A stretch of 64,000 bases of DNA, taken from assembly GCA_026396115.1 (NCBI GenBank), contig JAPLXL010000001.1, positions 2,761 to 66,760 on the forward strand, given 5' to 3'. Under the pieces are notes generated by a model that searched no databases, was not told the origin of the DNA, and worked only from the letters and a program-made list of their open reading frames with translations. The number at the start of each line of letters is the position of its first letter. Position 1 is the stretch's first letter. Positions 1 through 64,000 of the stretch are shown here, piece by piece. This DNA comes from Candidatus Nealsonbacteria bacterium. GTDB taxonomy: Bacteria > Patescibacteriota > Minisyncoccia > Minisyncoccales > RBG-13-42-11. The translations under genes and the position numbers were made by a program.

Positions 1-308
1 GAAGAGTGTTGAGAGTGTTGAGAGTGTTGAGAGTGTTGAGAGTGTTGAGAGTGTTGAGAGTGTTGAGAATGTTGAGAATGTTGAGAGTGTTGAGAATGTT
101 GAGCGTGGCAAGAAGAGTGACTGCTGTGCTGAGAATGAGACCAAATAGCATCTACTTTTCTAGGTAGTGCTAACTTGGCCACAAGCAAACTCAAACCTAC
201 TAATCCGATACCTAAATCCAAAACACTTTTTTTACTTATCTTTCCTTCTTCATTAAAAAGAAAATCTTTAATATTTTTTTTGATAAAAGGTATCTTCTTT
301 TTAGCCAT
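1..308 (-). CDS. Partial small protein (3' end beyond window): N-terminal hydrophobic anchor, then His-Ser-Gln tripeptide repeats; HxsA-like candidate radical-SAM substrate
   Basis: Own minus-strand translation from ATG at 306-308: MAKKKIPFIKKNIKDFLFNEEGKISKKSVLDLGIGLVGLSLLVAKLALPRKVDAIWSHSQHSSHSSCHAQ, followed by at least 10 uninterrupted HSQ units reaching position 3. Absent from the ORF track because no stop codon lies inside the window. Confidence 0.6.
   Translation of the reverse strand, partial: MAKKKIPFIKKNIKDFLFNEEGKISKKSVLDLGIGLVGLSLLVAKLALPRKVDAIWSHSQHSSHSSCHAQHSQHSQHSQHSQHSQHSQHSQHSQHSQHSQHS
2..109. repeat. 9-bp tandem repeat GAGAGTGTT/GAGAATGTT: 11 clean units plus one degenerate unit, continuing past the left edge
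   Basis: Direct reading. The unit length is a multiple of 3 and encodes the HSQ repeat on the minus strand. Confidence 0.95.
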
Positions 309-329
309 AAAATATAATCTAATTACTCA

Positions 330-358
330 ATAATAATAAATTACATAAAATCTGTCAA
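330..358 (-). promoter_or_regulatory. Sigma70-like promoter for the repeat-protein gene (TTGACA, 17 nt, TATTAT)
   Basis: Minus-strand reading gives TTGACA (353-358), a 17-nt spacer and TATTAT (330-335), about 22 nt upstream of the ATG at 308. Confidence 0.4.
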
Positions 359-508
359 ATAGCTATACAACTTTCTAGCGTTAAGGATAGAGAAAAAAGT
401 TGTTTTAAGCTTAAACCAAGCAGCTTCTCATTTTGATAGTAATACTCACACTTAATTTTTTTCACTTTAATTTTTAAATATACTCAAAAAAACCTAAAAT
501 GGATTCTT

Positions 509-1615
509 TTAGTTTTTAATCCACCTGAAATCCAACTTTTCTTTTCTTTTTTGAAAACTTTTTTTCCATCTTATTCCCGGCTCTGACAATATTTCGAACA
601 AACGCCAACACTGAGGATCAGGAGCTGAAGCATCTTTAAAATAACTAAAAGACATACATTTAGCGCCACCGCGACATTTTTCATAATAAGAACAAGAAAA
701 ACATATGTTATTGATATTATTTTGGTTTCTTATTTTTTGCAAAGCTTTTGAATTATAATAAATATCTTCAAAAGATTGTTTTAATAAATTACCGGAAAAA
801 AGAGGTAATCTTCGACAAGGATAGACATCACCATTAGGCAAAACACTAAAACTCATATAGCCAGCCGAACAACTTCCTGCTTGATATTGAGGAAAATCTT
901 GAAGTAACATTCCATCTTCACAACCCAAACCAATCGGCCGCCAAAAGTTTTGTTTCGCTTTTAAAATATAATGCCACAATGCCCTAACTTCTTTTGGTTC
1001 TAAAAGAAATTTTTTCATCTTTTTCCCACTCCCCAAAGGAATACACCGCCTTATACCCAAACCAACTTCTAATTCTCTGCTCAGATTAATAACTTCAGGA
1101 ACCTCCTTAAGATTAACCTTGCTTACTGTTATTGAAAAATTTGTATTTATCCCTGCATTTTTTAATAATTTAACTGCTTTAATTGCTTTTTTAAAAACGC
1201 CCTTGCCCCTAATATAATCATTTATCTCTTCCATGCCTTCCAAGCTTATTTGAACATAATCCACCTCTAAATCTTTTAATTTTTTTATATTTTTTTCATC
1301 TAAAAAAGTTCCGTTGGTTAAAATTCCATATTGAAAAAAAGACCGGTTTTGATAACATTTTTCCAAAAAATCAAAAAAATCTTTTCTTATTAAAGGCTCT
1401 CCGCCTGTAAGTGAAATTCTAACAACCTCTTTTGGTAGTTTCCACTTTTTAATTTGACTGATAAAATCTTCTAAGATATCAACAAGTGCTTGAAATGTAA
1501 CTTCTTCTTTTAAAAAAGCAGGGTCTTGATAACAGTGCTTACAACGCAAATTACATCTTTCTGTCATGTGCCACTGTAAGTGAAATGATTTCGGTTTAAA
1601 TTTATTCATAAGCAA
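509..1615 (-). CDS. Radical SAM enzyme with Cys-rich SPASM-like C-terminus (HxsC-like position in the locus)
   Basis: CNLRCKHC (CxxxCxxC) at aa 21-28; GGEPL. The C-terminal Cys cluster is CSAGY..PCRRL..CFSCSYYEKCRGGAKC..PQCW. Its start directly abuts the stop of the upstream rSAM gene. Confidence 0.85.
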   Translation of the reverse strand: MLMNKFKPKSFHLQWHMTERCNLRCKHCYQDPAFLKEEVTFQALVDILEDFISQIKKWKLPKEVVRISLTGGEPLIRKDFFDFLEKCYQNRSFFQYGILTNGTFLDEKNIKKLKDLEVDYVQISLEGMEEINDYIRGKGVFKKAIKAVKLLKNAGINTNFSITVSKVNLKEVPEVINLSRELEVGLGIRRCIPLGSGKKMKKFLLEPKEVRALWHYILKAKQNFWRPIGLGCEDGMLLQDFPQYQAGSCSAGYMSFSVLPNGDVYPCRRLPLFSGNLLKQSFEDIYYNSKALQKIRNQNNINNICFSCSYYEKCRGGAKCMSFSYFKDASAPDPQCWRLFEILSEPGIRWKKSFQKRKEKLDFRWIKN

Positions 1616-3034
1616 TTATTTCTTTCCTGCCCATTTTTTAAAGATTTCTTCCACTTTTTTATCTCGCATTTTAGAAAAAAAGTAATCAAACTGTGCTTTT
1701 TTCATTTTACAGTGCTCAGTATTTTCTATTTGTGGAAAAAGGTTTCCGTAATAAACATAATTTTTAAGAGGACATATACCACAATAAGGTTTATAAACAC
1801 AATAATCACACGATGTATTTTCTAAACAAGAAGCTGCCATCATGACTCTTGTTTTGCTGTTTAAAATAACATCTTTATACTCATTTGTTATGTTTCCTAT
1901 TAAAAAAGTATCATTCTCAAGCATCCTTCCTTCGTCACAAGTATAAATGTTGCCGTCATAATTGTAGAGCATTTGTCCAAGAACTGCTCCACAGGGAGAA
2001 CTTAAATCAGTATATCCAGGATTCTTATTTGTCATAATTCTTTGAAGCATTATCTGAGACTCTCTTTCTTCAAAATATCTTCCATTCTTGTTAATTGAAA
2101 TAATATAATCCATTGATTTTTTCCAAAACCTTATAAATTCTTCAACCGAATAACCAATTTTATCTTGGTGAACCCTCGAGTATCCTAAATAACTTAATTG
2201 TCTTAGATGAATTGATTGAAATTCCCACTTTAAATATTCATCAATAATTTGTTTCGGATATTTGAGAGAATACTTTGAAATGGTTAGTAGCGCTCCAATT
2301 TTTCCATTTTTTTTAATTTTTTTAATCCAATCAGTTGTAGTTTTATAGCTATCACCACCAGGCCAAGGTCTGTTTTTATTATGAATTTTTTTAGGACCAT
2401 CTAATGAAGTGCAAATATTTACTTTATTTTTTGTCAAAAATTCAAGTTTTTTTTCTGTCATTAATGTTAAATTAGAAACCAATTGAATTTTAAGATTTCT
2501 TCCTGTTTTTTGGGATTTCTCTCTAGCATATTCAACAATAAATTTAACCACTGGCCAATTAACCAAAGGTTCACCACCTTGAAATTCAATAGTAATAAAT
2601 GGGTTCGGTGTATCAAAAATAAAATCAACTGTTTTTTTTGCAGTATCTAAACTCATATCATATTTTTTTTCTTTTAACGATCTAGAGCTGGCCTGACAAT
2701 AAATACATCTGAAATTACATCTTAAGGTTACAGCTACTATATGAAGAGACGGGCCCGACTTAAACAAATTTGATTTTCTCGCCCTGTAAGTGCTAATTAA
2801 TTCTTCTTTTTGATAAAAAGGAATATTTTTAAAAAATCCTTTGTCCCTTAACTCTTCATAAGCTTGATTTTCCTTATTTAACTTCCCTTCTAAAAAATTC
2901 TTGAATTGATCAGGGGTTAATATCGCGTAAAAACCAAAATCATTTGTTAATAAATAATTACCGTCTATTTTTCCAAAACGAAAAAATCCAACCTTTCTTG
3001 AATTTATTTTAATATTTTTTAATTCTGAATCCAT
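1616..3034 (-). CDS. Radical SAM enzyme with SPASM-like C-terminus (HxsB-like / anSME-like)
   Basis: CNFRCIYC at aa 106-113; GGEPL. The C-terminal cluster is CGAVLG..YTCDEG..CLENTSCDYCVYKPYCGICP..EHC. Confidence 0.85.
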   Translation of the reverse strand: MDSELKNIKINSRKVGFFRFGKIDGNYLLTNDFGFYAILTPDQFKNFLEGKLNKENQAYEELRDKGFFKNIPFYQKEELISTYRARKSNLFKSGPSLHIVAVTLRCNFRCIYCQASSRSLKEKKYDMSLDTAKKTVDFIFDTPNPFITIEFQGGEPLVNWPVVKFIVEYAREKSQKTGRNLKIQLVSNLTLMTEKKLEFLTKNKVNICTSLDGPKKIHNKNRPWPGGDSYKTTTDWIKKIKKNGKIGALLTISKYSLKYPKQIIDEYLKWEFQSIHLRQLSYLGYSRVHQDKIGYSVEEFIRFWKKSMDYIISINKNGRYFEERESQIMLQRIMTNKNPGYTDLSSPCGAVLGQMLYNYDGNIYTCDEGRMLENDTFLIGNITNEYKDVILNSKTRVMMAASCLENTSCDYCVYKPYCGICPLKNYVYYGNLFPQIENTEHCKMKKAQFDYFFSKMRDKKVEEIFKKWAGKK

Positions 3035-3240
3035 TGTGACTTATTTTTCATCTCACTTAAAATGTAATTACAAAACTCATCTCTAAATATGTTTTTTACT
3101 TCTTCATTAATATTGGTTACTTTTACTACAATATTACGTTTATTTTTCTCAATATTAAATGTCGCCAAACCCACATAAGCTCTAATACTATTTTCTATTG
3201 CTGTTAAGTTATAAAATTTTTTGCTGAAACTTATCATCAT
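3019..3240 (-). CDS. Small protein, HxsD-like (paralogous to the N-terminus of the 213-aa neighbour)
   Basis: 73 aa, overlapping the rSAM start by 16 nt. The pattern FYNLTAIENSIRAY...IVVKV...FRDEFCNYILSEM parallels LYSLEAVYGAAYAF...IQVSL...EFLNELLNFSLRD in the upstream ORF. Confidence 0.5.
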   Translation of the reverse strand: MMISFSKKFYNLTAIENSIRAYVGLATFNIEKNKRNIVVKVTNINEEVKNIFRDEFCNYILSEMKNKSQWIQN

Positions 3241-3253
3241 TTCTTTTTAGTTG

Positions 3254-3895
3254 CTAATTTTTCTTAATATTTTTCTTAGTACTTTTTTTCTTTTTATTTT
3301 TCTTACATTTTTCTTGTTTTTGATCTTCCTTTTTCCATGGAATAACGATTTCCTCAGATTCTTTTCCCCAATCTGGTTCCTTTATAAATTCTTCTTTTTC
3401 TTGTTTTGAACTTTTTTTGTCTAAACATAGATGTTTTTCTTCCCAAGTAACAGCAATTCCTTCAGGATCTTTTTCCCAAGATAAAGCCTTTTCAAATTCC
3501 TCTGTTAAAGTTTCTTTGTCCCAGGCATCAGCTTTGTCTAAAGGTTTTCTTCTTAAAGTTTCTTCCCTTTTCTCCATTAATTTTCCAGAATTAGGCAAAG
3601 CTGAAGCTAATGCTCTGCCAATTATATATTCTCTAATTTTTCTGTTGCTTTTGGAAATTTTATCACGCAAACTGAAATTCAAAAGTTCATTTAAAAATTC
3701 TCCTTTCAAAGTTTCTAAACTTTTTTTTGTCAATTTTTCTTTTCCCTTTAAGCTAACCTGAATTTTAGATTTAAAGCCCTCCTCCAAATAAATATAAGCT
3801 TTATCCAAAAAAGCATAAGCTGCCCCATAAACTGCTTCCAAAGAATAAAGCTTTGGATCTACTGAAATAATTATTTTGTTTTCTTTTTTTTTCAT
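3254..3895 (-). CDS. HxsD-like N-terminal domain fused to a Lys/Glu/Trp-rich C-terminal tail
   Basis: 213 aa. The motif ELLNFSLRD resembles the LLNDYxLRE signature I recall for HxsD. The tail contains two W(D/E/G)K(E/D)...W(E/K)(E/K)K repeats. Confidence 0.5.
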   Translation of the reverse strand: MKKKENKIIISVDPKLYSLEAVYGAAYAFLDKAYIYLEEGFKSKIQVSLKGKEKLTKKSLETLKGEFLNELLNFSLRDKISKSNRKIREYIIGRALASALPNSGKLMEKREETLRRKPLDKADAWDKETLTEEFEKALSWEKDPEGIAVTWEEKHLCLDKKSSKQEKEEFIKEPDWGKESEEIVIPWKKEDQKQEKCKKNKKKKSTKKNIKKN

Positions 3896-3915
3896 AATAT
3901 ATAGGTTGTTAATTT

Positions 3916-4512
3916 TTATGGCATGGGTGAAAATTGATCTCTGGAAAAATTATATTTTTCCTTTAATTCCTGCCAGTCTTTTTCGCTTTTAATTTCTTTA
4001 ATATAACAAGTTTTATTTGGCTGGAAATCAGAATTATCTTCAGGAAGTAAAAGATATCTAATCAAAGCAATTTCAGGCTTTGATTCCGGGTAATCAACTA
4101 AAGACCAAGTTTCATAAACATAAGAAAAATAAATTGGCTTTTCTTTTTCATATAAACAAGCATGAAGTATTGGAGTATAATGAACGCCAATTAGTTCAAC
4201 TTCTGATAAAAAATAACGTTCAATTCCTGATTCTCTTAATCTATGTAGTATTTCCGGAGATACTTGTTTAGTATCTTCTAGTAAACTTGGTTCTATTTCT
4301 AATTCCAATTGCCGAATAATCTTCTCTAAATCTTTTTTCATTTCCAGTCTTTCTTTTTCAATCAAGGACTTAAAATAAAATCCTAAAAAACTAACTACCA
4401 GAATTCCACCCATTATTAAAGCTAAAAGAGTCAATCTATCTTTCTTTAATTTTATTTTTTTGAATTTATCTTCCCATTTCTTAAAAGGAGAAATTTTTCT
4501 TTTTCCCTTCAT
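3916..4512 (-). CDS. Hypothetical membrane-anchored protein
   Basis: 198-aa ORF with one N-terminal TM segment (LTLLALIMGGILVVSFLGFYF) and a coiled-coil-like stretch. Confidence 0.5.
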   Translation of the reverse strand: MKGKRKISPFKKWEDKFKKIKLKKDRLTLLALIMGGILVVSFLGFYFKSLIEKERLEMKKDLEKIIRQLELEIEPSLLEDTKQVSPEILHRLRESGIERYFLSEVELIGVHYTPILHACLYEKEKPIYFSYVYETWSLVDYPESKPEIALIRYLLLPEDNSDFQPNKTCYIKEIKSEKDWQELKEKYNFSRDQFSPMP

Positions 4513-4515
4513 ATA

Positions 4516-4989
4516 TTAAATTCCGCAACAATAAAGTCTCATCTGATACCATCTACTAGTCCCGGAGCCGCACAAGCTACCTGTAGTATAACGGTCAACG
4601 CCTGCTACAAACTTACCATTCGCACAAGTCTGGCTAGCATCACAAGTATAAGCTGTCCAAGCACAACCATCCCAAGTATTATTCGGAGCATTAATATTGC
4701 CTGTTGTGTATACATTCCCACTAATGTCTAATTTTTGACTAGGATTCGCCGTCCCGATGCCGACGTTGCCGCTATCTCGTGCCAGAATTGTTCCAAATCT
4801 TGAAATAAAAGCACCCACTGACAGTCCTCCTGATTTTATTTGGTCTACGGAACCAACATTAAGAGGAGCCGGAACATTACCTCCTGGAGGAGTGGTCGTT
4901 GGTTCTGTCCAGGCTAAAACCAAATAACCGACCAGAAAACTCATTGCCAAAACCCCTAAAATAAGGGCTATTGATTTTGTTTTTTGCAT
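4516..4989 (-). CDS. Secreted Cys-rich protein with AWTEP-type leader (paralogous leader to 8312-9781)
   Basis: The N-terminus MQKTKSIALILGVLAMSFLVGYLVLAWTEPTTTPPGGNVPAPLNVGS is about 80 percent identical at DNA level to the first ~150 nt of gene 8312-9781. It shares the NVGIGT motif and has 8 Cys in the C-terminal third. Confidence 0.6.
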   Translation of the reverse strand: MQKTKSIALILGVLAMSFLVGYLVLAWTEPTTTPPGGNVPAPLNVGSVDQIKSGGLSVGAFISRFGTILARDSGNVGIGTANPSQKLDISGNVYTTGNINAPNNTWDGCAWTAYTCDASQTCANGKFVAGVDRYTTGSLCGSGTSRWYQMRLYCCGI

Positions 4990-5007
4990 ATATTTATAAT
5001 ATCTTTA

Positions 5008-5066
5008 GGCGAAGAGAACTCTGTTCTCTTCTTCACCTTCGTCCCGCTATCGCGGGACTCGGTAAT
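5008..5066 (+). repeat. Family-1 palindromic mini-element, short form
   Basis: GGCGAAGAGAAC-TCT-GTTCTCTTC TTCACCTTCG TCCCGC-TAT-CGCGGGA CTCGGTAAT. Confidence 0.85.
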
Positions 5067-5089
5067 TAATTTTTAATCTCGACTTTTTG

Positions 5090-5404
5090 TCAAGGCGTAA
5101 GTTGTTTTAATACTCCTTCCAGTTCTTTTTGCTCTTCTTCGGTCATTGGCTTCGGCTGGGTCGGAGTTAATTGTTTTAAAAGCTCCTCTTGTTCTCTTTT
5201 GTCTTCTTCGGTTAAGGGTTCTGGTTCTGCCGGGGTTAATCTTTCTAAAACTTCCTCTATGGTTTCTTCTTTTTCTGGGGCAACCTCTTTTTCAGAAGAA
5301 ATTTTCCCTTTTTGAAAAAGAGCCACAGAGATAATGATGCTGAAGACCAAAACTACTGCTATTGAAATTCCGATAATAATGTTTTTGTTAATTTTTGGCA
5401 TCAT
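5090..5404 (-). CDS. Small membrane-anchored Glu/Pro-rich protein with MMPKINKNI leader
   Basis: 104 aa. The N-terminus MMPKINKNIIIGISIAVVLVF is shared with 9844-10353 and 6989-7621. There is an internal repeat LTPAEPEP / LTPTQPKP / LKQLTP. Confidence 0.55.
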   Translation of the reverse strand: MMPKINKNIIIGISIAVVLVFSIIISVALFQKGKISSEKEVAPEKEETIEEVLERLTPAEPEPLTEEDKREQEELLKQLTPTQPKPMTEEEQKELEGVLKQLTP

Positions 5405-5527
5405 ACATTTTAAATTCTAATTTCTAATTTCTGCCTTGTTAGAAAGAGAAAAACAAGAAAATACAAAATTGTCTTTTTTGATAAAGTTATATTCATTACA
5501 CCGGGAAGCCATCCAGCAGGATTCTAA

Positions 5528-6838
5528 TTAAATTTTCAAAAACCCATCAAATAAATTAACAATCTCGGCGAAAAGATTCTTGAACCAAGTAGTCGGAGGC
5601 ACCTCTTGGTATTCAGGAAGAGGAAGGGTAATAGCCACTTGGCGAGTAGTATCACAACTGCCAGCCGGAGTAAGACTATTATCAGTTATGGTTAGTCTGA
5701 CTGTTTTTGGTCCAGTAGTAGTATAAGTAGTGGTTGCATTACCCTTTGTTGTGGAAATCTGGCCATTACCAAAATCCCATAAATATGAAATAGACCCACC
5801 AGTAGAACAACTATATTCAGTATTACCAGGGGAAGAATAACATTTAGAATTATCAGTAAAAGTTACTACCTCTCCAATTGCTGGGTTTTGAGGAGAAAGA
5901 GTGAAATCGGAATAAGGATAAGAGTGGCTGACAGTGGTAAATGATTCTGGAGGAGGGGTATTGTTTTGGTAGACGATCCAATCAGTAGAAGTAGTGTCTT
6001 GGCTATCCCAGACTTTTAGTCGCCAATAATAAGTTGTATTCCAGGAAAGAGTTGGATAAGGTGATTGGATAACAAATGCTTGAGATTGACCAGTTGAACC
6101 AGTTATTTTGCCAGTATCCAAGACTAGAGGGGAGAAACCAGAAATAGCGGCTACTTGAATCTGATAGGCAGATTGACTATCTCCTGGGTCAGAAAACTGC
6201 CATTTCAACCGAACCAGAGGGTAACCGGTAATTCCACAATAATCTGTTGAGTTTGGAGGATCGACCGAAAGATTAATAGCTGAAGGCGGTTGGTTGAAAA
6301 TGAAGGAAGTTATTACTTTGTAGTTTGAAGTGCCGCAAACCCCTTGATTGCTACAATTAAAACTAATCCAGCCAATAACCATATCTGACCAAGCCCAGCT
6401 GGAAAATTCGCCATTCTCAGTATTAATATAAACTCCGTAATTTGAACCTTTCAATTTTATCCAACCATCCCAGCCGTCGCCATAATTCAATGCCCTTGCC
6501 CAGCCGGAAACTTCGCCGCTGCCAGTAGTATCCACTTTTGTCGAATAATTGGGTAATGTGGGATAAGGACCGGCTGGCGCAAAGTGAATCCAGCCAATAT
6601 GCTCTGACCAGGCATAACCTGAAAAAGTTCCATCGCTATTTATATTTACACCGTAATTCCCTGTCCCACAAGTTCCCTGATTTGTACAATTAAAACTAAT
6701 CCAACCAATATTCTCTGACCAAGCCCAGCCAGAAACATTATCTCCTGACCCCGCTTGGACTTCTCCGGTAAAAAGAAAACTAAAAACTGCAAATAATGTT
6801 ATTGTAATCGCTAAAAATTTTTTGTTCATAAAAAACAC
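5528..6838 (-). CDS. Secreted repeat protein with C-terminal PKD-like domain
   Basis: Signal peptide. Four copies of the motif SGWAWSENIGWISFNC / SGYAWSEHIGWIHF / SSWAWSDMVIGWISFNC. The C-terminal VVTFTDNS...YLWDFGNG...TYTTTGPKTVRLTITDN looks like a PKD domain. Confidence 0.7.
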   Translation of the reverse strand: MFFMNKKFLAITITLFAVFSFLFTGEVQAGSGDNVSGWAWSENIGWISFNCTNQGTCGTGNYGVNINSDGTFSGYAWSEHIGWIHFAPAGPYPTLPNYSTKVDTTGSGEVSGWARALNYGDGWDGWIKLKGSNYGVYINTENGEFSSWAWSDMVIGWISFNCSNQGVCGTSNYKVITSFIFNQPPSAINLSVDPPNSTDYCGITGYPLVRLKWQFSDPGDSQSAYQIQVAAISGFSPLVLDTGKITGSTGQSQAFVIQSPYPTLSWNTTYYWRLKVWDSQDTTSTDWIVYQNNTPPPESFTTVSHSYPYSDFTLSPQNPAIGEVVTFTDNSKCYSSPGNTEYSCSTGGSISYLWDFGNGQISTTKGNATTTYTTTGPKTVRLTITDNSLTPAGSCDTTRQVAITLPLPEYQEVPPTTWFKNLFAEIVNLFDGFLKI

Positions 6839-6988
6839 GGTGAATTAATTTTTCTTGTTTCATTTTACCACAAGTGAGCAAAATGTCGCCTGTGGAAAAC
6901 TAAGCAATGTTTGGAGGCCCGACCTACAAACATTTAATTTCCGAAGAGTCAAACCCGTGTGAGTGTTACAAGTACCCATTGTCCCTTG

Positions 6989-7621
6989 TCATCGAAGCTT
7001 CAGCTCTTCTTCTGCTGTCTGTAGATTCTGCCTAGCTAAATTAAAATCAACATCCAAAGAGAGGGCTTTTTTATATTCAATAATAGCCTCCTCTATTCTG
7101 TCCTGGTCGTGAAAAGCATTACCTAAATCATTATAAGCAGAAGCAAAATTTGGACTTATAGCTATAGCCCTCTGATAATATTCTATTGCTTTATCTACAT
7201 TTCCCTGATCAAAGTAAATATTGCCCAAATTGTCTAAACTAACTACAGATTGAGGGTCTAAGTTAAGCACTATCTCATATTCTTTGATTGCCTCATCAAA
7301 CAGTCCCATAGTGTAATAAGTTCCAGCCAAATCAAAATGGACTTCAATGTTGTCTTTATCAATTTCAAGTATTCTCTTCAATACCTCCACTGCCTTATCG
7401 CGCTCACCTAATGTATTATAGAGAGTGGCTAGTTTATTAAGTACTGCAATGGAATTATCACTTTTTTTGTATTCTTTGATTGCCTCATCAAATTGAAATT
7501 CTGTTTCATAAATTATTCCCTTAATCAAGTGTCGGTTGATATTTATTTGCCACTGAGTATAACCAGCTATTAAGAAAATAGCTACTCCTCCTAATAAGAT
7601 GTTTTTGTTAATTTTTGGCAC
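6989..7621 (-). CDS. TPR-repeat protein with MPKINKNI membrane anchor (GTG start)
   Basis: Repeated 34-aa units (AIKEYKK..., AVEVLKRILEIDKDN, AIKEYEIVLNLDPQS, AIEYYQRAIAISPNF, AIIEYKKALSLDVDF). Confidence 0.8.
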   Translation of the reverse strand: MPKINKNILLGGVAIFLIAGYTQWQININRHLIKGIIYETEFQFDEAIKEYKKSDNSIAVLNKLATLYNTLGERDKAVEVLKRILEIDKDNIEVHFDLAGTYYTMGLFDEAIKEYEIVLNLDPQSVVSLDNLGNIYFDQGNVDKAIEYYQRAIAISPNFASAYNDLGNAFHDQDRIEEAIIEYKKALSLDVDFNLARQNLQTAEEELKLR

Positions 7622-7654
7622 TGGCTTTATTATTTTTTATTTTCTTTAAGATCT

Positions 7655-8209
7655 TTAATAGGGAAGATGAATCCCACCTTCCACAATTTGAATTTCTTTG
7701 GCAGTAATTTCTTTTTTGCCTTTGATGTTCTCTTCAGAATTTACCATAATATAATCTCCTGTTTTAATATCTTCAAAGCTTAAAAGTACTTTTTCGAAGG
7801 GTTCCAAAGGCATTTCTTCCGACACTTTTGGCGCTACTATTTCAGTCTGGAAAATCTCTGTTTCCTCGATCACATTTACCTTAATATTTCGTCTTTCGTA
7901 ATCTTTTCCTTCTGGTAAAGGGAATTGGCTCACTCGAATTTGGGCTTCCATTACTAAGAATTTATCTCCTACTTCGGTTACGGTTCCATCAATACTATAA
8001 ACTTCTTCCTGCAGAGGAGGATAAACCGTTTCTAACTGGGATTTCAGTAAATCAATCTCTTCTTGGGCTTGGCTAATTTTTACTTGTTGGTTTGCTTTTT
8101 CAGAGATTTTACCCATTCCAAAACCTATTATAAGAGAGATGATAGAGACTATAATTATAGAGACTATAATTAATGATACAATAATCCTCTTTTTCATGTT
8201 TTTATTCAT
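7655..8209 (-). CDS. Hypothetical membrane-anchored protein (paralogous C-terminal region to 9844-10353)
   Basis: The track ORF starts at 8266. I prefer MNKNMKKRIIV (8209, or 8197) because the upstream 40 nt is a copy of the non-coding region at 10670-10711. Confidence 0.55.
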   Translation of the reverse strand: MNKNMKKRIIVSLIIVSIIIVSIISLIIGFGMGKISEKANQQVKISQAQEEIDLLKSQLETVYPPLQEEVYSIDGTVTEVGDKFLVMEAQIRVSQFPLPEGKDYERRNIKVNVIEETEIFQTEIVAPKVSEEMPLEPFEKVLLSFEDIKTGDYIMVNSEENIKGKKEITAKEIQIVEGGIHLPY

Positions 8210-8311
8210 GATTAATTTAAAATAGACCTTTATTGATTTTCTTTGATTTCTTGCGTTTCCAACCAATCAATGCTTATAAACTGAATAAGAATCAAACAAG
8301 CATCCACCCCG

Positions 8312-9781
8312 TTAAAGTTTCATTATGAAGGCAAGTTGAATAAAAGCAGGTCTGTTGTCAATACTAGCTCCGCTACCTGCGCTGTCTGTAGTCCCACTAT
8401 GAGAGTGTGCGCCGCATGTACTCATTGAAGAGGTGTGTGAGTGATCCCCAGCCGAGGCTGCGGAGGCAAGTGATGGGGATGTGGACTTCGCTGCAAAGTA
8501 TTTGGCGGTGCTAGCTGCAGAGCAGCACCCTACGCCGTTACTAGAGCATGAGTACGGCGTCCCGTAGGCGTACACGGATGCTATACTATGGGTATGGGCG
8601 CCTGCACTGTTTATGGTAATTGTGTGTACGTGACAACCGCTAGTATCTGTTGTGAAAGTGTGTGTATGAGATGGCAGCTGACTAGCCGTTAGCGTGTATG
8701 AGTTTGCCCCGCCTGTTGCACCCAGGGTAGCAGAATTTATTGTGCCCATTACAAACCTGTCGCTAAGATTTGGTGTACCGTTATTACCGTTGCATAATGC
8801 CCAACCGGCAAGAGAACCGGTGCCTAACCCTGTGCCATCAAAATTCCATGCCCCCGAGTACATAATTATACCACCTGTTGGAGTACCGCCTGCAGGCGCA
8901 GGAGTCTGCCAGATTGCCAAACCAGCAGCATCTGAAGTAAGAACTTTGCCGGCGGCCGGAGAGCCACCGGTAATTTTAACCTGACCGGCAACTTCCAACT
9001 TGGCTCCGGGCGCAGCCGTCCCGATGCCGACGTTAGTGCCACTATCATAGATTTGAGAATTTCCAATTGTTGTACCGGCTGTAAATTTGACAAGATAGTT
9101 TGTTGTTCCACTCCCACCGATTCCAGCTGGTGGAACAGAACAAGTCAAGGTAGAACCAACCGCTGTCACATACTGACCAGAAGAACAGGCAGAAGGAAAA
9201 GAGGTTAATCTTGCCCAGGGAACAGAACCACCTTGTAAGGTTCCCGTCCATCTAACGTCTCCTGAAATGTCTAGTTTGTATCCCGGTGCCGCCGTCCCGA
9301 TGCCGACGTTAGTTCCATTGTTATAAATAACACTATTAGCTACCCAATTAGTGCCGTCATTCCTTAAAGTTTGGCCAGAAGATCCTGAGGGCAAAGTACC
9401 TGTAATTGTTTGCCAAGAAGCTAAACCTGCTGCGTCAGAAATTAAAGCCTTGCCTACACCTGGGATGCCTCCAGTAATCTTTATCTGCCCAGCAACTTCT
9501 AATTTGGCTCCCGGACTCGTCGTCCCGATGCCGACGTTGCCAGCTAAAACTGTTGTTCCAGCTGGATTAACATAATAGGCATTATTATCTGAATCATAAA
9601 AAATCGGAAAGGTTAAACTGCCAGTTTTGGTTTGGGCAGTGGAACCAACATTTATTGGAGCAGGAACATTACCCCCGGTTGGAGCGACACCGGGTTCTGT
9701 CCAAGCAAAAACCAGATAGCCAACCAAAAAACTCATTGTTAAAACCCCAAAAATTAGGGCTAAAGATTTTGTTTTTGACAT
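8312..9781 (-). CDS. Secreted repeat protein with AWTEP leader and C-terminal phage tail-collar-like domain
   Basis: There are internal ~45-aa repeats (NVGIGT.PGAKLEVAGQ.KITGG.P..GK.L.SDAAGLA.WQT). The C-terminal GWALCNGNNGTPNLSDRFVMG...YTLTASQLPSHTHTF matches my recollection of the tail-collar/MdpB signature. Confidence 0.75.
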   Translation of the reverse strand: MSKTKSLALIFGVLTMSFLVGYLVFAWTEPGVAPTGGNVPAPINVGSTAQTKTGSLTFPIFYDSDNNAYYVNPAGTTVLAGNVGIGTTSPGAKLEVAGQIKITGGIPGVGKALISDAAGLASWQTITGTLPSGSSGQTLRNDGTNWVANSVIYNNGTNVGIGTAAPGYKLDISGDVRWTGTLQGGSVPWARLTSFPSACSSGQYVTAVGSTLTCSVPPAGIGGSGTTNYLVKFTAGTTIGNSQIYDSGTNVGIGTAAPGAKLEVAGQVKITGGSPAAGKVLTSDAAGLAIWQTPAPAGGTPTGGIIMYSGAWNFDGTGLGTGSLAGWALCNGNNGTPNLSDRFVMGTINSATLGATGGANSYTLTASQLPSHTHTFTTDTSGCHVHTITINSAGAHTHSIASVYAYGTPYSCSSNGVGCCSAASTAKYFAAKSTSPSLASAASAGDHSHTSSMSTCGAHSHSGTTDSAGSGASIDNRPAFIQLAFIMKL

Positions 9782-9843
9782 ATTTTAACTAAATAGCTTG
9801 CTCCTAACCTTATTAAACAAAGCTAGAGATTTACTATTTAGCA

Positions 9844-10353
9844 TTAAAGCTTATTAATATAATCGACTTTAAATTGAGTTTTTCCTCGAATATTCTCTGG
9901 CGAGGAAATATTAACTTTTTCTCCTATTTTTAAATGTTTTAAACCTTCCATTCCTTGATATTGCGCTTTTTGGCCAGTTTCAAAGGTAATGGTTTCATCG
10001 GTAAAAATTAAAGTTAATTCTCGCGGTTTTTGATCGGTAAAATTAGAGCCTGACCCTTGAACTATTAATCTATCGGTTTTAATTTCAATAATCGTTCCCT
10101 CTGTATTAAGAATAACCGGTGGTAATTCTGGAATTTGCACTCCTTCTGGAATTTCGGTTTTTTCAATCTCGCCGATTTCTCCCGGAGCCAGAATTTCTTC
10201 GATGGTTTGAACTTCAACTGGAACCTCGGCCGGAACCTCAACTTGAGCAATTTTGTCTTTTTGCCAGAAAGCATAAATTATAATACTGATGAAAATTAAA
10301 ATCACCGCTATTACGATTCCGATAATGATGTTTTTATTAACTTTTGGCATCAT
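9844..10353 (-). CDS. Hypothetical membrane-anchored protein with MMPKVNKNI leader
   Basis: 169 aa; the first ~40 nt are near-identical to the starts of 5090-5404 and 6989-7621. Confidence 0.6.
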   Translation of the reverse strand: MMPKVNKNIIIGIVIAVILIFISIIIYAFWQKDKIAQVEVPAEVPVEVQTIEEILAPGEIGEIEKTEIPEGVQIPELPPVILNTEGTIIEIKTDRLIVQGSGSNFTDQKPRELTLIFTDETITFETGQKAQYQGMEGLKHLKIGEKVNISSPENIRGKTQFKVDYINKL

Positions 10354-10373
10354 AGATTTTAAATCTTAATTTC

Positions 10374-10643
10374 TCATTTTTCTACTGGTACTTCTTCTTC
10401 CAAACAATGCGTGCCTATTATACTGATTTGCTTTTCAACGCCGGTAACAGTAACCGGTTCGCATTTCTCAGCTTCAGTAATTAAAACATTTATTGTATTT
10501 ATTCTGCCTTGCTCATAAGCGTTTAATATCTGGACGTTTTTGAAATCGCTCCAGATGTCCCAAGCGATATAGACTACGGAAAAAACTATCCAAATGAAAA
10601 CAAGAAAATACAAAATTGTCTTTTTTGATAAAGTCATCTCCAT
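10374..10643 (-). CDS. Small membrane protein
   Basis: 89 aa with one TM segment. A remnant of its 5' end is duplicated at 5449-5487. Confidence 0.5.
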   Translation of the reverse strand: MEMTLSKKTILYFLVFIWIVFSVVYIAWDIWSDFKNVQILNAYEQGRINTINVLITEAEKCEPVTVTGVEKQISIIGTHCLEEEVPVEK

Positions 10644-10799
10644 TGTTTTGTTTGTTTAATGTAAATCCTATTTTTATTTATGATTAATTTAAAATACGAC
10701 CTTTATTCAATTATAACAAACTATGTCAGTCAAATAAAGTTGAATTACATTACGCTGGGAAGCCATCTCGCAGGACTCTTTTTACTATAAAATATCTCA

Positions 10800-10831
10800 A
10801 AAAATAAAAAACTCTCCAATAAACGGAGAGT
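10800..10831 (-). terminator. Intrinsic terminator downstream of clpP
   Basis: Minus-strand hairpin CTCTCC-N7-GGAGAG followed by a T-run. Confidence 0.65.
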
Positions 10832-10920
10832 TATTATCAACGTAAAAACTCATAAAAATTCTCATTTTCCATAGTGCATAAATTCCTATAGTTCTTGTCT
10901 GCTCGGTTTAAGGACAATTT

Positions 10921-11505
10921 TCATTCTTTTGGCTTAATAACCTGGTCAATCAAGCCGTATTCCTTGGCTTCTTCGGCAGATAAATAAAAATCCCTGTCAG
11001 TGTCTCTTTCAATTTTCTCTAAGGACTGACCGGTGTGCTTTTCCAGAATTTTGTTTAGTTTTTCTTTGATTTTAATAATCTGTTTGGCAGTAATTTCAAT
11101 TTCTACTGCTTCTCCGGTAACTCCGCCTGCTACCTGGTGCAGCAAAATCTGAGAATTGGGGAGAGCGAAACGTTTTCCTTTTTTCCCGGCTGCCAGCAAG
11201 GTAGCTCCCATGGAAGCTGCCAAACCAAAACAAACAGTAGAAATATCAGGCTTGACATACTGCATGGTATCGTAAATTGCCATGCCAGCAGTAACCGAGC
11301 CGCCGGGAGTATTAATGTAAAGTTGAATGTCTTTGTGGGAATCTTTTGAAGCCAAAAATAACATTTGAGCAATAATAGAATTAGCTACAGGGTCGGTAAT
11401 AGGTCCTGCCAAAAATATAATTCTGTCTTTTAAAAGCCGGGAATAAATATCATAAGCCCTCTCTCCATATTGAGATTTTTCTATGACCGTGGGAATTAGG
11501 TTCAT
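10921..11505 (-). CDS. clpP: ATP-dependent Clp protease proteolytic subunit
   Basis: [32 protein letters not shown]..., the GLAASMGA active-site Ser context, and a typical 194-aa length. Confidence 0.95.
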
Positions 11506-11555
11506 AATCTAATTATACCAAAAATCCGATGAAAAGCGAAACAACAATACTCAAA

Positions 11556-12830
11556 TTAGTCCTGAGTTGTTTTAGTCGTCTTTTTCTTTTTGATTTCTTT
11601 TTCAACAGGCGAAGAGGACTTCGTCCTCTTCTTCACCTTCGCTTCCATAGATGGAAGCTCGGTTTCTAATTTTTCTCCCTCCTCTTCTTTTTTATCTTTT
11701 TCGTCCTCTCTTGGAGATCTGATGTCTATTTTCCAACCGGTTAGTTTTGCCGCCAATCTTACATTCTGACCATCTTTGCCAATAGCCAAAGACAATTGAT
11801 CTTCGGAAATAATAACTTGGGCTTTGTTTTTGGGCATTATTTTTACCTCTAAGGACTTGGCAGGCGACAAGGAATTGGCAATATACTTTTCTGGCTCCGG
11901 AGAATATGCGACAATATCAATTTTTTCTCCTGCCAACTCATTAATTACAGCCATAACCCTCGTTCCTTTTTGGCCAATCATGCTGCCAATAGGGTCAACT
12001 CCTTCAATGTCGGAGCATACCGCAATTTTAGACCTGGAACCTGGCTCTCTGGCGATTGACTTTATCTGAACTTGACCTGAAGAAACTTCCGGCACCTCCA
12101 ACTCAAAAAGTTTTGAAATTAATTTGGGGTAAGCCCGAGATAAAATTATGGCCGGCCCTCTTGGCGTTTCTTCAACTTTTAAAAGATAAACCTTGAGCCG
12201 TTGGCCCGGCCGATAAAATTCTCCCGGCACCTGTTCTTCTTTTGGCAAGACGCCAAGGGTTTTGCCAATATCTAAAAAAACATTTCTTCCTTCAATTCTT
12301 TGAACAATTCCGGAAATTATTTCTCCTTCCTTGGCCTTGTATTCATCCAAAATACTTTCTTTTTCTGCTTCTCTAATTCTTTGTAAAATAACTTGTTTTG
12401 CGGTCTGGGCAGCAATCCGACCATAATCTATTTTTGTTTCCAAGGGAATTTCTAATTCTTGAGCAACCTTAATCTTTGGGTTTATTTTTTTTGCTTCTTT
12501 GAGCATAATATGCTTTTCAGGATTAAAACGAACTTTTTTACCGGCCGAAACTTCGCCGGCCACGGGCTTTTCTCCCACCTTCGTTTCCATTTGTGAAAGC
12601 TCGGTTTCAGAATAAATCATGTCTTTATCGATAATTAATTTTACTTGCCAAAACTTAACATCGCCTGATTCCGGATCAAGTTTAGCTTTGATTATCTGTC
12701 CTTTTTTTCCGTAATCTTTTTTATAGGCAGCGGCAATCGCCATTTCAATGGTTCCCAAAACCTTTTCCGTAGAAATACCTTTTTCTTCGGCAATCTGAGC
12801 AATGGCTGACATGAAGTTTTTTATATCCAT
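11556..12830 (-). CDS. nusA: Transcription termination/antitermination factor NusA; C-terminal tail partly encoded by a repeat element
   Basis: The N-terminal NusA signature, S1 domain and two KH-like regions are recognisable. The last ~40 aa overlap family-1 element 11608-11665. Confidence 0.92.
   Translation of the reverse strand: MDIKNFMSAIAQIAEEKGISTEKVLGTIEMAIAAAYKKDYGKKGQIIKAKLDPESGDVKFWQVKLIIDKDMIYSETELSQMETKVGEKPVAGEVSAGKKVRFNPEKHIMLKEAKKINPKIKVAQELEIPLETKIDYGRIAAQTAKQVILQRIREAEKESILDEYKAKEGEIISGIVQRIEGRNVFLDIGKTLGVLPKEEQVPGEFYRPGQRLKVYLLKVEETPRGPAIILSRAYPKLISKLFELEVPEVSSGQVQIKSIAREPGSRSKIAVCSDIEGVDPIGSMIGQKGTRVMAVINELAGEKIDIVAYSPEPEKYIANSLSPAKSLEVKIMPKNKAQVIISEDQLSLAIGKDGQNVRLAAKLTGWKIDIRSPREDEKDKKEEEGEKLETELPSMEAKVKKRTKSSSPVEKEIKKKKTTKTTQD
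11608..11665 (+). repeat. Family-1 mini-element inside the 3' end of nusA
   Basis: GGCGAAGAGGAC-TTC-GTCCTCTTC TTCACCTTCG CTTCCAT-AGA-TGGAAG CTCGGTTTC. Confidence 0.85.
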
Positions 12831-12924
12831 AATTTTAATAAAAGTGTCCGCACTCCACGGACTATGTTAATTATAACAAAACAAAACTATCCGTCAATGA
12901 AATGAAAAACCGCAAAGAGTGCAT

Positions 12925-13320
12925 CTAAAAAACAGAGTTTTTAAAATGCCGAATTTTAGCCAGCTTACTCTTGAAATCTATTTTAATGGCAATAACATCA
13001 ATCTGCCACTTTGAATCCAAGGGAATTTTCTTTTCCATTAACCAAAATTCAGCCGTCTTGATTATTTTCCTTTGTTTTAAAAAATTAACTTTTTGTTCCG
13101 GCCTTATCAACGAGAACTGTTCTCGTTGATTTTGGGTTTGGGTTTTTACTTCAATAAAAGAAATTATGTTATCTTTTTTTGTCACAAGGTCAACTTCTCC
13201 TCTTTTGGGGCCGGAATTGAAATTGGTTGAATAATTCTTATCTAAAATTTGATATCCTTTCTTCATCAAATAATTTTCGGCAATTTTCTCTCCCCAAATT
13301 CCTGTTTGTTTTGAATCCAT
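12925..13320 (-). CDS. YraN-family (UPF0102) endonuclease-like protein
   Basis: GIWGEKIAENYLMKKGYQILDKNY...GEVDLV...ISFIEVKT. The start is moved to MDSKQ (13320) because the longer track ORF runs through tRNA-Ala. Confidence 0.8.
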   Translation of the reverse strand: MDSKQTGIWGEKIAENYLMKKGYQILDKNYSTNFNSGPKRGEVDLVTKKDNIISFIEVKTQTQNQREQFSLIRPEQKVNFLKQRKIIKTAEFWLMEKKIPLDSKWQIDVIAIKIDFKSKLAKIRHFKNSVF

Positions 13321-13322
13321 AG

Positions 13323-13394
13323 TGGACCCAGAGGGAATTGAACCCTCAGTCTCCTCAATGCGAATGAGGTGTTTTGCCGTTAAACTATAGGCCC
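13323..13394 (-). tRNA. tRNA-Ala (anticodon CGC)
   Basis: Hand-folded cloverleaf: acceptor GGGCCTA/TGGGTCC with G3:U70, D-stem GTTT/AAAC, anticodon loop TTCGCAT, T-arm GAGGG-TTCAATT-CCCTC. No encoded CCA. Confidence 0.9.
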
Positions 13395-13413
13395 TTTTTA
13401 CCTCCAGCTTAAT

Positions 13414-13484
13414 TCGGGCTGCTGAGATTTGCACTCAGGCTAAATCCTCCCGAAGGACTCGTGCTACTATTACACTACAGCCCG
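13414..13484 (-). tRNA. tRNA-Pro (anticodon CGG)
   Basis: Hand-folded: acceptor CGGGCTG/CAGCCCG, D-stem GTGT/GCAC, anticodon stem AGTCC/GGATT with loop TTCGGGA, T-arm CTGAG-TGCAAAT-CTCAG. No encoded CCA. Confidence 0.85.
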
Positions 13485-15026
13485 TTACGTTACCCAGTAC
13501 TTCTTTTTTGTCATTTCATCTTTTTTTGTTTCAATTTTGTCTCTTTCTCCTCTGGCTTTTTGAGCCAACTTCTGAAGTTTCTTTTCTGGCAATTTTCCTA
13601 ATTTTTTAATTTCTTTTTCTAAAAAATCTTTTTTGTTTTTTTTTGGATCAGATAAGACATAACCAAGCAGAACATCCAAAATTTGTCCTATCATTGGTCC
13701 TGGCTGAATTTTCAAAATTTCCATTACATCTTTTCCATTTACTTTAAGCATCTTAACAGAGATCGGATCTCTACTAACTTTTTCAACGATATATTTTAAG
13801 TGTCTTAATTTATATGGCTCTGCTTTGGGGACGCCAGAGCCAATTCTGTCTGCCATTCTGACCTGTAATAATTCTTCCATGTTTTCCGGGTCTACCTGAC
13901 GGACCAATCTTCTGACCGAACTCTCTCCTACCTCCTCAGTGTTATAATAAAAAAGATGGTATCTAACTAATTTGACGATTTTTTCAATATCTCTTTTAGA
14001 AAATTTCAATCTGTTTAAAATTTGAGCGGTCATTTTAGCGCTAACTATTTCGTGGCCATAGAAAGTGGCATCCTGTCCCTCACCGCGCTTGCAGCGGGGC
14101 TTAGCAACATCATGCAAGAGAGCAGCCATTCTTACACATTTATTAAAATTTTTTCTGGCAGCATAATCCAATGATTTTAAACTATGCTCGTAACAATCGT
14201 ATATATGATGTTTATTCTGTAAAATACCGTAGCCCTCTTCCAATTCCAGAATAATATATTTTAAAAGGCCTAATTTCCTTAAAAGTTCGATGCCCTCGGC
14301 CGCTCTTCCTGACATAATAATTTTCATTAATTCATCCCTGATTCTTTCTTTAGAAATTGCCTGAATCCAAACCGCATTATTCTTTATAGCTTTGGCGGTA
14401 TTGGTTTCAACCTGCCAACCCTCGCCCAAAACAACAGCAAATCTTGCAGCGCGCATCATTCTCAAAGCGTCTTCTGAAAACCTTTCTTCCGGACTCCCCA
14501 CCGCTCTGATAATTTTATTTTTAAGGTCTTGCTGGCCATTAAATGGATCGACAATTTTAATCTCTAGTTTTTTCCCCGGATAAACTCCTCCTGCCGTTTT
14601 TCCATAAATTTGACTTAGAGGAGTTGGTTCAATCGAAAGTATTTTTCTTATTTCCATTGCCATGGCATTGACTGTAAAATCCCTTCTGGCCAAATCTTCT
14701 TCAATGGTTTTGGCAAATTTTATCTCGTCTGGATGCCTTTTATCAGAATACTTTGCTTCAGAACGATAAGTGGTGATTTCAATTTCTTTTAATTTAGGGT
14801 TTTTGCTCCCGGTTTGAACGGTTACTGTTAAAAATTTATTTTCATAAAAACTCTTAGGGAATACTTTTTGAATTTCTTCTGGTTTAGCATTAGTTGCCAC
14901 GTCCCAATCTTCCGACTCCGCTCCCCGCAAAAAATCTCTGATGCAGCCACCCACAACAAAAGCTTCAAACCCTCCTGCCTTTTCCAACTTTTCAATAATA
15001 AGTTTTACTTCTTTTGGGACCTGCAT
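13485..15026 (-). CDS. cca: CCA-adding tRNA nucleotidyltransferase (PolyA-pol family head plus HD domain)
   Basis: FVVGGCIRDFLRG...DWDVAT at the N-terminus and an HD region (LLHDVAKP). This is consistent with none of the four tRNAs encoding CCA. Confidence 0.85.
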   Translation of the reverse strand: MQVPKEVKLIIEKLEKAGGFEAFVVGGCIRDFLRGAESEDWDVATNAKPEEIQKVFPKSFYENKFLTVTVQTGSKNPKLKEIEITTYRSEAKYSDKRHPDEIKFAKTIEEDLARRDFTVNAMAMEIRKILSIEPTPLSQIYGKTAGGVYPGKKLEIKIVDPFNGQQDLKNKIIRAVGSPEERFSEDALRMMRAARFAVVLGEGWQVETNTAKAIKNNAVWIQAISKERIRDELMKIIMSGRAAEGIELLRKLGLLKYIILELEEGYGILQNKHHIYDCYEHSLKSLDYAARKNFNKCVRMAALLHDVAKPRCKRGEGQDATFYGHEIVSAKMTAQILNRLKFSKRDIEKIVKLVRYHLFYYNTEEVGESSVRRLVRQVDPENMEELLQVRMADRIGSGVPKAEPYKLRHLKYIVEKVSRDPISVKMLKVNGKDVMEILKIQPGPMIGQILDVLLGYVLSDPKKNKKDFLEKEIKKLGKLPEKKLQKLAQKARGERDKIETKKDEMTKKKYWVT

Positions 15027-15095
15027 ATTATCATATTATCTCAAAAACTTGTTTTTTTCAATGCGTCTGTTAAAATAATAAAATACAAACGAAAA

Positions 15096-15135
15096 GCCCC
15101 CGTGGTCTAATGGATAAGGTGCCCCGCCCTTTTAC
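15096..15135 (+). pseudogene. 5' half of a tRNA (reads as Lys, anticodon UUU) truncated immediately after the anticodon loop
   Basis: GCCCCCG TG GTCT AATGGATA AGGT .. CCGCC CTTTTAC, then the 5' end of tRNA-Arg begins. No 3' anticodon stem, T-arm or acceptor strand follows locally. Confidence 0.55.
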
Positions 15136-15207
15136 GTCCCCTTAGCTTAATGGATAAAGTGCTGGTCTTCGGAACCAGCGATAGAGGTTCGACTCCTCTA
15201 GGGGACA
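15136..15207 (+). tRNA. tRNA-Arg (anticodon UCG)
   Basis: Hand-folded: acceptor GTCCCCT/AGGGGAC, anticodon stem CTGGT/ACCAG with loop CTTCGGA, T-arm AGAGG-TTCGACT-CCTCT. Confidence 0.9.
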
Positions 15208-15215
15208 CACAAAAA

Positions 15216-16370
15216 ATGAATTATAATAAAATCAACATGAGGAAAATATTTTTAATTGTTTTTTTATTTTTGTTTCTATTTCCTTTTTTGATTAACGCCC
15301 AAGGTTTGGTTCCTTGCGGCGGTCCGGACAAGCCAGCTTGTCAGCTTTGCCATATTTTTGTCTTGTTTGACAATATTGTTAAATTTCTTCTCATTCCTTG
15401 TCTCCTTAACAGTTATGTGGCTATTGTTCCGCTTATTGCCACTTTGATGATAGTGATTGGCGGAGTAATGTTTTTTGCTGCTGTCGGAGATCCCTCTAAA
15501 ATCGGCAAGGCAACAAGCCTTTTAACAGCGGTTGCTATTGGCTTGGTCATAATTTATGGCGCCTGGTTGTTAGTTAATGCTTTTTTCCTGGTAATAGGAG
15601 TAAATGTATGGACCGGACCAGGAGAGGGTTGGTTTAAAATTGATTGTCCAATAGAAGAGGGGGGAGTTCCGATAACTCCCCCAACTCCCCCAACTCCCCC
15701 AACTCCCACAGTTCCCAGCGATTACACTACTAAAGACGAATGCATAGGGGCAGGTTATTATTGGTATGACGGAGCTTGCCATGAAGAAGAAGAAGATTGG
15801 AGCGGTGTTCCGCAATATGAAATTAATGATCCTAATATGACATGTTCTCCTATAAGTATATCTCGTGAATGTGCCGCCGGATTTAAATTAAATAGAGGCA
15901 AATGTGAGCCAGGTGATAATACGGAACTAATTAAGAGCGCAGAAATTGTCGGTGAAGGATGGTATTGTGAGTTTCAAGGAAAGGAATGGGTTATGGGAAC
16001 TTGTCATCCTCCTGTTGGCACTCTATATATTGATTGTATTATTGATCCCGATTATATTCCTCCTGAAGAACAAATAGAGCAGAAGAAAAAAGAAATAGAA
16101 GAAAAATATCCTAACTTAGTTGGAGAATGGAAAGAAATGCCTATCGGTTGTCCGGACTGGGATCAGGATTGCGATGAGGCTATTGGAACAGCCGAGTGTG
16201 GGACACAAAAGAAGATAAAAGATGGTTTTTGTTTTCCTACAGAACCAACCAAATTACTTAACCCTCCAGGAGAAATTATGGGAAATGGATGGCATTGTGA
16301 GCTCGGAAAAGCTGACGCTAATAGTCCAAGTCCAGAGGGTAAATCTTTTGCCTATTGTGTTCCGGAATAA
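15216..16370 (+). CDS. VirB2/TrbC-like T4SS-pilin-family membrane protein with PTPP linker and Cys-rich C-terminal extension
   Basis: Signal peptide, then GLVPCGGPDKPACQLCHIFVLFDNIVKFLL plus two TM helices. This matches the LVPCG..C..C pilin family I recall from CPR genomes. The start is moved to 15216 because the track ORF overlaps tRNA-Arg. Confidence 0.65.
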   Translation: MNYNKINMRKIFLIVFLFLFLFPFLINAQGLVPCGGPDKPACQLCHIFVLFDNIVKFLLIPCLLNSYVAIVPLIATLMIVIGGVMFFAAVGDPSKIGKATSLLTAVAIGLVIIYGAWLLVNAFFLVIGVNVWTGPGEGWFKIDCPIEEGGVPITPPTPPTPPTPTVPSDYTTKDECIGAGYYWYDGACHEEEEDWSGVPQYEINDPNMTCSPISISRECAAGFKLNRGKCEPGDNTELIKSAEIVGEGWYCEFQGKEWVMGTCHPPVGTLYIDCIIDPDYIPPEEQIEQKKKEIEEKYPNLVGEWKEMPIGCPDWDQDCDEAIGTAECGTQKKIKDGFCFPTEPTKLLNPPGEIMGNGWHCELGKADANSPSPEGKSFAYCVPE

Positions 16371-16371
16371 A

Positions 16372-16445
16372 GCCCCGCTAGCTCAATTCGGTAGAGCAGA
16401 TCCCTCTTAAGGATAAGGTTGCAGGTTCGAGCCCTGCGCGGGGCA
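16372..16445 (+). tRNA. tRNA-Lys (anticodon CUU)
   Basis: Hand-folded: acceptor GCCCCGC/GCGGGGC, D-arm GCTC-AATTCGGTA-GAGC, anticodon loop CTCTTAA, T-arm GCAGG-TTCGAGC-CCTGC. Confidence 0.9.
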
Positions 16446-16524
16446 CTGGAAATTGGGGCGGGGTGAAAATCCTGGCGGGGGCACCAAAAACAATTTTTAA
16501 TTTTCAATTATTAATTTTAAAATA

Positions 16525-16622
16525 GTCGAAGAGATAAATCTCTTCTTCACCTACCCGAGTCGCAACGAAGGGTAGAGAAGAAGGAATCTTCTTTGACTTC
16601 GCTTCCTTCGGAAGCTCGATAT
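16525..16622 (+). repeat. Family-1 mini-element, long form, ending at the rpsO start codon
   Basis: GTCGAAGAGAT-AA-ATCTCTTC ... CTTTGACTTCG CTTCC-TTC-GGAAG CTCGATAT, then ATG. Confidence 0.85.
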
Positions 16623-16889
16623 ATGATTACGCCAGAAGAAAAAGAAAAAATAATCAAAAGCTATAAACTGCACGATTTAGATACGGGTTCTCCGGAAGTT
16701 CAGGTTGCTCTGTTGTCAGAAGAAATCAAGCAATTGCTTTTACATTTGAAAAAGCATGCTAAAGATTTTCATTCAAAAAGAGGGTTATTAAAAATGGTTT
16801 CAAAAAGAAGGACTTTGTTAAATTATTTAAAGCAGGAAGACACAAAAAGATATAATAGTATAATTAAAAAAATAGGGTTGAAGAAATAA
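16623..16889 (+). CDS. rpsO: 30S ribosomal protein S15
   Basis: [38 protein letters not shown]...; 88 aa. The 10 extra N-terminal codons in the track ORF lie in the repeat element. Confidence 0.93.
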
Positions 16890-16900
16890 ATTTTTACGTT

Positions 16901-17407
16901 ATGATAATTAAACATTTCGGACAACGCGTAGCCGTCTTAATTGACGTTCAAAATCTTTATCACTCTGCCAAAAATCTTTATGGAGCCCGCGTTAATTTCG
17001 GAGCCATTTTAAAATCAACTGTTTCTGGCAGAATCCTAATCAGGGCTTTTGCTTACGTTGTCAGAACAAAAAGCGGAGAAGAAAAGCCGTTTTTTGAGGC
17101 CTTAATCAAGCTAGGAATTGAAACCAGGGTTAGAGATCTGCAGGAATTTTTTGGCGGCTTAAAAAAAGCTGACTGGGACGTGGGAATTACGGTTGATGCC
17201 ATAAGAATTGCTCAAAGCTGCGATACAATTATTTTGTGTTCTGGCGATGGCGACTTTATCCAGTTGGTAGAATATTTGAAAAACCAAGGAAAAAGAGTGG
17301 AAATCGTTGCTTTTGGAAGATCGTCTTCTTCTAAATTAAAAGAAGTTGCAGATGAGTTTATTGATTTGGAAAAAAGCCTGGAAAAATATTTATTAAAAAC
17401 AAAATGA
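16901..17407 (+). CDS. NYN/LabA-like domain protein
   Basis: RVAVLIDVQNLYHSAKN...ILCSGDGDFIQLVEYLKNQGKRVEIVAF. Confidence 0.8.
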   Translation: MIIKHFGQRVAVLIDVQNLYHSAKNLYGARVNFGAILKSTVSGRILIRAFAYVVRTKSGEEKPFFEALIKLGIETRVRDLQEFFGGLKKADWDVGITVDAIRIAQSCDTIILCSGDGDFIQLVEYLKNQGKRVEIVAFGRSSSSKLKEVADEFIDLEKSLEKYLLKTK

Positions 17408-17409
17408 TG

Positions 17410-17469
17410 CTCAATGAATTTTCAATTCATTTCAATCTTCGATGTTCAATAAATTTTTAATTTATTTCA
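17410..17469 (+). repeat. Family-2 double-hairpin element abutting the pnp start codon
   Basis: AATGAATT-TTC-AATTCATT ... AATAAATT-TTT-AATTTATT TCA, then ATG. Confidence 0.75.
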
Positions 17470-19602
17470 ATGAATAAAGAAATTTTCAAACTAAATATTG
17501 GCGGAAAAGAGTTAAAGGTTGAAGTCAGAAATTTAGCCGAACAAGCTTCAGGCGATGTTTTAGTTCAGTATGGAGAAACTATGGTTTTGGCGACAGCAGT
17601 TATGTCAAATTACGAAAGAGAAGGAATAGATTTTTTTCCTTTAACGGTTGATTACGAAGAAAGATATTATGCCGCCGGCAAAATTCTGGGCTCAAGATAT
17701 ATCAGAAGAGAGAGCCGGCCTTCAGACGAGGCCATTTTAACTTCAAGATTTATTGACAGAGCAATAAGACCAAGATTTCCCAAGCACTTAAAAAAAGAGG
17801 TTCAGGTAGTAGTTACTTGCCTTTCCTGGGACAAGGAAAACGATCCCGACATTATTGGTTTGCTTGCTGCTTCCCTGGCCTTATCTATTTCTAATATTCC
17901 TTGGTCAGGCCCGATAGCAGTTTTAAGGGTTGGCAAAAACGAAAAAGATTTTATTCTTAATCCTATTTATCAAGAAAGAGAAAAAAATGATCTGGATTTG
18001 GCAATAGCGGGGGTGAAATCTCATGAAATTTTAATCAATATGATTGAAATGGAGGGAAGCGAAGTAACAGAAGATATGATTTTAAAAGCAGTAGATTTTG
18101 CTAAACCTACTCTTGAAAAACTGATTGATTTTCAAAAAGAAATTGTTAAAAAAGTTGGCAAGGAAAAAGATAAAATAGAAACACCTGCAAAGGATTTGGA
18201 ACTGGAAAAAGAAATTAAAGATTTTCTTGGCTCAAGATTAGAAAAAGCTCTTTTCCGAAAAGACAAAGTTAGCCGAATGGATGAAGTTAATGCCTTGAAA
18301 GAAGAATTGATTTATTATATTCAAGGAAAATATCCTGTTGGTAGGGGCAAAGAGGATAAATCCTCTTCTTTACCCTTAGCTGCGGCTCGGGTTTTTGAAG
18401 AAGAAATAGAAAAATTAGTTCATGAAAATGTTATTAAATTTGAAAAGAGGCCTGACAATAGAAAAATTGATGAAATAAGAAATATCCAATGTGAAGTGGG
18501 ACTATTACCCAGAACCCATGGCTCCGGTCTTTTTATTAGAGGACAAACTAAAGCTCTCTCCATTTTAACCTTGGGGGCACCGGGGGATGTAAGGTTGCTT
18601 GAGGGAATGGAAGCAACCTACAAAAAAAGATTTATGCACCACTATAATTTCCCTCCTTATTCTGTCGGAGAAGTAAAACCAATGAGGGGGCCGGGCAGAA
18701 GAGAAATAGGACATGGAATGCTGGCAGAAAAAGCTTTAATGTCATTGGTCCCCAGTTTTGATGATTTTCCTTATACCATTAGAATAGTCACCGAAATTCT
18801 CTCGTCTAACGGTTCAACCTCGATGGCCTCTGTTTCAAGTAGTTCTCTGGCCTTAATGGATGCCGGAGTGCCAATAAAAAGACCGGCTGCCGGAATTGCT
18901 TTAGGATTAATGCAGGACAATAAAGGAGATTACAAAATTTTAACCGACATTCAGGGACCGGAAGATCATCACGGCGACATGGATTTCAAAATCGCCGGGA
19001 CAGAAAAAGGAATTACCGCCATTCAAATGGATGTTAAAAATGATGGAATTGACAAAGAAATTTTAGAAAAAACCTTGTCTCAAGGAAAAAAAGCAAGGCT
19101 TCAAATTTTAAACGAAATGGCAAAAGTAATTTCAAAACCAAGGCCAGAACTATCGTCCCATGCTCCCAGAATATTGATATTACAAATAAATCCTATTAAA
19201 ATAAGAGAAGTGATTGGTCCTGGCGGAAAAGTAATCAATGAAATTATTGATGAGTGTGGAGCTTCAATAGACATTGAGGACTCGGGCAGAATTTTTGTAA
19301 CAGCCGAAAGGGAAGAGGCAGCAAAAAAAGCCGTTGAAAGGATAAAGAACATTACTCGCGAAGTTAAGGTAAACGAAGTTTTTCAGGGAAAAGTTAAAAG
19401 AATTTTGGATTTTGGAGCTTTTGTTGAAATTTTGCCCGGACAAGAAGGATTGGTTCATATTTCTCAATTGGCTCCTTATCACGTCAATAAAGTGGAAGAT
19501 ATTGTTAAGACGGGGGACATTATCCCGGTTAAAGTAATTTCAATTGACGAACAGGGAAGAATAAATCTGTCTCTCAAAGAGGCAAAAAGTAAGCCCCGTT
19601 AG
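17470..19602 (+). CDS. pnp: Polyribonucleotide nucleotidyltransferase (PNPase)
   Basis: Two RNase PH-like halves, then KH and S1 at the C-terminus. It carries an in-frame family-1 repeat insertion at 18346-18393. Confidence 0.95.
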   Translation: MNKEIFKLNIGGKELKVEVRNLAEQASGDVLVQYGETMVLATAVMSNYEREGIDFFPLTVDYEERYYAAGKILGSRYIRRESRPSDEAILTSRFIDRAIRPRFPKHLKKEVQVVVTCLSWDKENDPDIIGLLAASLALSISNIPWSGPIAVLRVGKNEKDFILNPIYQEREKNDLDLAIAGVKSHEILINMIEMEGSEVTEDMILKAVDFAKPTLEKLIDFQKEIVKKVGKEKDKIETPAKDLELEKEIKDFLGSRLEKALFRKDKVSRMDEVNALKEELIYYIQGKYPVGRGKEDKSSSLPLAAARVFEEEIEKLVHENVIKFEKRPDNRKIDEIRNIQCEVGLLPRTHGSGLFIRGQTKALSILTLGAPGDVRLLEGMEATYKKRFMHHYNFPPYSVGEVKPMRGPGRREIGHGMLAEKALMSLVPSFDDFPYTIRIVTEILSSNGSTSMASVSSSSLALMDAGVPIKRPAAGIALGLMQDNKGDYKILTDIQGPEDHHGDMDFKIAGTEKGITAIQMDVKNDGIDKEILEKTLSQGKKARLQILNEMAKVISKPRPELSSHAPRILILQINPIKIREVIGPGGKVINEIIDECGASIDIEDSGRIFVTAEREEAAKKAVERIKNITREVKVNEVFQGKVKRILDFGAFVEILPGQEGLVHISQLAPYHVNKVEDIVKTGDIIPVKVISIDEQGRINLSLKEAKSKPR
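18346..18393 (+). repeat. Family-1 mini-element, in-frame inside pnp
   Basis: GGCAAAGAGGAT-AAA-TCCTCTTC TTTACCCTTAGCTGCGGCTCGGGTT; 48 nt encoding GKEDKSSSLPLAAARV. Confidence 0.75.
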
Positions 19603-19637
19603 AAATGATATTTCTAAATGGGTAAATAATAATTCAT

Positions 19638-19739
19638 AAACCGAGCCCCGAGTAGTGGGGCGAAGTCGAAGAAGATTCCTTCTTCTCCACCTCAGCTGAA
19701 GCTTCGGTAGGTGAAGAAGAGGACGAAATCCTCTTCGCC
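19638..19739 (-). repeat. Family-1 mini-element, long form, inverted orientation
   Basis: Positions 19661-19721 are 61/61 identical to 59671-59731. It ends 15 nt before the ATG at 19754. Confidence 0.9.
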
Positions 19740-19753
19740 AAACATAATTAAGA

Positions 19754-22700
19754 ATGGAAGAAGAAAATAAAAAACTAGAATTTTTGAAAAAAGAGAAAGT
19801 CAGAACAATGCAAAAAGATATTGCCAGCTTGGAAGAATTGGGGAGCCAAAGAGAAAGTGAGGAGAGAGAAGAGGTCGCGGTTGAAAAAACAGAAGAAAAA
19901 ATAGAGGCTGTGGCCAAAGAGGAAGAAAAAGAAAGACAAGAAAAACTTGAGAAACTTTTGGCAGAAAAAAGAGCGGCAGCACAGGCAGAAATAGAAAGAG
20001 CAAAAGAAGAAGAGGAAAGGAAGAAAATTGCTGAGGAAGAAATGAAAAAAAGAGTCGCCGAAGAAGAAGAAAGAAGAAGAAAAGAAGAAAAGCTCTTGGC
20101 AGAAAGAACCGAGGAGGAAAAAATAGCTGAAATTGATAAAGAAATTGAAAATATCGGCCTGGAAAAAAAGAGAGTAAACGAAGAAAAGGAGCGATTTTTA
20201 GCTGGGATTAAAAATTTTGAAATTCAATTAGAACCGATTTTGAAGGAAGAGGAGATTATTGAAAATAAAATTTTGGAAATTGAAGAATTAGAAAAAACAG
20301 CTCCTTTTGAAAAAAGAAGTCAAATTGAAAAGAAAAGATGGGAAACGGATGCCAAAAGACGAGATATTGAAAAAACAAAATGGTCAATCCAGGAAGAAAT
20401 AGAAAAAACGGAAGAAAAAATTAAAACGATTGAATTAAAATACCAGGAAGTTTTAAAAAAGGAAGAAAGATTCAAAGCAGAAAAGGAAAAAATTTTCCGA
20501 AAAAGACAAGAAAAAGAATCGACTCGGGAAAAATCTCTCTTGAAAAACGAAATTTTTCAGTTAATCGACGAGAAAAAAATAATAGAAAACAAAGAAAATG
20601 AACTTTTGGCAAAGAAAAACAGAATTGAAACTGAGTTAAAAGAACTTTTAAAAGAAGAACAAATTACCGAAGAGGTGATTAGAGATATTGAAAAAAGAGA
20701 AAAAGAAATTTCGGATCCAAAAGAGCAAAGAAAAGTTGAAAAAGACAGGTGGAAAGTTGAAGATGACAGAAAAACATTGGAAGGAAAAAGATGGGAATTA
20801 GAACAAGAAAAAAAAGATTTTTCCACTGAATTAAAAAAGATAGAAGAAGAATATCAGAAAATTTTGGAAAAAGAAACCCCTTTAAGAGAAAGATTAAAAG
20901 AAATTAATCGTTTATTAAGAATATCTCCGGGAGAGGAATCTCTAGAAAAAGAGGAGGAAAAAGAGGAAATGATAACGGAAGATAAAAAAAAACTTTTTGA
21001 AAAACTTGAAGAAGAAAAAACAACAATAGGATTAGAAAAAAGAGCAGTAACACAAGTCCCCACACCAAAATTTGATAGTGAGGAGCAAATAGAAATAGAA
21101 AGGGCAAAAGAGAAAGAGGAGAGGAAGAAAATTGCTGAAGAAGAAATGAGAAAAAGAATCGCCGAAGAAGAAGAAAGAAGAAGAAAAGAGAAACTTTTGG
21201 CAGAAAAAAGAAGATTAGAGGAAAATCAAATAAAAATAACCGAAGAAAATCCTCCTTTTGAAAATTCAGAAGTCAAAGAGGATAAATCCTCTTCTTCAGC
21301 CACCGAGCTTTCGCACAGCGAAAGTGAAGGTGAAAAAGAGGCTCGCCTCTTTGACTTCGCTGCGACTCGGACAATAAAAGAAGAAACATCGGAAACTTTA
21401 ATTCCCAAATTACCCAAAAAACCTTCTCCTATTCAAAAAATCTTAATTAGGGCTTTAATATTTGCCATTCTTTTATCTGTAATTGGATTTCTTTACTGGT
21501 TTTTTACGGTGAAAAAAGTTGAACAGCAGAAAATAATTCTGCCGCCGGAAGAAAAAAAAGAGGAAGAAAGGAACAAATACCCGGAAATTATAATTCCTGC
21601 TTCCTTAATTTCAGTAGACACTACAGAAACTCTGGAAATTATGAATTCTTCAGAAATTCCAGGGTTGCTCCCTCAACTTCTGGAAAAAACCTTTGAAACA
21701 GGAGAATACATCAGAATTTTATTTAAGAATATAAACGAAAATAAGGTTGTCGGTCTAAAAGAGTTTTTTGAAGCTTTTGAAGTTAAAACTCCCGAAAAGC
21801 TTTTAGAAAAACTGAACAACGATTTCACTTTATTCATTTTTTCCAGTGGAAATAAAAACCATTTAGGTTTTGTAACTAAAATTGAAAACAAAGAAAACCT
21901 TCTAAATTCATTGTTCTCCTGGGAGGCAACAATGGAAAAAGATACAGAAAAACTCTTTGAAGTTTTGGGCAAAGAAAAGCCGGCTCTGTCTTCAAGTTTT
22001 AAAACCAGTTTCCACCAAGAAATAAGTTTTAGATTTTTAACCATTTCTCAAGAAGATTTTGGAATTTGTTATGCCTGGTTTGATGATTATTTTGTTTTTA
22101 CCTCTTCCTTTGAAAACATAAAAAAGACAATTGATTTAATAAAGGCCAGCACATTGGAAAATCAGGTTGGTCAGATGTTTATTATTGGGTTTGAAGGCAA
22201 AACTGTTACTCCTCAATTAGAGGAGTTTTTTCATAAATATAAACCTGGAGGTATCCTTTTGCTGTCAAAAAACATTGAAAGCGCAGAACAATTAAAAAAA
22301 CTTACTAAAGACCTCCAAAATCTTTCTTTAAGAGAAACCGGTCTTCCTCTTTTTATTACTATTGACCAAGAGGGCGAAATTATCTCCAGAGTGGATTTTC
22401 TCCAAGAAAAAACCCTTCAGTCAGAAATTGAAGACACAGATGAAGCTTATCAGATTGGCTTGACAAGGGGCCAAGAATTAAAAGAATTAGGAATTAATCT
22501 TAATCTGGCTCCGCTGTTAGATGTTACCGAGGAAACAGATTTTTTATTCAATCGCTCTTTTCAAAAAAATGCAGCCAGAACCGGAAATCTGGCAAAGTCT
22601 TTAATTGAAGGACAAAAAACAGCAAACATTTTAACTGCTGTCAAACACTTCCCGGGATATGGCGGAATTTCTTTTAACCCGGAGGAAACTTTAGCTAAAA

Positions 22701-23101
22701 CAGAAACATTGCCAGAAATATTTCAATTCAAAAAAGCAATTGAGGCTAACCCTGAATTTATCATGACCGCCAACATGGTTTATAAAAATCTTGACCCAAA
22801 TCTACTCTTTACATTCTCTCCGACAGCTATCCAATTTTTAAAAGACAATTTGGGCTCTGAAATTATAATCATTAGCGACGATTTAGCCCAAAAGTATCTC
22901 TTGGCAAATTTTTCTTTAAAAGATATAATGATTAAACCAGTTCAGGCTGGTGTAAATCTTTTAATTTTTTCCGGCTGGGAAATAAGCGTTTCTGAAGGGT
23001 TAGATATTTTTTTTGATACTTTTAAAAAAGGAGGGGTTTCTCAATCTAAAATTAAAGAATCGCTATCAAAAATTATTAAAATAAAAGAGAGATTAATGTA
23101 A
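19754..23101 (+). CDS. Large membrane protein: Glu/Lys-rich coiled-coil N-terminal half, TM segment, C-terminal glycoside hydrolase family 3 (NagZ-like) domain
   Basis: The C-terminus has GQMFIIGFEGKTV...GGILLLSKNI...KHFPGYGG. There is a TM segment at ILIRALIFAILLSVIGFLYWFF and an internal duplication ERAKE.EERKKIAEEEM.KR.AEEEERRRKE. Confidence 0.75.
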   Translation: MEEENKKLEFLKKEKVRTMQKDIASLEELGSQRESEEREEVAVEKTEEKIEAVAKEEEKERQEKLEKLLAEKRAAAQAEIERAKEEEERKKIAEEEMKKRVAEEEERRRKEEKLLAERTEEEKIAEIDKEIENIGLEKKRVNEEKERFLAGIKNFEIQLEPILKEEEIIENKILEIEELEKTAPFEKRSQIEKKRWETDAKRRDIEKTKWSIQEEIEKTEEKIKTIELKYQEVLKKEERFKAEKEKIFRKRQEKESTREKSLLKNEIFQLIDEKKIIENKENELLAKKNRIETELKELLKEEQITEEVIRDIEKREKEISDPKEQRKVEKDRWKVEDDRKTLEGKRWELEQEKKDFSTELKKIEEEYQKILEKETPLRERLKEINRLLRISPGEESLEKEEEKEEMITEDKKKLFEKLEEEKTTIGLEKRAVTQVPTPKFDSEEQIEIERAKEKEERKKIAEEEMRKRIAEEEERRRKEKLLAEKRRLEENQIKITEENPPFENSEVKEDKSSSSATELSHSESEGEKEARLFDFAATRTIKEETSETLIPKLPKKPSPIQKILIRALIFAILLSVIGFLYWFFTVKKVEQQKIILPPEEKKEEERNKYPEIIIPASLISVDTTETLEIMNSSEIPGLLPQLLEKTFETGEYIRILFKNINENKVVGLKEFFEAFEVKTPEKLLEKLNNDFTLFIFSSGNKNHLGFVTKIENKENLLNSLFSWEATMEKDTEKLFEVLGKEKPALSSSFKTSFHQEISFRFLTISQEDFGICYAWFDDYFVFTSSFENIKKTIDLIKASTLENQVGQMFIIGFEGKTVTPQLEEFFHKYKPGGILLLSKNIESAEQLKKLTKDLQNLSLRETGLPLFITIDQEGEIISRVDFLQEKTLQSEIEDTDEAYQIGLTRGQELKELGINLNLAPLLDVTEETDFLFNRSFQKNAARTGNLAKSLIEGQKTANILTAVKHFPGYGGISFNPEETLAKTETLPEIFQFKKAIEANPEFIMTANMVYKNLDPNLLFTFSPTAIQFLKDNLGSEIIIISDDLAQKYLLANFSLKDIMIKPVQAGVNLLIFSGWEISVSEGLDIFFDTFKKGGVSQSKIKESLSKIIKIKERLM
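21271..21372 (+). repeat. Family-1 mini-element, in-frame inside the 1115-aa gene
   Basis: GTCAAAGAGGAT-AAA-TCCTCTTC ... GCTTTCGC-ACA-GCGAAAG ... CTTTGACTTCGCTGCGACTCGG; 102 nt encoding VKEDKSSSSATELSHSESEGEKEARLFDFAATRT. Confidence 0.75.
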
Positions 23102-23104
23102 AAA

Positions 23105-23215
23105 AACAATATTCAATGAATCTTCGATTGTCGAGCTTCCGAAGGAAGCGAAGATGAAGAAGAGATTTATCTCTTCGACTCATCTCACTTTTCAATAAAT
23201 TTTCAATTTATTTCA
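23105..23215 (+). repeat. Family-2 element carrying a nested 51-nt family-1 insertion (23130-23180)
   Basis: With 23130-23180 removed, the sequence aligns with the reverse complement of 39508-39565 (ttcaatgaatcttcgatt|catctcac.tttcaataaattttcaatttatttc). Confidence 0.85.
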
Positions 23216-23605
23216 ATGGATAAAAACTTGATAAATCAATTAAAAGAAAAATTAGAGAAAGATAAAAAAAATATTGAAAAACAGCTTGAAAAATTTGCCA
23301 CTAAAGATGAAAAACTCAAGGACGACTGGGATACTCGTTTTCCCCGTTTTGATGGCAGAGAAACAGGGTCAGCTGCCCTGGAACAGGCAGCTGACGAAGT
23401 AGAAGAATACAGCACTCTTTTACCTATTGAATATAGCTTGGAATTATGGTTAAAAAACATTAATTTAGCTTTGGAAAAAATCAAAATTGGCAAATACGGA
23501 ATTTGCGAAAAATGCCAAAAAAGAATCAAAGAAGAAAGACTCAAAATTTATCCTGTTGCCCAATATTGCTTAAATTGCAAAAAGCCCAAGAAAACTCAAG
23601 CTTAA
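23216..23605 (+). CDS. DksA/TraR-family C4 zinc-finger protein
   Basis: CEKCQKRIKEERLKIYPVAQYCLNC (CxxC-N17-CxxC) at the C-terminus. Confidence 0.8.
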   Translation: MDKNLINQLKEKLEKDKKNIEKQLEKFATKDEKLKDDWDTRFPRFDGRETGSAALEQAADEVEEYSTLLPIEYSLELWLKNINLALEKIKIGKYGICEKCQKRIKEERLKIYPVAQYCLNCKKPKKTQA

Positions 23606-23617
23606 ACATTTTTTTTT

Positions 23618-23773
23618 ATGGAAAAAGAAGAAAATGTAATTAAAAAAATGGTAGAAAATCTTCCGCCTCGGCCTCAACCGTTTAAAAAAGTCTTCAATCG
23701 GATTATTTTAGTTTTTGCGGTAATAGTTTTAATTCTTTTTCTTAGTGTTATCATTCTTCTTTTTCGAGGCTAA
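23618..23773 (+). CDS. Small (51-aa) single-TM protein, not in the ORF track
   Basis: Own translation: MEKEENVIKKMVENLPPRPQPFKKVFNRIILVFAVIVLILFLSVIILLFRG. Confidence 0.4.
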   Translation: MEKEENVIKKMVENLPPRPQPFKKVFNRIILVFAVIVLILFLSVIILLFRG

Positions 23774-23811
23774 ATCATTGTTTTCTTTCTTTTCACTGAT
23801 ATAATTAATAA

Positions 23812-23935
23812 TCAAAGAGGACTTCGTCCTCTTCTCCACCTTCGCTTCCATAAATGGAAGCTCGGTAATAGAATAGAAAGTCGAAGAAAATAAAATTTTT
23901 TTCTCCATCTTCGTTCCGTAAACGAAACTCGATAA
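23812..23935 (+). repeat. Two tandem family-1 units ending at the start codon of 23936
   Basis: Unit 1 is CAAAGAGGAC-TTC-GTCCTCTTC TCCACCTTCG CTTCCAT-AAA-TGGAAG CTCGGTAAT. Unit 2 is GTCGAAGAAAA..TTTTTCTCC ATCTTCG TTCCG-TAAA-CGAAA CTCGATAA, then ATG. Confidence 0.85.
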
Positions 23936-25993
23936 ATGATAGAAACAATTAAAGAAAAACTTAAATCAGCTATCTCTTTTTTTAAAACACGGGAGTTTTC
24001 TGAGCGGTCAGCTCTTTTGACCACCATCTTGGCTTTTGTTCTAATTTTAGTGGTGTTTTTCTTAATTATAAGGGTCGTTTTACCCAGAACCAAAGTTGAA
24101 ATCAATATTTCGGGACCGGAAACAGCAAAAGTCGGAGAAGAAATAACTTATACCGTAACTTGTAAGAACACAGGGAATGTTGTTTTAAAAAATCCGGAAT
24201 TGGTTTTTAATTATCCGTCTTTTTCTCTGCCGGAAAAAAGTTTAATCGAGACAATAATATTAGGAGAATCTCTTTACCCCAACGAAGAGAAAGTGCTTAA
24301 CTTTAAAGCGCAGCTTTTTGGAACGGAAGGCGAAAGAAGAGAAGCCAAAACTTGGTTGAATTATTCTAAGGGAAAGCAACCAGCAATAAAAATGTCAAAA
24401 GTTGCCAATTTTTCTAGTCTTATTTCCGAAGTACCAATAGATTTTATTTTGGATATCCCTAAAAAAATTCCAATATCTCCCAAAACGGAAACCGAGTTCA
24501 TTTTTAGGCTAAGATATTTTTCCTTAATTGACCACACTATTTCCAATTTAAAACTATCTATAAATTTTCCTTTTGATTTTACTTTTAAAGAATCAATGCC
24601 TCCAAAGACGGAGGAGCAAAAATGGGAAATTCCAAAATTAGAATATCTTGGCGGAAAAGAAGCGGAAATAACAGGATCTTTTCCCCAGGGACAAGAGATC
24701 GGAAAAGAATTAGATTTCAGCGCTCAATTATTCATTAATCTTAACGGCCAAGACGTTTTATTAAAAGAAGTTTCGGCCCGCTCTGTCACCTATGAACCCA
24801 ATTTCTTGTTTTCTCAAAAAATTAATAATCAAGAAAAATACTTTCCCTATTCCGGAGAAAGACTCTATTACGAAATTTATTTTAAAAATATCCAAGATAA
24901 GCCTTTGAGAGATCTGGTTTTAACTACTGTTTTGGAAGGAAATCTTTACGATCTGTCTACCATTGAAACTCCTTTGGGAGAATTTCCCAAAGGAGGAAAC
25001 TCTATCTCTTGGAATGGAGAAAAAATTCCCCAGCTTAGATATTTAACGCCTGGCGAAGAGGGCAAGGTAGAATTTTGGGTCCAATTGAAAGAAGATTTCA
25101 AACCAAAAGATTTAACTGAAACCAACGCCTTAATAAAAAATAGGGTAATCTTGGCCGGTTTTGAAGCAGAATTTAGAAACCGAGTTAATTCTCAAATAAA
25201 AATCTCTCAGGAAGGTTATTTTAAAGACAAATATGGATTTTTTGAAAACCCCGGCCAACATCCTCCTCAAGTAAACGAAACTACTAATTATACAATTGTT
25301 TGGAAACTTGAAAATTATTATAATTGGATAGAAAACGCCATAATCAAAGCCACCCTTCCTTCGGGAGTTTATTTTAGAAGCGTTAAACCCACCCATGGAG
25401 AAATGAAGGTTATAACGGATCCTCTTCAAATGAAAGGTTCTTATCCGGAAATTCCAACAACCTTCAGGTTTGAAAAACCATTATACGAAGGACTAAGCAG
25501 CGAAGAGGTTCGGTATCTCCAAATTATACTTAAAAGAGAGGTTCCTTATTGGTATCCGGCAAATGTGCCAACTACCGGTTATTTCGGAAGAACAACTCTT
25601 GCTGCTGTAAAAGGCTTTCAAGAAAAATACAGAAAAGAAATATTAGAGTCTCAAAATCTCGAAAATCCCACCGGCTATGTTGACGAAGTGACACGGCTAA
25701 AACTTAATGAATTATTAATTAAAGGGATGCCTTTGGGTCCTACCGAAGTAATTTGGGAAATCGAAAATATCAATCCCGGAGTGGGAGTTTTAGAAGATCC
25801 CTGGATTGCTGCTTTCCAAATCGCTTTTGTTCCTGATTTAATTCAGAGAGGGAAAATCGCGACGCTAATTAACGAGGTTATATTTTCAGCAAAAGACCAA
25901 TGGACGGAAATGATCGTTTCTTCAAGCGACGAACCAATAGATACTACCCTGCCCGATGATCTTACCGTAGAAAAAGTGGGAAAAATTCGCTAA
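23936..25993 (+). CDS. Membrane-anchored protein with repeat-fold domains and a peptidoglycan-binding (PG_binding_1-like) module
   Basis: N-terminal TM segment. GEEITYTVTCKNTGNVVLKNPELVF resembles a DUF11-type repeat. LSSEEVRYLQIILKRE...GYFGRTTLAAVKGFQEKY is PG-binding-like. Confidence 0.65.
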   Translation: MIETIKEKLKSAISFFKTREFSERSALLTTILAFVLILVVFFLIIRVVLPRTKVEINISGPETAKVGEEITYTVTCKNTGNVVLKNPELVFNYPSFSLPEKSLIETIILGESLYPNEEKVLNFKAQLFGTEGERREAKTWLNYSKGKQPAIKMSKVANFSSLISEVPIDFILDIPKKIPISPKTETEFIFRLRYFSLIDHTISNLKLSINFPFDFTFKESMPPKTEEQKWEIPKLEYLGGKEAEITGSFPQGQEIGKELDFSAQLFINLNGQDVLLKEVSARSVTYEPNFLFSQKINNQEKYFPYSGERLYYEIYFKNIQDKPLRDLVLTTVLEGNLYDLSTIETPLGEFPKGGNSISWNGEKIPQLRYLTPGEEGKVEFWVQLKEDFKPKDLTETNALIKNRVILAGFEAEFRNRVNSQIKISQEGYFKDKYGFFENPGQHPPQVNETTNYTIVWKLENYYNWIENAIIKATLPSGVYFRSVKPTHGEMKVITDPLQMKGSYPEIPTTFRFEKPLYEGLSSEEVRYLQIILKREVPYWYPANVPTTGYFGRTTLAAVKGFQEKYRKEILESQNLENPTGYVDEVTRLKLNELLIKGMPLGPTEVIWEIENINPGVGVLEDPWIAAFQIAFVPDLIQRGKIATLINEVIFSAKDQWTEMIVSSSDEPIDTTLPDDLTVEKVGKIR

Positions 25994-26015
25994 AAAATTA
26001 AAAAATATATGAAAC

Positions 26016-26058
26016 CAACCCCCCACCTTTATATTAGTGAGGGGTTGTTGTTAAATTT
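26016..26058 (+). terminator. Hairpin terminator after gene 23936-25993
   Basis: CAACCCC-N18-GGGGTTG followed by TTGTTAAATTTT. Confidence 0.5.
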
Positions 26059-26069
26059 TACCAATCAAT

Positions 26070-26207
26070 TAGAATAAAATATGCCTTCAAAAGTTTTTTC
26101 AGCCGCTCTCACGGGCTTAAACGCTCAAATTGTTGAAGTAGAAGTAGATGCTTCTTACGGCCTTCCATCTTTTTTTAAGTTATGGACAACATCCCAACAA
26201 TTATCTC
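26070..26207 (+). pseudogene. Duplicated 5' fragment of the comM/yifB-like gene (first 31 codons, then out-of-context tail)
   Basis: 26070-26162 matches 27881-27973 with 1 mismatch in 93 nt. The reading frame terminates at 26207. Confidence 0.85.
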
Positions 26208-26305
26208 AGGTTTGAGTTGGAAGTGAAGGTTTAAAAAACAAAAATGCCCGGCAATGGGCTTTTGGAATAGAGTCTGTTCGAACCTGTTTGATGGCTAATT
26301 AGTCC

Positions 26306-27007
26306 TTATAGATTGGTGTATTCACTTCGCTCAAATGAATCTATCAGATATTTATCTCCGCTCTTAACCACAGTTAAGGTTTCGTCAAAATATCCTACCT
26401 TGCCCTGTCCGGTATATTCTTCGTAGATTCTTACTTTGAATTTAAATTGGGCTCCATCCAATTTTTCTCTCTCCAAAATCTCAAAATCAGCAAAATGAGG
26501 ATTGGAAAGCCCTGCCAAAGGAAAATCGCGCTGCAAAAGATACTGCACCTTGGCGTTATCAGTGAACCAAGATAAAGCCGCTTCTTCATTTCTCTGCAAG
26601 CGAGCTTCCAGAAAGGCAATGACCGAGGATTCGGTCAATCTTTCTTCCTTTGACTTTTCAACCACATTATAACACTCTTCTTTACTATGAACTCCATTAA
26701 ATTCTTTAATCTCGCTGCACGCCTCTTTTGCTTTTTCTGCATCATAAAAAGAAACTGCTTGGGCAATATATTCAAAACAACTGTCTTTTTTAGGAACATC
26801 TTCCATCTCTCGACATAGTTGCATTGCTTTTTCAAAATCAGAATTTTCTGGGTTGGAAAAAATAGTATCCATCATTTCATAAAAATTACAGATATTCTTT
26901 CCGTAAATCAGTTTGCATTTAGCGCGTTTATCCAAAGAAAACCAAATACCGATCAATATAATCCCGATAACAAATAAAGCAATGATAACTTTTAATACAA
27001 TTTTCAT
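26306..27007 (-). CDS. Hypothetical membrane-anchored protein
   Basis: 233-aa ORF with an N-terminal TM segment (VIIALFVIGIILIGIWF). No family recognised. Confidence 0.55.
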   Translation of the reverse strand: MKIVLKVIIALFVIGIILIGIWFSLDKRAKCKLIYGKNICNFYEMMDTIFSNPENSDFEKAMQLCREMEDVPKKDSCFEYIAQAVSFYDAEKAKEACSEIKEFNGVHSKEECYNVVEKSKEERLTESSVIAFLEARLQRNEEAALSWFTDNAKVQYLLQRDFPLAGLSNPHFADFEILEREKLDGAQFKFKVRIYEEYTGQGKVGYFDETLTVVKSGDKYLIDSFERSEYTNL

Positions 27008-27155
27008 CTCAATTTTATTCTACCAAAAAACCGCCTGATTGGCGAGAAATAAAAACTGCCCAGCGATGGGCTTTTTATTTTAACGCAGCTTAATCTGGGT
27101 TTAATCTTAATATGAAAACTTTGTTTTTTTTATTAAGCGTTATATAATTTAATCA

Positions 27156-27731
27156 ATGGTGGATATAAAAAAATGTACAAATTTTAATTTATTGTCACAA
27201 AAGTATTGTTTGGAAAATAAAATTAGGGACCAAAGAAGCTTCACTTTAATAGAACTTTTAGTGGTAATTGCAATTATTGGTTTGCTATCCTCAATAGTCT
27301 TAGTTGCTTTAACCCCTGCCCGGGCCAAAGCTCGCGATGGTCGCAGAATGACAGAAATAAATCAATTTTATAAGCTTTTAGAAGTATGTTATTCAGAAAC
27401 AGGGGGGTATCCATCTTCCGATGACATATGGGACAGTTCTGGTCTGGGCTGGAAATACGGTTTTTCCTGCGGACCTTGCTATGGAAATTTTGATAATGCT
27501 ATTAAACAGTGTACCGACGCCAAACTTAAAGATCCCATCAACGTAGACCCGCTAGCATATTACTATTTTTATTTTGAGCCCACTGCTACAACCTATAACG
27601 GTGTACCTATTAACGATATTTGCAAAGGTCATTATGCACTGATGACACATCTGGAATCACCCACTTATCAAAACGGTATATGTTTTGACGAACCTAATCA
27701 ATATGAATATTGGGCAGTTCTCGGCTACTGA
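27156..27731 (+). CDS. Type IV pilin-like / pseudopilin protein (prepilin-type N-terminal helix)
   Basis: RSFTLIELLVVIAIIGLLSSIVLVAL is a class III signal-like motif. The long 28-aa leader makes the start uncertain. Confidence 0.75.
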   Translation: MVDIKKCTNFNLLSQKYCLENKIRDQRSFTLIELLVVIAIIGLLSSIVLVALTPARAKARDGRRMTEINQFYKLLEVCYSETGGYPSSDDIWDSSGLGWKYGFSCGPCYGNFDNAIKQCTDAKLKDPINVDPLAYYYFYFEPTATTYNGVPINDICKGHYALMTHLESPTYQNGICFDEPNQYEYWAVLGY

Positions 27732-27880
27732 AAATTATAGAAAACTTCTTTAATCTTTAAAAGTTTCAAAAGTTTCTCCTTTAACACGAGAAAGAATAAT
27801 AAGAATTAGTAATAATTAAATAAAAATTGCCCAGCGAAGGCTTTTTGTTTTATGACAGCCTTTTGATATACTAAAGTAAT

Positions 27881-29419
27881 ATGCCGTCAAAAGTTTTTTC
27901 AGCCGCTCTCACGGGCTTAAACGCTCAAATTGTTGAAGTAGAAGTAGATGCTTCTTACGGCCTTCCATCTTTTAATATCGTTGGCTTGCCGGACAAGGCC
28001 ATCCAGGAATCAAAAGAGAGAGTGGCTTCAGCCATAAAAAGCTCGGGCTTTCAATCTCCCCACCAACAACCTATCAGGACTTTGGTTTCTCTGGCTCCGG
28101 CAGATTTAAAAAAAGAAGGTTCTCTATATGACCTGCCAATTTCTTTGGGTTTTTTATTTGCCACAAAACAAATAAAATTCGACTTCCAAAGTCGCATTTT
28201 TGTTGGGGAATTGGCTTTAGACGGAAATTTAAGGCCAATAAAAGGGGCTCTTTCTTTTGCTTTAGCGGCAAAAGAAAATGGTTTTAAAGAAATAATTTTG
28301 CCTTGGTCAAATTCTGCCGAAGCAGCCTTAATAAAAGAAATAAAAACAATCGGGGTCAAAAACTTAAAAGAAACAATCGATTATTTGTTGGGCAAAAAAG
28401 AAATATCCCAAACTAAAATAAATCCCAAAGGATTTCTTGACAAAGAAGATTATCCAATAGACCTTGGCTGGATAAAAGGGCAAGAATATGCCAAAAGAGC
28501 TTTGGAAATCTCAGCTGCCGGCTCCCACCATCTCTTAATGACTGGCCCTCCGGGAGCTGGCAAGTCTATTTTAGCCAAATCTCTCTCTTCGATTTTACCT
28601 CCTCTTTCTTTTGAAGAAGCTTTGGAAGTAAGCAAAATTTATAGCGTGGTTGGTCTTCTACCAGAAGAAAAACCTTTAATTAGTCAAAGGCCTTTCCGCT
28701 CTCCTCATCATACTGCCTCAGAAGTTGCTTTAATCGGCGGCGGCAATCCGCCGAAGCCGGGTGAAATAACTTTGGCCCACAGAGGAGTTTTATTTTTAGA
28801 TGAATTCCCGGAATTCCACCGCGATGCTTTAGAATCCTTACGCCAGCCGATTGAGGAAGGGGAAATTACAATTTTAAGATCAAAGCATTATCTTAAATTT
28901 CCTAGCCGCTTTACGCTCGTGGCTGCTGCCAACCCCTGTCCTTGCGGCTATTTTGGCGACCCGGAAAAAGAATGCAAATGCTATCCTTCACAGATTCAAA
29001 ACTATAGAAGAAAGCTTTCAGGACCCCTGATGGACAGAATTGATATTTTTGTTACCGTGCCTCAATTAAAATACGATAAACTGACTGCTCCGGACGAAGA
29101 AAATTCCAGTAAAGTTATAAGAGAAAAAGTGGAAAAAGCAAGAGAAATTCAAAGAGAAAGGTTTACCGAGCACATAAATCGTTATGTGCTCGGGTTAACC
29201 AATTCTGAAATGGATATCCCAAAAATAAAAAAATACTGCCAAATTGACAGTAAATCAGAAGGACTTTTGAGAAAATATGTTGATTCTGGCAAACTATCTG
29301 CCAGAGGATACCACCGCGTCTTAAAAGTGGGCCGGACAATCGCTGACTTGGATAATTCGGAGAACATCCAATACAATCATCTCTCAGAGGCCTTAATGTA
29401 TAGAATCAGGGAAGATTAA
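27881..29419 (+). CDS. YifB/ComM-family Mg-chelatase-like AAA+ ATPase
   Basis: N-terminal Lon-like domain MPSKVFSAALTGLNAQIVEVEVD..., Walker A GPPGAGKS, GVLFLDEFPEF, and a C-terminal CPCGY Zn motif. Confidence 0.9.
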   Translation: MPSKVFSAALTGLNAQIVEVEVDASYGLPSFNIVGLPDKAIQESKERVASAIKSSGFQSPHQQPIRTLVSLAPADLKKEGSLYDLPISLGFLFATKQIKFDFQSRIFVGELALDGNLRPIKGALSFALAAKENGFKEIILPWSNSAEAALIKEIKTIGVKNLKETIDYLLGKKEISQTKINPKGFLDKEDYPIDLGWIKGQEYAKRALEISAAGSHHLLMTGPPGAGKSILAKSLSSILPPLSFEEALEVSKIYSVVGLLPEEKPLISQRPFRSPHHTASEVALIGGGNPPKPGEITLAHRGVLFLDEFPEFHRDALESLRQPIEEGEITILRSKHYLKFPSRFTLVAAANPCPCGYFGDPEKECKCYPSQIQNYRRKLSGPLMDRIDIFVTVPQLKYDKLTAPDEENSSKVIREKVEKAREIQRERFTEHINRYVLGLTNSEMDIPKIKKYCQIDSKSEGLLRKYVDSGKLSARGYHRVLKVGRTIADLDNSENIQYNHLSEALMYRIRED

Positions 29420-29421
29420 AA

Positions 29422-30543
29422 TTACCGAGCAAAAGGATTCCTGGCGCCCGTTACTCCGAAATGCACATGACAACCGGTTGAAAGCCCTACTCCCGCAGTG
29501 CCGGGCTGGCCACCCATTAAAGCAATTCTATCGCCCTGAGAAACCCTGTCTCCCGGCTTAACCAAGCTTGCGCTAATATGACCATACATTGTTACCACAC
29601 CGTTAGGATGCAATATTGTTATATGATTTCCGGCTCCACCAAAAGCCCAGCGAGAAGTAGAACTGGTTAAAGCAACTTTAAGAACTTGTCCGGCTGCTGC
29701 AGCGTAAATTGGGTCTCCGCATTTGCCGTCAAAATCAATTGCATTGTACCAATGAAGTCCTTGGGTAATACGGCAAGCTGAATGGGGACATATAAAATAA
29801 GTGTTGGCCAAAGGAACGCTAACAGGGGCAGGCGATAGCTTTACAGGAGGGGGCGGCATTACGCCATTGGGAACAATGATAATATCTCCGACATAGATAT
29901 CGTTTTCATCAAGAAGATAGTTAAAAGCGACTATTTCTTCTGTTTTTCCTTTATAGGTTTCAACAATTCCGGAAACAGTATCCCCGGATTTAACATGATG
30001 AATTACTCCGGAAACCGGCAAAATAACCAGCTTTCGACCTACTTTCAATATTGAATTTTTATTCAGATCATTTGCCCAGAGAATGGTATCCAAAGAAATA
30101 TTAAATTTGGCAGCCAAAGACGACAAAGTGTCTCCGCTCTCAACAATATACTCGGTAATCACCATTTTTACATCTTCTGGCTCATAACCCGCAATCAAAG
30201 AACCCAGAACCTGAGAAGAAAAAGTGGTGGGAGGAGAAGAAGCTTTAAGACTGGAATTTTCCACTAAAAGAAATTCTGGTGATTCCGGCAAAAATCTTTT
30301 TGTCGGACTAACAAATAAATTGTCTTTTTCTGACTCTTCAAAACCTATTATTTTAGAAATATTAGCTAAATAAAAATCGTTTTTGCCAGCCAAAGATTTT
30401 ACGATTAAGCCCGAATCCGCAGAAACAAAAATAAACAAAAAAACAGCGATTATCCTTAAACAAAGACAAGGGGTCTTTGGGGAACCCTTGATTTTTCTTC
30501 TCAGATTATTTAAAAGTTTTTTACTACGCAAATAGTCCAGCAT
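29422..30543 (-). CDS. LysM-domain M23-family metallopeptidase
   Basis: Two LysM-like modules (GDTLSSLAAKFNISLDTILWAN; GDTVSGIVETYKG) and the M23 motifs HPNGVVTMYGH and GCHVHFGV. Confidence 0.85.
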   Translation of the reverse strand: MLDYLRSKKLLNNLRRKIKGSPKTPCLCLRIIAVFLFIFVSADSGLIVKSLAGKNDFYLANISKIIGFEESEKDNLFVSPTKRFLPESPEFLLVENSSLKASSPPTTFSSQVLGSLIAGYEPEDVKMVITEYIVESGDTLSSLAAKFNISLDTILWANDLNKNSILKVGRKLVILPVSGVIHHVKSGDTVSGIVETYKGKTEEIVAFNYLLDENDIYVGDIIIVPNGVMPPPPVKLSPAPVSVPLANTYFICPHSACRITQGLHWYNAIDFDGKCGDPIYAAAAGQVLKVALTSSTSRWAFGGAGNHITILHPNGVVTMYGHISASLVKPGDRVSQGDRIALMGGQPGTAGVGLSTGCHVHFGVTGARNPFAR

Positions 30544-30645
30544 TGATAAATGACGAACTTCTTTTAATTTAACCTTTTGAGATAAGAAGTCAAGGGTTTC
30601 AAGATTAGTTTTCCACAGCCCTGAAATTAGTGCTAAAATGATTAA

Positions 30646-31488
30646 ATGGGCTTATTTTCAAAAAGAAATATTAAAAACTTGCTCGAAAAACATAAAATTC
30701 AACCCTCAAAAGGGTTGGGACAGAATTTTCTGATTGATAAAGAGGTTGTCAAAAAGTTTATTGAATCAGCTGAACTCAAACCGAATGATGTTGTTTTGGA
30801 AATTGGTCCTGGTCTTGGCGTTCTAACTCAGGAATTGGCTAAAAAAGCGGGGAGAGTAATTGCTGTGGAAAAAGATCCAAACATGGTAAAAGTTCTAAAG
30901 GAATTGTTGGACTGTTGGAATGCTAGAAATGTTAGAGTTGTCAAAGACGATATTTTAAAAATTAATCCTAAATACTATATAATACCGAATACTAAATACA
31001 AAATTGTTGCTAATCTGCCTTTTTATCTGACGGCTCCGGTAATTAGAAAGTTTTTAGAGTCAAATTATCAGCCAAGAGAAATGATTCTAATGGTTCAAAA
31101 AGAAGTAGGGCAAAGAATTTGTGCAAAGCCGCCGGACATGAGCCTTCTGGCGGTTTCCGTTCAAATTTATGCCAAACCCGAAATCATTTCTTATATCTCC
31201 AAGAACTCCTTTTGGCCGAAACCTAAAGTTGACAGTGCGATTATACGAATCGCACCGCTGATTAACACTGATAGAAAGCTGATTAACGCTGATTTGTTTT
31301 TTAAAATTGTCAGGGCCGGGTTTTCCCAACCCAGGAAGCAATTATTGAACAATTTGTCAAAGACTCTAAAATTCAACAAGGAAAAAACAAAGTCTTGGCT
31401 TTTGAAAAATAAAATTCAGCCTATCCAAAGAGCAGAAACTCTTAAGATTTGCGACTGGATTAACTTAACTAAAAGTTTTACGTTATAA
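30646..31488 (+). CDS. rsmA: 16S rRNA (adenine1518/1519-N6)-dimethyltransferase
   Basis: GQNFLIDKEVVKKFIESA...VLEIGPGLGVLTQELA. Confidence 0.9.
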   Translation: MGLFSKRNIKNLLEKHKIQPSKGLGQNFLIDKEVVKKFIESAELKPNDVVLEIGPGLGVLTQELAKKAGRVIAVEKDPNMVKVLKELLDCWNARNVRVVKDDILKINPKYYIIPNTKYKIVANLPFYLTAPVIRKFLESNYQPREMILMVQKEVGQRICAKPPDMSLLAVSVQIYAKPEIISYISKNSFWPKPKVDSAIIRIAPLINTDRKLINADLFFKIVRAGFSQPRKQLLNNLSKTLKFNKEKTKSWLLKNKIQPIQRAETLKICDWINLTKSFTL

Positions 31489-31533
31489 ATAAAACAGAGT
31501 TTTGATATGTCAGACAAAGCCTGTTATAATAGA

Positions 31534-31630
31534 GTCGAAGAGATAAATCTCTTCTTCAACTACCGAAGCTTTAGCTGAGGTGGAGAAGAAGAAATCTTCT
31601 TCGACTTCGCTTCCTTCGGAAGCTCGATAA
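31534..31630 (+). repeat. Family-1 mini-element, long form, 16 nt upstream of the ATG at 31647
   Basis: Its core is the reverse complement of the 61-nt block shared by 19661-19721 and 59671-59731 (a few mismatches). It ends CTTCC-TTC-GGAAG CTCGATAA. Confidence 0.85.
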
Positions 31631-31646
31631 TTGAAAATTAATTATT

Positions 31647-32069
31647 ATGAGATTTACTATTCCACAATTTATTGAACATGAAGCAAAAATCATCGGACCC
31701 TTGACTTTTAAACAGGTTATTTTTATTGGAACGGCTGGAGTTATTTGTTTTATTCTTTATTTTTTGGTACCTTTTTCGGTCTTCTTGGTTGCTTGTGTTA
31801 TCCTGGTAGGCGGGGGAATTGCCTTGGCTTTCTTGAAAATCGGTGGCAGATCTTTACCTTTAACTTTAGTCAACTTCTTGAAATTCAGCGTTATGCCCAA
31901 AATCTATATTTGGAAAAAAAGAGAGCAATCAGGGATAAATGTTTATAAAAAGAAAACGGAGTTCCGCGCAGCTTTATCTGTAGAGAAGGGCGAAGAGTCA
32001 CCTTTGAAAATCGGAGGGAAAAGCCAACTTAAAAAATTACACAATGAAATTGAAATTAAAACAAAATAA
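31647..32069 (+). CDS. PrgI-family membrane protein (T4SS-associated)
   Basis: MRFTIPQFIEHEAKIIGPLTFKQVIFIG plus two TM helices. It lies immediately upstream of a VirB4-like ATPase. Confidence 0.65.
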   Translation: MRFTIPQFIEHEAKIIGPLTFKQVIFIGTAGVICFILYFLVPFSVFLVACVILVGGGIALAFLKIGGRSLPLTLVNFLKFSVMPKIYIWKKREQSGINVYKKKTEFRAALSVEKGEESPLKIGGKSQLKKLHNEIEIKTK

Positions 32070-32072
32070 TTT

Positions 32073-32693
32073 ATGGCAGAAGTATCGACCCAACAGTTTT
32101 TAGAAATTGAACAAATAAGAGAAGGGGTTTTACTCTTAAAAAATAAATCTCTCAGGGGTGTTTTAATGATCTCCTCTTTGAATTTTGCTTTAAAATCGGC
32201 CGACGAACAACAAGCGATTATTTATCAGTTCCAGAATTTTTTAAACTCTTTGGACTTTCCTGTTGAAATTGTTGTTCAGTCCAGGATTCTAAACATTACC
32301 GGCTACCTGGATAAATTAAAAGAGATAGAGACAGCTCAGAAAAATGAACTAATGAAAATTCAAACCGCTGAATATAGAAAATTTATCAGCGACTTGGTTG
32401 CCGGTCGGCAAATTCTTTCCAAAATCTTTTTTGTCACGATACCTTTTACTTTAATTGAAATTCCAAAAATAGGAATCAAAAAAGAATCCGGTTTTAACGA
32501 AGGACAGTTTCAAAGAGCCAAATCCCAATTGTGGCAAAGAATGGAGTTTGCGGCTTTGGGATTAAGAAGATGCGGACTACAATGTTCCTTTCTTAATACC
32601 CAGGAATTAATTGAGCTTTTTTGGAGCTTGTATCACCCGGAAGAAGCTGAGGTTGGTTATTACCCTGAAATCCCGCCTGAAATAATTAGATAA
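32073..32693 (+). CDS. Hypothetical protein between the PrgI-like and VirB4-like genes
   Basis: 206-aa ORF, with a 3-nt gap to the upstream gene. Confidence 0.55.
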   Translation: MAEVSTQQFLEIEQIREGVLLLKNKSLRGVLMISSLNFALKSADEQQAIIYQFQNFLNSLDFPVEIVVQSRILNITGYLDKLKEIETAQKNELMKIQTAEYRKFISDLVAGRQILSKIFFVTIPFTLIEIPKIGIKKESGFNEGQFQRAKSQLWQRMEFAALGLRRCGLQCSFLNTQELIELFWSLYHPEEAEVGYYPEIPPEIIR

Positions 32694-32697
32694 TTAA

Positions 32698-32798
32698 GGC
32701 GAAGAGGACTTCGTCCGTTGAGTCAAAGACGAGACGAAAGAAGAAAAACTTTTCTTCGCACTCTTTTCCACCTTCGTCCCGTAAACGGGACTCGCTAT
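32698..32798 (+). repeat. Family-1 mini-element, long form, ending at the ATG at 32799
   Basis: It is near-identical to the reverse complement of 59721-59794 and ends TCCCG-TAAA-CGGGA CTCGCTAT, then ATG. Confidence 0.85.
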
Positions 32799-34595
32799 AT
32801 GAAATTTCCTTTTTTAAAAAAGAAAAAAACTATCGAGATGCCGGAAAAAATTTTTGAGGCATCAACAATAGAAGCAAAAGACATTATTGCTCCTTCTTCG
32901 ATTGAAATAAAGCCCGACCATATAAAATTGGGTGAAAGGTTTACCAAATCATTTTTTATTTTTTCTTATCCAAGATATTTAAGCACTGCCTGGCTGTCAC
33001 CGGTAATCAATCTTGATCAGCCGATGGACATTAGCTTTCATGCCCACCCGATCGATACAGGACAGGTTTTAAAACAATTAAGAAAGAAAGTGACAGAAGT
33101 TCAGGCTGAAATTATGGAAAAAGAAGAAAAAGGGCTAATAAGAGATCCTGTCTTAGAAACTGCTTATCAGGATTTAGAAAACTTAAGAGACAGTCTGCAA
33201 ACTGCCCAAGAGAAAATGTTTAAAATTGGCCTTTATTTAACTGTCTATGGAAAAACTCTCGAAGAAATAAAAGAAGTAGAAATAACTTTAAGATCAATTC
33301 TGGAATCAAGGTTAATTTATATTAAACCTACCCTTTACCAGCAAAAAGAAGGATTTAATTCAACCTCGCCTTATGGATTAGACCAAATTCAAGTCCACAC
33401 CTCAATGAACACAGAGCCCCTGTCCTCTATCTTTCCTTTTACCTCTTTTGATTTGAGTTCCAACGATGGAATTTTATACGGAATAAACATGCATAATAAT
33501 TCTTTGATTTTGTTTGACAGATTTAGTTTAGAAAATGCCAATGAGGTTCTTTTTGGAAAAGCCGGCTCTGGAAAAAGCTATTGCATTAAATTAGAGATTT
33601 TAAGATCTCTGATGTTAGGAGTCGACGTAATTGTTTTAGATCCAGAAAATGAGTACAAAACATTATCTGATGCTGTTGGTGGTTCCTTCTTTAATATCTC
33701 TTTGGCCAGTCCAAACCATATTAATCCTTTTGATTTGCCGATTCCCAGAGAAGATGAAGAACCGGAAGATGTTTTAAGGTCGAATATTATTAACTTAGTT
33801 GGTTTATTAAGAATTATGTTGGGCGGCTTGTCTCCGGAGGAAGACGGAATTGTTGACAGGGCTCTGACTGAAACTTATGCTGCCAAAGATATCACCCCGG
33901 AAACAGACCCTGCCACCTGGAAAGACAAAATTCCTTTAATGTCTGATTTTGAACAAGTTCTTGAAGGAATGGAAGGGGCAGAATCCTTAGTTAGGAGAGT
34001 GAGAAAATTCACCAAAGGAACTTTTGCCCAATTTTTCAATCAGCCAACCAATATTTCTATGGAAAAACCCTTTGTTGCTTTTGGGATAAGAGATATGGAA
34101 GACGAATTAAGACCAATGGCCATGTTTATAATTATAAGATACATCTGGAATAAGGTCAGATCGGAGATGAAAAAAAGAATTTTGGTTGTTGATGAGGCCT
34201 GGTGGCTAATGCGGACGGAAGATAGCGCTTCTTTTCTTTTTGGAATGTGTAAAAGAGCAAGAAAATACTGGCTGGGAGTGACAACTATAACCCAGGACGT
34301 TAACGATTTTATGAAATCAGAATACGGTAAACCGATTATTACCAATTCTTCTCTTCAATTTCTAATGAAACAATCTCCGGCCACCATTGAGATCATTCAA
34401 AAAACTTTTAACTTGACAGACGAAGAAAAATATTTGTTATTAGAGTGCGAAGTGGGTGAAGGAATATTTTTTGCCGGGCAAAAACGCGTGGCCATAAAAG
34501 TGATGGCTTCTTATGCCGAAGACCAGTTTATCACCACCTCTCCGGAAGAAATAGTAAAAATAAAAAGGGCCAAACGAGAATTAGCCGGAGAATAA
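32799..34595 (+). CDS. VirB4/TraC-like T4SS ATPase (DUF87-type P-loop)
   Basis: Walker A GKAGSGKSY and Walker B ILVVDEAWWL. The start is moved to MKFPFLKKKK because the 27 upstream codons in the track ORF lie in the repeat element. Confidence 0.8.
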   Translation: MKFPFLKKKKTIEMPEKIFEASTIEAKDIIAPSSIEIKPDHIKLGERFTKSFFIFSYPRYLSTAWLSPVINLDQPMDISFHAHPIDTGQVLKQLRKKVTEVQAEIMEKEEKGLIRDPVLETAYQDLENLRDSLQTAQEKMFKIGLYLTVYGKTLEEIKEVEITLRSILESRLIYIKPTLYQQKEGFNSTSPYGLDQIQVHTSMNTEPLSSIFPFTSFDLSSNDGILYGINMHNNSLILFDRFSLENANEVLFGKAGSGKSYCIKLEILRSLMLGVDVIVLDPENEYKTLSDAVGGSFFNISLASPNHINPFDLPIPREDEEPEDVLRSNIINLVGLLRIMLGGLSPEEDGIVDRALTETYAAKDITPETDPATWKDKIPLMSDFEQVLEGMEGAESLVRRVRKFTKGTFAQFFNQPTNISMEKPFVAFGIRDMEDELRPMAMFIIIRYIWNKVRSEMKKRILVVDEAWWLMRTEDSASFLFGMCKRARKYWLGVTTITQDVNDFMKSEYGKPIITNSSLQFLMKQSPATIEIIQKTFNLTDEEKYLLLECEVGEGIFFAGQKRVAIKVMASYAEDQFITTSPEEIVKIKRAKRELAGE

Positions 34596-34605
34596 AAAAA
34601 TATGC

Positions 34606-35088
34606 CTAAGTTCGGGGATAGGGACTAATTATTATCCTTCTTTCTGGCTCCTGTCCTATACTTTCGGTGGTGACATTTTGACGATTGGCTAATTCCAGAT
34701 GAATAATTCTCCTTTCGTAAGCTGGCATCGGGGCCAGTGTTTTTTCTTTTTTACTAAGAACAACCTCATCGGCTGCTGAGAGAGCTAACTCTTTTAAATA
34801 TTCGTACTTTTTTTGCTTGTAATTGTTTATATCAAGGTTGATGTAAAAGGACTCAGCAATGGGAAGCGAGGCGAGTTTTCTTTTCAAAATTACTTTTAAC
34901 AAATGTTGAATTTCTGCCAAGGTTTGCCCTCCTTCGCCGATTAAAATTTGGGGCTCTTCGGTTCTAAGATTAATGGGGATGGTTCCTTCCTTTTCTGGTA
35001 AAACTTCAACCTCTATATCAAAAGTTGTTTTCTGGAAAAACTCTTCGGTAATTTTTTTAATTTTTTTTAGATAATTTTGATTAAGCAT
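34606..35088 (-). CDS. jag: Jag-like RNA-binding protein (KH plus R3H)
   Basis: The C-terminal region has YERRIIHLEL..NVTTESIGQEPERRIIISP (R3H). It lies downstream of yidC. Confidence 0.8.
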   Translation of the reverse strand: MLNQNYLKKIKKITEEFFQKTTFDIEVEVLPEKEGTIPINLRTEEPQILIGEGGQTLAEIQHLLKVILKRKLASLPIAESFYINLDINNYKQKKYEYLKELALSAADEVVLSKKEKTLAPMPAYERRIIHLELANRQNVTTESIGQEPERRIIISPYPRT

Positions 35089-35131
35089 ACTTTAAAATAT
35101 CAGCGTTAATCAGCGCTTAAATCAGCGTGTA

Positions 35132-35884
35132 TCAGCGTGTATCAGCGGGTGTTCGCTTCGCGAACGCTAAATATTGCTGAAAAATTGAAAAAAGGGCGGT
35201 GACTATCCAATAAAGGGCAATAGCTGAGGGCAACCTTAAAAGAATTAAAACCGTAAAAATTGGGAAAAAATAAAGCATCTGTTTTTGCATTATATTTGAA
35301 AACTGGGCCTTTTGGTCTGTTTTTTTTACCTCCCCCTCACCGGCCTGCTGACGGGGGGTTTTTGACATTAACATTTTTGATTGAAAAAATTGGCTAATTC
35401 CGGCAAAAATTGCCAGTCCAAAATTTGACTCAGCAAGATTTATCAACCCAAAGAAAATTGGATTTATCACTCCGGGATTAGGCACAAAACTGTAAAGATG
35501 ACTTATTGCCCCAGGCTGCAACCCTCTCCAAAAAACCCTATAAAGAGCGATTAAAATCGGGAGTTGAATTAAAAGGGGAAGACAACCACCGAAGGGATTA
35601 ATCTTCTCTTTTTGATAAAGGCTCATCATTTCCTTGGCTTGTTTTTCTTTGTCGTTTTTGTATTTCTGCTGGATTTCTTGGATTTTTGGCTGTAATTCAG
35701 AAAGCATTTTTTGGGATTTAATAGATTTCAGCATTAAAGGATAAAGAATGATTCTGATTATAATTGTCAAAGTAATTACGGCTATTCCAAAATCTTTTCC
35801 TGGCAGGAATTGATAAAGAAAAACTAGAGCGTTAAATAGGGGCTGATATAAAACTATATTAAAGGCACTAATAAAAAAATTCAT
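35132..35884 (-). CDS. yidC: Membrane protein insertase YidC
   Basis: GIAVITLTIIIRIILYPL, multiple TM segments, and the conserved rnpA-yidD-yidC context. Confidence 0.9.
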   Translation of the reverse strand: MNFFISAFNIVLYQPLFNALVFLYQFLPGKDFGIAVITLTIIIRIILYPLMLKSIKSQKMLSELQPKIQEIQQKYKNDKEKQAKEMMSLYQKEKINPFGGCLPLLIQLPILIALYRVFWRGLQPGAISHLYSFVPNPGVINPIFFGLINLAESNFGLAIFAGISQFFQSKMLMSKTPRQQAGEGEVKKTDQKAQFSNIMQKQMLYFFPIFTVLILLRLPSAIALYWIVTALFSIFQQYLAFAKRTPADTR

Positions 35885-35885
35885 A

Positions 35886-36095
35886 TTACGGCAGGTCTAT
35901 TCCTCCTCTATTAAAAGGATGACATCTTAATATTCTCCCAAGCCCTTTTTTTAGCCCTTTTAGTGTTCCGTATTTTTGAATCGTATCTGCTGCATATTTA
36001 GAGCAACTCGGGTAAAAACGACAGTTATAACCCAGCCACGGAGAAATAAACATTTGATAAAATTTTATAATTTTTAAAATTGTTTTTTTAACCAT
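35886..36095 (-). CDS. yidD: Membrane protein insertion efficiency factor YidD
   Basis: FYQMFISPWLG.NCRFYPSCSKYA...HPFNRGGIDLP. Confidence 0.92.
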   Translation of the reverse strand: MVKKTILKIIKFYQMFISPWLGYNCRFYPSCSKYAADTIQKYGTLKGLKKGLGRILRCHPFNRGGIDLP

Positions 36096-36103
36096 CGAAA
36101 TAA

Positions 36104-36156
36104 GTCGAATAGATAAATCTCTTCTTCATCTTCGCTTCCTTCGGAAGCTCGATAAT
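36104..36156 (+). repeat. Family-1 mini-element between rnpA and yidD
   Basis: GTCGAATAGAT-AA-ATCTCTTC TTCATCTTCG CTTCC-TTC-GGAAG CTCGATAAT. Confidence 0.85.
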
Positions 36157-36163
36157 TGAAAAT

Positions 36164-36508
36164 TTATCGAACATTGATATTCGCCTTCTTAAATAATTTT
36201 TCAATTGTTTCTTCAATATTTTTAAACTCTTTTTTTTCTATTCCGGGAAGAGTGATAAATAAATTATCGGTGCCCGAACCCAGTAATTTTATTTTCAACC
36301 TGACCATTTCTCTTAATCTTCTCTTAATTTTATTTCTAACATTTGCTTTTTTTGAGATTTTCTGCGAGACAATAAAACCAAAACGGGCGATATTCAAATT
36401 ATTCTTCGCTGTTTTTAAAACTAAAAAGCCTTCTCTAAAGCTTTTTCCTTCTTTAAAAATTCTCTCAATATCTTTCTTTTTTTGGATCCGATGTTTTTTT
36501 GACAACAT
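36164..36508 (-). CDS. rnpA: Ribonuclease P protein component
   Basis: MLSKKHRIQKKKDIERIFKEGKSF...; basic, 114 aa, downstream of rpmH. Confidence 0.88.
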   Translation of the reverse strand: MLSKKHRIQKKKDIERIFKEGKSFREGFLVLKTAKNNLNIARFGFIVSQKISKKANVRNKIKRRLREMVRLKIKLLGSGTDNLFITLPGIEKKEFKNIEETIEKLFKKANINVR

Positions 36509-36520
36509 AAACTAAGCTGT

Positions 36521-36655
36521 CTAAACCACCAACTTTGATCTTTTTTTTCTTCTTCGTCGGGATAATATTCTTCTTCCGTCTTTTGTCTTCATTCTTTTTC
36601 TAAAACCGTGCGTCCTTTTTCTTTTCCTTGTTTTTTTTTGATAAGTAACAGACAT
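36521..36655 (-). CDS. rpmH: 50S ribosomal protein L34 (not in the ORF track)
   Basis: Own translation: [44 protein letters not shown]. Confidence 0.9.
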
Positions 36656-36833
36656 AAATAAATACAATTAAACTTTACTGAGCACATAATTTGTTATGTG
36701 CTTCAGTTTATTATTTACATTAGCAAAAAATATAATTACCGTCAATTTTCACAGTTTTTCCTCAACTTTTCAACAACCCAAGTCCTTTTCTCCTTCATTT
36801 TGATTTTTTTTGACATGTGATATAATACTCAAT

Positions 36834-38204
36834 ATGAACATTTCTAACTCCATCGTGAACAAAGATGAACTATGGCAAGCGATTCTTGCTCAAATCCAAC
36901 TAGACATCTCTCAAGCTAACTTTGCCACCTGGTTTAAAGATACCAATATAGCCGTTTATAAAGATGGTCAGGTAATTGTTTCCACTCCAAACTCTTTTGC
37001 TAAGGAATGGCTGGAAAACAAATACGGAAAAACCATTTTCAAGATTTTTTATAATTTAGATAAAAGGATTAAAGAAGTTAAATACACGGTTGGAAAATCG
37101 GAATTAAAAACAATTAAAAAACCGACAATTTCGTTTCCCAGTGCCGGACAACTTGAGTTTGAAGAATTTAAAATTGATAAAGAAACAAATCTTAATCCTC
37201 GTTACACTTTTGAAAATTTTGTAGTAGGCCCCTTTAATGAATTGGCTCACGCTGCCGCCTGGGCTATCTCAAAAAAGCCGGGGCTGGTTTATAATCCTCT
37301 TTTTATTTATGGAGGAGTAGGCCTGGGCAAAACACATCTTTTACAATCTGTCGGCAATGCAGTAATGAAAAACTTTTCTCAAAAAAAAATAAGATATATA
37401 CCATCTGAAAAGTTTACTACCGGACTGGTTTCTTCTATAAAAAACCAAAGTATCGAAGATTTTAAAATAAAATATCGAGCCATTGATGTTTTAATTTTAG
37501 ACGATGTTCAATTCTTGACCGGAAAAGAAAAAACCCAAGAAGAGTTTTTTCATATTTTCAATGCTTTGTATGAAAAAAATAAACAAATAATTATTTCTTC
37601 GGACAGGCCCCCAAAAGCCATTCCGGCCTTAGCTGAAAGACTGAGGTCACGCTTTGAAGGAGGAATGATCGGGGATATAAGTTATCCTGATTACGAAACA
37701 AGAATTGCTATCCTTAAAACTAAAAGTCAGGAAAGAGGAGTAAATTTTTCCGATGAAGTGTTGGATTATATTGCTGTAAATATTCAAAAAAATATAAGAG
37801 AGCTTGAAGGGGCTTTAAACAGATTAATTGCTTATCAAAAAATAAACAATCAACCGCCTAACTTAGAAATAGCTAAATCTTTATTAAAAACGCTATTCCT
37901 TTCTCCAAATAAGGTAGCTAATTATAAAAAAATAATTCAGGCAGTGACCGAGTTTTATGATTTAAAAGAAAAAGACTTACTTTCTTCGTCAAGAAAAAAA
38001 GAGATAGTCGGGCCTCGCCAGGTAGCAATGTTTTTGTTGAGAGAATTATTAAAAAGTTCTTATCCTTTTATAGGCAGGAAGCTTGGAGGAAAAGACCACA
38101 CCACGGCTATTCATGCTTGTGGAAAAATTGTTAAAGAAATAGAAAATAACGAAAATCTTAATAATGAAATTGACTTGATAAAACAGCGCATCTTTAGTGC
38201 ATAA
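36834..38204 (+). CDS. dnaA: Chromosomal replication initiator DnaA
   Basis: Walker A GGVGLGKTHL, ILDDVQF, and a C-terminal DNA-binding helix region (GGKDHTTAIHA). I prefer the ATG at 36834, 7 nt after TATAAT (36821-36826), over the TTG at 36810. Confidence 0.93.
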   Translation: MNISNSIVNKDELWQAILAQIQLDISQANFATWFKDTNIAVYKDGQVIVSTPNSFAKEWLENKYGKTIFKIFYNLDKRIKEVKYTVGKSELKTIKKPTISFPSAGQLEFEEFKIDKETNLNPRYTFENFVVGPFNELAHAAAWAISKKPGLVYNPLFIYGGVGLGKTHLLQSVGNAVMKNFSQKKIRYIPSEKFTTGLVSSIKNQSIEDFKIKYRAIDVLILDDVQFLTGKEKTQEEFFHIFNALYEKNKQIIISSDRPPKAIPALAERLRSRFEGGMIGDISYPDYETRIAILKTKSQERGVNFSDEVLDYIAVNIQKNIRELEGALNRLIAYQKINNQPPNLEIAKSLLKTLFLSPNKVANYKKIIQAVTEFYDLKEKDLLSSSRKKEIVGPRQVAMFLLRELLKSSYPFIGRKLGGKDHTTAIHACGKIVKEIENNENLNNEIDLIKQRIFSA

Positions 38205-38358
38205 ATTGGGGGAAAATACAAAAATTTTAAAATCCACAAAAAATTAAATATTTTTTCATGCTTCTTTAAACCCTTTTAAATATATTAAAATCAACTCAAA
38301 TAAAAATTAATTAACAGCACTAATAATAATTAATAATAAAATATAAAATAAAATAATT
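38205..38358. other. Candidate oriC unwinding region (dnaA-dnaN intergenic, extremely AT-rich)
   Basis: A 154-bp run that is almost entirely A/T, with one DnaA-box-like AAATCCACA near 38232. The rpmH-dnaA spacer (36656-36833) is the alternative. Confidence 0.4.
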
Positions 38359-39507
38359 ATGAAGATTACTATTTTAAAAGATAAACTAAAAGAAGGTATT
38401 AATATAATTGAAAAAATTTCAACCAAATCGATAAGTTTACCAATTTTAAATAATGTTTTAATTTCGACTGAAAAAAATTTTTTAAATTTAACCACCACCG
38501 ATTTAGAAGTCGGAGTAAAATGGTGGTCACTTATTAAGACGGAAAGAGAAGGAAAAGTTGCTGTTCCTTCAAGAATTCTATCCGGTTTTATTAATTTTTT
38601 ACCGAACAGATTGGTAAATTTAGAATTAGAAGATTTTAATTTAAAAATTAAATGTGAAAATTATGAAACAACAATAAAAGGTGTTAACCCGGAAGATTTT
38701 CCCATCATTCCTCAAGTTTCTGACGAAGAAAAGATTGAAGTTCAAATTAAATCTTTTTGTAAAAGTTTAAGTAGCGTGGTGGATGTCGCCAGTATTTCTT
38801 CAACTAAACCAGAAATTTCAGGAGTTTATTTTATCTTTCAAAAAAATTTAATAACAATGGCAGCTACCGATAGTTTCCGTTTAGGAGAGAAGAAAATTTA
38901 TTTAGATTCTCCTTTAAATAATATTTCTAAAGATTATTCATTGATTCTTCCCCAAAAAGCGGCCAAGGAAATTATTAATATTTTTGGCGAAAAAGAAGGT
39001 GTTTTAACAATTTATTTTTCTCCTAATCAAATTTTGTTTGAGACTTCTCTTTTAGAGGTTTCTCACCCCCAAATTCAACTTACTTCAAGATTGATTGAGG
39101 GAGATTATCCAAATTACCAAGAAATTATTCCCAAAAGATACGATACTCGTATTATTTTTTCTCTTGAAGAATTCATCAACCAAATTAAATTGGCATCGCT
39201 TTTTAGCGGGAAAATCAACGAAATTAAATTGAAAATTGATCCCTCAAAAAATCAAATTAATTTTTTTAGTCAAAACTCCGACGTTGGAGAATATCAAAGT
39301 TTTCTGATTGGTAAAGTAGAGGGAAAACCTTGTGAAATTTCTTTTAATTATCGATTTTTATTAGATGGCCTTTTAAACCTTAGCTCCTTGCAACAAAAAA
39401 AACCAGAAGCTGTTTTAGAACTAACTGGCTCAGAAAAGCCGGGTATTTTAAGATTAAAGGATGAAGAGAGTTATCTTTATTTAGTCATGCCGATCAAAAG
39501 CAGTTAA
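38359..39507 (+). CDS. dnaN: DNA polymerase III beta sliding clamp
   Basis: MKITILKDKLKEGINIIEKI..., 382 aa, directly downstream of dnaA. Confidence 0.92.
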   Translation: MKITILKDKLKEGINIIEKISTKSISLPILNNVLISTEKNFLNLTTTDLEVGVKWWSLIKTEREGKVAVPSRILSGFINFLPNRLVNLELEDFNLKIKCENYETTIKGVNPEDFPIIPQVSDEEKIEVQIKSFCKSLSSVVDVASISSTKPEISGVYFIFQKNLITMAATDSFRLGEKKIYLDSPLNNISKDYSLILPQKAAKEIINIFGEKEGVLTIYFSPNQILFETSLLEVSHPQIQLTSRLIEGDYPNYQEIIPKRYDTRIIFSLEEFINQIKLASLFSGKINEIKLKIDPSKNQINFFSQNSDVGEYQSFLIGKVEGKPCEISFNYRFLLDGLLNLSSLQQKKPEAVLELTGSEKPGILRLKDEESYLYLVMPIKSS

Positions 39508-39565
39508 ACCTAGAAATAAATTGAAAATTTATTGAAAGGTGAGATGAATCGAAGATTCATTGAAC
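39508..39565 (-). repeat. Family-2 double-hairpin element, empty-site version
   Basis: The minus strand reads GGTTCAATGAATC-TTC-GATTCATCTCACCTTTC AATAAATT-TTC-AATTTATT TCTAGG. Confidence 0.8.
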
Positions 39566-41593
39566 CTAAGGTGTAAATTGTTCCTTAGGAAGTTCGAGTA
39601 ATATTTCTTTAAGAAAATCATGAAAAATTGGCCCGGCAACTGTGGCGGCGGGCTGTTTTTTTATCATCGGTGCGTTATTGTTATTGCCGACCCAAACCCC
39701 GACCACAATTGAAGGAGTGTATCCTATTGTCCAGGCATCTCTGAAATTATCCGTTGTCCCAGTTTTTGCTGCTACCTGATAGTCGTCAAAATATAAATGA
39801 GACCTGGCGCCAAACATAGGCGTTCTTGCTTCATTGTCCGATAAAATATTATTAATGAGCCGGGCTACATCTTTGGGTAAAACTCTTTTTAGAGTTTTTT
39901 TATTTTTTTCAATAGTGTTGCCATCATAATCTTCAATTTTTAAAACTGAAACCGGCGGTATCGCCAATCCCTCAGTGGCAAAAGCGCCGTAAGCTGAAGC
40001 CATATCTAAAAGTTTTACTTCTCCTCCACCTAAGACAATTGCCGGGCCATAAGAAGACAAAGGTTTATTTAAGGTGGTAATCCCCATATTTTTGGCTGTT
40101 TCAATACTATTTTCTAAGCCTTTGAGAAAGACGTTTTCCAGCCCTAAAAAGTTATTGATTCCTAAACTTTCCACTTTGTTTTCCAGGCCGGCCAGAAAAA
40201 GAACTTTTATCGAAGGAATGTTTAATGATTGAGCCAAACCTTGCCGCAGATTAACCCAACCCCGAAACATTCCATCGTAGTTTTGGGGAGTGTATTCTTT
40301 ATTCCCCCAAACACCAAAATTGGAGGCTTCATCAGTTACTTTTGTTCTATCATCATACCCTCCTTTTTCAAAAGCAGTAGCGTAAATAAAAGGTTTGAAA
40401 GCAGAACCCGGTTGCCTTCCGGGACTTTCTTTGGTTCCAATTGCCACATTGAATTTTGGATCAAACAAACAATCTCTGCCGGCAGTGCAATTTTGAGGAT
40501 AGGAACTAGTGGCGTACCAATCAGCTGAGCCGACCATAGCTAAAATTTCGCCATTTTCAGGATTTATAGCCACCAAGGCAGCATTATAGGCGTTATATAT
40601 TTTATTCCTTTCAACTCCTTCCTTAATTACTTTTTCCGCCAATTCTTGCAATTCCCAATCTAAAGAGGTATAGATTTTAACTCCATTTTCTTTTAAATAT
40701 TCAAGGTCCTGACCGTATTTTGGTTTAAGGTAATTTTCAATTATATATAAGACAAAATGAGGAGCCTTAATTGTTGTTGGAGTTTTGAACTCAATTATTT
40801 CTTCTTTTGCTATCTCTAAGTTTTCTTTAGTTAAAAAACCCTCTTCCAGCATTCTTTCTAAAACATAATCTTTTCTTGCTAAAAGCTTATCTTTATCTTC
40901 TCCGTATGGAGAAAAGTGATAGGGGGCCTGGATTAAAGCAGCCAAAACGGCAGATTCAGCCATTGTGATATCGGAAACAGGTTTATTAAAATAAATTTGG
41001 CTGGCAGATTCCACTCCATAAGCGTTTTGGCCAAGAGGAATTTGGTTTAAATACCATCCTAGAATTTCATCTTTTGAATAACGCCTGTCTAATTCTAAAG
41101 CCAAAATAATTTCTCTTATTTTTCTCTCTATAGTTTTCTCGGGCGTGAAAAAAGCTGACCTAATCAATTGCTGGGGAATTGTTGAGCCACCGTAGACCGG
41201 CCTACCAATTTTTAAATTAATTAGTATAGATCTCAATATTCCTTCAAAATCAATCCCAAAATGGTGATAAAAATTAGCGTCTTCAGTGACAATAACCGCC
41301 TGTTTTAAATATTCAGGGATGTTTTCTAAGGAAACAATCGTTCTTTTTTCTTCTCCGTATATTTCATACAACAAAACTTTGCCGGTGCGGTCATAGATTT
41401 TAGTTGATTCGATAAAGTGTTTTTCGGTGAAAATCTCCGGCCTTGGCAAATCTTTAGCATAGAAAACAAAAACAAAAAGAACAATAAAAGTCGCTAAAAG
41501 ACATCCGAGACCAAACAATTTTAAAACAGAAAAAAACAAAACTTTTTTCCTGTTTTTCTGGTAGATTTTACGATATGTTTTTCGCTGAGCCAT
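39566..41593 (-). CDS. Class A penicillin-binding protein (transglycosylase plus transpeptidase)
   Basis: GT51 motifs EDANFYHHFGIDFEGILRS and GGSTIPQQL; a transpeptidase SxxK context (GSAFKP) and KTGTT. Confidence 0.9.
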   Translation of the reverse strand: MAQRKTYRKIYQKNRKKVLFFSVLKLFGLGCLLATFIVLFVFVFYAKDLPRPEIFTEKHFIESTKIYDRTGKVLLYEIYGEEKRTIVSLENIPEYLKQAVIVTEDANFYHHFGIDFEGILRSILINLKIGRPVYGGSTIPQQLIRSAFFTPEKTIERKIREIILALELDRRYSKDEILGWYLNQIPLGQNAYGVESASQIYFNKPVSDITMAESAVLAALIQAPYHFSPYGEDKDKLLARKDYVLERMLEEGFLTKENLEIAKEEIIEFKTPTTIKAPHFVLYIIENYLKPKYGQDLEYLKENGVKIYTSLDWELQELAEKVIKEGVERNKIYNAYNAALVAINPENGEILAMVGSADWYATSSYPQNCTAGRDCLFDPKFNVAIGTKESPGRQPGSAFKPFIYATAFEKGGYDDRTKVTDEASNFGVWGNKEYTPQNYDGMFRGWVNLRQGLAQSLNIPSIKVLFLAGLENKVESLGINNFLGLENVFLKGLENSIETAKNMGITTLNKPLSSYGPAIVLGGGEVKLLDMASAYGAFATEGLAIPPVSVLKIEDYDGNTIEKNKKTLKRVLPKDVARLINNILSDNEARTPMFGARSHLYFDDYQVAAKTGTTDNFRDAWTIGYTPSIVVGVWVGNNNNAPMIKKQPAATVAGPIFHDFLKEILLELPKEQFTP

Positions 41594-41673
41594 ATTTTTT
41601 TCTACCTAAACTTTAAAAGATTTAGCTTAATTTGGCAAGTTTTTGCTTTCTTGTTATACTAAAAACATATGGA

Positions 41674-41804
41674 CTCCGTTAGAAGCTTTGGGCAGAAAAA
41701 AATCATTAGAAATTTTTTTCTGCTCGAAAATAGCGGGGTATTATAAAGAAATAGAGAGTCTGTCTGAAATTATTTGTATATATAAAGACAGATTTCTAAC
41801 GGGG
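41674..41804 (+). promoter_or_regulatory. Structured leader upstream of tyrS (three-helix candidate)
   Basis: P1 is CCGTTAGAA (41676-41684) paired with TTCTAACGG (41794-41802). P2 is GCAGAAAAAAAT (41692-41703) paired with ATTTTTTTCTGC (41712-41723). P3 is TCTGTCT (41759-41765) paired with AGACAGA (41786-41792). The GTG start at 41804 abuts P1. Confidence 0.4.
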
Positions 41805-43000
41805 TGAAAATTAATACCGATTCTAAAAAAATTGAAGAACTGCTTGCCAGAAACACAGAAAAGATTATTGAAAGAGAAAGCTTGCTCAAGAAATTGAAGT
41901 CAGGTAAGAGACTTCGCATAAAACACGGACTAGACCCAACCGGCTCCAAAATTCATATTGGTCGGGCTATTCAATTTAGAAAACTTAAAAGATTTCAGGA
42001 ATTGGGACATCAGATTGTTTTGATTATCGGCGATTTTACAGCTCAAATTGGCGATGCTTCTGATAAACAGGCAATGAGAAAGCCCTTATCCGAAAATGAG
42101 ATTAAAGAGAATATGAAAGATTATGAAAGACAGATTGGAAAAATTTTAGATATGAAAAAAGTAGAAGTTCGTTATAATAGCGAATGGTTGGCTAAGTTAA
42201 GTATAAAAGAACTGCTTTCATTGGCTATGTATTTTACTACTCAACAAATGATCCAAAGAAGGAACTTCAAGGAAAGGTGGGATCAAGGCAAACCAATTGG
42301 GGTTCATGAACTGACTTATCCGTTATTTCAAGGATATGATTCTGTGGCTGTAAAAGCGGATGTAGAAATTGGTGGTTCCGATCAGTTATTCAATCTAAAA
42401 ATTGGCCGAGATATTCAAAAAATGTTCGGACAATTGCCTCAGGATATTATAACTTCAAAGATGCTTTCAGGGTTGGATGGAAGGAAAATGTCAACCAGTT
42501 GGGGTAATGTGGTAACAATTATTGACAAACCAAATGATATGTACGGAAAAATTATGTCAATGAAAGATGAACTAATACCGCAATATTTTGAACTTTGTAC
42601 CGATATTGTTTTGTCAGAAGTAGAAAAAATAAAAAAAGATTTAAAATTTCAAAAATTAAACCCTCGAGATGCTAAAGCCAGATTAGCCAGTGAGATCGTT
42701 AAAATTTATTATTTTCCAAAAGCAGCCCAAAAAGCCGAGGAGGAATTTAATAAAGTTTTTAAAGAAAAAGAGCTGCCATCAAAAATTCCGGCAATTAAGA
42801 TTAAAGAGAAAAGATTAAATATTTTAGATTTATTAGTAAGAACGAAATTAGTTGGTTCTAAAGCTGAAGCTAAAAGATTAGTTCTGCAAAAAGGAGTGAA
42901 AATTAATAGAGAAGTCCAAGACGACTGGAAAAAAGAAGTTGAAACAAAAAAAGGACTGATAATCCAGATAGGGAAAAGAAAGTTTGTAAAGCTTGTTTAA
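41804..43000 (+). CDS. tyrS: Tyrosine--tRNA ligase (GTG start)
   Basis: A HIGH-like KIHIGRA, a KMSKS-like KMSTS, and a C-terminal S4 domain (LLVRTKLVGSKAEAKRLVLQKGVKIN). Confidence 0.88.
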   Translation: MKINTDSKKIEELLARNTEKIIERESLLKKLKSGKRLRIKHGLDPTGSKIHIGRAIQFRKLKRFQELGHQIVLIIGDFTAQIGDASDKQAMRKPLSENEIKENMKDYERQIGKILDMKKVEVRYNSEWLAKLSIKELLSLAMYFTTQQMIQRRNFKERWDQGKPIGVHELTYPLFQGYDSVAVKADVEIGGSDQLFNLKIGRDIQKMFGQLPQDIITSKMLSGLDGRKMSTSWGNVVTIIDKPNDMYGKIMSMKDELIPQYFELCTDIVLSEVEKIKKDLKFQKLNPRDAKARLASEIVKIYYFPKAAQKAEEEFNKVFKEKELPSKIPAIKIKEKRLNILDLLVRTKLVGSKAEAKRLVLQKGVKINREVQDDWKKEVETKKGLIIQIGKRKFVKLV

Positions 43001-43006
43001 AAAATT

Positions 43007-43034
43007 CCCCCGTTTTTAGCGGGGGTAATTTTTT
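43007..43034 (+). terminator. Intrinsic terminator after tyrS
   Basis: CCCCCG-N7-CGGGGG followed by TAATTTTTT. Confidence 0.75.
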
Positions 43035-43287
43035 ACTCTTCAGAGGATTCTTTTTCCTCTTCTTCTTTTTCCTCTTCTTCTTGACTGACAAAAGGAGTTA
43101 AAATTTCATCTTTCATATTATTAGGCCTTGTTATATTAATTATTTTACTCCGCTTTTGGGCGGAGTTTATTGTTTTTAATTTTAGATTTCGACCTTTTCC
43201 GAACACGTAAATTAAATTATGTGTTCAGATGGTTCTATTAGAATTATATTTATCTAAAAAATTTTGTCAAGTCTTTTCTGGATATAT

Positions 43288-43590
43288 TTATTTCCCGTTG
43301 AACTTTTCTTTTTTGAATTGTTTTTTCTTCTTCGACCACGCCCAGATTTCAACTGTCATTTCAACTTTATTTTTTTTTAAAAAGTTTGCTATTTTTTTTC
43401 TTCTGGTTGAAACGTTTGACAGTGTGGTGAGCTGAATATTTTTTTTCTTTCTTCCTTTTATGGCCAATAAATCAATAATTCCGAATATATCGGTTTGTTT
43501 AAATTTCACTTTCGGCCCAAACCACGTTATCCAGCCGCCAGCTTGAAGTTCTTCGATTGCTTTTTTTCTGATTTCACTCTCTTTTGGCAT
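43288..43590 (-). CDS. Small basic protein, possible PD-(D/E)xK nuclease fold (resolvase-like)
   Basis: 100 aa. The DIFGIIDLLAIKG...IQLTT pattern is loosely Hjc/RecB-like, which is weak evidence. Confidence 0.35.
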   Translation of the reverse strand: MPKESEIRKKAIEELQAGGWITWFGPKVKFKQTDIFGIIDLLAIKGRKKKNIQLTTLSNVSTRRKKIANFLKKNKVEMTVEIWAWSKKKKQFKKEKFNGK

Positions 43591-43591
43591 A

Positions 43592-44323
43592 TTATAATTT
43601 TAAATTTGAATATATTTCCTGGACTGCGTCGTTTTCGTCTAGAATTTCAAAAAGTTTTTGGCAGGCTTCTTTTGTTTTTTTATCAACAGAAATTTCTTCC
43701 TTGGGCATCAAGTCCAGTGAGGTTGCGTCAATTTTTATTTCTTTTTCTTCTAATTTTTTCTTTACCGCGTCCAGGTCTTTAGGATTTGTGTAAACGTCTA
43801 AAGTGTTGTCGTACCAATAAACGTCCTCGGCACCGGCCTCAATAGCCGTTAATTCCAGGTCGTCCTTATTTTTAATCTTTGGCTGTTCATCCGGCTTGAC
43901 GGTAATTGCCCCTCTTTTTTCAAAAAGCCATTTTACCGACCCTTCTCCAGCCAGTTTTCCCTGATTTTGATTTAAGATTTGTTTGATTTCTCCAAGCGTG
44001 CGATTTTTGTTGTCGGTAATTCCTTCAACAATAATGGCTATGCCTCCCGGGCCGAAGGCCTCAAAAACCACTTCAGTTAAGTTGGTCCCTTCTTCTCCTC
44101 CAGTTGCCTGCTTTATAGCCCGTTCAATATTTTCTTTGGGTAAATTAAAACCCTTGGCTTGCTCAATTGCCACTTTTAGCTTCGTATTGGTTTCAGGGTT
44201 TGGTCCTCCATCTTTTACCGCAATCGAAATTACTCTAGCCATTTTGGAAAAAATTTGGCCTCTTTTTTGGTCGGTAATATCCTTTTGGTGTTTTATGGTT
44301 CGCGCATGGCTATGACCGCTCAT
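43592..44323 (-). CDS. yebC: YebC/PmpR-family transcriptional regulator
   Basis: MSGHSHARTIKHQKDITDQKRGQIFSKMARVISIAVKDGGPNPETN... Confidence 0.92.
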   Translation of the reverse strand: MSGHSHARTIKHQKDITDQKRGQIFSKMARVISIAVKDGGPNPETNTKLKVAIEQAKGFNLPKENIERAIKQATGGEEGTNLTEVVFEAFGPGGIAIIVEGITDNKNRTLGEIKQILNQNQGKLAGEGSVKWLFEKRGAITVKPDEQPKIKNKDDLELTAIEAGAEDVYWYDNTLDVYTNPKDLDAVKKKLEEKEIKIDATSLDLMPKEEISVDKKTKEACQKLFEILDENDAVQEIYSNLKL

Positions 44324-44874
44324 ACTTTTTTATTATATCCCTTTTTAATTTTATTTTTAAGTATTAAAATTATTACTCCGAAAAAAATAGCGAGACCTAA
44401 AGCGATTAAAAAAATATGTAAAGAATCAAATGCTCTAGGAAGCTGTTCGCCGATGTCTGCCAATTGCTGTTTTTGAAATTGATTTTTTTGTAATTCTTTG
44501 TTTGGTTCGACTTTTTCTTTTTGGCCAATTTCGTTTTGAGTTGCCGGCAATGACGTTATATTGACGGAGCCCTGAGTTAGAACAGAACTCCAAACCCAAC
44601 CGTTTTCTGTTTTATTATAGGATTGGTCCAGAGGAGCTTTTTGATAGTTGACCTTATCTAATATATTCCCATTTGGCTGGATAAGCAATAATCCGTCTTC
44701 GTCATTATTTAAAGTGATTTTACTTTCGGGTCGGGGAAGAACTAAAAATCCTTGGGCTGAAATTTTTGTTCCAGCAGGAAGCATATAAGTAGTGGTTCCG
44801 CCGGCCGTGTCAACTATTTGCCATTTAGAGAGATCTACTTCAAAATTATTTTGGTTAAAAATCTCAATCCATTC
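44320..44874 (-). pseudogene. C-terminal fragment of a lamin-tail-domain (LTD) membrane protein split by the integrated element
   Basis: It encodes ..EEWIEIFNQNNFEVDLSKWQIVDTAGG... and a C-terminal TM segment. The first 16 codons of track ORF 44320-44925 come from element DNA. Confidence 0.8.
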
Positions 44875-46543
44875 TTCTGTTGTCGCTACAACCGACAGTA
44901 GCAAGTTGTAATGAACTGTTTTCAAAAGGTAGATTAAACTCTATATCCAGTCTTTCGCCGGTTTTAATGATTTTTTCTGTTAATCGTTGGAGAATCTCCC
45001 TCTTAGTTTCATACGTAGCATTTTCAAGGCTTTCTTTCAATTGGGAATAGAGTTTTTTCACAGAACCTATTCGTTTTTCCTTTTCGCCTTCTGTCAATAA
45101 AAGCTGAGATAGTTTCTCCTCCTCTTTTTTAAATGTCTCTATTTCCGTTTCGCATTCCCGGACCTTCTTATCATAGAATTCTTTAGTGATAGAACTTTCA
45201 GCATAAAGTTCGGCATACCTTTCCTTCTCGATGTTTAAAGAATCTATCGCATTTTTTATATTTTTTAACTGTCCCTCAATTTTATTTTTTCTACCTTTTT
45301 GGTTTATGTAATCCTTAAGTTCCTGCATTATTATGTCAGGGTTAGTGAGGATTTCTTTTAACTTATCCCATACAGGTGGCACGATTCGGGATTCGCTTAT
45401 GGTCGGGACGATGCATTTCTTGGGAGTAAAATAGCTCCTATTTCCCGTGCAGAAGTAATATTTTGTTTCGCTTGAACCCCTTTTTTTAGAATGATAAACC
45501 CTTCTGGCGCATTGATAGTGGTAGCCGTCAAAACCGCAAATTATCTTATGTTGAAGAATATAAACTTGCTTTGTATTTCTGGGAGATAACTCTTTGTTCT
45601 TTTGTAGTTGTAACTGAGCTTTCTCGAATAATTTTTCAGGAATAATTTTAAGGTCCCGATCCTCGACTTTTATCCATTCTTCCTTTGGTCTTAAATTTTT
45701 TTCATTTTTTGTTTTTGTAGGATTTTTATATTTTCTGTAGTAATAGATTCCTGTAGCATAGAAATCATTTCTTATGATTCTTCCGATGGTTTTTCTATTC
45801 CACCAACATTTACTTCCTGTTTTCTTTTTTCTCCCTAAGTCGTCATATTTAGTGGGAACTTTCATTCGGTTTATTCTTTGCTGAATTTTGTATTCGCTTA
45901 GTTTTTCTTCTACGAGCCACGAAAAGAGCATTTTTACAATAGAGAGTTCTTGTTCGTTTCTTTTCAGCTTTTGATTTTTTTCGTTTATATCATACCCATA
46001 ACGAGCAGTGCCACTTAGATATTTTCCTTCTTTCATTGCCTTTATCATTCCCTCATTTCTTGACTCTAATCCTACCTCTCGCATCCATTCTGCAAATACT
46101 CCTGCGTTCGCAAACATTGCCCGGCCGGTTGGAGTTGATGTATCAAATGGCTCTGTGACTGATTTAAACTCTATACCTATCTCTCTTAACTCGGCTACCG
46201 TGTTTAATAATAACCTAAGGTTCCTAAAGAATCGATCCATTCTGTAGACAGTGATTACGTCAAATTCTCTATTCTTAGCGTCTGTTAGGAGTTTCTGTAG
46301 TCCGGGGCGTTTATCAACTCCTCCCGAATAGCCAATATCAACATAGATGTGCTTTTTGTCTAAATGATAGTCGTTTAGTCTAATAAAATCTTTTGCCTTT
46401 TCTTCCTGTGTTTGAGGGCTATAACCTTCTTTCCCGGCCTCGTCCGAAGAGCACCTGATATAAATCGCTGCCTTTTTGGTTTTTGTTGTTATCGGTTGTA
46501 TTCCGGCAGGGGGAGAATAGATAATTGTTGATGTTTTCGCCAT
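44864..46543 (-). CDS. Large serine recombinase (integrase)
   Basis: An N-terminal resolvase domain (AAIYIRCSSDEAGKEGYSPQTQ), a recombinase domain, Cys-containing zinc-ribbon-like region (CGFDGYHYQC..YYFC..C) and a C-terminal coiled coil. The last 3 codons and the stop lie in core/host sequence. Confidence 0.9.
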   Translation of the reverse strand: MAKTSTIIYSPPAGIQPITTKTKKAAIYIRCSSDEAGKEGYSPQTQEEKAKDFIRLNDYHLDKKHIYVDIGYSGGVDKRPGLQKLLTDAKNREFDVITVYRMDRFFRNLRLLLNTVAELREIGIEFKSVTEPFDTSTPTGRAMFANAGVFAEWMREVGLESRNEGMIKAMKEGKYLSGTARYGYDINEKNQKLKRNEQELSIVKMLFSWLVEEKLSEYKIQQRINRMKVPTKYDDLGRKKKTGSKCWWNRKTIGRIIRNDFYATGIYYYRKYKNPTKTKNEKNLRPKEEWIKVEDRDLKIIPEKLFEKAQLQLQKNKELSPRNTKQVYILQHKIICGFDGYHYQCARRVYHSKKRGSSETKYYFCTGNRSYFTPKKCIVPTISESRIVPPVWDKLKEILTNPDIIMQELKDYINQKGRKNKIEGQLKNIKNAIDSLNIEKERYAELYAESSITKEFYDKKVRECETEIETFKKEEEKLSQLLLTEGEKEKRIGSVKKLYSQLKESLENATYETKREILQRLTEKIIKTGERLDIEFNLPFENSSLQLATVGCSDNRRMD

Positions 46544-46764
46544 ATTATTCTTTTACTTTTAAGTTCTAATCGACCTTTTTAAAGAAGCCCGCCTGGACTG
46601 ATCAAGCGGGCTTCTTTAATAGCTGATCAGTCCGGCCTTAATTATTTGTTGTTATATGTTCTAATAGGCTTCTCAATACAACACATGCCGTTATCAAGAC
46701 ACTAAGTCAAGCTGAAAGAGTGAATAACTTTCCTTCCCCATTCTTAAGAATTTTCTATATTTAC

Positions 46765-47349
46765 TTATTGGTTTTCTTCTTTTATTTCTCCCTGGAGGGC
46801 TTTCCTTAATTCCTCCTGGGCTTCGTGAACGACCTTTATGATTTTCTCGTTTTTGGTTAAGAAGATGTTTATTGGCGGGGCCTGTATTGGTATTATTTCT
46901 TGCCCGATTGATTTCCCTAATTCTATCCTCGCTACTTCCCACATCTTTTTGAAGTCGCTGGCGCTTGGTATTATGTCTCCAGAGAGTATGGCCTGGTTAT
47001 ACCTTATCATTGTATTCTTTACTGCCTTTAAGATATCGGATTTCCTTGCGATGGCTTCTTTGATTGCTATCTGTTCGGCCCTGTCGAATACTTCCTGGTC
47101 CATAATGGAAATTCTTTCTTGCCATTTAAACTTTCGAGACCAATTCTTTAATGTTTCCAAAGAAACCGCCTTTTTTGGTATAGTTTTAGTATAATGCTGG
47201 TATAGTTTTTCCAGGCTTCTTTCTTCTAAATTAAAATAGACCAGAAATGCCTCTCTTTGTTTTGGTGTTTCTTTTGTTGCGATTTGTTTGTTTTTTTCCA
47301 TAGACGTAGTTTTACCCCAGTTGGTCCCTGAAAGCTTCACACTGTCCAT
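46765..47349 (-). CDS. Hypothetical DNA-binding-like protein (terminase-small-subunit-like HTH; possible directionality factor)
   Basis: The SLETLKNWSRKFKWQERI pattern resembles phage small-terminase/HTH N-termini. This is weak evidence, and an alternative start lies at 47301. Confidence 0.4.
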   Translation of the reverse strand: MDSVKLSGTNWGKTTSMEKNKQIATKETPKQREAFLVYFNLEERSLEKLYQHYTKTIPKKAVSLETLKNWSRKFKWQERISIMDQEVFDRAEQIAIKEAIARKSDILKAVKNTMIRYNQAILSGDIIPSASDFKKMWEVARIELGKSIGQEIIPIQAPPINIFLTKNEKIIKVVHEAQEELRKALQGEIKEENQ

Positions 47350-47550
47350 TCTGATTGCTCAAACTTCGCTTATTATTCCAGGATTGATGCTTTCCTGGCT
47401 TGTTCCGATCTTTTTATTTCCACTCTATCTCTTTTTCTGAGCCCGCAAATTCTGAAAAATCGTCTTTTCTCTTATAACCATCGCTTACCATTTTCATCGT
47501 CTTATCAAGTAAATAGTAGCGATTATTCAGTAATTAGATAAAAAGAATAT

Positions 47551-47696
47551 CGCAAAACTTTAGTTTTGCCGTTATTATACTCTTAGTATAATAACGATAC
47601 TTAGTATTGTTATAGTTAGTATTGTTAGATGCTCCCACAGATAAATCACTCTACTCTGTCAGACAAATCACCTGATTACTCTGTCAGACAAATCAC
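47551..47696. repeat. Palindrome and iteron cluster (candidate origin/operator of the element)
   Basis: GCAAAACT-TT-AGTTTTGC (47551-47568); CGTTATTATACT-CTT-AGTATAATAACG (47569-47595); TTAGTATTGTTA twice (47600, 47615); ACTCTGTCAGACAAATCACC twice (47652-47671, 47677-47696). Confidence 0.8.
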
Positions 47697-48079
47697 CCTG
47701 CTTTAACTGGAATGCTTTTGAACGGTCTGTATTCTTTTCCTTGATTAGACCAGTTAGACACTGGTTTCCACTCGCTTCTATCTAAAAGCCAATAGACGTT
47801 AGATTGTGTTTTTCCTCGCCTTTCAACAACAATTATATTGCATGCTTTTAATTTTTTAATGCCTCTTTCCGCAGATGCTATCGAAATCCCCAATTCTATC
47901 GCTAAATGTTTCAGAGAAGGAAAACAAGTTTCATCTTTGGCGTGCCGACAAAGAGCCATATAAACAGATTGTCCATAAACTCCAACATTTTTGGCATAAC
48001 CATTGAGAAATTCGTTATCAATATAATAACGATGCTCTTTCCTTTTATCTCTTACTTTGAATAATATTTGTTGTTTCAT
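47693..48079 (-). CDS. Winged-helix/HTH protein (replication-initiator-like or regulator)
   Basis: VYMALCRHAKDETCFPSLKHLAIELGISIASAERGIKKLKACNIIVVERRGK. Confidence 0.6.
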   Translation of the reverse strand: MKQQILFKVRDKRKEHRYYIDNEFLNGYAKNVGVYGQSVYMALCRHAKDETCFPSLKHLAIELGISIASAERGIKKLKACNIIVVERRGKTQSNVYWLLDRSEWKPVSNWSNQGKEYRPFKSIPVKAG

Positions 48080-48119
48080 CTATTTATAGGTTAATAACAA
48101 AAAAAGCCGAAAAGCTAAG

Positions 48120-48386
48120 CTATGCCTTCGGTACGCTATATTTATCGCTACTTGCCCAATTATTCCTCACATTTAAAACCACCTTCTTTATTAGAGGTGA
48201 TATTCTACCCCCGAACATTCTCTTAGTCTTTCTTTTACCTAAAACCTTCCAATATAGGCATCGGGGGTCTTCCGGCAATTCAACTCTCTCTTTGGCCCAA
48301 AAGTCGAGGGGGCATTTTGGGATGTCGCAACTTTCAAATCTCGGGCATCTTTTCATATTTCGATTGTTTTCTTTTTCTGTTGGCAT
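48120..48386 (-). CDS. Small Cys-containing protein
   Basis: 88 aa, including CPRFESCDIPKCPLDFW. Confidence 0.45.
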   Translation of the reverse strand: MPTEKENNRNMKRCPRFESCDIPKCPLDFWAKERVELPEDPRCLYWKVLGKRKTKRMFGGRISPLIKKVVLNVRNNWASSDKYSVPKA

Positions 48387-48645
48387 TTGATTTTTTGTTT
48401 ATTAGATGAATTATTTTTGGACAATAATAAATCCCAAGTTTCCCAGAGCAATTTCCGGTTTTGTTCCCGAGATGAATCATTTGATAATCCAACCTTTTTT
48501 ATTTCAAAATTTTTCTCTTTCTGGTTCAGCATAATTACTCCTTGTTATATAAATAAATTAGATTCACCTTGATTTTCTTATTCCTTTTATTACTCTTCGT
48601 TCTGAATTTTTTCTCTTTTACCATTCATTTTTTATTAAATGAAAA

Positions 48646-48669
48646 AACGGAAGCGTTTGCGCTTCCGTT
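48646..48669. terminator. Strong 10-bp hairpin in the divergent control region of the element
   Basis: AACGGAAGCG-TTTG-CGCTTCCGTT, flanked by an A-run on the left and T-rich sequence on the right, so it could terminate in either direction. Confidence 0.45.
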
Positions 48670-49034
48670 TGATATTTCTTTTAAACAAGAAAGGGCTGAA
48701 AAATAAAATCGGAAACGCAAACACAAATAGTGTAAACGTTTTTGACTTTATTTCTCAGCCCTTCAACTCCTCATATCGAGGCGAAAGAATAAAACTGACA
48801 TTTCGGCCGTCAAGCCTAATCTACTTGGTTTTATTTTTCAATTACCTCCGATATTCATAAGGAGAGTCGCATTGAAATCAAAACTTATTAAATACTTAAG
48901 GAACTATATTTTATAATAGCAAGCCCAAGAGGCGATGTCAACTGATTTTATTTTTTGACCGGGTATGCTAATCTAAAATCAGACAACTTAATATTTAATT
49001 GCCTAAACCTTATTTTATAAGGCACGGCATAAAA

Positions 49035-49150
49035 TCCACGTGTATACTGAGCCCGTCGCTCAGGCTCCATACACGTGGTCATATCTCGAAAGAGATATGG
49101 AGACGCAAGTCTCGGCCTAACGGCGGGCTTTGTGTTTTACCGCCAGATAC
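49035..49150 (+). ncRNA. Candidate structured 5' leader RNA; partial resemblance to the c-di-GMP-I (GEMM) riboswitch core
   Basis: CCACGTGTAT..(CTGAGC-N5-GCTCAG)..ATACACGTGG; CATATCTC-GAAA-GAGATATG; GAGAC-GCAA-GTCTC; GGCCTAAC GGCGG-N13-CCGCC. Its GC content is well above the surrounding sequence, and it ends ~30 nt before the ATG at 49177. Confidence 0.35.
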
Positions 49151-49176
49151 AATCTCTATTTGATTAAGTATGATCT

Positions 49177-49764
49177 ATGCTATCAAAAGAAGCGTTAGAT
49201 GCATTCAAAAAACAATATAAAGAGGAGCACGGAAAAGAGTTGTCTGACGATGAGGCTCTGGCTATTGCGCTCCACGAAAACGCTATTTTGCACACACAGA
49301 AATTTATTCCCGCAATAGAAAAAGAAATTGGAGAAATTGATTCCGATACAAAATCTAGGCTTGCAGAAGACATTTCAAGTTTCTTTTTGAGCCTAATTTT
49401 TATTTATTTAGGCTGGGATAAGAAGTTTGATAATCTGCGCCCTCTGGTTCTAAAGGAATACGAGAAATTTATTAAAGATAATTCCGGAGCAATAAATGAA
49501 GGACAGGGTAGAACAATCCATAACTTTCTTATCGATAAGCTACGTGACAATATAATGTGGTTGTCTACGCCATTTGAGAAGAGAGCAGTAGTCGATAAGA
49601 TAGCTTCTGCTATTAAAATTGCCCTCGGTGTATCTGGTCGTATTTCACGTTTTGGACACGACTACAAACCCATTGTCGAACTGTTTGTTTATAATACAGA
49701 GCTCAGCATGTATCACTTCGGAATAATTTCAGAGGCGACTAATAAAGGAAAACTATTTTATTAG
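49177..49764 (+). CDS. Hypothetical protein (first rightward gene of the element)
   Basis: 195-aa ORF with no recognised family. Confidence 0.5.
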   Translation: MLSKEALDAFKKQYKEEHGKELSDDEALAIALHENAILHTQKFIPAIEKEIGEIDSDTKSRLAEDISSFFLSLIFIYLGWDKKFDNLRPLVLKEYEKFIKDNSGAINEGQGRTIHNFLIDKLRDNIMWLSTPFEKRAVVDKIASAIKIALGVSGRISRFGHDYKPIVELFVYNTELSMYHFGIISEATNKGKLFY

Positions 49765-49882
49765 TAACGAATCGTTGACAGGAAGCTTTCTATTTACTCT
49801 TTACTTCGCAAACGACAAATAACTTTATGAAAGAAAAAATTAAGAAAGGTCAGAGATTATTAAAAATTAACATTAAAAAATT

Positions 49883-50227
49883 ATGAAAAAAACAATAATT
49901 ATTACACTTATCTTGGCGCTTTTGTTAATTCCAAGAACAAGCGTTCTCGCCTCAACAACAGATCTTGAAATACAAATATTGAAGATAAGAATCCAGATCC
50001 TTGAATTGCAGATACAACGATTGCTGATTTTGCTGAATGAGATTCAACTAAGTAAAATAGAAACGAATGAAATAACCGAAAAAGCGGTAATTGAGGATAG
50101 TCCAGAAATTAAGCCAGAAAGTAAATCAGAGATAGAAATACCAGCACCACAAAAAAGAGCTCAGGATTGTTTATTACGTCATCCAGGGCAGCCACAATAT
50201 TGTAATTTTTCTGGTGCCCAAGAATAA
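49883..50227 (+). CDS. Small secreted protein
   Basis: A signal peptide MKKTIIITLILALLLIPRTSVLA and a leucine-zipper-like ILKIRIQILELQIQRLLILL. Confidence 0.5.
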   Translation: MKKTIIITLILALLLIPRTSVLASTTDLEIQILKIRIQILELQIQRLLILLNEIQLSKIETNEITEKAVIEDSPEIKPESKSEIEIPAPQKRAQDCLLRHPGQPQYCNFSGAQE

Positions 50228-50240
50228 ATTATAAAAAGAA

Positions 50241-50489
50241 ATGAAAGAGAAAATTGAGAAGATTATAAAATACTTAAATAAATATCTTCCCGACATTCTG
50301 TTTCTAATAGGAGTTTGGGTTGCATCTTATAATTTATTAAGACCATCTCAAAAAGTAGGACTTCTACCGTCTTTGCCATCACTTACACACACCGAATATT
50401 TCACAGAGTATAAGGTTTTGGGAATAATGTTAATTGCGCTTGCTCTTGATATAGCTATTAGACGCTATTCCGCTAAAAGGAATAAATAG
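50241..50489 (+). CDS. Small membrane protein (MKEKIEKI head)
   Basis: 82 aa, two hydrophobic segments. Confidence 0.5.
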   Translation: MKEKIEKIIKYLNKYLPDILFLIGVWVASYNLLRPSQKVGLLPSLPSLTHTEYFTEYKVLGIMLIALALDIAIRRYSAKRNK

Positions 50490-50528
50490 TGAGTAGCGAG
50501 GTGGGGTAAAATAAGGTAAAATAAATCT

Positions 50529-50942
50529 ATGAGAAAAATTACTAAATACTTTGTTGGTGGAATAATTGTATTGGTATTAGTTTTTGTTTTACTAAGTTCT
50601 TTTGTTATTGATGTTGGTATAAATAGTATTTTTTTTATTAAAAGAGATTTTAATCAAGCTTTCACATACCGAGCAACTGGCGATTGTGATTCGTTTGTAA
50701 ATTATTTATCTCGTGATACTGAGAAGTGGAAAAAAACTTGTGAAGAAGAAAAAAGTCATAATGCAGAACCAATAAGAAATTTTGAAATTCAGAATATTTC
50801 GCATCGTTTTGGAAGCGACCGTGCATTTTTACAGGTTGAGCTTACACGAAATACAACAGAGGGAAAAGATTATTCTTATTCAGTAAATTATGAAATGAGA
50901 AAATTTGGATTTGATTGGAAAATTGACCAAGAGATGAAATAA
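50529..50942 (+). CDS. Membrane-anchored hypothetical protein
   Basis: 137 aa with an N-terminal TM segment. Confidence 0.5.
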   Translation: MRKITKYFVGGIIVLVLVFVLLSSFVIDVGINSIFFIKRDFNQAFTYRATGDCDSFVNYLSRDTEKWKKTCEEEKSHNAEPIRNFEIQNISHRFGSDRAFLQVELTRNTTEGKDYSYSVNYEMRKFGFDWKIDQEMK

Positions 50943-50946
50943 ATCT

Positions 50947-51513
50947 ATGAAAGAAAAAATTAAGAAAATTATATGGATTTCTGGTGGGTGCGATTATGGA
51001 AAAACGGCATTTGTAGATTCTATAATCAAAGAATTTAAAAATAAAAATAAGAAAACCTACAAATTAGACGGAAAAGATTTCATAGGTTTTTTAGTTAAAA
51101 ATATAAGGAATAAGAATCCTATTGAGAATTTTGTATCTCGTTTTCAAAACCATGATTTGCTGGTGTTGGACGATATAGATTATGGTTTATTAAGTAAACC
51201 AGCCACCCAAAGAGCAGTTAAAGAGGTAATACAAAGGATAACTGATAACAATAAAACCAAAATAATCTTGATTACACAAAAAAGAGCGAGGAAGATGAGG
51301 AAACTGAAGTTTGACAGCAATTGTTGTGAGTATATCCGATTAAAAGCCCCTTCAACTGATTTCAAGATAAAATTAGTTAAAGAGTGGTTGGAAAAAGAAA
51401 AACTTGCTATCCCACAAGATAAAATTGAAGAAATCGTAAACAAATCTAATAATTTATTCCAACTTAAGGGATTATTGAATCAAATTTCTTTTCCCACAAA
51501 ATATAGCGAGTAG
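50947..51513 (+). CDS. P-loop NTPase, DnaA/DnaC-like AAA core (MKEKIKKI head)
   Basis: A Walker A-like GGCDYGKTAF and a Walker B LLVLDDIDY. Confidence 0.55.
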   Translation: MKEKIKKIIWISGGCDYGKTAFVDSIIKEFKNKNKKTYKLDGKDFIGFLVKNIRNKNPIENFVSRFQNHDLLVLDDIDYGLLSKPATQRAVKEVIQRITDNNKTKIILITQKRARKMRKLKFDSNCCEYIRLKAPSTDFKIKLVKEWLEKEKLAIPQDKIEEIVNKSNNLFQLKGLLNQISFPTKYSE

Positions 51514-51551
51514 CAGGGGCACGGTAGGGCAAAATGAGGTAAAATAAATCT

Positions 51552-51827
51552 ATGAAAGAAAAAATTAAGAAAATTTTATTCGTAATCGCCGAAGTCGGAA
51601 CAGTTACCTGGGCAATTGTAGGAATGGGAACCGTAGTGGCAACCCTAACTAATATCCTTCAAGCATTTACAACTGGACAGATAGGCAAACTACCAGCGAC
51701 TCAACAAGCGATTTTTCGGCTCTCAGAAACAGCAGGTTTTAGTTATCTTATAATAAAGCTATTATTTTATTTTCTTTCGGCAGCTTTAATTCTTTATCTA
51801 TTAAGAAAATATGAAAGGAAAAATTAA
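51552..51827 (+). CDS. Small membrane protein (MKEKIKKI head)
   Basis: 91 aa, two TM segments. Confidence 0.5.
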   Translation: MKEKIKKILFVIAEVGTVTWAIVGMGTVVATLTNILQAFTTGQIGKLPATQQAIFRLSETAGFSYLIIKLLFYFLSAALILYLLRKYERKN

Positions 51828-51836
51828 GAAAACAAA

Positions 51837-51861
51837 ACGCCCATCACTGGGTGTTTTTTTA
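51837..51861 (+). terminator. Intrinsic terminator ending the rightward small-gene array
   Basis: ACGCCCA-TCAC-TGGGTGT followed by T7. Confidence 0.7.
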
Positions 51862-52175
51862 TTCCCTTTTTTATAGTGTCTAATCTGTTGTCTTTCTTTT
51901 GTTTTTGTTCTTGTTTTTTCATAGCCGAGTCATTTACTCGTCTTCTGCTTTTAAGCTCCACAGAATCGATCCTGGTTGTTCAAGAGTCGTCTATTTTGTT
52001 AGTTTTACCGTCGTTTTGGCTGATAATGCCGTAAGTTGGTTTACCTGTCTCTAAATAAAAAACCCGATAATGATGGGCGTTTTTTATTTAGGATAGTAAT
52101 TTTTGAAAAGTTGTGATACTCTAAAAATGTAACCTTAATTCAATCAAATTCGACAAATTAGTCTAAAAATTTAAC

Positions 52176-53012
52176 ATGGCTAATCTTTTTCAATTAAACA
52201 AAAAATATGGAGAATGGGCTGAAAACACAGTTTTCCATTATTTTAAAGAGAACAGAGATAAAATCGGCTTAGATGTTTTTTATTACGGATCGCAAGTGGC
52301 TACACGCAAAAAAGACACGACGGATGCCCCACTAAGACCCGATTTTATTATTGTTAAAACTCAAAATGTTAAATTTTTGGAGAAGAAATACAACTTAGAT
52401 TTTAATAATATTGATGCCGAACGAATTAAAGAATTGTTTAATCTTAATGAAGACTCCTTCAATTTTATAAAAGATAATCCTCATCTCTGGCTGACAAAGA
52501 TATTAGACAAAACTAAGTTCATGAAAGATTTAGTTTCAAAAGCACATTGTAGATTAGAAATAAAATCAGGCTTCGGTTTTTTTGTCCAAAAAAGATACGA
52601 AAAAGGGCAATATAATATTATTGTAGGAAGTGATTTCCAAAAAAGAATGAACGTTCTGAATAGAAGATTTAACTGTAAGCTTAAAACTTATGTGGCCTAC
52701 GTTCAATTAAATAAAGTTTTTATAGCCGAATTGAATAAGATATTTGGTAAAGGTGGCGAATCAATTGTAAGACTTTATGAAAGACGAGGCACTTCAGATA
52801 TAAATAAAGTAAATACGCAAAATCTTAACTTTCTTAAGAGTTTTGAATTCGCAGACGTAGAGGGAGTTGTAGAAGAAAAAAACGGAGAATACTCCGTTAA
52901 GGCAAAACCATATATAGAGATCGTTGGAGGCACAGTAAGATTTAATTTAGACATGCCTCCTGGCATTCTCAAAAATGTAATAATAGAAATTATTAAGAAT
53001 CTAAAAGAATAA
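52176..53012 (+). CDS. Probable type II restriction endonuclease (PD-ExK)
   Basis: LRPDFIIV ... CRLEIKSG fits PD...ExK. It converges on, and overlaps by 12 nt, the adjacent methyltransferase. Confidence 0.6.
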   Translation: MANLFQLNKKYGEWAENTVFHYFKENRDKIGLDVFYYGSQVATRKKDTTDAPLRPDFIIVKTQNVKFLEKKYNLDFNNIDAERIKELFNLNEDSFNFIKDNPHLWLTKILDKTKFMKDLVSKAHCRLEIKSGFGFFVQKRYEKGQYNIIVGSDFQKRMNVLNRRFNCKLKTYVAYVQLNKVFIAELNKIFGKGGESIVRLYERRGTSDINKVNTQNLNFLKSFEFADVEGVVEEKNGEYSVKAKPYIEIVGGTVRFNLDMPPGILKNVIIEIIKNLKE

Positions 53013-54767
53013 TTTTTTTAAAAGACCATCGATTAAATTTCTATTTTTCTCTTCCATATTTTGATTTTTAATTATTCCATCTACTAATTTTACTATTTGG
53101 TTGTGAATATCAACCTCTTTTTTATTACCCCAACTTACTAATCTGAGAGGTGCTTCTTCTATCGCACTTTGGCTATACTGTATTCTATCTCCTCTGTGCG
53201 GCCCCTTTGTTCTATACCAAATATTGAACCAAGTAGAATTAAGATAACCTAAAATATATTTTAAATTTTCTTTTACAATTACATCTTTATTTCTCACTAA
53301 TACCGCACAATCACTACCACCATAGTATGGTTTATCCGTAAAAGCAAATCTACTTATTTTCGCCCTATCTAAGACAGGCACAAATATTTTTTCATCTCTC
53401 ATTGATTGTTTAAATAAGCCTATATTACGAGGAGTCGCATGATGAAACCACAATACTTTCTCGTATCTTTTTTTCGCTCTTTCTTTATAAGGAAGGAGTT
53501 TTTTATAAATATTGGGGCATAATTTTTTTAACGTTTTTTCATTTTCAATACTATCTATCCATATAAAATATGAAGGGTTCTCGACAAAATATCTTCTTAT
53601 ATTTGTTGCTTTAACTATAGGGATAGTATATTTTAATTCAATTCTTGAGAGTTTGGGTAGTTCTTCATTCGTAAGATGAAATGCTTCATCAAATCCAGTT
53701 ACTGTTCCTACCCCAATTTTGAAGATGTGTTTTAGTCTTAAATAATTACTTTCTAAAATATCTTTTGGATTTCGCTTTAGCACATAATAGTCTGAACTAC
53801 CCAATTTTATAGAATTCACATCCTCCTCTCTGGTGTTTAAAAGTTTAAAATCTTTTTTATCAAATAGATTTATAATGGGAATTGTTCCCAAGTTCTTTGT
53901 ATTTACAAAGGGAATGTTTTTTCTGCATGCTTTTTCTATTTTATCAATGACTTCTTTCTTTTGAGGAGAAACTAATCCCCACATAAGAGAATTAGGGAAT
54001 TGTGGAGTCCAAAAACATTCATAACCATCCTCCATTAAAAAATCTTTCGAATCTAATAATTTAAGATAATTACTGATATTTTTTAATATTTCTTGAGGTC
54101 CTCCAACTCTTTTTTTATACTCCACTACCTTTATTGATTTTCTGAAACCAGCAGAAGTTCCTCCTGATTTAATATATTTTAAAATTATATTGTTCGGGTA
54201 AGCGTCTTTAAATAATTTTAATTCACCGAAATGAACGATAATTTCAAAAAATCCATAATTAGTTAAATAATGTCTTAATTTACTGGCATGAGTTGAATTA
54301 AACCAGAAATAGGGAACAATAAATATAAGCTCTCCTCCTATTTTCAATTTTTCAACTGACCATATAATAAATGGGTAAAGAAGGTCTGCCTCGCCATTTA
54401 ATAAATCCTTCCAAAAAGAGTCCCTTTCTAAAAATTTTCTCGTTTCGGATTTAATATTATTCCAATGGACATAGGGAGGATTTCCTATTATTAAATCAAA
54501 TTTTTCATTCCTACTTGTTTTTAAAAAGTCCTGCAATTGTATAGAGACGCCATCTACTTTTTTGGCTAATTTTGGATCAATTTCATAAGACTTTATATTT
54601 CGGAACCCTTTTTCTAATAGAGATTTTATAAATACTCCTTCACCTGCACATGGTTCTAATATTAAAGAACCTTTCTTTTTAGAAATTAGATTTACCATAA
54701 AGTCTGCCACCTCTTTAGAGGTAAAGTATTGCCCCAACATAATCTTTTTATTCATCAATTTCACCAT
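53001..54767 (-). CDS. N6-adenine DNA methyltransferase (gamma class, Eco57I/TaqI-like) with C-terminal target-recognition domain
   Basis: Motif I LEPCAGEGVF and motif IV GNPPYV. Confidence 0.85.
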   Translation of the reverse strand: MVKLMNKKIMLGQYFTSKEVADFMVNLISKKKGSLILEPCAGEGVFIKSLLEKGFRNIKSYEIDPKLAKKVDGVSIQLQDFLKTSRNEKFDLIIGNPPYVHWNNIKSETRKFLERDSFWKDLLNGEADLLYPFIIWSVEKLKIGGELIFIVPYFWFNSTHASKLRHYLTNYGFFEIIVHFGELKLFKDAYPNNIILKYIKSGGTSAGFRKSIKVVEYKKRVGGPQEILKNISNYLKLLDSKDFLMEDGYECFWTPQFPNSLMWGLVSPQKKEVIDKIEKACRKNIPFVNTKNLGTIPIINLFDKKDFKLLNTREEDVNSIKLGSSDYYVLKRNPKDILESNYLRLKHIFKIGVGTVTGFDEAFHLTNEELPKLSRIELKYTIPIVKATNIRRYFVENPSYFIWIDSIENEKTLKKLCPNIYKKLLPYKERAKKRYEKVLWFHHATPRNIGLFKQSMRDEKIFVPVLDRAKISRFAFTDKPYYGGSDCAVLVRNKDVIVKENLKYILGYLNSTWFNIWYRTKGPHRGDRIQYSQSAIEEAPLRLVSWGNKKEVDIHNQIVKLVDGIIKNQNMEEKNRNLIDGLLKKLFF

Positions 54768-54795
54768 AGCTTGTTCGCTAAAGGATTTATATAAA

Positions 54796-55038
54796 TTATT
54801 TTTTCCATTTAGTTAAACCCCACACACCTTCTCCTAATGGATAAAATCTTATTTCTTTTTTTTGTTTCTTACGCCTCTTATTTTCTAAACTCATATCAAC
54901 ACGAAGAGTTGCTTCCGGAGTCTTTCCTTTTGTAATTATTAGCCCCTTTTTTATAGCTATTTCTATAATATCTTTAACGTGTAATGGTTTTTTATAATCC
55001 TTTAAAATTTTATATGCAGCCTCTGTTTTACTAAGCAT
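54796..55038 (-). CDS. HARE-HTH-like small winged-helix protein
   Basis: MLSKTEAAYKILKDYKKPLHVKDIIEIAIKKGLI...GEGVWGLTKW, upstream of the methyltransferase. Confidence 0.6.
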   Translation of the reverse strand: MLSKTEAAYKILKDYKKPLHVKDIIEIAIKKGLIITKGKTPEATLRVDMSLENKRRKKQKKEIRFYPLGEGVWGLTKWKK

Positions 55039-55102
55039 ACTTTATTAACTATATTTTTATTTATGATAAATTTTAGCCGACCCTTTATCTATATTATATT
55101 TC

Positions 55103-55131
55103 AGTCAACTATAAGTCAACCAAAAGTCAAC
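55103..55131. repeat. Three helically phased AGTCAAC repeats (11-bp period), candidate operator
   Basis: AGTCAAC at 55103, 55114 and 55125, lying 65-95 nt upstream of the HARE-HTH/methyltransferase operon. Confidence 0.7.
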
Positions 55132-55244
55132 CATCATTATTTTAGATAACATTGTTTCTTTTTCTTGATGTTCCTAATGCCCTTTGAAAATGCACCATAT
55201 CTTCAAGATTGAGCAACTTCGAATAGTTTCCGTTAGCTGAACCA

Positions 55245-55275
55245 ACAAAAAAGCCCGTCGCCGGGCAGTTTTTAT
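55245..55275 (-). terminator. Intrinsic terminator after the 411-aa gene
   Basis: The minus strand reads GCCCGG-CGAC-GGGC with a T6 tail (hairpin at 55253-55266). Confidence 0.7.
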
Positions 55276-55302
55276 TTTAGTTAAACTGACACTTAATCAC
55301 TA

Positions 55303-56538
55303 TTATTTAAATTCTTTAGGTGAAGTTGGGTATTCTTTTTCTTGACCAAACATTTTCTCACTCCTAAATAGTTTTTTACACAATTCTATTGTCTTATTTT
55401 CAAAATCATCAACTTTATAGTCCTTAGGTTCGCTGTAAATACAAAAATCAAAAGAAACCATTTTATGGTTTATAGGCTCACTTGCTATGCCTAAAGCTTC
55501 TTTTACTCTTGCGATTTTCCTGGTGCATGCAGTGAGGGTAAACAACCTTTCTCTCCTTTTGTTTTTTTCCTCGGGAGTATACAAAAAGAGAAATGCAATT
55601 TCTGGCCTATGAGGAAAGATAAACATTCTGTAAGCTGGTTTATTGGTTTTGGCCGCCTTTATTGCTTTTCCAATAGCTGCTTTGGCTAACATTCTCCTTT
55701 CTAATCTTCGTAATCTACCCAAAATAGTTGCCACCTTAATATATAGTTGATCCTTAGAGGTATGGGTTTTTTCAATAATGTCATCTATATAATAGCTAAT
55801 CCTATCTGCTCCTACTCTTTCTGCTACTTGGTTTGCATATTTGCCTTTTTTATATTCCTCCCAAAACCCAATCAATGTTACCATATCTGCTTTCTCTTGA
55901 TCAGGAATTGGTTTAAAATGGCGTTCATGAATCCGATAATAGGCGACCAGTTCGCTTTCATCAGTCATATTAAACTTCATATCTTTTGTTATTTTTTCTC
56001 TTTGTTCAAGATATTCAAAGAAATCGGTTGGTGTATCAAACTCATTAACGACATACATGAAATCATTTAAATCAAAAATCTGAGGTGTAAATCCATAATC
56101 AAATATTTTAGGATTTATATCCTTAGCCTCCCTTGCAGAAACAATAGGCATAATATCCTGTTCTAAAACAACAAGATAAAACACTCTTTTAATATTATTT
56201 TTATCAAATTCGAAAGACCCCCTACGATTATTACTTAAGAAAATTCTATGGTTGCTAAATAAGATGCTTTTTGAAAATTTCAACTGTCTTATGCAATCGA
56301 GAGTTGTTTTCCTAATATAGGTGTTGATATTCCCGCTCTTTGGGAATGATTTTGTCCTACATTGCACAACCACCAGAGCATCGTCGAATAAGATAAGGAG
56401 GTCGCATATTTCTCTCTCATACCTACCTTCACGCACCTTAGGATTATCAAAAATAAAATCCTCAAAAAAAGTCTTTTTTAAAAAAGACTTAGTTTTTTGT
56501 TCTGCTAATTTCCCTTTGTTTATTTCGGGCGTAATCAT
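55303..56538 (-). CDS. Hypothetical protein with N-terminal NERD/PD-(D/E)xK-like nuclease region (candidate defence gene)
   Basis: KGKLAEQKTKSFL...EREICDLLILFDDALVVVQCRTKS resembles the NERD layout. The C-terminal ~250 aa are unrecognised. Confidence 0.4.
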   Translation of the reverse strand: MITPEINKGKLAEQKTKSFLKKTFFEDFIFDNPKVREGRYEREICDLLILFDDALVVVQCRTKSFPKSGNINTYIRKTTLDCIRQLKFSKSILFSNHRIFLSNNRRGSFEFDKNNIKRVFYLVVLEQDIMPIVSAREAKDINPKIFDYGFTPQIFDLNDFMYVVNEFDTPTDFFEYLEQREKITKDMKFNMTDESELVAYYRIHERHFKPIPDQEKADMVTLIGFWEEYKKGKYANQVAERVGADRISYYIDDIIEKTHTSKDQLYIKVATILGRLRRLERRMLAKAAIGKAIKAAKTNKPAYRMFIFPHRPEIAFLFLYTPEEKNKRRERLFTLTACTRKIARVKEALGIASEPINHKMVSFDFCIYSEPKDYKVDDFENKTIELCKKLFRSEKMFGQEKEYPTSPKEFK

Positions 56539-56558
56539 TATAAAAGATTGTTTTATAA

Positions 56559-56888
56559 CTATTTACTAAAAATCCACTTGTATCTTTTTAATTTATTAAG
56601 ATATATTAACTCAGTTTCTAATTTACTAAGTTTATTTTCGTATTCTTTCTTTAAATCTGCGTTTGCTTTTTCTCTTATACCAGAAAAAGCCAAACCTCTT
56701 TCGGCCATTTCGTTATCTAATTCCTCCTTTCGTTTTGGATACCATCTTTTTACCTCTTCAATTTCTAATTCTTTCAATTTTATTTCCTTATCAATTTTAA
56801 ATCCTTTTAATTTTCTATTTTCCGCATAAAGACAAATACCCCATAGTCCAAGAACAACATTAAGAATTTTTGATAAAGTATCCCACAT
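56559..56888 (-). CDS. Small membrane plus coiled-coil protein
   Basis: 109 aa with an N-terminal TM segment (VVLGLWGICLYA) and then charged helices. Confidence 0.45.
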   Translation of the reverse strand: MWDTLSKILNVVLGLWGICLYAENRKLKGFKIDKEIKLKELEIEEVKRWYPKRKEELDNEMAERGLAFSGIREKANADLKKEYENKLSKLETELIYLNKLKRYKWIFSK

Positions 56889-56987
56889 ATTTTTGAGCTA
56901 ATTGTTATCTTTATTAAATTTTCACTTCTAATTTAAACTCGGGATAATTATTAGGACATTGTCCATAACTTCTCAAAGATATGGACA

Positions 56988-57452
56988 CTATTCCAAAACT
57001 TTTCTGACATCCGTCTTGCTCGTAATTTTGAAGTATGTCTTATTGTGGTCAAAATATCTTGAGTATCCTTTTAGGCTTCTTCTTCCATTTACCCCCAACC
57101 AAAGACTTTTTCGGTGAGGTTCTATCGTGTATGGGCATTGGTTAGAGCCAGTCCAATAAACCAATCTTCTTTTAGTATATTCTTCATGGATGGTTGGATT
57201 GGTGTTCTTTAAATATTGCCTTAATTTCTGAAATTTTCCTTTAAGGTCTTCGTCCAATACCTTATTTTGAAGAGAGGTAAGCGTATATTTCCTCTTTAGT
57301 TTATGCCTATTTCTTGATTTCGGTGTGCCGTCTTCATTCAAGAAGTTCTGGTAGGTGTTGGCTTTTCTATTGATTTCTTCTCTCGGAAGGACGCTGGTGC
57401 TTACGAATATGCTGAACTTGTCCGTGTCTGTTGTATTGTGGCGACAGTCCAT
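56988..57452 (-). CDS. Basic hypothetical protein at the right end of the element
   Basis: 154-aa ORF. Its annotated ATG lies across the junction in core/host sequence, so the true start is uncertain. Confidence 0.35.
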   Translation of the reverse strand: MDCRHNTTDTDKFSIFVSTSVLPREEINRKANTYQNFLNEDGTPKSRNRHKLKRKYTLTSLQNKVLDEDLKGKFQKLRQYLKNTNPTIHEEYTKRRLVYWTGSNQCPYTIEPHRKSLWLGVNGRRSLKGYSRYFDHNKTYFKITSKTDVRKVLE

Positions 57453-58165
57453 TCCTCCTCCGAGTCCGGTCCTTCGGGAGAAGGAAGAATTTCGTTAATC
57501 ACAACGCCTGTAGGATAAGTTTGTTGAAGTCTGACTTCAACAGTAGGTTCTTCCACAGCAGTTTTTTCAGATTCGGGTTTAGGTTGCGGTTCTGCTTGGA
57601 CGACAATACTATTTTTAGCTTTTGGCGTGCCTCCGGCATTTTGGCTCGTTTGCCAATTATTGGGGTCAGAGCCTTCAAACTGAGGGTTTTTTCTTTCCAT
57701 TATTTGTTTGGTTGAGTTGTCGCCGGCAGACCAGCCACTGGAATCATCTACTCTGTCTATCAAATTGCCAAAATTATCATAAAGTTCTAATGTTTCGCCG
57801 CTATTTCCCAAAGCGCCGGTATAAATCTGGTCAGCCGGAACGTTCGGGACCGTAGTGTCATCCGTTCTTTCTAATAAATAAAAACCATTAGCAGGAATTG
57901 TTCCAGATAAGTTGATTTTTGGCGTTCCGTCTTGGCTAACCAACTGCCAGTTATCAAGATTTATGGGGCTTTCAGTATTGTTATATAACTCTATCCATTC
58001 ATCATTCGCCGAAATATTTGTTCCCATCCAGGCCAGTTCGTTAATGACGACATCCAAAGGGTTAACGGCCTGCGCAGCAAACGCAATAAAAAAAAGAGAT
58101 AAAAAAACTACAACTTTTAACCCCTGTACTAAATATTTAACGCGGGGGCTTGACAAAATTGTCAT
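57448..58165 (-). pseudogene. N-terminal fragment of the split LTD membrane protein
   Basis: A signal/TM segment, one complete LTD (VVINELAWMGTNISANDEWIELYNN...) and the start of a second (VVINEILPSPEGPDSEEEW), broken at the junction. Confidence 0.8.
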
Positions 58166-58317
58166 AATCTGTTAGAATTTATTCGTTAGGAAATAGCTCT
58201 TGGGCTGGGGGGATGGAATCTTTTCTTGATGGATAATCTGGCTTAGGCGAGATTACTCCTCAGAAAGACTCTAAACTTTAGTCCCTAGTACTCTAGTCCC
58301 CCAGCCCCAGGGCTATT

Positions 58318-59625
58318 TTATTCTCCGGTTACTCTCTCCACTTCTTCAATAGTTGTTAATCCTTCCAAGACCTTAATTAACCCGTCTTGGTACATCGGAA
58401 TCATTCCTTTTTCAGTCGCCTTTTCTCTAAAGGCAGCTGTCGATGGATTTTTTAAAATAAATTTTTCCATTTCATCATCAACTAAAAAGACCTCAAAAAT
58501 TCCTAATCTCCCTCGATAACCAGTAAAATTACAATCCTTGCAACCTTTAGCTTTTGGAATTTTTAACCCTGCCCTTAATTCAGGAACTTTGATATCTTTT
58601 GGAATTCCCCTAAGTTCTTTTTTTATCTTTTCTAAAATTGATGACGGGGATTTTTCCATTTTTGAACACTCTTTACAAACCTTTCTGACTAACCTTTGAG
58701 CAATAGCTATATTGATAGCTGGAGCAATATTAATTGGTTTTTCTCCTAAGGCCTGCAATCTGGCTATCGTACCAGCAGCATCGTTGGTGTGTAATGTGGT
58801 TAAAACCAAATGGCCAGTTAAAGCAGATTGTAGGGCTATGGAAGCTGTCTCTAAATCTCTAATCTCTCCTACCAAAATTACATCTGGATCTTGGCGCATA
58901 ATTGATTTTAAGCCGTTAGCAAAATCATATCCGGCTCCGGGATCAACTTGAGTTTGGGATATTCCTTCTAGATGATATTCAATCGGGTCTTCAATGGTGA
59001 TAATTTTAATTTCTGGCTTATCAATCTTTTTTAAAAAAGCATAAAGCGTTGTAGTTTTTCCAGAACCCGTGGGGCCGGTAACTATAATCATTCCATTTGG
59101 TTTTTTAATTTCTCTTTCAAATATTTCAACTAAATCTTTTCTTAAACCCAGAGTCTCAATCTCAATTAAACTTTTCGGATTTAAAAGCCTTAGAACAATC
59201 GTTTCCCCATATTCAGCCGGTAAAGTAGAAGTTCTGATCTCAATCGGCAGTTCTTCTATTAAAACAGAAAAACGGCCATCTTGAGGCCGGTCAGTGATAT
59301 TTAATTTAAGCCCGGAAAGAAGTTTAATTCTGGAAAGTAAAGTCTCATATATTTTTTTCTCATGGTTAAGAACATCTAATAAAATTCCGTCAATTCTTAC
59401 TCGAATCTTAACCATTTCTTCTTCAGGTTCAATATGAATATCGGAAGCCGAAAGGGCAATTGCTCCACCTAAAATTATCTCTAAAATCTCAGTGGCGCTT
59501 TTAGTTAAAGTCTTTTCAATTTCTTTCTTTAAATCAGAAATATTTTTTATTTCTTTTTTAAAAAGGTTAAATTTTTTTTGAGAAATGACTATCTCACCAA
59601 CAATTTTTTTTGAAATTTCTGGCAT
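58318..59625 (-). CDS. GspE/PilB-family type II/IV secretion ATPase
   Basis: Walker A GPTGSGKTTT, the Asp box, Walker B and the tetracysteine motif CKECSK...CKDCNFTG. Confidence 0.9.
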   Translation of the reverse strand: MPEISKKIVGEIVISQKKFNLFKKEIKNISDLKKEIEKTLTKSATEILEIILGGAIALSASDIHIEPEEEMVKIRVRIDGILLDVLNHEKKIYETLLSRIKLLSGLKLNITDRPQDGRFSVLIEELPIEIRTSTLPAEYGETIVLRLLNPKSLIEIETLGLRKDLVEIFEREIKKPNGMIIVTGPTGSGKTTTLYAFLKKIDKPEIKIITIEDPIEYHLEGISQTQVDPGAGYDFANGLKSIMRQDPDVILVGEIRDLETASIALQSALTGHLVLTTLHTNDAAGTIARLQALGEKPINIAPAINIAIAQRLVRKVCKECSKMEKSPSSILEKIKKELRGIPKDIKVPELRAGLKIPKAKGCKDCNFTGYRGRLGIFEVFLVDDEMEKFILKNPSTAAFREKATEKGMIPMYQDGLIKVLEGLTTIEEVERVTGE

Positions 59626-59646
59626 GAAAGGTTAAAATTAAATTAG

Positions 59647-59794
59647 TTACCGAGCTTCCATTTATGGAAGCGAAGTCGAAGAAGATTCCTTCTTCTCCAC
59701 CTCAGCTGAAGCTTCGGTAGGTGAAGAAGAGTGCGAAGAAAAGTTTTTCTTCTTTCGTCTCGTCTTTGACTCGACGGTCGAAGTTCTCTTCGCC
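59647..59794 (-). repeat. Family-1 mini-element, longest composite copy, 21 nt upstream of the pilB-like start
   Basis: It contains the 61-nt block identical to 19661-19721 plus a block that is the reverse complement of 32698-32770. Confidence 0.9.
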
Positions 59795-59883
59795 TAGTTA
59801 AAATTAGCTCAAATTTAGCGAAAAGTCAATAAGTCCCGTTAGAAATTTTGTAATTCAAAAAGATTTTTACCGGAAGTTAAAAT

Positions 59884-60378
59884 ATGAAAAAGATAATGGA
59901 AACTTCTAGGAGAGCGGAAATCTATCTAACAAAAAGCTCCGCCCAAACTAAAAAACTTGGAGAATTTTTTGCCAAGAACATTTTGAAACGCAGTCCTACA
60001 AAAAAGGTAATTGTTTTGGGTTTGATAGGAGATTTAGGAGGAGGGAAGACGACATTTTTGCAGGGCTTTGCCAAAGGTTTAGGAATAAAAGAAAAGATAT
60101 TAAGCCCCACTTTTATTATTATGCGAAGGTTTAGAATTTGTGCAAATTCGCGTAAATTCGCGGACTTCTACCACATCGATTGTTATCGAATTAAAAGACC
60201 GGAAGAAATTTTGGAATTAGGTTTCAAAGAAATTATTTCTAATTCTAAAAATCTGGTGGCTGTTGAATGGGCTGGCCGAATTAAAAAAATATTACCTAAA
60301 AATGTCCTCATTCTGAAATTTGAATTTATTAATAGGAACACAAGAAAAATTGTGTTAAAATTAATCAATGGAAAATGA
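59884..60378 (+). CDS. tsaE: tRNA t6A37 biosynthesis ATPase TsaE
   Basis: LIGDLGGGKTTFLQGFAKGLGI...SPTFIIM...HIDCYR. Confidence 0.85.
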   Translation: MKKIMETSRRAEIYLTKSSAQTKKLGEFFAKNILKRSPTKKVIVLGLIGDLGGGKTTFLQGFAKGLGIKEKILSPTFIIMRRFRICANSRKFADFYHIDCYRIKRPEEILELGFKEIISNSKNLVAVEWAGRIKKILPKNVLILKFEFINRNTRKIVLKLINGK

Positions 60379-61315
60379 AAAGAAACGTTTGCTTATTATT
60401 GACAGCAATTCAATTATCCACCGAGCTTATCATGCTTTGCCAAGATTGACGACAAAAAAGGGAGAACTGGTAAATGCTGTCTATGGGTTTTTACTGGTTT
60501 TTTTGAAAGCAATCAAAGATTTCCAGCCAGATTATATTGCCGCTGCCTTTGATTTTCCGGCTCCAACTTTCAGGCATGAAAAATACAAGGAATACAAAGC
60601 AAAAAGGCCAAAAGTCCCGGAGGAACTATATCAGCAAATTCCAAAAGTGAAAGAGGTTTTGGAGGCGTTTAATGTGCCGATTTTTGAAAAAGAAAGATTT
60701 GAAGCAGATGATATTATCGGAACCGTCTCTCGATTAGTCTTGAAAAAAGAGACAATGCCACAAATTGAAAACATTATTTTGTCCGGGGATGCCGATCTTT
60801 TCCAATTGGTGAACCCAGACACCAAAGTTTATTTTTTAAAAAAAGGAATTAAAAATACTATTCTTTATGATGAAGAGCTAGTAAAAGAAAAATATCAAGG
60901 ATTAAATCTAGAAGAATTAGTTAATTTTAAAGCCCTGAAAGGCGATCCTTCAGATAACATCCCGGGTGTTTTTGGAATTGGCGAGAAAATAGCAATGCGA
61001 TTAATCAAAAAATTTGGAAGCTTAGAAAATATATACAAAGAGCTTGAAGAAAATTCTGAGAAAGTAAAAAGCATTAAACCAAAACTAAAAGAAATTCTCT
61101 TAAAATACAAAGAACAGGCCTTTCTTTCCAAATTCTTGGCTCAAATTAATAAAAACATTCCCTTGGATTTCAATTTGGGAAAATGCCGCTGGAGTAAATA
61201 TAGCAAAGAAAACGCAACCAAGATTCTAAAAAATTTAGAATTTAATAGCCTAATAGTCCGCCTGCCAGAGATTCTAACTCATCAATCAAAGAGTGAAAAC
61301 TTAAAGCTTTTTTAG
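60368..61315 (+). CDS. 5'-3' exonuclease / flap endonuclease (Pol I N-terminal domain-like)
   Basis: LLIIDSNSIIHRAYHALP...EADDIIGT...GDPSDNIPGV.GIGEK. Confidence 0.88.
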   Translation: MENEKKRLLIIDSNSIIHRAYHALPRLTTKKGELVNAVYGFLLVFLKAIKDFQPDYIAAAFDFPAPTFRHEKYKEYKAKRPKVPEELYQQIPKVKEVLEAFNVPIFEKERFEADDIIGTVSRLVLKKETMPQIENIILSGDADLFQLVNPDTKVYFLKKGIKNTILYDEELVKEKYQGLNLEELVNFKALKGDPSDNIPGVFGIGEKIAMRLIKKFGSLENIYKELEENSEKVKSIKPKLKEILLKYKEQAFLSKFLAQINKNIPLDFNLGKCRWSKYSKENATKILKNLEFNSLIVRLPEILTHQSKSENLKLF

Positions 61316-61391
61316 AAAAAAAGTTAGAATTATGATATGATAAAATAAAGGTCGAAAATGTTTTAAGATATTTAATTAAAAGAGAAAAAAT

Positions 61392-62189
61392 ATGGGGAAA
61401 AAGTACTTAATTTTTTTAATAATTGTAGCAATAGGAATAATTTCAGTTGCTGGATATATTTTTTTTAGGCCTCTCGCAGAAGAAATAATTGAAGACCCAA
61501 TGCTAAGGGAAATTAAAACCTTGGGCAAAATCCTTGTTGGTACTGAGGCTACCTATCCTCCAATGGAAAGTATTGATGAGGCAGGTAATTTTGTTGGAAT
61601 GGATATTGGTATTGCCCAAGAAATTGCTTTTGATATTGGAGTAGAAGCTGAGTTTAGAAATATCGTCTGGGATGAAATATTTAATACCCTTTTAAACGGG
61701 GAAGTAGATATGTTAATCTCTGCCATTACCATTACTCCCGAAAGAGCCGAAAAAATGGCTTTTTCTGATCCCTATTTTAATGCCGGGCAAATTATTGTCA
61801 CTACCCTTGATAAGGTAAATGAGATTAAGGGAACCCAAAATTTGGCTGGTAAAAAACTGGGAGTTCAAATAGAAACCACCAGCGAAATTGAGGCCCAAAA
61901 ATATACTGACCCTGACTTGGTAATACCTTTTGAGAATAACGATTTGGCAAAAGATGAACTCTTGAAAGGCGAGATTGATGCTATCATTATTGATTACCCT
62001 GCTGCTGCTGGAATGGTTTCCAGAGAAGAGACACTCAGAATAGTTGGCGAACCTTTTACTCAAGAGTTTTATGGGATAGCGGTCAGAAAGGAAGAAAAAG
62101 TGCTTTTGGAAGAAATTAACAAAACTATCAGGCGACTAAAGCGAGAAAATATAATAGAAGAAATGGAAAAGAAATGGTTGACAGAGTAG
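61392..62189 (+). CDS. Periplasmic/extracellular solute-binding protein (family 3, amino-acid type)
   Basis: LVGTEATYPPMESIDEAGNFVGMDIGIAQEIA...DMLISAITITPERAEKMAFSDPYF. Confidence 0.8.
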   Translation: MGKKYLIFLIIVAIGIISVAGYIFFRPLAEEIIEDPMLREIKTLGKILVGTEATYPPMESIDEAGNFVGMDIGIAQEIAFDIGVEAEFRNIVWDEIFNTLLNGEVDMLISAITITPERAEKMAFSDPYFNAGQIIVTTLDKVNEIKGTQNLAGKKLGVQIETTSEIEAQKYTDPDLVIPFENNDLAKDELLKGEIDAIIIDYPAAAGMVSREETLRIVGEPFTQEFYGIAVRKEEKVLLEEINKTIRRLKRENIIEEMEKKWLTE

Positions 62190-62227
62190 ATTGAGCACCG
62201 GAAAGAATTTTTAATTAAAACAAAAAG

Positions 62228-63217
62228 ATGAAATTTAATCTTCAAATTAAATTGCTTTCTTTAGTAGTGATGGTGGTCAGTCTTGTATTGATAATTCTAT
62301 TATTGCAGACTATTTCCAGAGAAAGACAGATTTTTCAAGTCAGCTTTAAAGAGAAGGCTGAGGTTTTAACTTTAGCTCTCGATGCCGGTATTGGGAGTTT
62401 TGAGGAATTAAAAGATACAGCAAAACTTCAGTCTAATATTTATAAATTTATATGGTTATACCCTGAGATTGTCAAGATATCCATTAGTGTACCCAGTCCC
62501 GAAGGTTTAAAAATTGTAGCCTCTAATGCAACAGAAGAGATTGGAACTCTAACTGGGCTAGAAAATACTATTTCTTATGAGCAGGGCAGAGTTTTAACTC
62601 AAACCTTACTTTTGCCTGATGACACCAAAGTCTTTAGCTCTATCATCCCTATTCGTGTCGGAGGACAAAGAGTCGGAACTTACGATATAAGACTTTCTCT
62701 CGAGACCGAAGAAAAAACTATTGCCCAGCGACAAAAAGAAGTTGTTTTAACGATTCTAGTGAGTATTGTGATTATCATTATTATCCTCTTTCTTTTACTC
62801 AGCAAAATGGTTGTCCTACCCGTTGCTGAAATTAAAAAAGGACTGGAAATGATTGGGCAAGGTCAATTAAGTTGGCGAATAACCCCGAGGAGTCAAGATG
62901 AGATTGGAGATTTAGCCAGGGGAGTTAATGAAATGAGTGAAAAACTTGAAGAATCTTACTATGGACTGGAGAAAAAGATAGCAGAAAGAACAGAAGAACT
63001 TCAGGAAGCAAGATCGGTTTTGGAAATAAAGGTTCAGGCAAGAACCAGAGAATTGAAGGATTTGGCAGAAAGTCTCGAAAAACAGGTTGAACAAAGAACA
63101 AAAGAACTTCAAGAAAAAATAGAGGAGTTAGAAAGATTTAACAGATTGGCTGTTGGTAGAGAATTAAAAATGATAGAGCTGAAAAAAGAATTAAGAAAAT
63201 TAAAAAAAGAACAATAA
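62228..63217 (+). CDS. Membrane protein with extracytoplasmic domain, HAMP domain and coiled-coil tail (no kinase or MCP output recognised)
   Basis: Two TM segments, the HAMP region VVLPVAEIKKGLEMIGQGQLSWRI..DEIGDLARGVNEMSEKL, then heptad-rich ERTEEL/ARTREL/QRTKEL repeats. Confidence 0.65.
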   Translation: MKFNLQIKLLSLVVMVVSLVLIILLLQTISRERQIFQVSFKEKAEVLTLALDAGIGSFEELKDTAKLQSNIYKFIWLYPEIVKISISVPSPEGLKIVASNATEEIGTLTGLENTISYEQGRVLTQTLLLPDDTKVFSSIIPIRVGGQRVGTYDIRLSLETEEKTIAQRQKEVVLTILVSIVIIIIILFLLLSKMVVLPVAEIKKGLEMIGQGQLSWRITPRSQDEIGDLARGVNEMSEKLEESYYGLEKKIAERTEELQEARSVLEIKVQARTRELKDLAESLEKQVEQRTKELQEKIEELERFNRLAVGRELKMIELKKELRKLKKEQ

Positions 63218-63263
63218 AAATTGAAAGGTCGAAAATAAAATAATATTTGTTTGAGCTAAAATT

Positions 63264-63851
63264 ATGTCTATAATTTCCGAAGAAGACCTTGAAAAAATAA
63301 AAAGAACAGAAGGAGAAATAATTGGTTCTTCTTTGAAATGCGATAGGGAATTTATCATAGAAAAAGAAGACAGGGAAGGATTAAGAAAAGTAGAGGAAGA
63401 AATGGAAAAATTAGGTTACCCTTTAACGTATGAGGAAATAGATAAATATAAATGGTATCCGGTCCAGCAAGATATTATTTCTCTTCTCTTGGCCCAAAAA
63501 ATTTTTAATTGGGATGACGAAACAATACGAGAGTGGGGTCGTTGGGGAGCCAAAACCAATTTTATTGTTAAATTATTAACCAGGTTAATTTCTAAACAAA
63601 CGATAGTTAAATCAGCGCCTAAACTCTGGAGAAAATATTATACAGTGGGCGAGTTAGATATTAAATTAGATTTCAAAAAGAGAATTGGTATTGCGACGTT
63701 AAAAAATTTTATTCTCTATTCAGTTCACCGCCATTTTTTAGAAGGATATTTTTATCAAATAATGTCTCTTATAGTACCATCGCGGAATTTAAAAGTAGGA
63801 GGAAGTAAAAGCGAAGAACCTAATGTTCATCAATTTGAGATAAGTTGGTAG
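63264..63851 (+). CDS. Hypothetical protein
   Basis: 195-aa ORF with no confident family. Confidence 0.5.
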   Translation: MSIISEEDLEKIKRTEGEIIGSSLKCDREFIIEKEDREGLRKVEEEMEKLGYPLTYEEIDKYKWYPVQQDIISLLLAQKIFNWDDETIREWGRWGAKTNFIVKLLTRLISKQTIVKSAPKLWRKYYTVGELDIKLDFKKRIGIATLKNFILYSVHRHFLEGYFYQIMSLIVPSRNLKVGGSKSEEPNVHQFEISW

Positions 63852-63859
63852 TTATAGAA

Positions 63860-63916
63860 GGCGAAGAGAACTTTGTTCTCTTTTTCACCTTCGTTTCCAT
63901 AAATGGAAGCTCGGTA
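63860..63916 (+). repeat. Family-1 mini-element, short form, running into an ATG
   Basis: GGCGAAGAGAAC-TTT-GTTCTCTTT TTCACCTTCG TTTCCAT-AAA-TGGAAG CTCGGTA, then ATG. Confidence 0.85.
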
Positions 63917-63931
63917 ATGGAAGTTAGGCCT

Positions 63932-64000
63932 ATGGGCGAAAAAACAAAAATAGAAGATTTGCTTAAAATGACTATTGAGGATTTGAAAGATACTGAAACA
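63932..64000 (+). CDS. Partial ORF running off the right edge
   Basis: MGEKTKIEDLLKMTIEDLKDTET... An in-frame alternative ATG lies at 63917 inside the repeat terminus. Confidence 0.3.
   Translation, partial: MGEKTKIEDLLKMTIEDLKDTET

Follow-up and report, generated by a model that had tools for sequence, protein, structure and literature searches.

In the stretch of DNA analysed here (64,000 nt, hereafter the window), the spacer between a glycoside hydrolase family 3 (GH3) gene and a dksA-like gene contains two hairpin elements, one nested in the other. The inner unit belongs to F1, a family of GC-rich double-hairpin elements, and the outer one to F2. The features at this locus are:

19754..23101, + strand: upstream gene, with a C-terminal GH3 domain (Pfam) and its stop codon 10 nt ahead of F2
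23112..23129, + strand: left part of F2, with hairpin 1 up to the fourth nucleotide of its 3' arm (5' arm TTCAATGAATC, loop TTC, then GATT)
23130..23180, - strand: inserted F1 unit of 51 nt, a GC-rich double hairpin (nhmmer E = 1.4e-12 to the family profile)
23181..23214, + strand: right part of F2, which completes the 3' arm of the first hairpin (CAT) and continues with the linker CTCACTTT, then hairpin 2 (CAATAAATT-TTC-AATTTATT)
23216..23605, + strand: downstream gene, for a DksA/TraR-type zinc-finger protein (Pfam), its ATG one base past F2

A single base (23215) lies between the end of F2 and the ATG at 23216, and sequence inspection shows no Shine-Dalgarno-like stretch between the two. 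The exact DksA-like protein (23216..23605) was looked up and no record of it was found. A further nested F1 pair is located inside the GH3 gene, at 21272-21353 (nhmmer).

The sequence-only reading had proposed that 23105-23215 carries a sequence that recurs in the window, interrupted by 51 nt, and this is borne out by sequence comparison. Positions 23112-23129 and 23181-23214 together are the reverse complement of 39513-39564, with the 51-nt string GTCGAGCTTCCGAAGGAAGCGAAGATGAAGAAGAGATTTATCTCTTCGACT (23130-23180) between them. The left flank TTCAATGAATCTTCGATT (23112-23129) agrees with the reverse complement of 39547-39564 at 18/18 bases and the right flank (34 nt) with that of 39513-39546 at 33/34 bases, the chance expectation for each 24-nt element half being 0.00 (dinucleotide shuffles). 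The homology covers 23112-23214 apart from the insert, but not 23105-23111, which has no counterpart in 39513-39564. The insertion point falls within the 3' arm of hairpin 1 (ATGAATC-TTC-GATT^CAT), as claimed. Its boundary is ambiguous by 1 nt (T), with 23129-23179 also possible. MAFFT likewise aligns the two loci with a single 51-nt gap, but shifts this gap 9 nt leftward, because the final 9 nt of the insert, TCTTCGACT, agree with the left flank TCTTCGATT at 8/9 positions. The placement of the sequence-only reading costs 0 mismatches and that of MAFFT 1.

In DNA folds, the empty F2 element makes both hairpins (z = -5.3 to -5.5), and the filled element is without hairpin 1 and has the insert's own two hairpins (GAAGAGA-TAAA-TCTCTTC and GCTTCC-TTC-GGAAGC). 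The consensus orientation of the insert (GTCGAAGAG..GGAAGCTCGAC) is on the - strand. The GTCGA/TCGAC ends ascribed to these elements are present on the insert; however, they are a trait of one subfamily, and the consensus GGCGAAG...CTCGGT pairs only 3 bp.

Two other sites in the window are directly comparable:

39513..39564, - strand: uninterrupted F2 copy, in which both hairpins fold; conserved in the relative L192
36103..36152, + strand: closest paralogue of the insert in the window (49/50 identity), between rnpA and yidD; present in L192

The uninterrupted copy takes up the 58 nt that separate dnaN (38359..39507) from the class A PBP gene (39566..41593), two genes that are convergent. The C-terminal coding region of the PBP itself resembles a degenerate F1 hairpin, and a local alignment misleadingly paired the insert with it. 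An orthologous empty site is seen in contig Ga0315296_10003441 (L187), which is 95.5% identical to the window over 12 kb and carries CTTCGATTCATTTC uninterrupted in its GH3-dksA spacer. The 51 nt at 23130-23180 are an insertion polymorphism. The uninterrupted spacer of this relative upholds the proposal that a family-1 unit entered a family-2 element by being copied as one discrete block, and further support comes from the identity of the insert, at 50/50 positions, to L192:8050-8099, a unit in the rnpA-yidD spacer of L192. The paralogue at 36103-36152 sits within an AT hairpin of F2 type, in the 3' arm (reverse complement reading GATAAATT-TTC-AATT^A..unit..^TTATTTC), and its relative position in this host hairpin is that of the 23129/23130 junction. 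In the distant ortholog L069 there is no spacer between rnpA and yidD. The same 51-nt unit is found on its own both at 36103-36152 and in L035.

Family-2 copies with and without an insert were found elsewhere too. About 70-90 copies with an intact hairpin 1 are present in metagenomes, and L098/L150 have a different unit at the identical point GATT^CAT. Hairpin 1 is intact in most of the ~90 metagenomic F2 copies, its uninterrupted form being a perfect 7-bp hairpin, and most F2 copies elsewhere finish TTTATTTC(A/G)ATG at a start codon. Within the window, the F2 pair compared here agrees at 51/52 positions, a closer likeness than that between orthologous F2 copies in the window and in L187. Families 1 and 2 had been treated as separate kinds, a division that does not hold: F2 is an AT-rich version of F1 with the same build (hairpin / TCACCTT linker / hairpin), and hybrid F1-F2 elements exist (L024).

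F1 is found in about 26 Patescibacteria assemblies, in both orientations, with true copies at ~65 of 94 genome loci. Copies are 90-97% identical between genomes whose genes share only 68-76% identity. In an alignment of 59 distinct copies, pairing holds for 97.4% of stem cells, and two-sided stem changes number 106, compared with 24 in shuffles; covariation is seen at 11/15 stem pairs. The family is large, and both its stems are maintained by compensatory changes. Wobble pairs in the stems (14 G.T, 12 A.C) show no strand asymmetry. In-frame copies are carried inside enolase, PheT, LigA, LeuRS, MetRS, CCA-adding enzyme, NusA and PNPase, falling within Pfam domains of enolase, PheT, LigA, LeuRS and others; coding-sequence copies are spread over no fewer than four reading frames. 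L024 has a MetRS ortholog without the insert. At gene starts, 27/104 copies end exactly 2 nt ahead of an ATG (ORF of at least 60 aa) and 31 end within 12 nt. A Shine-Dalgarno or anti-Shine-Dalgarno role of TCACCTT/AAGGTGA was rejected, as spacing to the start codon is inconsistent and both orientations are found. A hammerhead or other ribozyme was also rejected, as core motifs are missing and there is no Rfam match. A scan of the whole window against Rfam 15 at gathering threshold returned only LOOT and tRNAs and no family for the element, and with E up to 10 on 23050-23990 and 59600-59900 only noise was seen.

The further copies in the window are:

5008..5070, + strand: simple F1 of the GGCGAAG..CTCGGT type, intergenic
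11608..11670, + strand: simple F1, translated in frame on the opposite strand in the NusA C-terminal tail (TELPSMEAKVKKRTKSSS)
12568-12613: degenerate F1 within the NusA N-terminal domain
16524..16627, + strand: composite F1 just upstream of rpsO, an outer unit plus a 43-nt inner unit
17407..17469, + strand: F2 copy immediately adjoining the pnp ATG; L187 lacks its first hairpin module (35 nt)
18346..18393, + strand: F1-like copy within the coding sequence for PNPase; its place in L187 is taken by a shorter, unrelated stretch
19633..19739, - strand: composite F1 in the pnp-GH3 spacer; its 45-nt inner unit is absent in L187
23813..23939, + strand: two tandem F1 copies, ending 2 nt ahead of the ATG of gene 23936..25993
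31533..31635, + strand: composite F1, outer plus inner unit, conserved in L192
32698..32803, + strand: composite F1 whose hairpin 1 holds a nested 45-nt unit in its 3' arm (TTCGTCC^)
59642..59794, - strand: largest composite F1, with units nested in hairpin 1 and in the linker
63860..63922, + strand: simple F1, intergenic

The inner unit of 16524-16627 has the opposite orientation and is inserted after TTCACC(T). The composite at 31533-31635 is followed by an AT hairpin and then by the start of gene 31647..32069, and the largest composite (59642-59794) is upstream of a T2SSE/PilB-like ATPase gene. Orientation relative to transcription is about 6 to 5 for F1 in the window, and the strand count (10 copies on +, 3 on -) is uninformative about a replication-fork bias.

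The elements turn over quickly among close relatives. About half of the indels of at least 8 nt between the 95%-identical genomes (12 kb, window vs L187) are such units or modules; indels of 43, 35, 45 and 33 nt and one rearranged site are all of this kind. Whole elements are swapped for other variants at the same site (window vs L187, L192): L187 has a different, short F1 at the site of 16524-16627 and a single F1 with a nested unit at that of 23813-23939, and L192 has, at the site of 32698-32803, an F1 with its unit nested in the linker instead, so that nestings differ at one orthologous site. Units are also mosaic, the same 3' half being joined to different 5' halves in the window and L187, and there are many presence/absence pairs across genomes. 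The filled and empty pair had been taken to fix the minimal mobile unit, but it does not do so, as modules of 33, 35, 43, 45 and 46 nt also distinguish close relatives.

Junctions follow a simple rule. The unit end reading (A/G)YCGAG lies exactly 3 nt downstream of TCR, sometimes TTR, and the opposite unit end reads CTTCG(A/C)C, followed by T. Counting from CTCGR, A occupies position +7 in 91/93 copies; G or A is found at +6 in 90/93, and T or C at +5 in 83/93. In an independent set, YGA/YAA is at the motif spot in 44/48 copies, compared with a background of 7.5%. For at least 10 nested cases it can be demonstrated that the TCR+3 stretch comes from the target. Units nest in one another at few fixed points: TTCGATT^ (23105-23215, L098/L150), TTCAATT^ (36103, 31533, L143, L187, L106), TTCACCT^ (the long F1, L050/L204/L116) and TTCGTCC^ (32698). 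Tandem arrays are joined as TTCGACT^ACCGAAG (L078). The element ends 3' in TTCGACT, a mimic of the target TTCGATT, which explains nesting in other elements and head-to-tail arrays. A resemblance like that of the flank and insert end above is also seen at the linker site, between CTTCTTCACCT and CTTCTTCGACT. The association with start codons is also explained by the rule, since ATGA reads TCAT on the other strand. A fixed target duplication as a general feature was rejected (flank repeats average 4.17 matches of 7, vs 3.87 in the control), and the filled/empty pairs have at most a 1-nt ambiguity, so there is no consistent target duplication. A subset of within-gene copies is bracketed by 7-nt direct repeats, which a target-duplication-free mechanism does not predict.

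The best explanation, to which we give a probability of roughly 0.55, is a non-autonomous, site-specific mobile hairpin element that would be moved in trans by an enzyme encoded elsewhere than in the element. At the GH3-dksA spacer, the 51-nt unit would have inserted into the hairpin-1 3' arm of the AT-rich sister element preceding the dksA-like gene, after the split from the 95%-identical relative, and the donor may have been a copy like that in the rnpA-yidD spacer. The putative enzyme would recognise DNA hairpins on one strand, cut and join at the motifs, and resemble the HUH/Y1 transposases of IS200/IS605 and the REP-associated RAYTs. Two traits of IS200/IS605-type elements are found, namely compensated subterminal hairpins at both ends and a short one-strand target without duplication. 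In IS608, cleavage occurs directly after a tetranucleotide; the target motif here is 3 nt off the junction, which is unlike IS608 and counts against a transposition model. A transposase or nuclease recognising the GTCGA termini had been envisaged, but the ORFs of the window, all compared with Pfam, include no transposase, HUH protein or other enzyme that might qualify. The sole recombinase there is the large serine recombinase of a 13-kb integrated island, which contains no copy of the element (nhmmer profile scan). With E. coli RayT as query, tblastn gave nothing in 1.65 Mb of collected loci, and two F1 patterns and an F2 pattern gave chance matches only in IMG/VR viral contigs.

The mosaicism of units and the replacement of whole elements fit recombination at least as well as transposition. 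Modules might have spread by ectopic gene conversion or replication template switching among dispersed similar hairpins, with no dedicated transposition, the TCTTCGA and TTCR motifs serving as microhomology and the stable GAA/TTC triloop hairpins as stalling or switching points. The 8/9 match of TCTTCGATT to TCTTCGACT and the similar resemblance at the linker site point in this direction, as do the mosaics of halves, the variants that differ at orthologous sites in 95%-identical genomes and the failure to find an enzyme in the window or by RayT tblastn; the 51/52 likeness of the window F2 pair, above that of orthologs, suggests within-genome homogenisation. However, units also occupy unrelated single-copy targets without flank homology (many start codons, and inside enolase, LigA, PheT and LeuRS), and the TCR+3 rule still holds in >90% of copies. 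Microhomology of 5-9 nt is also short for RecA-dependent conversion, and purely intragenomic conversion leaves 90-97% identity across ~70%-identical genomes unexplained. Spread of this kind is less likely than the mobile element, although it deserves serious consideration. A more novel reading, which we suggest only tentatively, is an undescribed self-targeting hairpin-module system of Patescibacteria, with units of 33-63 nt, TCR+3 insertion and a mechanism unlike any known transposase family, whose agent might be a host-encoded or still unrecognised single-strand nuclease/ligase. Such a system would build nested and tandem composites, rewrite the sequence just upstream of start codons and add peptides of roughly 20 residues to essential enzymes across the whole superphylum.

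A functional role as cis-acting leaders or punctuation, in which selection had placed structured RNA or protein-binding DNA at gene starts and nesting was a regulatory-module variant rather than a trace of mobility, is unlikely for these elements. The 27/104 F1 copies 2 nt before an ATG, the F2 copies ending at start codons, the stem covariation and a sequence far better conserved than neighbouring genes are consistent with such a role, but the start-codon association is accounted for by the target rule, copies are present in both orientations relative to transcription and in at least four frames of coding sequence, and the copy at 39513-39564 has the stop codon of a convergent gene on either side. 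The gains, losses and replacements at orthologous sites of 95%-identical genomes, and the absence of wobble-pair strand asymmetry and of an Rfam family, also argue against it. Very improbable is a reversed polarity, with the composite at 23105-23215 ancestral and the forms at 39513-39564 and in L187 derived by precise 51-nt deletion. The 8/9 direct repeat TCTTCGAYT around 42 nt could mediate a slippage deletion, and without an outgroup a module deletion between relatives looks the same as an insertion. However, slippage would leave TCTTCGACT, whereas empty copies show TCTTCGATT; the uninterrupted hairpin 1 is the common state (~70-90 copies, many genomes), 39513-39564 represents another locus rather than an allele, and the 51-nt unit is found independently (36103-36152, L035).

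Several known systems resemble the mobile hairpin element proposed here. Rickettsia palindromic elements are ~100-150 nt long and without known transposase (Ogata et al. 2000; discussed in PMC1779305 and the MITE review PMC10969869). They are likewise short palindromic repeats of reduced AT-rich genomes, intergenic as well as in frame in conserved genes, and conserved across species; the present units differ in being 33-63 nt, modular and nested at fixed points, with a target trinucleotide and a host that is Patescibacteria, judging by the names of related MAGs. The two are presumably without sequence relation, and the likeness is one of analogy. Yeast mitochondrial GC clusters (GC42 and similar) have AG as preferred target (PMC4478555), double-hairpin elements are known from Allomyces (Paquin et al. 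2000, as reported in PMC4478555), and sponge mitochondrial DNA has repetitive hairpin-forming elements (PMC2800124). These mitochondrial elements, like F1, are GC-rich units of 1-2 hairpins and tens of bases amid AT-rich DNA, and they share the short target, tandem arrays, strain presence/absence and occasional gene insertion. In contrast to these organellar elements, the present ones are bacterial and unrelated in sequence, use a TCR + 3 nt target, and nest in themselves in opposite orientation at fixed stem or linker positions.

As in IS200/IS605-derived elements and REP/BIME, there is a hairpin per end, with no family-wide terminal inverted repeats, no consistent duplication, a short target resembling the element's own cleavage end, and composite arrays. 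Unlike in IS200/IS605 and RAYT systems, no Y1/HUH gene was found (window Pfam; RayT tblastn over 1.65 Mb), and unlike in IS200/IS605-type elements the target is offset by 3 nt and there is no GTAG-type conserved 5' tetranucleotide. REPs are extragenic, whereas many copies here lie within genes. Classical bacterial MITEs (Correia/NEMIS, ERIC, RUP and Coxiella QMITEs; PMC5896051, PMC3184786) are similarly small, non-autonomous, multicopy, sometimes translated in frame and able to affect neighbouring gene starts. However, the present family lacks family-wide terminal inverted repeats and a fixed-length target duplication, and no parent IS was found (window; RayT query over 1.65 Mb). Literature on hairpin, palindromic or MITE repeats of CPR, Patescibacteria or Parcubacteria yielded no relevant description, with many subscription papers outside coverage, and the family apparently has not been described so far.

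Patescibacteria (CPR) have genomes among the smallest and most gene-dense of bacteria. In these, structural change between near-identical strains comes in large part from a tiny hairpin element; the element lies directly at many start codons, is tolerated in frame within core enzymes and follows a simple target rule. The exact junctions obtained from filled/empty pairs make an enzyme search and in vitro tests directly feasible. In practice, the repeats will break assemblies and mislead gene callers at gene starts, and copies create false 'insertions' in CPR protein alignments.

The region 23095-23225 (+ strand) and the reverse complement of 39500-39575 share, on direct reading, the blocks TTCAATGAATCTTCGATT and CATCTCAC(T/C)TTTCAATAAATTTTCAATTTATTTC, and in the first locus only these are separated by 51 nt, GTCGAGCTTCCGAAGGAAGCGAAGATGAAGAAGAGATTTATCTCTTCGACT. 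The loci are as follows.

23105-23215: filled site, an AT-rich double-hairpin element (family 2, F2) containing a unit of the GC-rich double-hairpin element (family 1, F1)
23130-23180: the 51-nt insert
39513-39564, - strand: empty F2 copy

The filled/empty pair noted in the sequence-only reading is real: the flanks agree at 18/18 positions on the left side and at 33/34 on the right side, and MAFFT also gives one single 51-nt gap, although 9 nt to the left. In shuffled sequence, the chance expectation for each 24-nt half of F2 is 0.00 occurrences. The left flank TCTTCGATT matches the final 9 nt of the insert, TCTTCGACT, at 8/9 positions, a repeat that shifts the MAFFT gap and arises because the unit's own 3' end (TTCGAC+T) is target-like. 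The original gap placement is preferred since it needs zero mismatches, with a 1-nt (T) ambiguity in the insert boundary.

Folded as single-stranded DNA, empty F2 gives two TTC/GAA-triloop hairpins (z ~ -5.4); the filled form loses hairpin 1 and gains the two hairpins of the insert. Of the 114-nt spacer that separates the stop codon of a GH3-domain gene (23101) from the ATG of a dksA/traR-type gene (23216), the composite takes up nearly all: it starts 10 nt past the stop codon and leaves a single base ahead of the ATG. The empty copy almost fills the 58-nt spacer of the convergent dnaN and PBP genes. Directly adjoining it, the last codons of the PBP gene (..LLELPKEQFTP*; 39574-39600, - strand) look like a degenerate F1 hairpin 2 (CTCGAACTTCCTAAGGAAC), which led a permissive local alignment astray.

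Scanning metagenomes for the sequence of F2 hairpin 1 found two close relatives of the window: L187 (Ga0315296_10003441), 95.5% identical to 13904-26136, and L192 (part of Ga0315294_10000005), 95.1% identical to 31313-41598. In the GH3-dksA spacer of L187, hairpin 1 is uninterrupted (..AATGAATCTTCGATTCATTTC..), and this spacer is the orthologous empty site. The earlier claim that the unit was copied as a discrete entity is supported, and now rests on this site; the insertion at 23130-23180 was discrete and recent. The same L187 spacer carries two insertions of its own: a different F1 unit in the linker, in the opposite orientation, and, in hairpin 2, a 46-nt unit that interrupts the 3' arm after TTCAATT^ (^, point of insertion), the counterpart of the GATT^ position in hairpin 1. 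The insert at 23130-23180 is identical at 50/50 positions to the rnpA-yidD unit of L192 and at 49/50 to window 36103-36152. The rnpA-yidD unit is older, being conserved in L192, and given this and the near-identity, the donor was likely a copy of this type.

Indels of at least 8 nt between the window and L187, compared over 12 kb, fall into two groups.

Element modules:
43 nt, nested unit within the rpsO-leader element
35 nt, a single F2 hairpin module ahead of pnp
45 nt, nested unit at 19664
33 nt, at 23833
F1-like stretch inside pnp, replaced
rearranged site (a)
Others:
repeat-length changes, Glu/Lys-rich coding repeat region of the GH3 protein (19.8-21.2 kb)
57 nt, coding, one case
8-10 nt, a few, near 26.0 kb
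790-nt insertion in L187 (reverse complement, ~2436-3226), at the equivalent of window 16388, within the 5' part of tRNA-Lys (16372-16446)

The 790-nt insertion, missing from the window, holds a ~250-aa ORF with a LAGLIDADG-like motif (by eye); after it, the initial ~15 nt of the tRNA are repeated. Structurally different family members occupy the same site in relatives at 16524, 23813 and 32698, and a flank-based search gave many further orthologous presence/absence pairs. The rnpA-yidD junction is filled in the window and has no spacer in the collected locus L069, and the yidC-khpB spacer shows the opposite pattern. The units self-nest and turn over rapidly. At 35100-35150, the yidC-khpB spacer of the window has ~5 ATCAGCG-type 8-9-mers in tandem, then a hairpin GTTCGC-TTCG-GCGAAC; L192 has an F1 element in place of the array.

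The F1 pattern CTTCGCTTCCN{3,6}GGAAGCTCGR matched at least 94 loci of the genome collection. Among the matches listed, true F1 copies were found by nhmmer at ~65 loci in ~26 Patescibacteria assemblies; the remainder, with no true F1 by nhmmer, are chance matches in GC-rich genomes. The consensus of the F1 alignment is GGCGAAGAGGAC-TTC-GTCCTCTTC TTCACCTT CGCTTCC-loop-GGAAGC TCGGT, and copies are 90-97% identical across genomes with only ~70% gene identity. No inverted termini are seen family-wide. The earlier claims of defining termini and of a minimal unit need revision. Paired stem cells reach 97.4%, against 85.5% when shuffled and 45-57% with the partner slid; two-sided changes number 106 (24 in shuffles), and 11/15 pairs covary. 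Both stems are kept by compensatory change, and the hairpins are under selection. G.T mismatches are as frequent as A.C ones (14 vs 12), thus neither strand is favoured as RNA, and no Rfam family matches F1. At least 17 units occur in the window, ~6 in one orientation relative to transcription and ~5 in the other.

When the unit is read (A/G)YCGAG...CTTCG(A/C)C, the preceding base is always the third base after TCR (less often TTR), as in the following targets from the window and collected loci (L-numbers).

TTCGATT^: 23129/23130; L098/L150, with an unrelated unit
TTCAATT^: 36103, 31533, L143, L187, L106
GATTCATT^ or CAGT^: L129, L183, L193, L202, L179, L155, L055
TTCACCT^: all 'long' F1; L050, L204, L116
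TTCGTCC^ or TTCGACC^: 32698 and 59794

In these nested cases the host element is also known uninterrupted, so the motif belongs to the target rather than to the unit. Past CTCGR, +7 is A in 91/93 copies, +6 is G/A in 90/93 and +5 is T/C in 83/93. In an independent metagenome set, 44/48 distinct copies have YGA/YAA at the target position (background 7.5%). The rule also accounts for the 27/104 F1 copies whose end lies precisely 2 nt ahead of the ATG in an ORF of at least 60 aa, since ATGA is TCAT on the other strand. The target is short and strand-defined, without consistent duplication: a fixed target duplication is not supported, the family-wide test being no more than weakly positive.

Families 1 and 2 had been treated as separate kinds, a division that does not hold. 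The F2 consensus across genomes, TCAATGAATC-TTC-GATTCAT TTC(A/G)ATCTT CAATAAATT-TTC-AATTTATT TC(A/G)ATG, has the F1 build of two TTC-loop hairpins with a linker between (CTCACCTT in window F2, TTCACCTT in F1), and hybrids occur: L024 joins F2 hairpin 1, F1 hairpin 2 and F2 hairpin 2. F2 is a dimer of ~30-nt AT-hairpin modules, one of them polymorphic between the window and L187, and most copies end at a start codon. F2 is the same kind of element as F1.

Long ORFs contain many F1 copies, which run in either orientation and occupy several frames.

Enolase: within the TIM-barrel domain (Pfam)
PheT: two copies, one within the B5 domain (Pfam)
LigA: within the adenylation domain (Pfam)
LeuRS: within the editing domain (Pfam)
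MetRS, CCA-adding enzyme and cyclopropane-fatty-acid-synthase-like methyltransferase (Pfam)
NusA (window): two copies
PNPase (window): F1-type copy, 18346-18393, in coding sequence; replaced/absent in L187
GH3-domain protein (window): nested pair, 21272-21353, in coding sequence

Recurrent F1-encoded peptides are TELPxMEAKVKKRTKSSS, RASxxGSEGEEEDEVLFA and AKRTSSSSSPSLPxEAR. In MetRS, L064 and L094 have a unit at the same linker in different frames, and the L024 ortholog is without it. A small ORF at L078:4880-5060 (- strand) contains four head-to-tail 45-nt units, translated in frame as TTEALAEVEKKESSS x4; such arrays follow from the target-like 3' end of the unit. The L078 mobile-element array doubles as a protein repeat. 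In a subset only of coding copies (L079:7380-7500, L064:5800-5930, L088:2140-2250, L019:6440-6550), tandem 7-nt repeats (TTTTGAG, TTTTGAT or CTTTGAA) flank both sides. Since 7 is not divisible by three, an origin as ordinary protein repeats is unlikely for these tracts; repeated insertion and excision may have left them as footprints.

IS200/IS605 TnpA and the REP-associated RAYTs act on hairpins in single-stranded DNA. The most economical reading is that F1 is a non-autonomous element, which would be mobilised in trans by an enzyme handling hairpins in this way. A search for a transposase or like gene found none in the window, nor does the window hold a gene for such a hairpin-handling enzyme, and E. 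coli RayT as query had no match in 1.65 Mb of collected sequence. The main rival, recombination or template switching between similar modules via shared TTCR microhomology, draws support from the mosaic units and from the replacement of variants at fixed sites, but fits poorly with rule-obeying insertions in unrelated single-copy DNA and with conservation across genomes.

Weaker alternatives are that the units are regulatory leaders, which is contradicted by the two orientations, the coding copies and the turnover, and that the polarity is reversed, with empty forms arising by deletion of the unit; the intact hairpin is prevalent, however, and the sequence left at empty sites contradicts deletion. 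Carriage by a phage vector is unlikely because the element is absent from IMG/VR and from a ~13-kb integrated island (44320-58165), inside which neither F1 nor F2 occurs.

By anatomy, the nearest mechanistic model for the trans-mobilised element is IS200/IS605-derived or REP/RAYT elements. Identity as a classical MITE was rejected for F1, since the family lacks shared inverted termini and a fixed duplication, and no parent IS was found. Closest in behaviour are the Rickettsia palindromic elements, with copies read in frame inside conserved genes of a reduced genome (PMC1779305), and also the GC clusters/double-hairpin elements of AT-rich mitochondrial genomes, with a short target, tandem arrays, strain variation and unknown mechanism (PMC4478555; PMC2800124). 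Nothing relevant was found in the literature on CPR/Patescibacteria/Parcubacteria hairpin, palindromic or MITE repeats, of which coverage was incomplete, so that an earlier description is possible. The 23130-23180 insert is the entry point to an element of hairpin modules that is widespread and dynamic in Patescibacteria, follows a simple target rule and is apparently undescribed.

The window has 35% G+C and includes the rnpA-yidD-yidC/dnaA-dnaN region, four tRNAs and a LOOT RNA. Its genes are 68-76% identical (DNA) to MAGs named Candidatus Nealsonbacteria, Paceibacter, Parcubacteria and Patescibacteria (some labelled Saccharibacteria). The ~13-kb island has a large serine recombinase at its head (44864..46543, - strand) and carries the LOOT RNA (49000-49113), an HTH protein, a DnaA-like ATPase and an Eco57I/TaqI-type methylase. 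Each side of the island is bordered by a lamin-tail-domain ORF (44320..44925 and 57401..58165); integration may have split a single gene into these two halves. A 96-nt direct repeat (99% identical; 26078-26173 and 27878-27973), the duplicated 5' end of a ComM/Mg-chelatase-like gene, flanks a 1.8-kb segment with a pilin-like ORF, an arrangement suggestive of insertion into comM. The window opens (3-134) with a 9-nt tandem repeat, AGAGTGTTG, in ~10 copies.

Follow-up and report, generated by a model that had tools for sequence, protein, structure and literature searches.

LOOT RNA (Rfam RF03000) was described by Weinberg et al. (2017, NAR 45:10811, PMC5737381) and is covered by the Rfam 14 and 15 papers (PMC7779021, PMC11701678); where these papers deal with it, they call it 'metagenomic-based' and assign it neither a function nor a host. 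Here we analysed a copy in a 64,000-nucleotide stretch of a Candidatus Nealsonbacteria contig (hereafter the window), which shares with the family its five helices, the CCUAAAC, GCAYGG and A-rich linker segments, and the GAAA and GNRA loops, with no difference at the level of the model. Beyond the Rfam model, the relatives that we collected have a putative promoter and 5' box, a covarying tail with a U-tract, a link to prophage-like elements of CPR/Patescibacteria and a variable, co-oriented cassette. The LOOT family is already known; the switch model that we propose for it is new and testable.

Terminating riboswitches and attenuators resemble LOOT in their 5' leader position, their complex conserved fold, a pair of mutually exclusive helices with a U-tract at the end of one, and their co-oriented genes. 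In LOOT, by contrast, the 5' strand of the putative terminator lies deep in the sensor, at the P3 apex, and would enclose a branched loop of ~65 nt, not the loop of a small local hairpin. The genes predicted to be regulated by LOOT are heterogeneous and do not belong to one pathway.

In c-di-GMP-I (GEMM-I) riboswitches, a P1 stem closes a junction with two arms, the ligand binds at the junction and a tetraloop–receptor contact forms between the arms; some examples are carried on mobile or phage DNA. The HK022 put element consists of two simple stem-loops that modify polymerase, and it needs no alternative pairing. Put is a structured RNA that acts in cis where a phage operon begins, and it determines whether polymerase terminates. 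In LOOT, which is a larger RNA, there is an alternative helix with covariation, and Rfam links the two RNAs in no way. Gifsy-1 IsrK is a prophage RNA with its own promoter and a terminator that is partly read through, as decided by alternative structures, and it acts in trans on its own read-through isoform, activating translation (PMC4825925). LOOT has no sequence or structure relationship to IsrK, and no trans step is indicated for it.

Family identity of the hairpin block

A preliminary description of this DNA had tentatively proposed that a GC-enriched block of hairpins might be a c-di-GMP-I-like aptamer. Searching Rfam with cmscan instead identified LOOT RNA at 49000-49113 on the plus strand, scoring 84.6 bits where the gathering threshold is 46.4 (E = 1.6e-14). 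The alignment covered model positions 1-121 of 121 without truncation and was obtained on the plus strand only. This segment is, with near certainty, a full-length member of the family. An nhmmer profile built from 106 relatives found a single LOOT copy in the window, and all 20 of the relatives tested also matched RF03000 (74-106 bits), with the end of the model always at P5. When 48550-49250 was scanned permissively for other Rfam families, only LOOT and weak matches to a plain terminator hairpin (48645-48670) were returned. The elements of the RNA, placed by the RF03000 alignment unless stated otherwise, are as follows.

49000-49113, plus strand: LOOT RNA core (RF03000), from cmscan, single by nhmmer
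49000-49003 with 49026-49029, plus strand: P1
49008-49013 with 49017-49022, plus strand: P2
49036-49078, plus strand: P3
49080-49099, plus strand: P4, an 8-bp hairpin with a GAAA loop, helix present
49100-49113, plus strand: P5, a 5-bp hairpin with a GCAA loop, helix present
49002-49008 (CCUAAAC) opposite 49023-49027 (CACGG), plus strand: receptor-like internal loop, at upper-case (highly conserved) positions of the Rfam consensus

The RF03000 architecture is complete, with P1 enclosing P2, followed by the long P3 and the P4 and P5 hairpins, and all helices can form. The hairpins reported earlier correspond to P3, P4 and P5. As reported, a 10-bp helix (CCACGTGTAT/ATACACGTGG) pairs 49036-49045 with 49069-49078 and encloses a 6-bp hairpin (CTGAGC/GCTCAG, 49047-49052 with 49058-49063); the two capped hairpins of 8 and 5 bp are also present, with GAAA at 49088-49091 and GCAA, a GNRA loop, at 49105-49108. 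What had been missed was the LOOT 5' domain (49000-49033), home of the most conserved nucleotides. The conserved unpaired nucleotides read CCUAAAC, GCACGG (one U-to-C change) and AAAAUC in the window, compared with CCUAAaC, GCAUGG and AAAA.C in the family. We take the internal loop CCUAAAC/CACGG to resemble the 11-nt GAAA tetraloop receptor (CCUAAG/UAUGG), and consider it a candidate docking site for the GAAA loop of P4. Its positions were part of the pattern used to search for loci, so their conservation in the locus set is by construction.

The reported GC enrichment also held: GC content is 54% in 49035-49143, whereas the remainder of the intergenic region has 30.5% and the window as a whole 35%. 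The structure goes far beyond chance. The plus-strand RNA of 48983-49150 reached -60.9 kcal/mol (z = -6.0; 0/200 shuffles did as well), and the minus strand of the same block gave z = -6.7. With both strands at z of about -6 to -7, a strand call by folding energy was rejected. The RNA was assigned to the plus strand because of the covariance model, the GNRA loops, the family-wide U·G pairs and the position of the putative promoter. The earlier view of a real, strand-specific multi-hairpin RNA with GNRA loops is borne out.

The aptamer assignment was not supported. In its favour are a GAAA tetraloop hairpin adjoining a second GNRA hairpin, the string GGCCUAAC, which was described as Vc2-like, and the location in a putative 5' leader, and a switch-like architecture is indeed present. 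Like GEMM-I, LOOT would be a leader RNA; it has a GAAA-capped helix and may form a tetraloop–receptor contact. However, neither the c-di-GMP-I (RF01051) nor the c-di-GMP-II (RF01786) model matched 48550-49250 even when filters were relaxed and E-values up to 10 were accepted, RF01051 gave no match at the gathering threshold across the whole window, and a different family explains the entire stretch at nearly twice its gathering score. The Rfam comparison, which had been named as the check on the aptamer, thus returned LOOT and no significant GEMM match. The helix order is different as well. P1 enclosing a two-arm junction is absent, P4 and P5 being consecutive hairpins followed by a tail that can pair back into P3. 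A GAAA loop is present; the motif that we take to be receptor-like occurs only in the P1/P2 domain, not in a neighbouring arm. The preliminary description itself could fit no P1 helix. Its match to Vc2 at "20 of 26 positions" was not reproduced by any tool, and the proposed similarity falls in the tail and P5; the segment GGCCUAAC is not an aptamer core but belongs to a 3' tail, conserved across the family, whose pairing partner is the P3 apical region. A c-di-GMP-I or related cyclic-dinucleotide riboswitch is already contradicted at the family level, and we regard its probability as negligible. The result is corrective: the block is no second-messenger riboswitch but a copy of a catalogued orphan RNA.

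Conserved sequence outside the Rfam model

To compare the locus with its relatives, we gathered at least 106 non-redundant LOOT loci with a pattern anchored in the LOOT 5' domain; almost all of them come from CPR/Patescibacteria MAGs and metagenomes. Because of this anchoring, and with at least 106 loci listed, the tail described below may not be universal in the family. About 24 pattern matches in genomes of non-CPR taxa (Bacillus, Pedobacter, Holosporaceae, archaea and others) were due to chance and contained no LOOT. Among viral contigs, the 5'-domain pattern gave 5 matches, 0 of them LOOT, and the tail pattern gave 20, all ordinary terminators and none LOOT; blastn against a phage collection likewise returned no LOOT match.

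Outside the Rfam model, the LOOT loci compared share a -10-like box and an ACAAYTKAAT box upstream, and a covarying 3' tail and U-rich tract downstream, which extends the conserved LOOT unit at both ends. The corresponding elements in the window are listed here, together with two segments that can pair with the tail.

48966-48979, plus strand: candidate -10 of the LOOT promoter, predicted from consensus matching, either TAAAAT at 48974-48979 (5/6 matches) or TGCTAATCT at 48966-48974
48983-48992, plus strand: conserved 5' box ACAACTTAAT (family consensus ACAAYTKAAT), outside the Rfam model
49044-49066, plus strand: segment X, which takes in the upper end of the 5' strand of outer P3 and all of the inner P3 hairpin, alternative partner of the 3' tail
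49114-49136, plus strand: conserved 3' tail Z (GGCCUAACGGCGGGCUUUGUGUU), outside the Rfam model, earlier described as GGCCUAAC plus GGCGG
49129-49138, plus strand: U-rich tract, outside the Rfam model, terminator-like in combination with the X-Z helix
49140-49146, plus strand: Z' (CCGCCAG), which can pair locally with GGCGG of Z, the GGCGG/CCGCC hairpin of the preliminary description

Across the family, a TATAAT-like hexamer precedes the 5' box, most commonly by 6-8 nt, and is a perfect TATAAT in 21 loci. Hexamers with at least 5/6 matches were present upstream of LOOT in 79/104 loci versus 40/104 after the tail. In the window itself, the -10 box is weak and no properly spaced -35 element was found upstream of LOOT. 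The ACAAYTKAAT box scored at least 9/10 in 55 of 103 loci, compared with 2 of 103 shuffled controls, and where it scored at least 8 it ended 0-4 nt before LOOT nucleotide 1 in 46/68 loci. Both the box and the -10-like hexamer are kept even where LOOT begins only 37-39 nt past the recombinase stop codon. The 5' box ACAACTTAAT probably represents the first transcribed nucleotides. No pairing partner of the box emerged: with P3, P4/P5, the tail or the downstream region, its energies were no better than those of swapped or shuffled controls. Nor was a complementary trans target found for it.

On the 3' side, GGCCTAAC at 49114-49121 is followed by GGCGG at 49122-49126, with its partner CCGCC at 49140-49144, as reported earlier. 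X and Z of the window can form 19 bp at about -29 kcal/mol (RNAduplex). Across the loci, the 17 X-Z pairs were paired in 92.8% of cases, compared with 80.3% in shuffles (0/500 as high) and 37-51% when the strands were slid against each other, and compensatory changes occurred at 17/17 pairs. Consistently, the mean duplex energy was -27.9 kcal/mol, versus -14.6 for shuffled tails and -19.7±0.4 for tails swapped between loci. U·G pairs are dominant, for example in 83/106 and 82/106 loci at two positions; they mark a plus-strand RNA, since the other strand would carry A·C mismatches. At least 6 U in 9 nt were found at a fixed position, 13 nt after P5, in 101/106 listed loci. On its own, the tail motif recurs in unrelated phage contigs, where ordinary terminators have it as their 3' half. 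Support for the local Z-Z' hairpin was modest: at least 5 bp were predicted in 77 of the 106 listed loci, and the 52-nt tail folded at a mean of -11.9 kcal/mol versus -8.5 for shuffled sequences.

The outer part of P3 was 97-99% paired in the same comparison, with all four Watson-Crick pair types, and shows the strongest covariation in the molecule. The X-Z helix shares nucleotides with it in 86/101 loci, with a median linker of 3 nt left, and has a median length of 21 bp, compared with a median of 22 nt for the apical region. X-Z would therefore occupy the apical region entirely and in most cases also the uppermost part of outer P3, so that the two helices could not coexist. This exclusion of a full pseudoknot is a steric argument, and a partial loop–tail pseudoknot of ~9 bp could coexist with P3. 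When minimum-energy folds were predicted, X-Z formed in 64/106 listed sequences and P3 was kept in 42/106, with a mean gain of -7.4 kcal/mol, pointing to near-bistability of the two folds across the family; the window's own minimum-energy fold keeps P3. Judging from the comparison of loci, outer P3 and X-Z are both under selection.

Genomic context and a proposed leader-switch model

The "mobile island" mentioned in the preliminary description is real: LOOT lies in a 12.58-kb serine-recombinase integrative element inside a lamin-tail-domain (LTD) gene.

44864-46543, minus strand: large serine recombinase (Pfam Resolvase, 6.9e-32; Recombinase; Zn_ribbon_recom), whose stop codon abuts the left attachment core
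44868-44874: left junction core TCCATTC, from the junction sequences and the reading frames of the interrupted LTD gene
57448-57454: right junction core TCCATTC, from the junction sequences and the LTD gene reading frames
49177-49764, plus strand: first downstream ORF (195 aa, from the ORF listing), presumed first gene of the LOOT-headed transcription unit

Read on the minus strand, the right flank reaches the junction with VINEILPSPEGPDSEEEW, and the frame resumes at the left junction with IEIFNQNNFEVDLSKWQIVD. Positions 16-108 of the Pfam LTD profile matched the left piece of the split gene. The two LTD ORFs share only 31% identity over the domain, yet the junction frames are those of one gene split in its second LTD domain, and their interpretation as paralogues was rejected. 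GC content was not informative for detecting the island. Among the relatives, the same serine recombinase family was encoded within 5 kb of LOOT in 45 of the 106 listed loci, and in 32 of the 48 with at least 3 kb of upstream flank. The genomic context ties LOOT to mobile, phage-like elements of the little-studied CPR bacteria.

The product of the first downstream ORF had no match in Pfam, PHROGs or PADLOC. The block stands in a divergent control region 63 nt upstream of this ORF, in front of the first rightward gene, as originally stated. In 94 of 99 loci the next ORF after LOOT is co-oriented, at a median of 56 nt after P5, and its family varies. Transcription units after LOOT are short, usually with 1-3 ORFs, and upstream neighbours are mostly divergent. 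Some relatives' cassettes carry SNase, Mrr, PD-(D/E)XK or Sie-like proteins; 'defence cargo' was rejected as a general rule, and the window's post-LOOT ORFs had no PADLOC hits. The window copy of LOOT has a replication-initiator-like gene on one side and a DnaC-like loader gene on the other.

We propose that LOOT heads a gene cassette of a mobile, phage-like element as a switchable 5' leader, a reading to which we give about an even chance. Features expected of a leader switch are present: two mutually exclusive covarying helices, one of them ending at a U-tract, and a co-oriented gene after it. A cis-regulatory switch, as suggested in the preliminary description, seems the most likely kind of function on the present analysis. 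The mechanism, in which the P3 fold (read-through) would compete with the terminator-like X-Z helix, we place just short of even. LOOT would be the 5' leader of its own transcription unit. During transcription, the Rfam fold (P1-P5) would form first, and the P4 GAAA loop would probably lock it by docking into the receptor-like P1/P2 loop. The emerging Z would then stay free or pair with Z', and polymerase would read through into the cassette. Alternatively, Z would invade P3 via the exposed apical loop, giving a long GC-rich helix that ends directly at the U-tract; helix and U-tract together would act as an intrinsic terminator, or otherwise inactivate the transcript. If Z invasion has this effect, any factor that stabilises the LOOT fold, be it a small molecule, a protein, RNA polymerase itself or Mg2+/temperature, would turn the cassette on. 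Since the downstream genes are heterogeneous, a general cue on the state of the cell or the element would be a more likely signal than a metabolite of one pathway.

In this model, the transcription start and 3' ends, like termination at the U-tract, are predictions from sequence. The terminator loop of ~65 nt, branched through the outer P3 3' strand, P4 and P5, is unusually large, so it may terminate poorly, and the -10-like hexamers after the tail in 40/104 loci, in AT-rich DNA, make independent ORF promoters possible. We extend the model only tentatively to a hitherto unrecognised class of cis-acting, gene-independent 'cassette switch' carried by CPR/Patescibacteria prophage-like elements, distinct from an sRNA. 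Just as tentatively, the Rfam fold of such a switch would sense a ligand, a protein or the state of polymerase and compete with the covarying tail for the P3 apex, and, with the same reserve, LOOT would gate read-through from a dedicated promoter into a variable accessory or early-gene cassette. The model gives a concrete two-state scheme for an 'sRNA'-labelled RNA. If confirmed, it would be one of few regulatory mechanisms for CPR mobile elements and would suggest a general way for elements to control cargo in a hotspot adjoining the integrase.

Rfam types LOOT as 'Gene; sRNA', and the RNA could instead be a free-standing, trans-acting sRNA of ~155-165 nt with X-Z and the U-tract as a constitutive intrinsic terminator, which we consider rather unlikely. 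Such an sRNA would act on other targets (for example by sequestering a protein, or in element immunity or regulation), the downstream ORFs would be served by leaky read-through or their own promoters, and a dual role as for Gifsy-1 IsrK would be possible. The promoter-like box of its own, the positioned U-tract and a tail motif equal to terminator halves found elsewhere agree with an sRNA, as do the conserved unpaired nucleotides, which in our reading look structural (receptor-like loop, A-rich linker) and not pocket-like. There is also a precedent, since prophage IsrK is both a short sRNA and a read-through mRNA with alternative structures (PMC4825925). However, constitutive X-Z pairing would give a mature RNA without outer P3, yet it is outer P3 that covaries most strongly. 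Additionally, the spacing of the co-oriented downstream ORFs (94/99, median 56 nt) leaves little room for a separate promoter and 5' UTR, and the search for a trans target of the 5' box found none. The genomic context argues more for a cis leader than for a trans-acting sRNA.

An improbable alternative is a static pseudoknotted RNA in which P3 and a shortened loop–tail helix coexist and nothing switches; it could serve as a scaffold, act as a ribozyme or bind polymerase as HK022 put does. Central Z is complementary to the exposed P3 apical loop, which would make the ~9-bp pseudoknot sterically plausible, and the GNRA loops and receptor-like motif suggest a compact tertiary fold. The place at the start of a phage-type operon parallels that of put RNA, which a passage in PMC9974457 cites as suppressing pausing and termination. 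A short pseudoknot, however, would not need covariation over all 17 X-Z pairs, including those nearest outer P3, and the overlap of the duplex with outer P3 nucleotides in 86/101 loci tells against it. Rfam scans gave no match to a ribozyme or put-like family.

An element acting as DNA (a recombination site, replication origin or cruciform for the serine recombinase or replication proteins) is highly improbable: tight linkage to the recombinase, the location between replication-initiator-like and DnaC-like loader genes and the equal thermodynamic folding of both strands speak for it, but the dominant X-Z U·G pairs (83/106, 82/106) would be A·C mismatches on the other strand, the GNRA loops and covariance model are specific to the plus strand, the junction cores themselves are found 4-8 kb off, within the LTD gene, and compensatory changes keep pairing, not sequence.

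The leftward structured region

Upstream of LOOT, the other arm of the control region is predicted to carry a transcription unit in the opposite direction.

48913-48941, minus strand: candidate sigma-70-like promoter (TTGACA-17-TATTAT with TG), back-to-back with the putative LOOT promoter, from consensus matching (11/12 matches)
48636-48906, minus strand: predicted structured non-coding leader or RNA, containing a first hairpin, a second hairpin and an intrinsic terminator (48670-48645), from minimum free energy folding and a terminator scan

The minus strand of 48636-48906 folded at -89 kcal/mol (z = -8.0, 0/200 shuffles as good). No credible minus-strand ORF was found in this leader region, and the structured RNA is not conserved in other LOOT loci. 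Here the preliminary description had placed a 19-bp imperfect hairpin; its 17/19 Watson-Crick pairs on the plus strand were recovered, and its left arm was off by 2 nt, the arms being 48693-48711 and 48743-48761. Both mismatches are A·C on the plus strand and G·U on the minus strand, so that the hairpin is perfect on the minus strand. This hairpin (48693-48761) is predicted to belong to the separate leftward structured transcript.

The structured block is a LOOT RNA

Scanning the whole window with Rfam 15 at gathering thresholds identified four tRNAs and one LOOT RNA (RF03000), and nothing else. The LOOT match lies at 49000-49113 on the plus strand, spans model positions 1-121 of 121 and scores 84.6 bits (gathering score 46.4, E = 1.6e-14). 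The preliminary description had taken this GNRA-looped, multi-hairpin block for a possible c-di-GMP-I (GEMM)-like aptamer. However, a second, permissive scan of 48550-49250 at E≤10 matched no c-di-GMP-I, c-di-GMP-II or any other riboswitch model, so that the GEMM assignment failed its defining test; the only additional matches were weak ones to a terminator hairpin (48645-48670). The Rfam search thus returned a significant family, LOOT, but neither c-di-GMP class. All testable features of LOOT membership were found. The helices, loops and motifs described earlier are all present, essentially at the coordinates claimed, and the helices are LOOT P3, P4 and P5; the 5' domain, which bears the most conserved nucleotides of LOOT, had been overlooked.

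Features of the LOOT block (window coordinates)
48966-48974, plus strand, -10 candidate TGCTAATCT
48974-48979, plus strand, -10 candidate TAAAAT
48983-48992, plus strand, 5' box
49000-49033, 5' domain (P1 and P2)
49036-49045 with 49069-49078, plus strand, P3 outer helix of 10 bp with a 6-bp hairpin inside
49080-49099, plus strand, P4 hairpin of 8 bp with a GAAA loop
49100-49113, plus strand, P5 hairpin of 5 bp with a GCAA loop
49114-49121, plus strand, GGCCUAAC
49114-49136, plus strand, tail Z, window version GGCCUAACGGCGGGCUUUGUGUU
49122-49126, GGCGG, with CCGCC at 49140-49144

The block has a G+C content of 54%, compared with 30.5% in the remaining intergenic region, and the RNA at 48983-49150 gives a fold z of -6.0. 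As a LOOT RNA, the feature belongs to a family that was catalogued before and is, as a kind, not novel. LOOT was discovered in 2017 (PMC5737381), and its Rfam type label is sRNA gene. The Rfam 14 paper counts it as a 'metagenomic-based' RNA (PMC7779021), the CaCoFold paper describes six helices with ~43 bp and unusually many cross-covariations, and the Rfam 15 paper adds two covarying pairs to its structure (PMC11701678). No function is stated in the main text of the discovery paper or in the passages on LOOT of the Rfam 14, CaCoFold and Rfam 15 papers.

Relatives and conserved parts beyond the Rfam model

With a LOOT 5'-domain pattern, we gathered 109 stretches from species-representative genomes and at least 120 from metagenomes, a collection in which LOOT variants and non-CPR members are under-sampled and conservation at the pattern positions holds by construction. 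Among the matches listed, a profile built from the alignment detected near-full LOOT plus tail in 176 of 229 loci; the unmatched loci come almost entirely from taxa outside the CPR (Patescibacteria), indicating chance pattern matches. The Rfam model confirmed 20 of 20 tested loci (74-106 bits). Named hosts of the matched loci, again among the matches listed, are overwhelmingly CPR, including Saccharibacteria, Microgenomates and Parcubacteria lineages, Doudnabacteria and Gracilibacteria. Full-length LOOT was also seen on MAG contigs labelled 'uncultured Gammaproteobacteria' (comparison sequences L006, L016, L025, L031, L039, L040, L043 and L075), one of them 840 kb long; these are either mislabelled CPR bins or genuine spread beyond CPR. 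A Terrybacteria MAG contig (L096) carries two copies 1.2 kb apart (4604-4744 and 5873-6016, plus strand), suggesting consecutive LOOT-headed cassettes.

Context, covariation and folding were analyzed in 106 non-redundant loci from the matches listed. Directly 5' of LOOT lies a box, ACAAYTKAAT, matched at ≥9 of 10 positions in 55/103 loci versus 2/103 shuffled controls; of the 68 loci in which it reaches ≥8 of 10, 46 have the box ending 0-4 nt 5' of LOOT. A TATAAT-like hexamer usually precedes the box by 6-8 nt, and this spacing points to the box as the probable transcription start. The promoter signals of the window's own LOOT are weak. A search for a pairing partner of the box found none.

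Downstream of P5, almost every locus carries the tail GCUGGCGG(C/G)G(A/G)GCUUU(G/U)UGUU (Z), which is complementary to the apical half of P3 (X, 49044-49066 in the window). The mean X-Z duplex energy was -27.9 kcal/mol, compared with -14.6 for shuffled tails and -19.7±0.36 for tails swapped between loci. The 17 X-Z pairs were 92.8% paired in the 106-sequence alignment, versus 80.3% in shuffles (0/500 reach the observed value) and 37-51% when the partners were slid; the slid and swapped controls are given more weight because the shuffles ignore phylogeny. Changes on both sides were found in 17/17 pairs, with an example composition of UA:50, CG:40, UG:15 and other:1. Further, 101/106 loci have a U-rich tract (≥6 of 9 nt) at a constant distance past P5 (median 13 nt), and in 77/106 a downstream CCGCCAG-like segment (Z', 49140-49146 in the window) is able to form pairs with the first part of Z. 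In the window, this pairing is the GGCGG/CCGCC hairpin noted earlier.

Neither the 5'-domain pattern nor the tail motif revealed LOOT in IMG/VR (2.9 million contigs), and LOOT-bearing elements are apparently not called as viruses. The tail motif GCTGGCGGNGRGCTTTNTGT also appears in unrelated IMG/VR phage contigs (L236-L255), as the descending arm and T-tract (3' half) of ordinary local intrinsic terminators.

Alternative folds and a proposed switch

Outer P3 is 97-99% paired at positions 0-8 from the anchored base, with all four Watson-Crick types common, and has 9-11 contiguous pairs in 97/106 sequences. Median lengths are 21 bp for the X-Z duplex and 22 nt for the P3 apical region; X-Z overlaps the 5' strand of outer P3 by ≥1 nucleotide in 86/101 loci and leaves a median of 3 nt to the 3' strand. 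Because a 21-bp helix cannot fit in a loop of this length closed by an intact 10-bp stem, outer P3 and X-Z would alternate, at least partly. When 24 nt of tail were included, 64 of 106 sequences changed to X-Z as their minimum-energy fold and 42, the window's copy among them, kept P3, with a mean energy gain of 7.4 kcal/mol. Judged by these predictions, LOOT RNAs appear thermodynamically close to bistable.

We tentatively propose, with doubt slightly outweighing belief, that LOOT is a leader switch. It would serve as 5' leader to a short transcription unit, and the Rfam fold would be the first to form during transcription, probably locked by docking of the P4 GAAA loop into the CCUAAAC/CA(U/C)GG loop. 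The latter resembles the 11-nt tetraloop receptor and is a candidate docking site. Z would then stay free or pair with Z', permitting read-through; in the off state, Z would enter P3 via the exposed apical loop and build a terminator-like helix at the U-tract. Any stabilizer of the LOOT fold would turn the cassette on. The heterogeneity of the controlled genes makes a pathway metabolite an unlikely signal. The loop of the proposed terminator is unusually large and branched.

It is possible, if rather unlikely, that LOOT is instead an sRNA with a terminator, perhaps dual-function, for which Gifsy-1 IsrK offers a dual-function parallel (PMC4825925). A static pseudoknotted RNA or a put-like element (put: PMC9974457) is improbable. 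Several X-Z positions are predominantly U·G, which marks a plus-strand RNA and speaks against a DNA-level inverted repeat, making a DNA-level element very improbable. With no model match, a c-di-GMP-I riboswitch is practically out of the question. The broader notion that a mobile element carries a cis-acting switch here could well be correct, and for this orphan RNA, its extended architecture, its association with CPR prophages and the two-state model are new leads that can be tested.

Gene context and the integrative element

The first ORF 3' of LOOT is co-oriented in 94/99 loci, starting a median of 56 nt past P5, and most of the upstream neighbours are divergent. The family of this first ORF varies greatly, with many unknowns; examples include SNase, Mrr and PD-(D/E)XK nucleases, a trypsin-like peptidase, and Sie-like and small membrane proteins. 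The window-type serine-recombinase family occurs within 5 kb of LOOT in 45/106 loci, and in 32 of the 48 with ≥3 kb of upstream sequence. A recurrent layout places ParB-methylase, small terminase, large terminase (phrog_38, 2.9e-66) and serine recombinase before LOOT, with 37-39 nt from recombinase stop codon to LOOT; one to three variable ORFs follow, then opposite-strand host genes (DnaJ/DnaK at one locus, FtsX/FtsE at another). This fixed spacing amid varying host flanks indicates that LOOT is part of the element and stands at the head of the element's terminal variable cassette.

The mobile island suspected earlier was borne out as a serine-recombinase element with both junctions located.

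Features of the integrative element (window coordinates)
44864-46543, minus strand, large serine recombinase, left of LOOT
46765-47349, minus strand, small-terminase-like protein, left of LOOT
47693-48079, minus strand, replication-initiator-like HTH protein, left of LOOT
48636-48906, minus strand, second structured RNA, apparently non-coding, with two long hairpins and an intrinsic terminator (48670-48645)
right of LOOT, plus strand, small ORFs and DnaC-like loader
53001-56538, minus strand, type II methyltransferase, HARE-HTH protein and unannotated 411-aa ORF, right of LOOT
58165 down to 44320, minus strand, interrupted host lamin-tail-domain (LTD) gene

Minus-strand frames read across both ends show a single LTD gene split within its second LTD domain, with junctions ...VINEILPSPEGPDSEEEW|TVATIQ... 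and ...VATTEEW|IEIFNQNNFEVDL... (minus-strand reading). Both contain GAATGGA(Y)TG as their common core, which reads TCCATTC on the plus strand and lies at 44868-44874 and 57448-57454; as these cores bound the interruption, the element measures ~12.58 kb. At the left core is the stop codon of the recombinase gene, and the left junction holds an imperfect palindrome (ACTGTCGgttgtagCGACAaCAG). No capsid or large-terminase gene was found within the 12.58 kb, and the integrative element appears to resemble a satellite or plasmid more than a complete prophage. The HTH protein in the window shares 69% identity with one from a Nealsonbacteria MAG, which makes a Parcubacteria-type host likely.

A type IV pilus-type ATPase gene (58318-59625) adjoins the LTD gene. 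dnaA and dnaN (36810-39507, plus strand) lie ~5 kb from the left end, placing the integration near the presumed chromosomal replication origin region. The methyltransferase (PADLOC MTase_II, 4e-116) and HARE-HTH genes adjoin an unannotated 411-aa ORF that could encode the cognate endonuclease; together they may be restriction-modification cargo.

The leftward RNA lies downstream of a strong promoter-like site (48941->48913) and folds at -89 kcal/mol (MFE, z = -8.0). It contains no credible ORF and shows no conservation at other LOOT loci. The 19-bp imperfect hairpin reported earlier does exist, with its left arm at 48693-48711 rather than 48691-48709; on the minus strand, G·U takes the place of both A·C mismatches, and the hairpin is the core of this separate transcript. 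Both divergent operons thus seem headed by structured, terminator-containing leaders.

Directly at the 3' end of the replication-initiator-like HTH_36 gene, the 21-nt sequence TACTCTGTCAGACAAATCACC occurs as a perfect tandem direct repeat (47652-47672 and 47677-47697). The repeat resembles iterons and could indicate where the replication origin of the element lies. Finally, a ~44-nt module, ...AAATAAATCT ATG AAA GAA AAA ATT AAG AAA..., recurs in six copies at ORF starts 3' of LOOT (49811-51838, plus strand), so that several small ORFs begin with MKEKIKK. The copies at 50931 and 51536 are 93% identical, and the repetition may stem from cassette duplication or module-boundary recombination.
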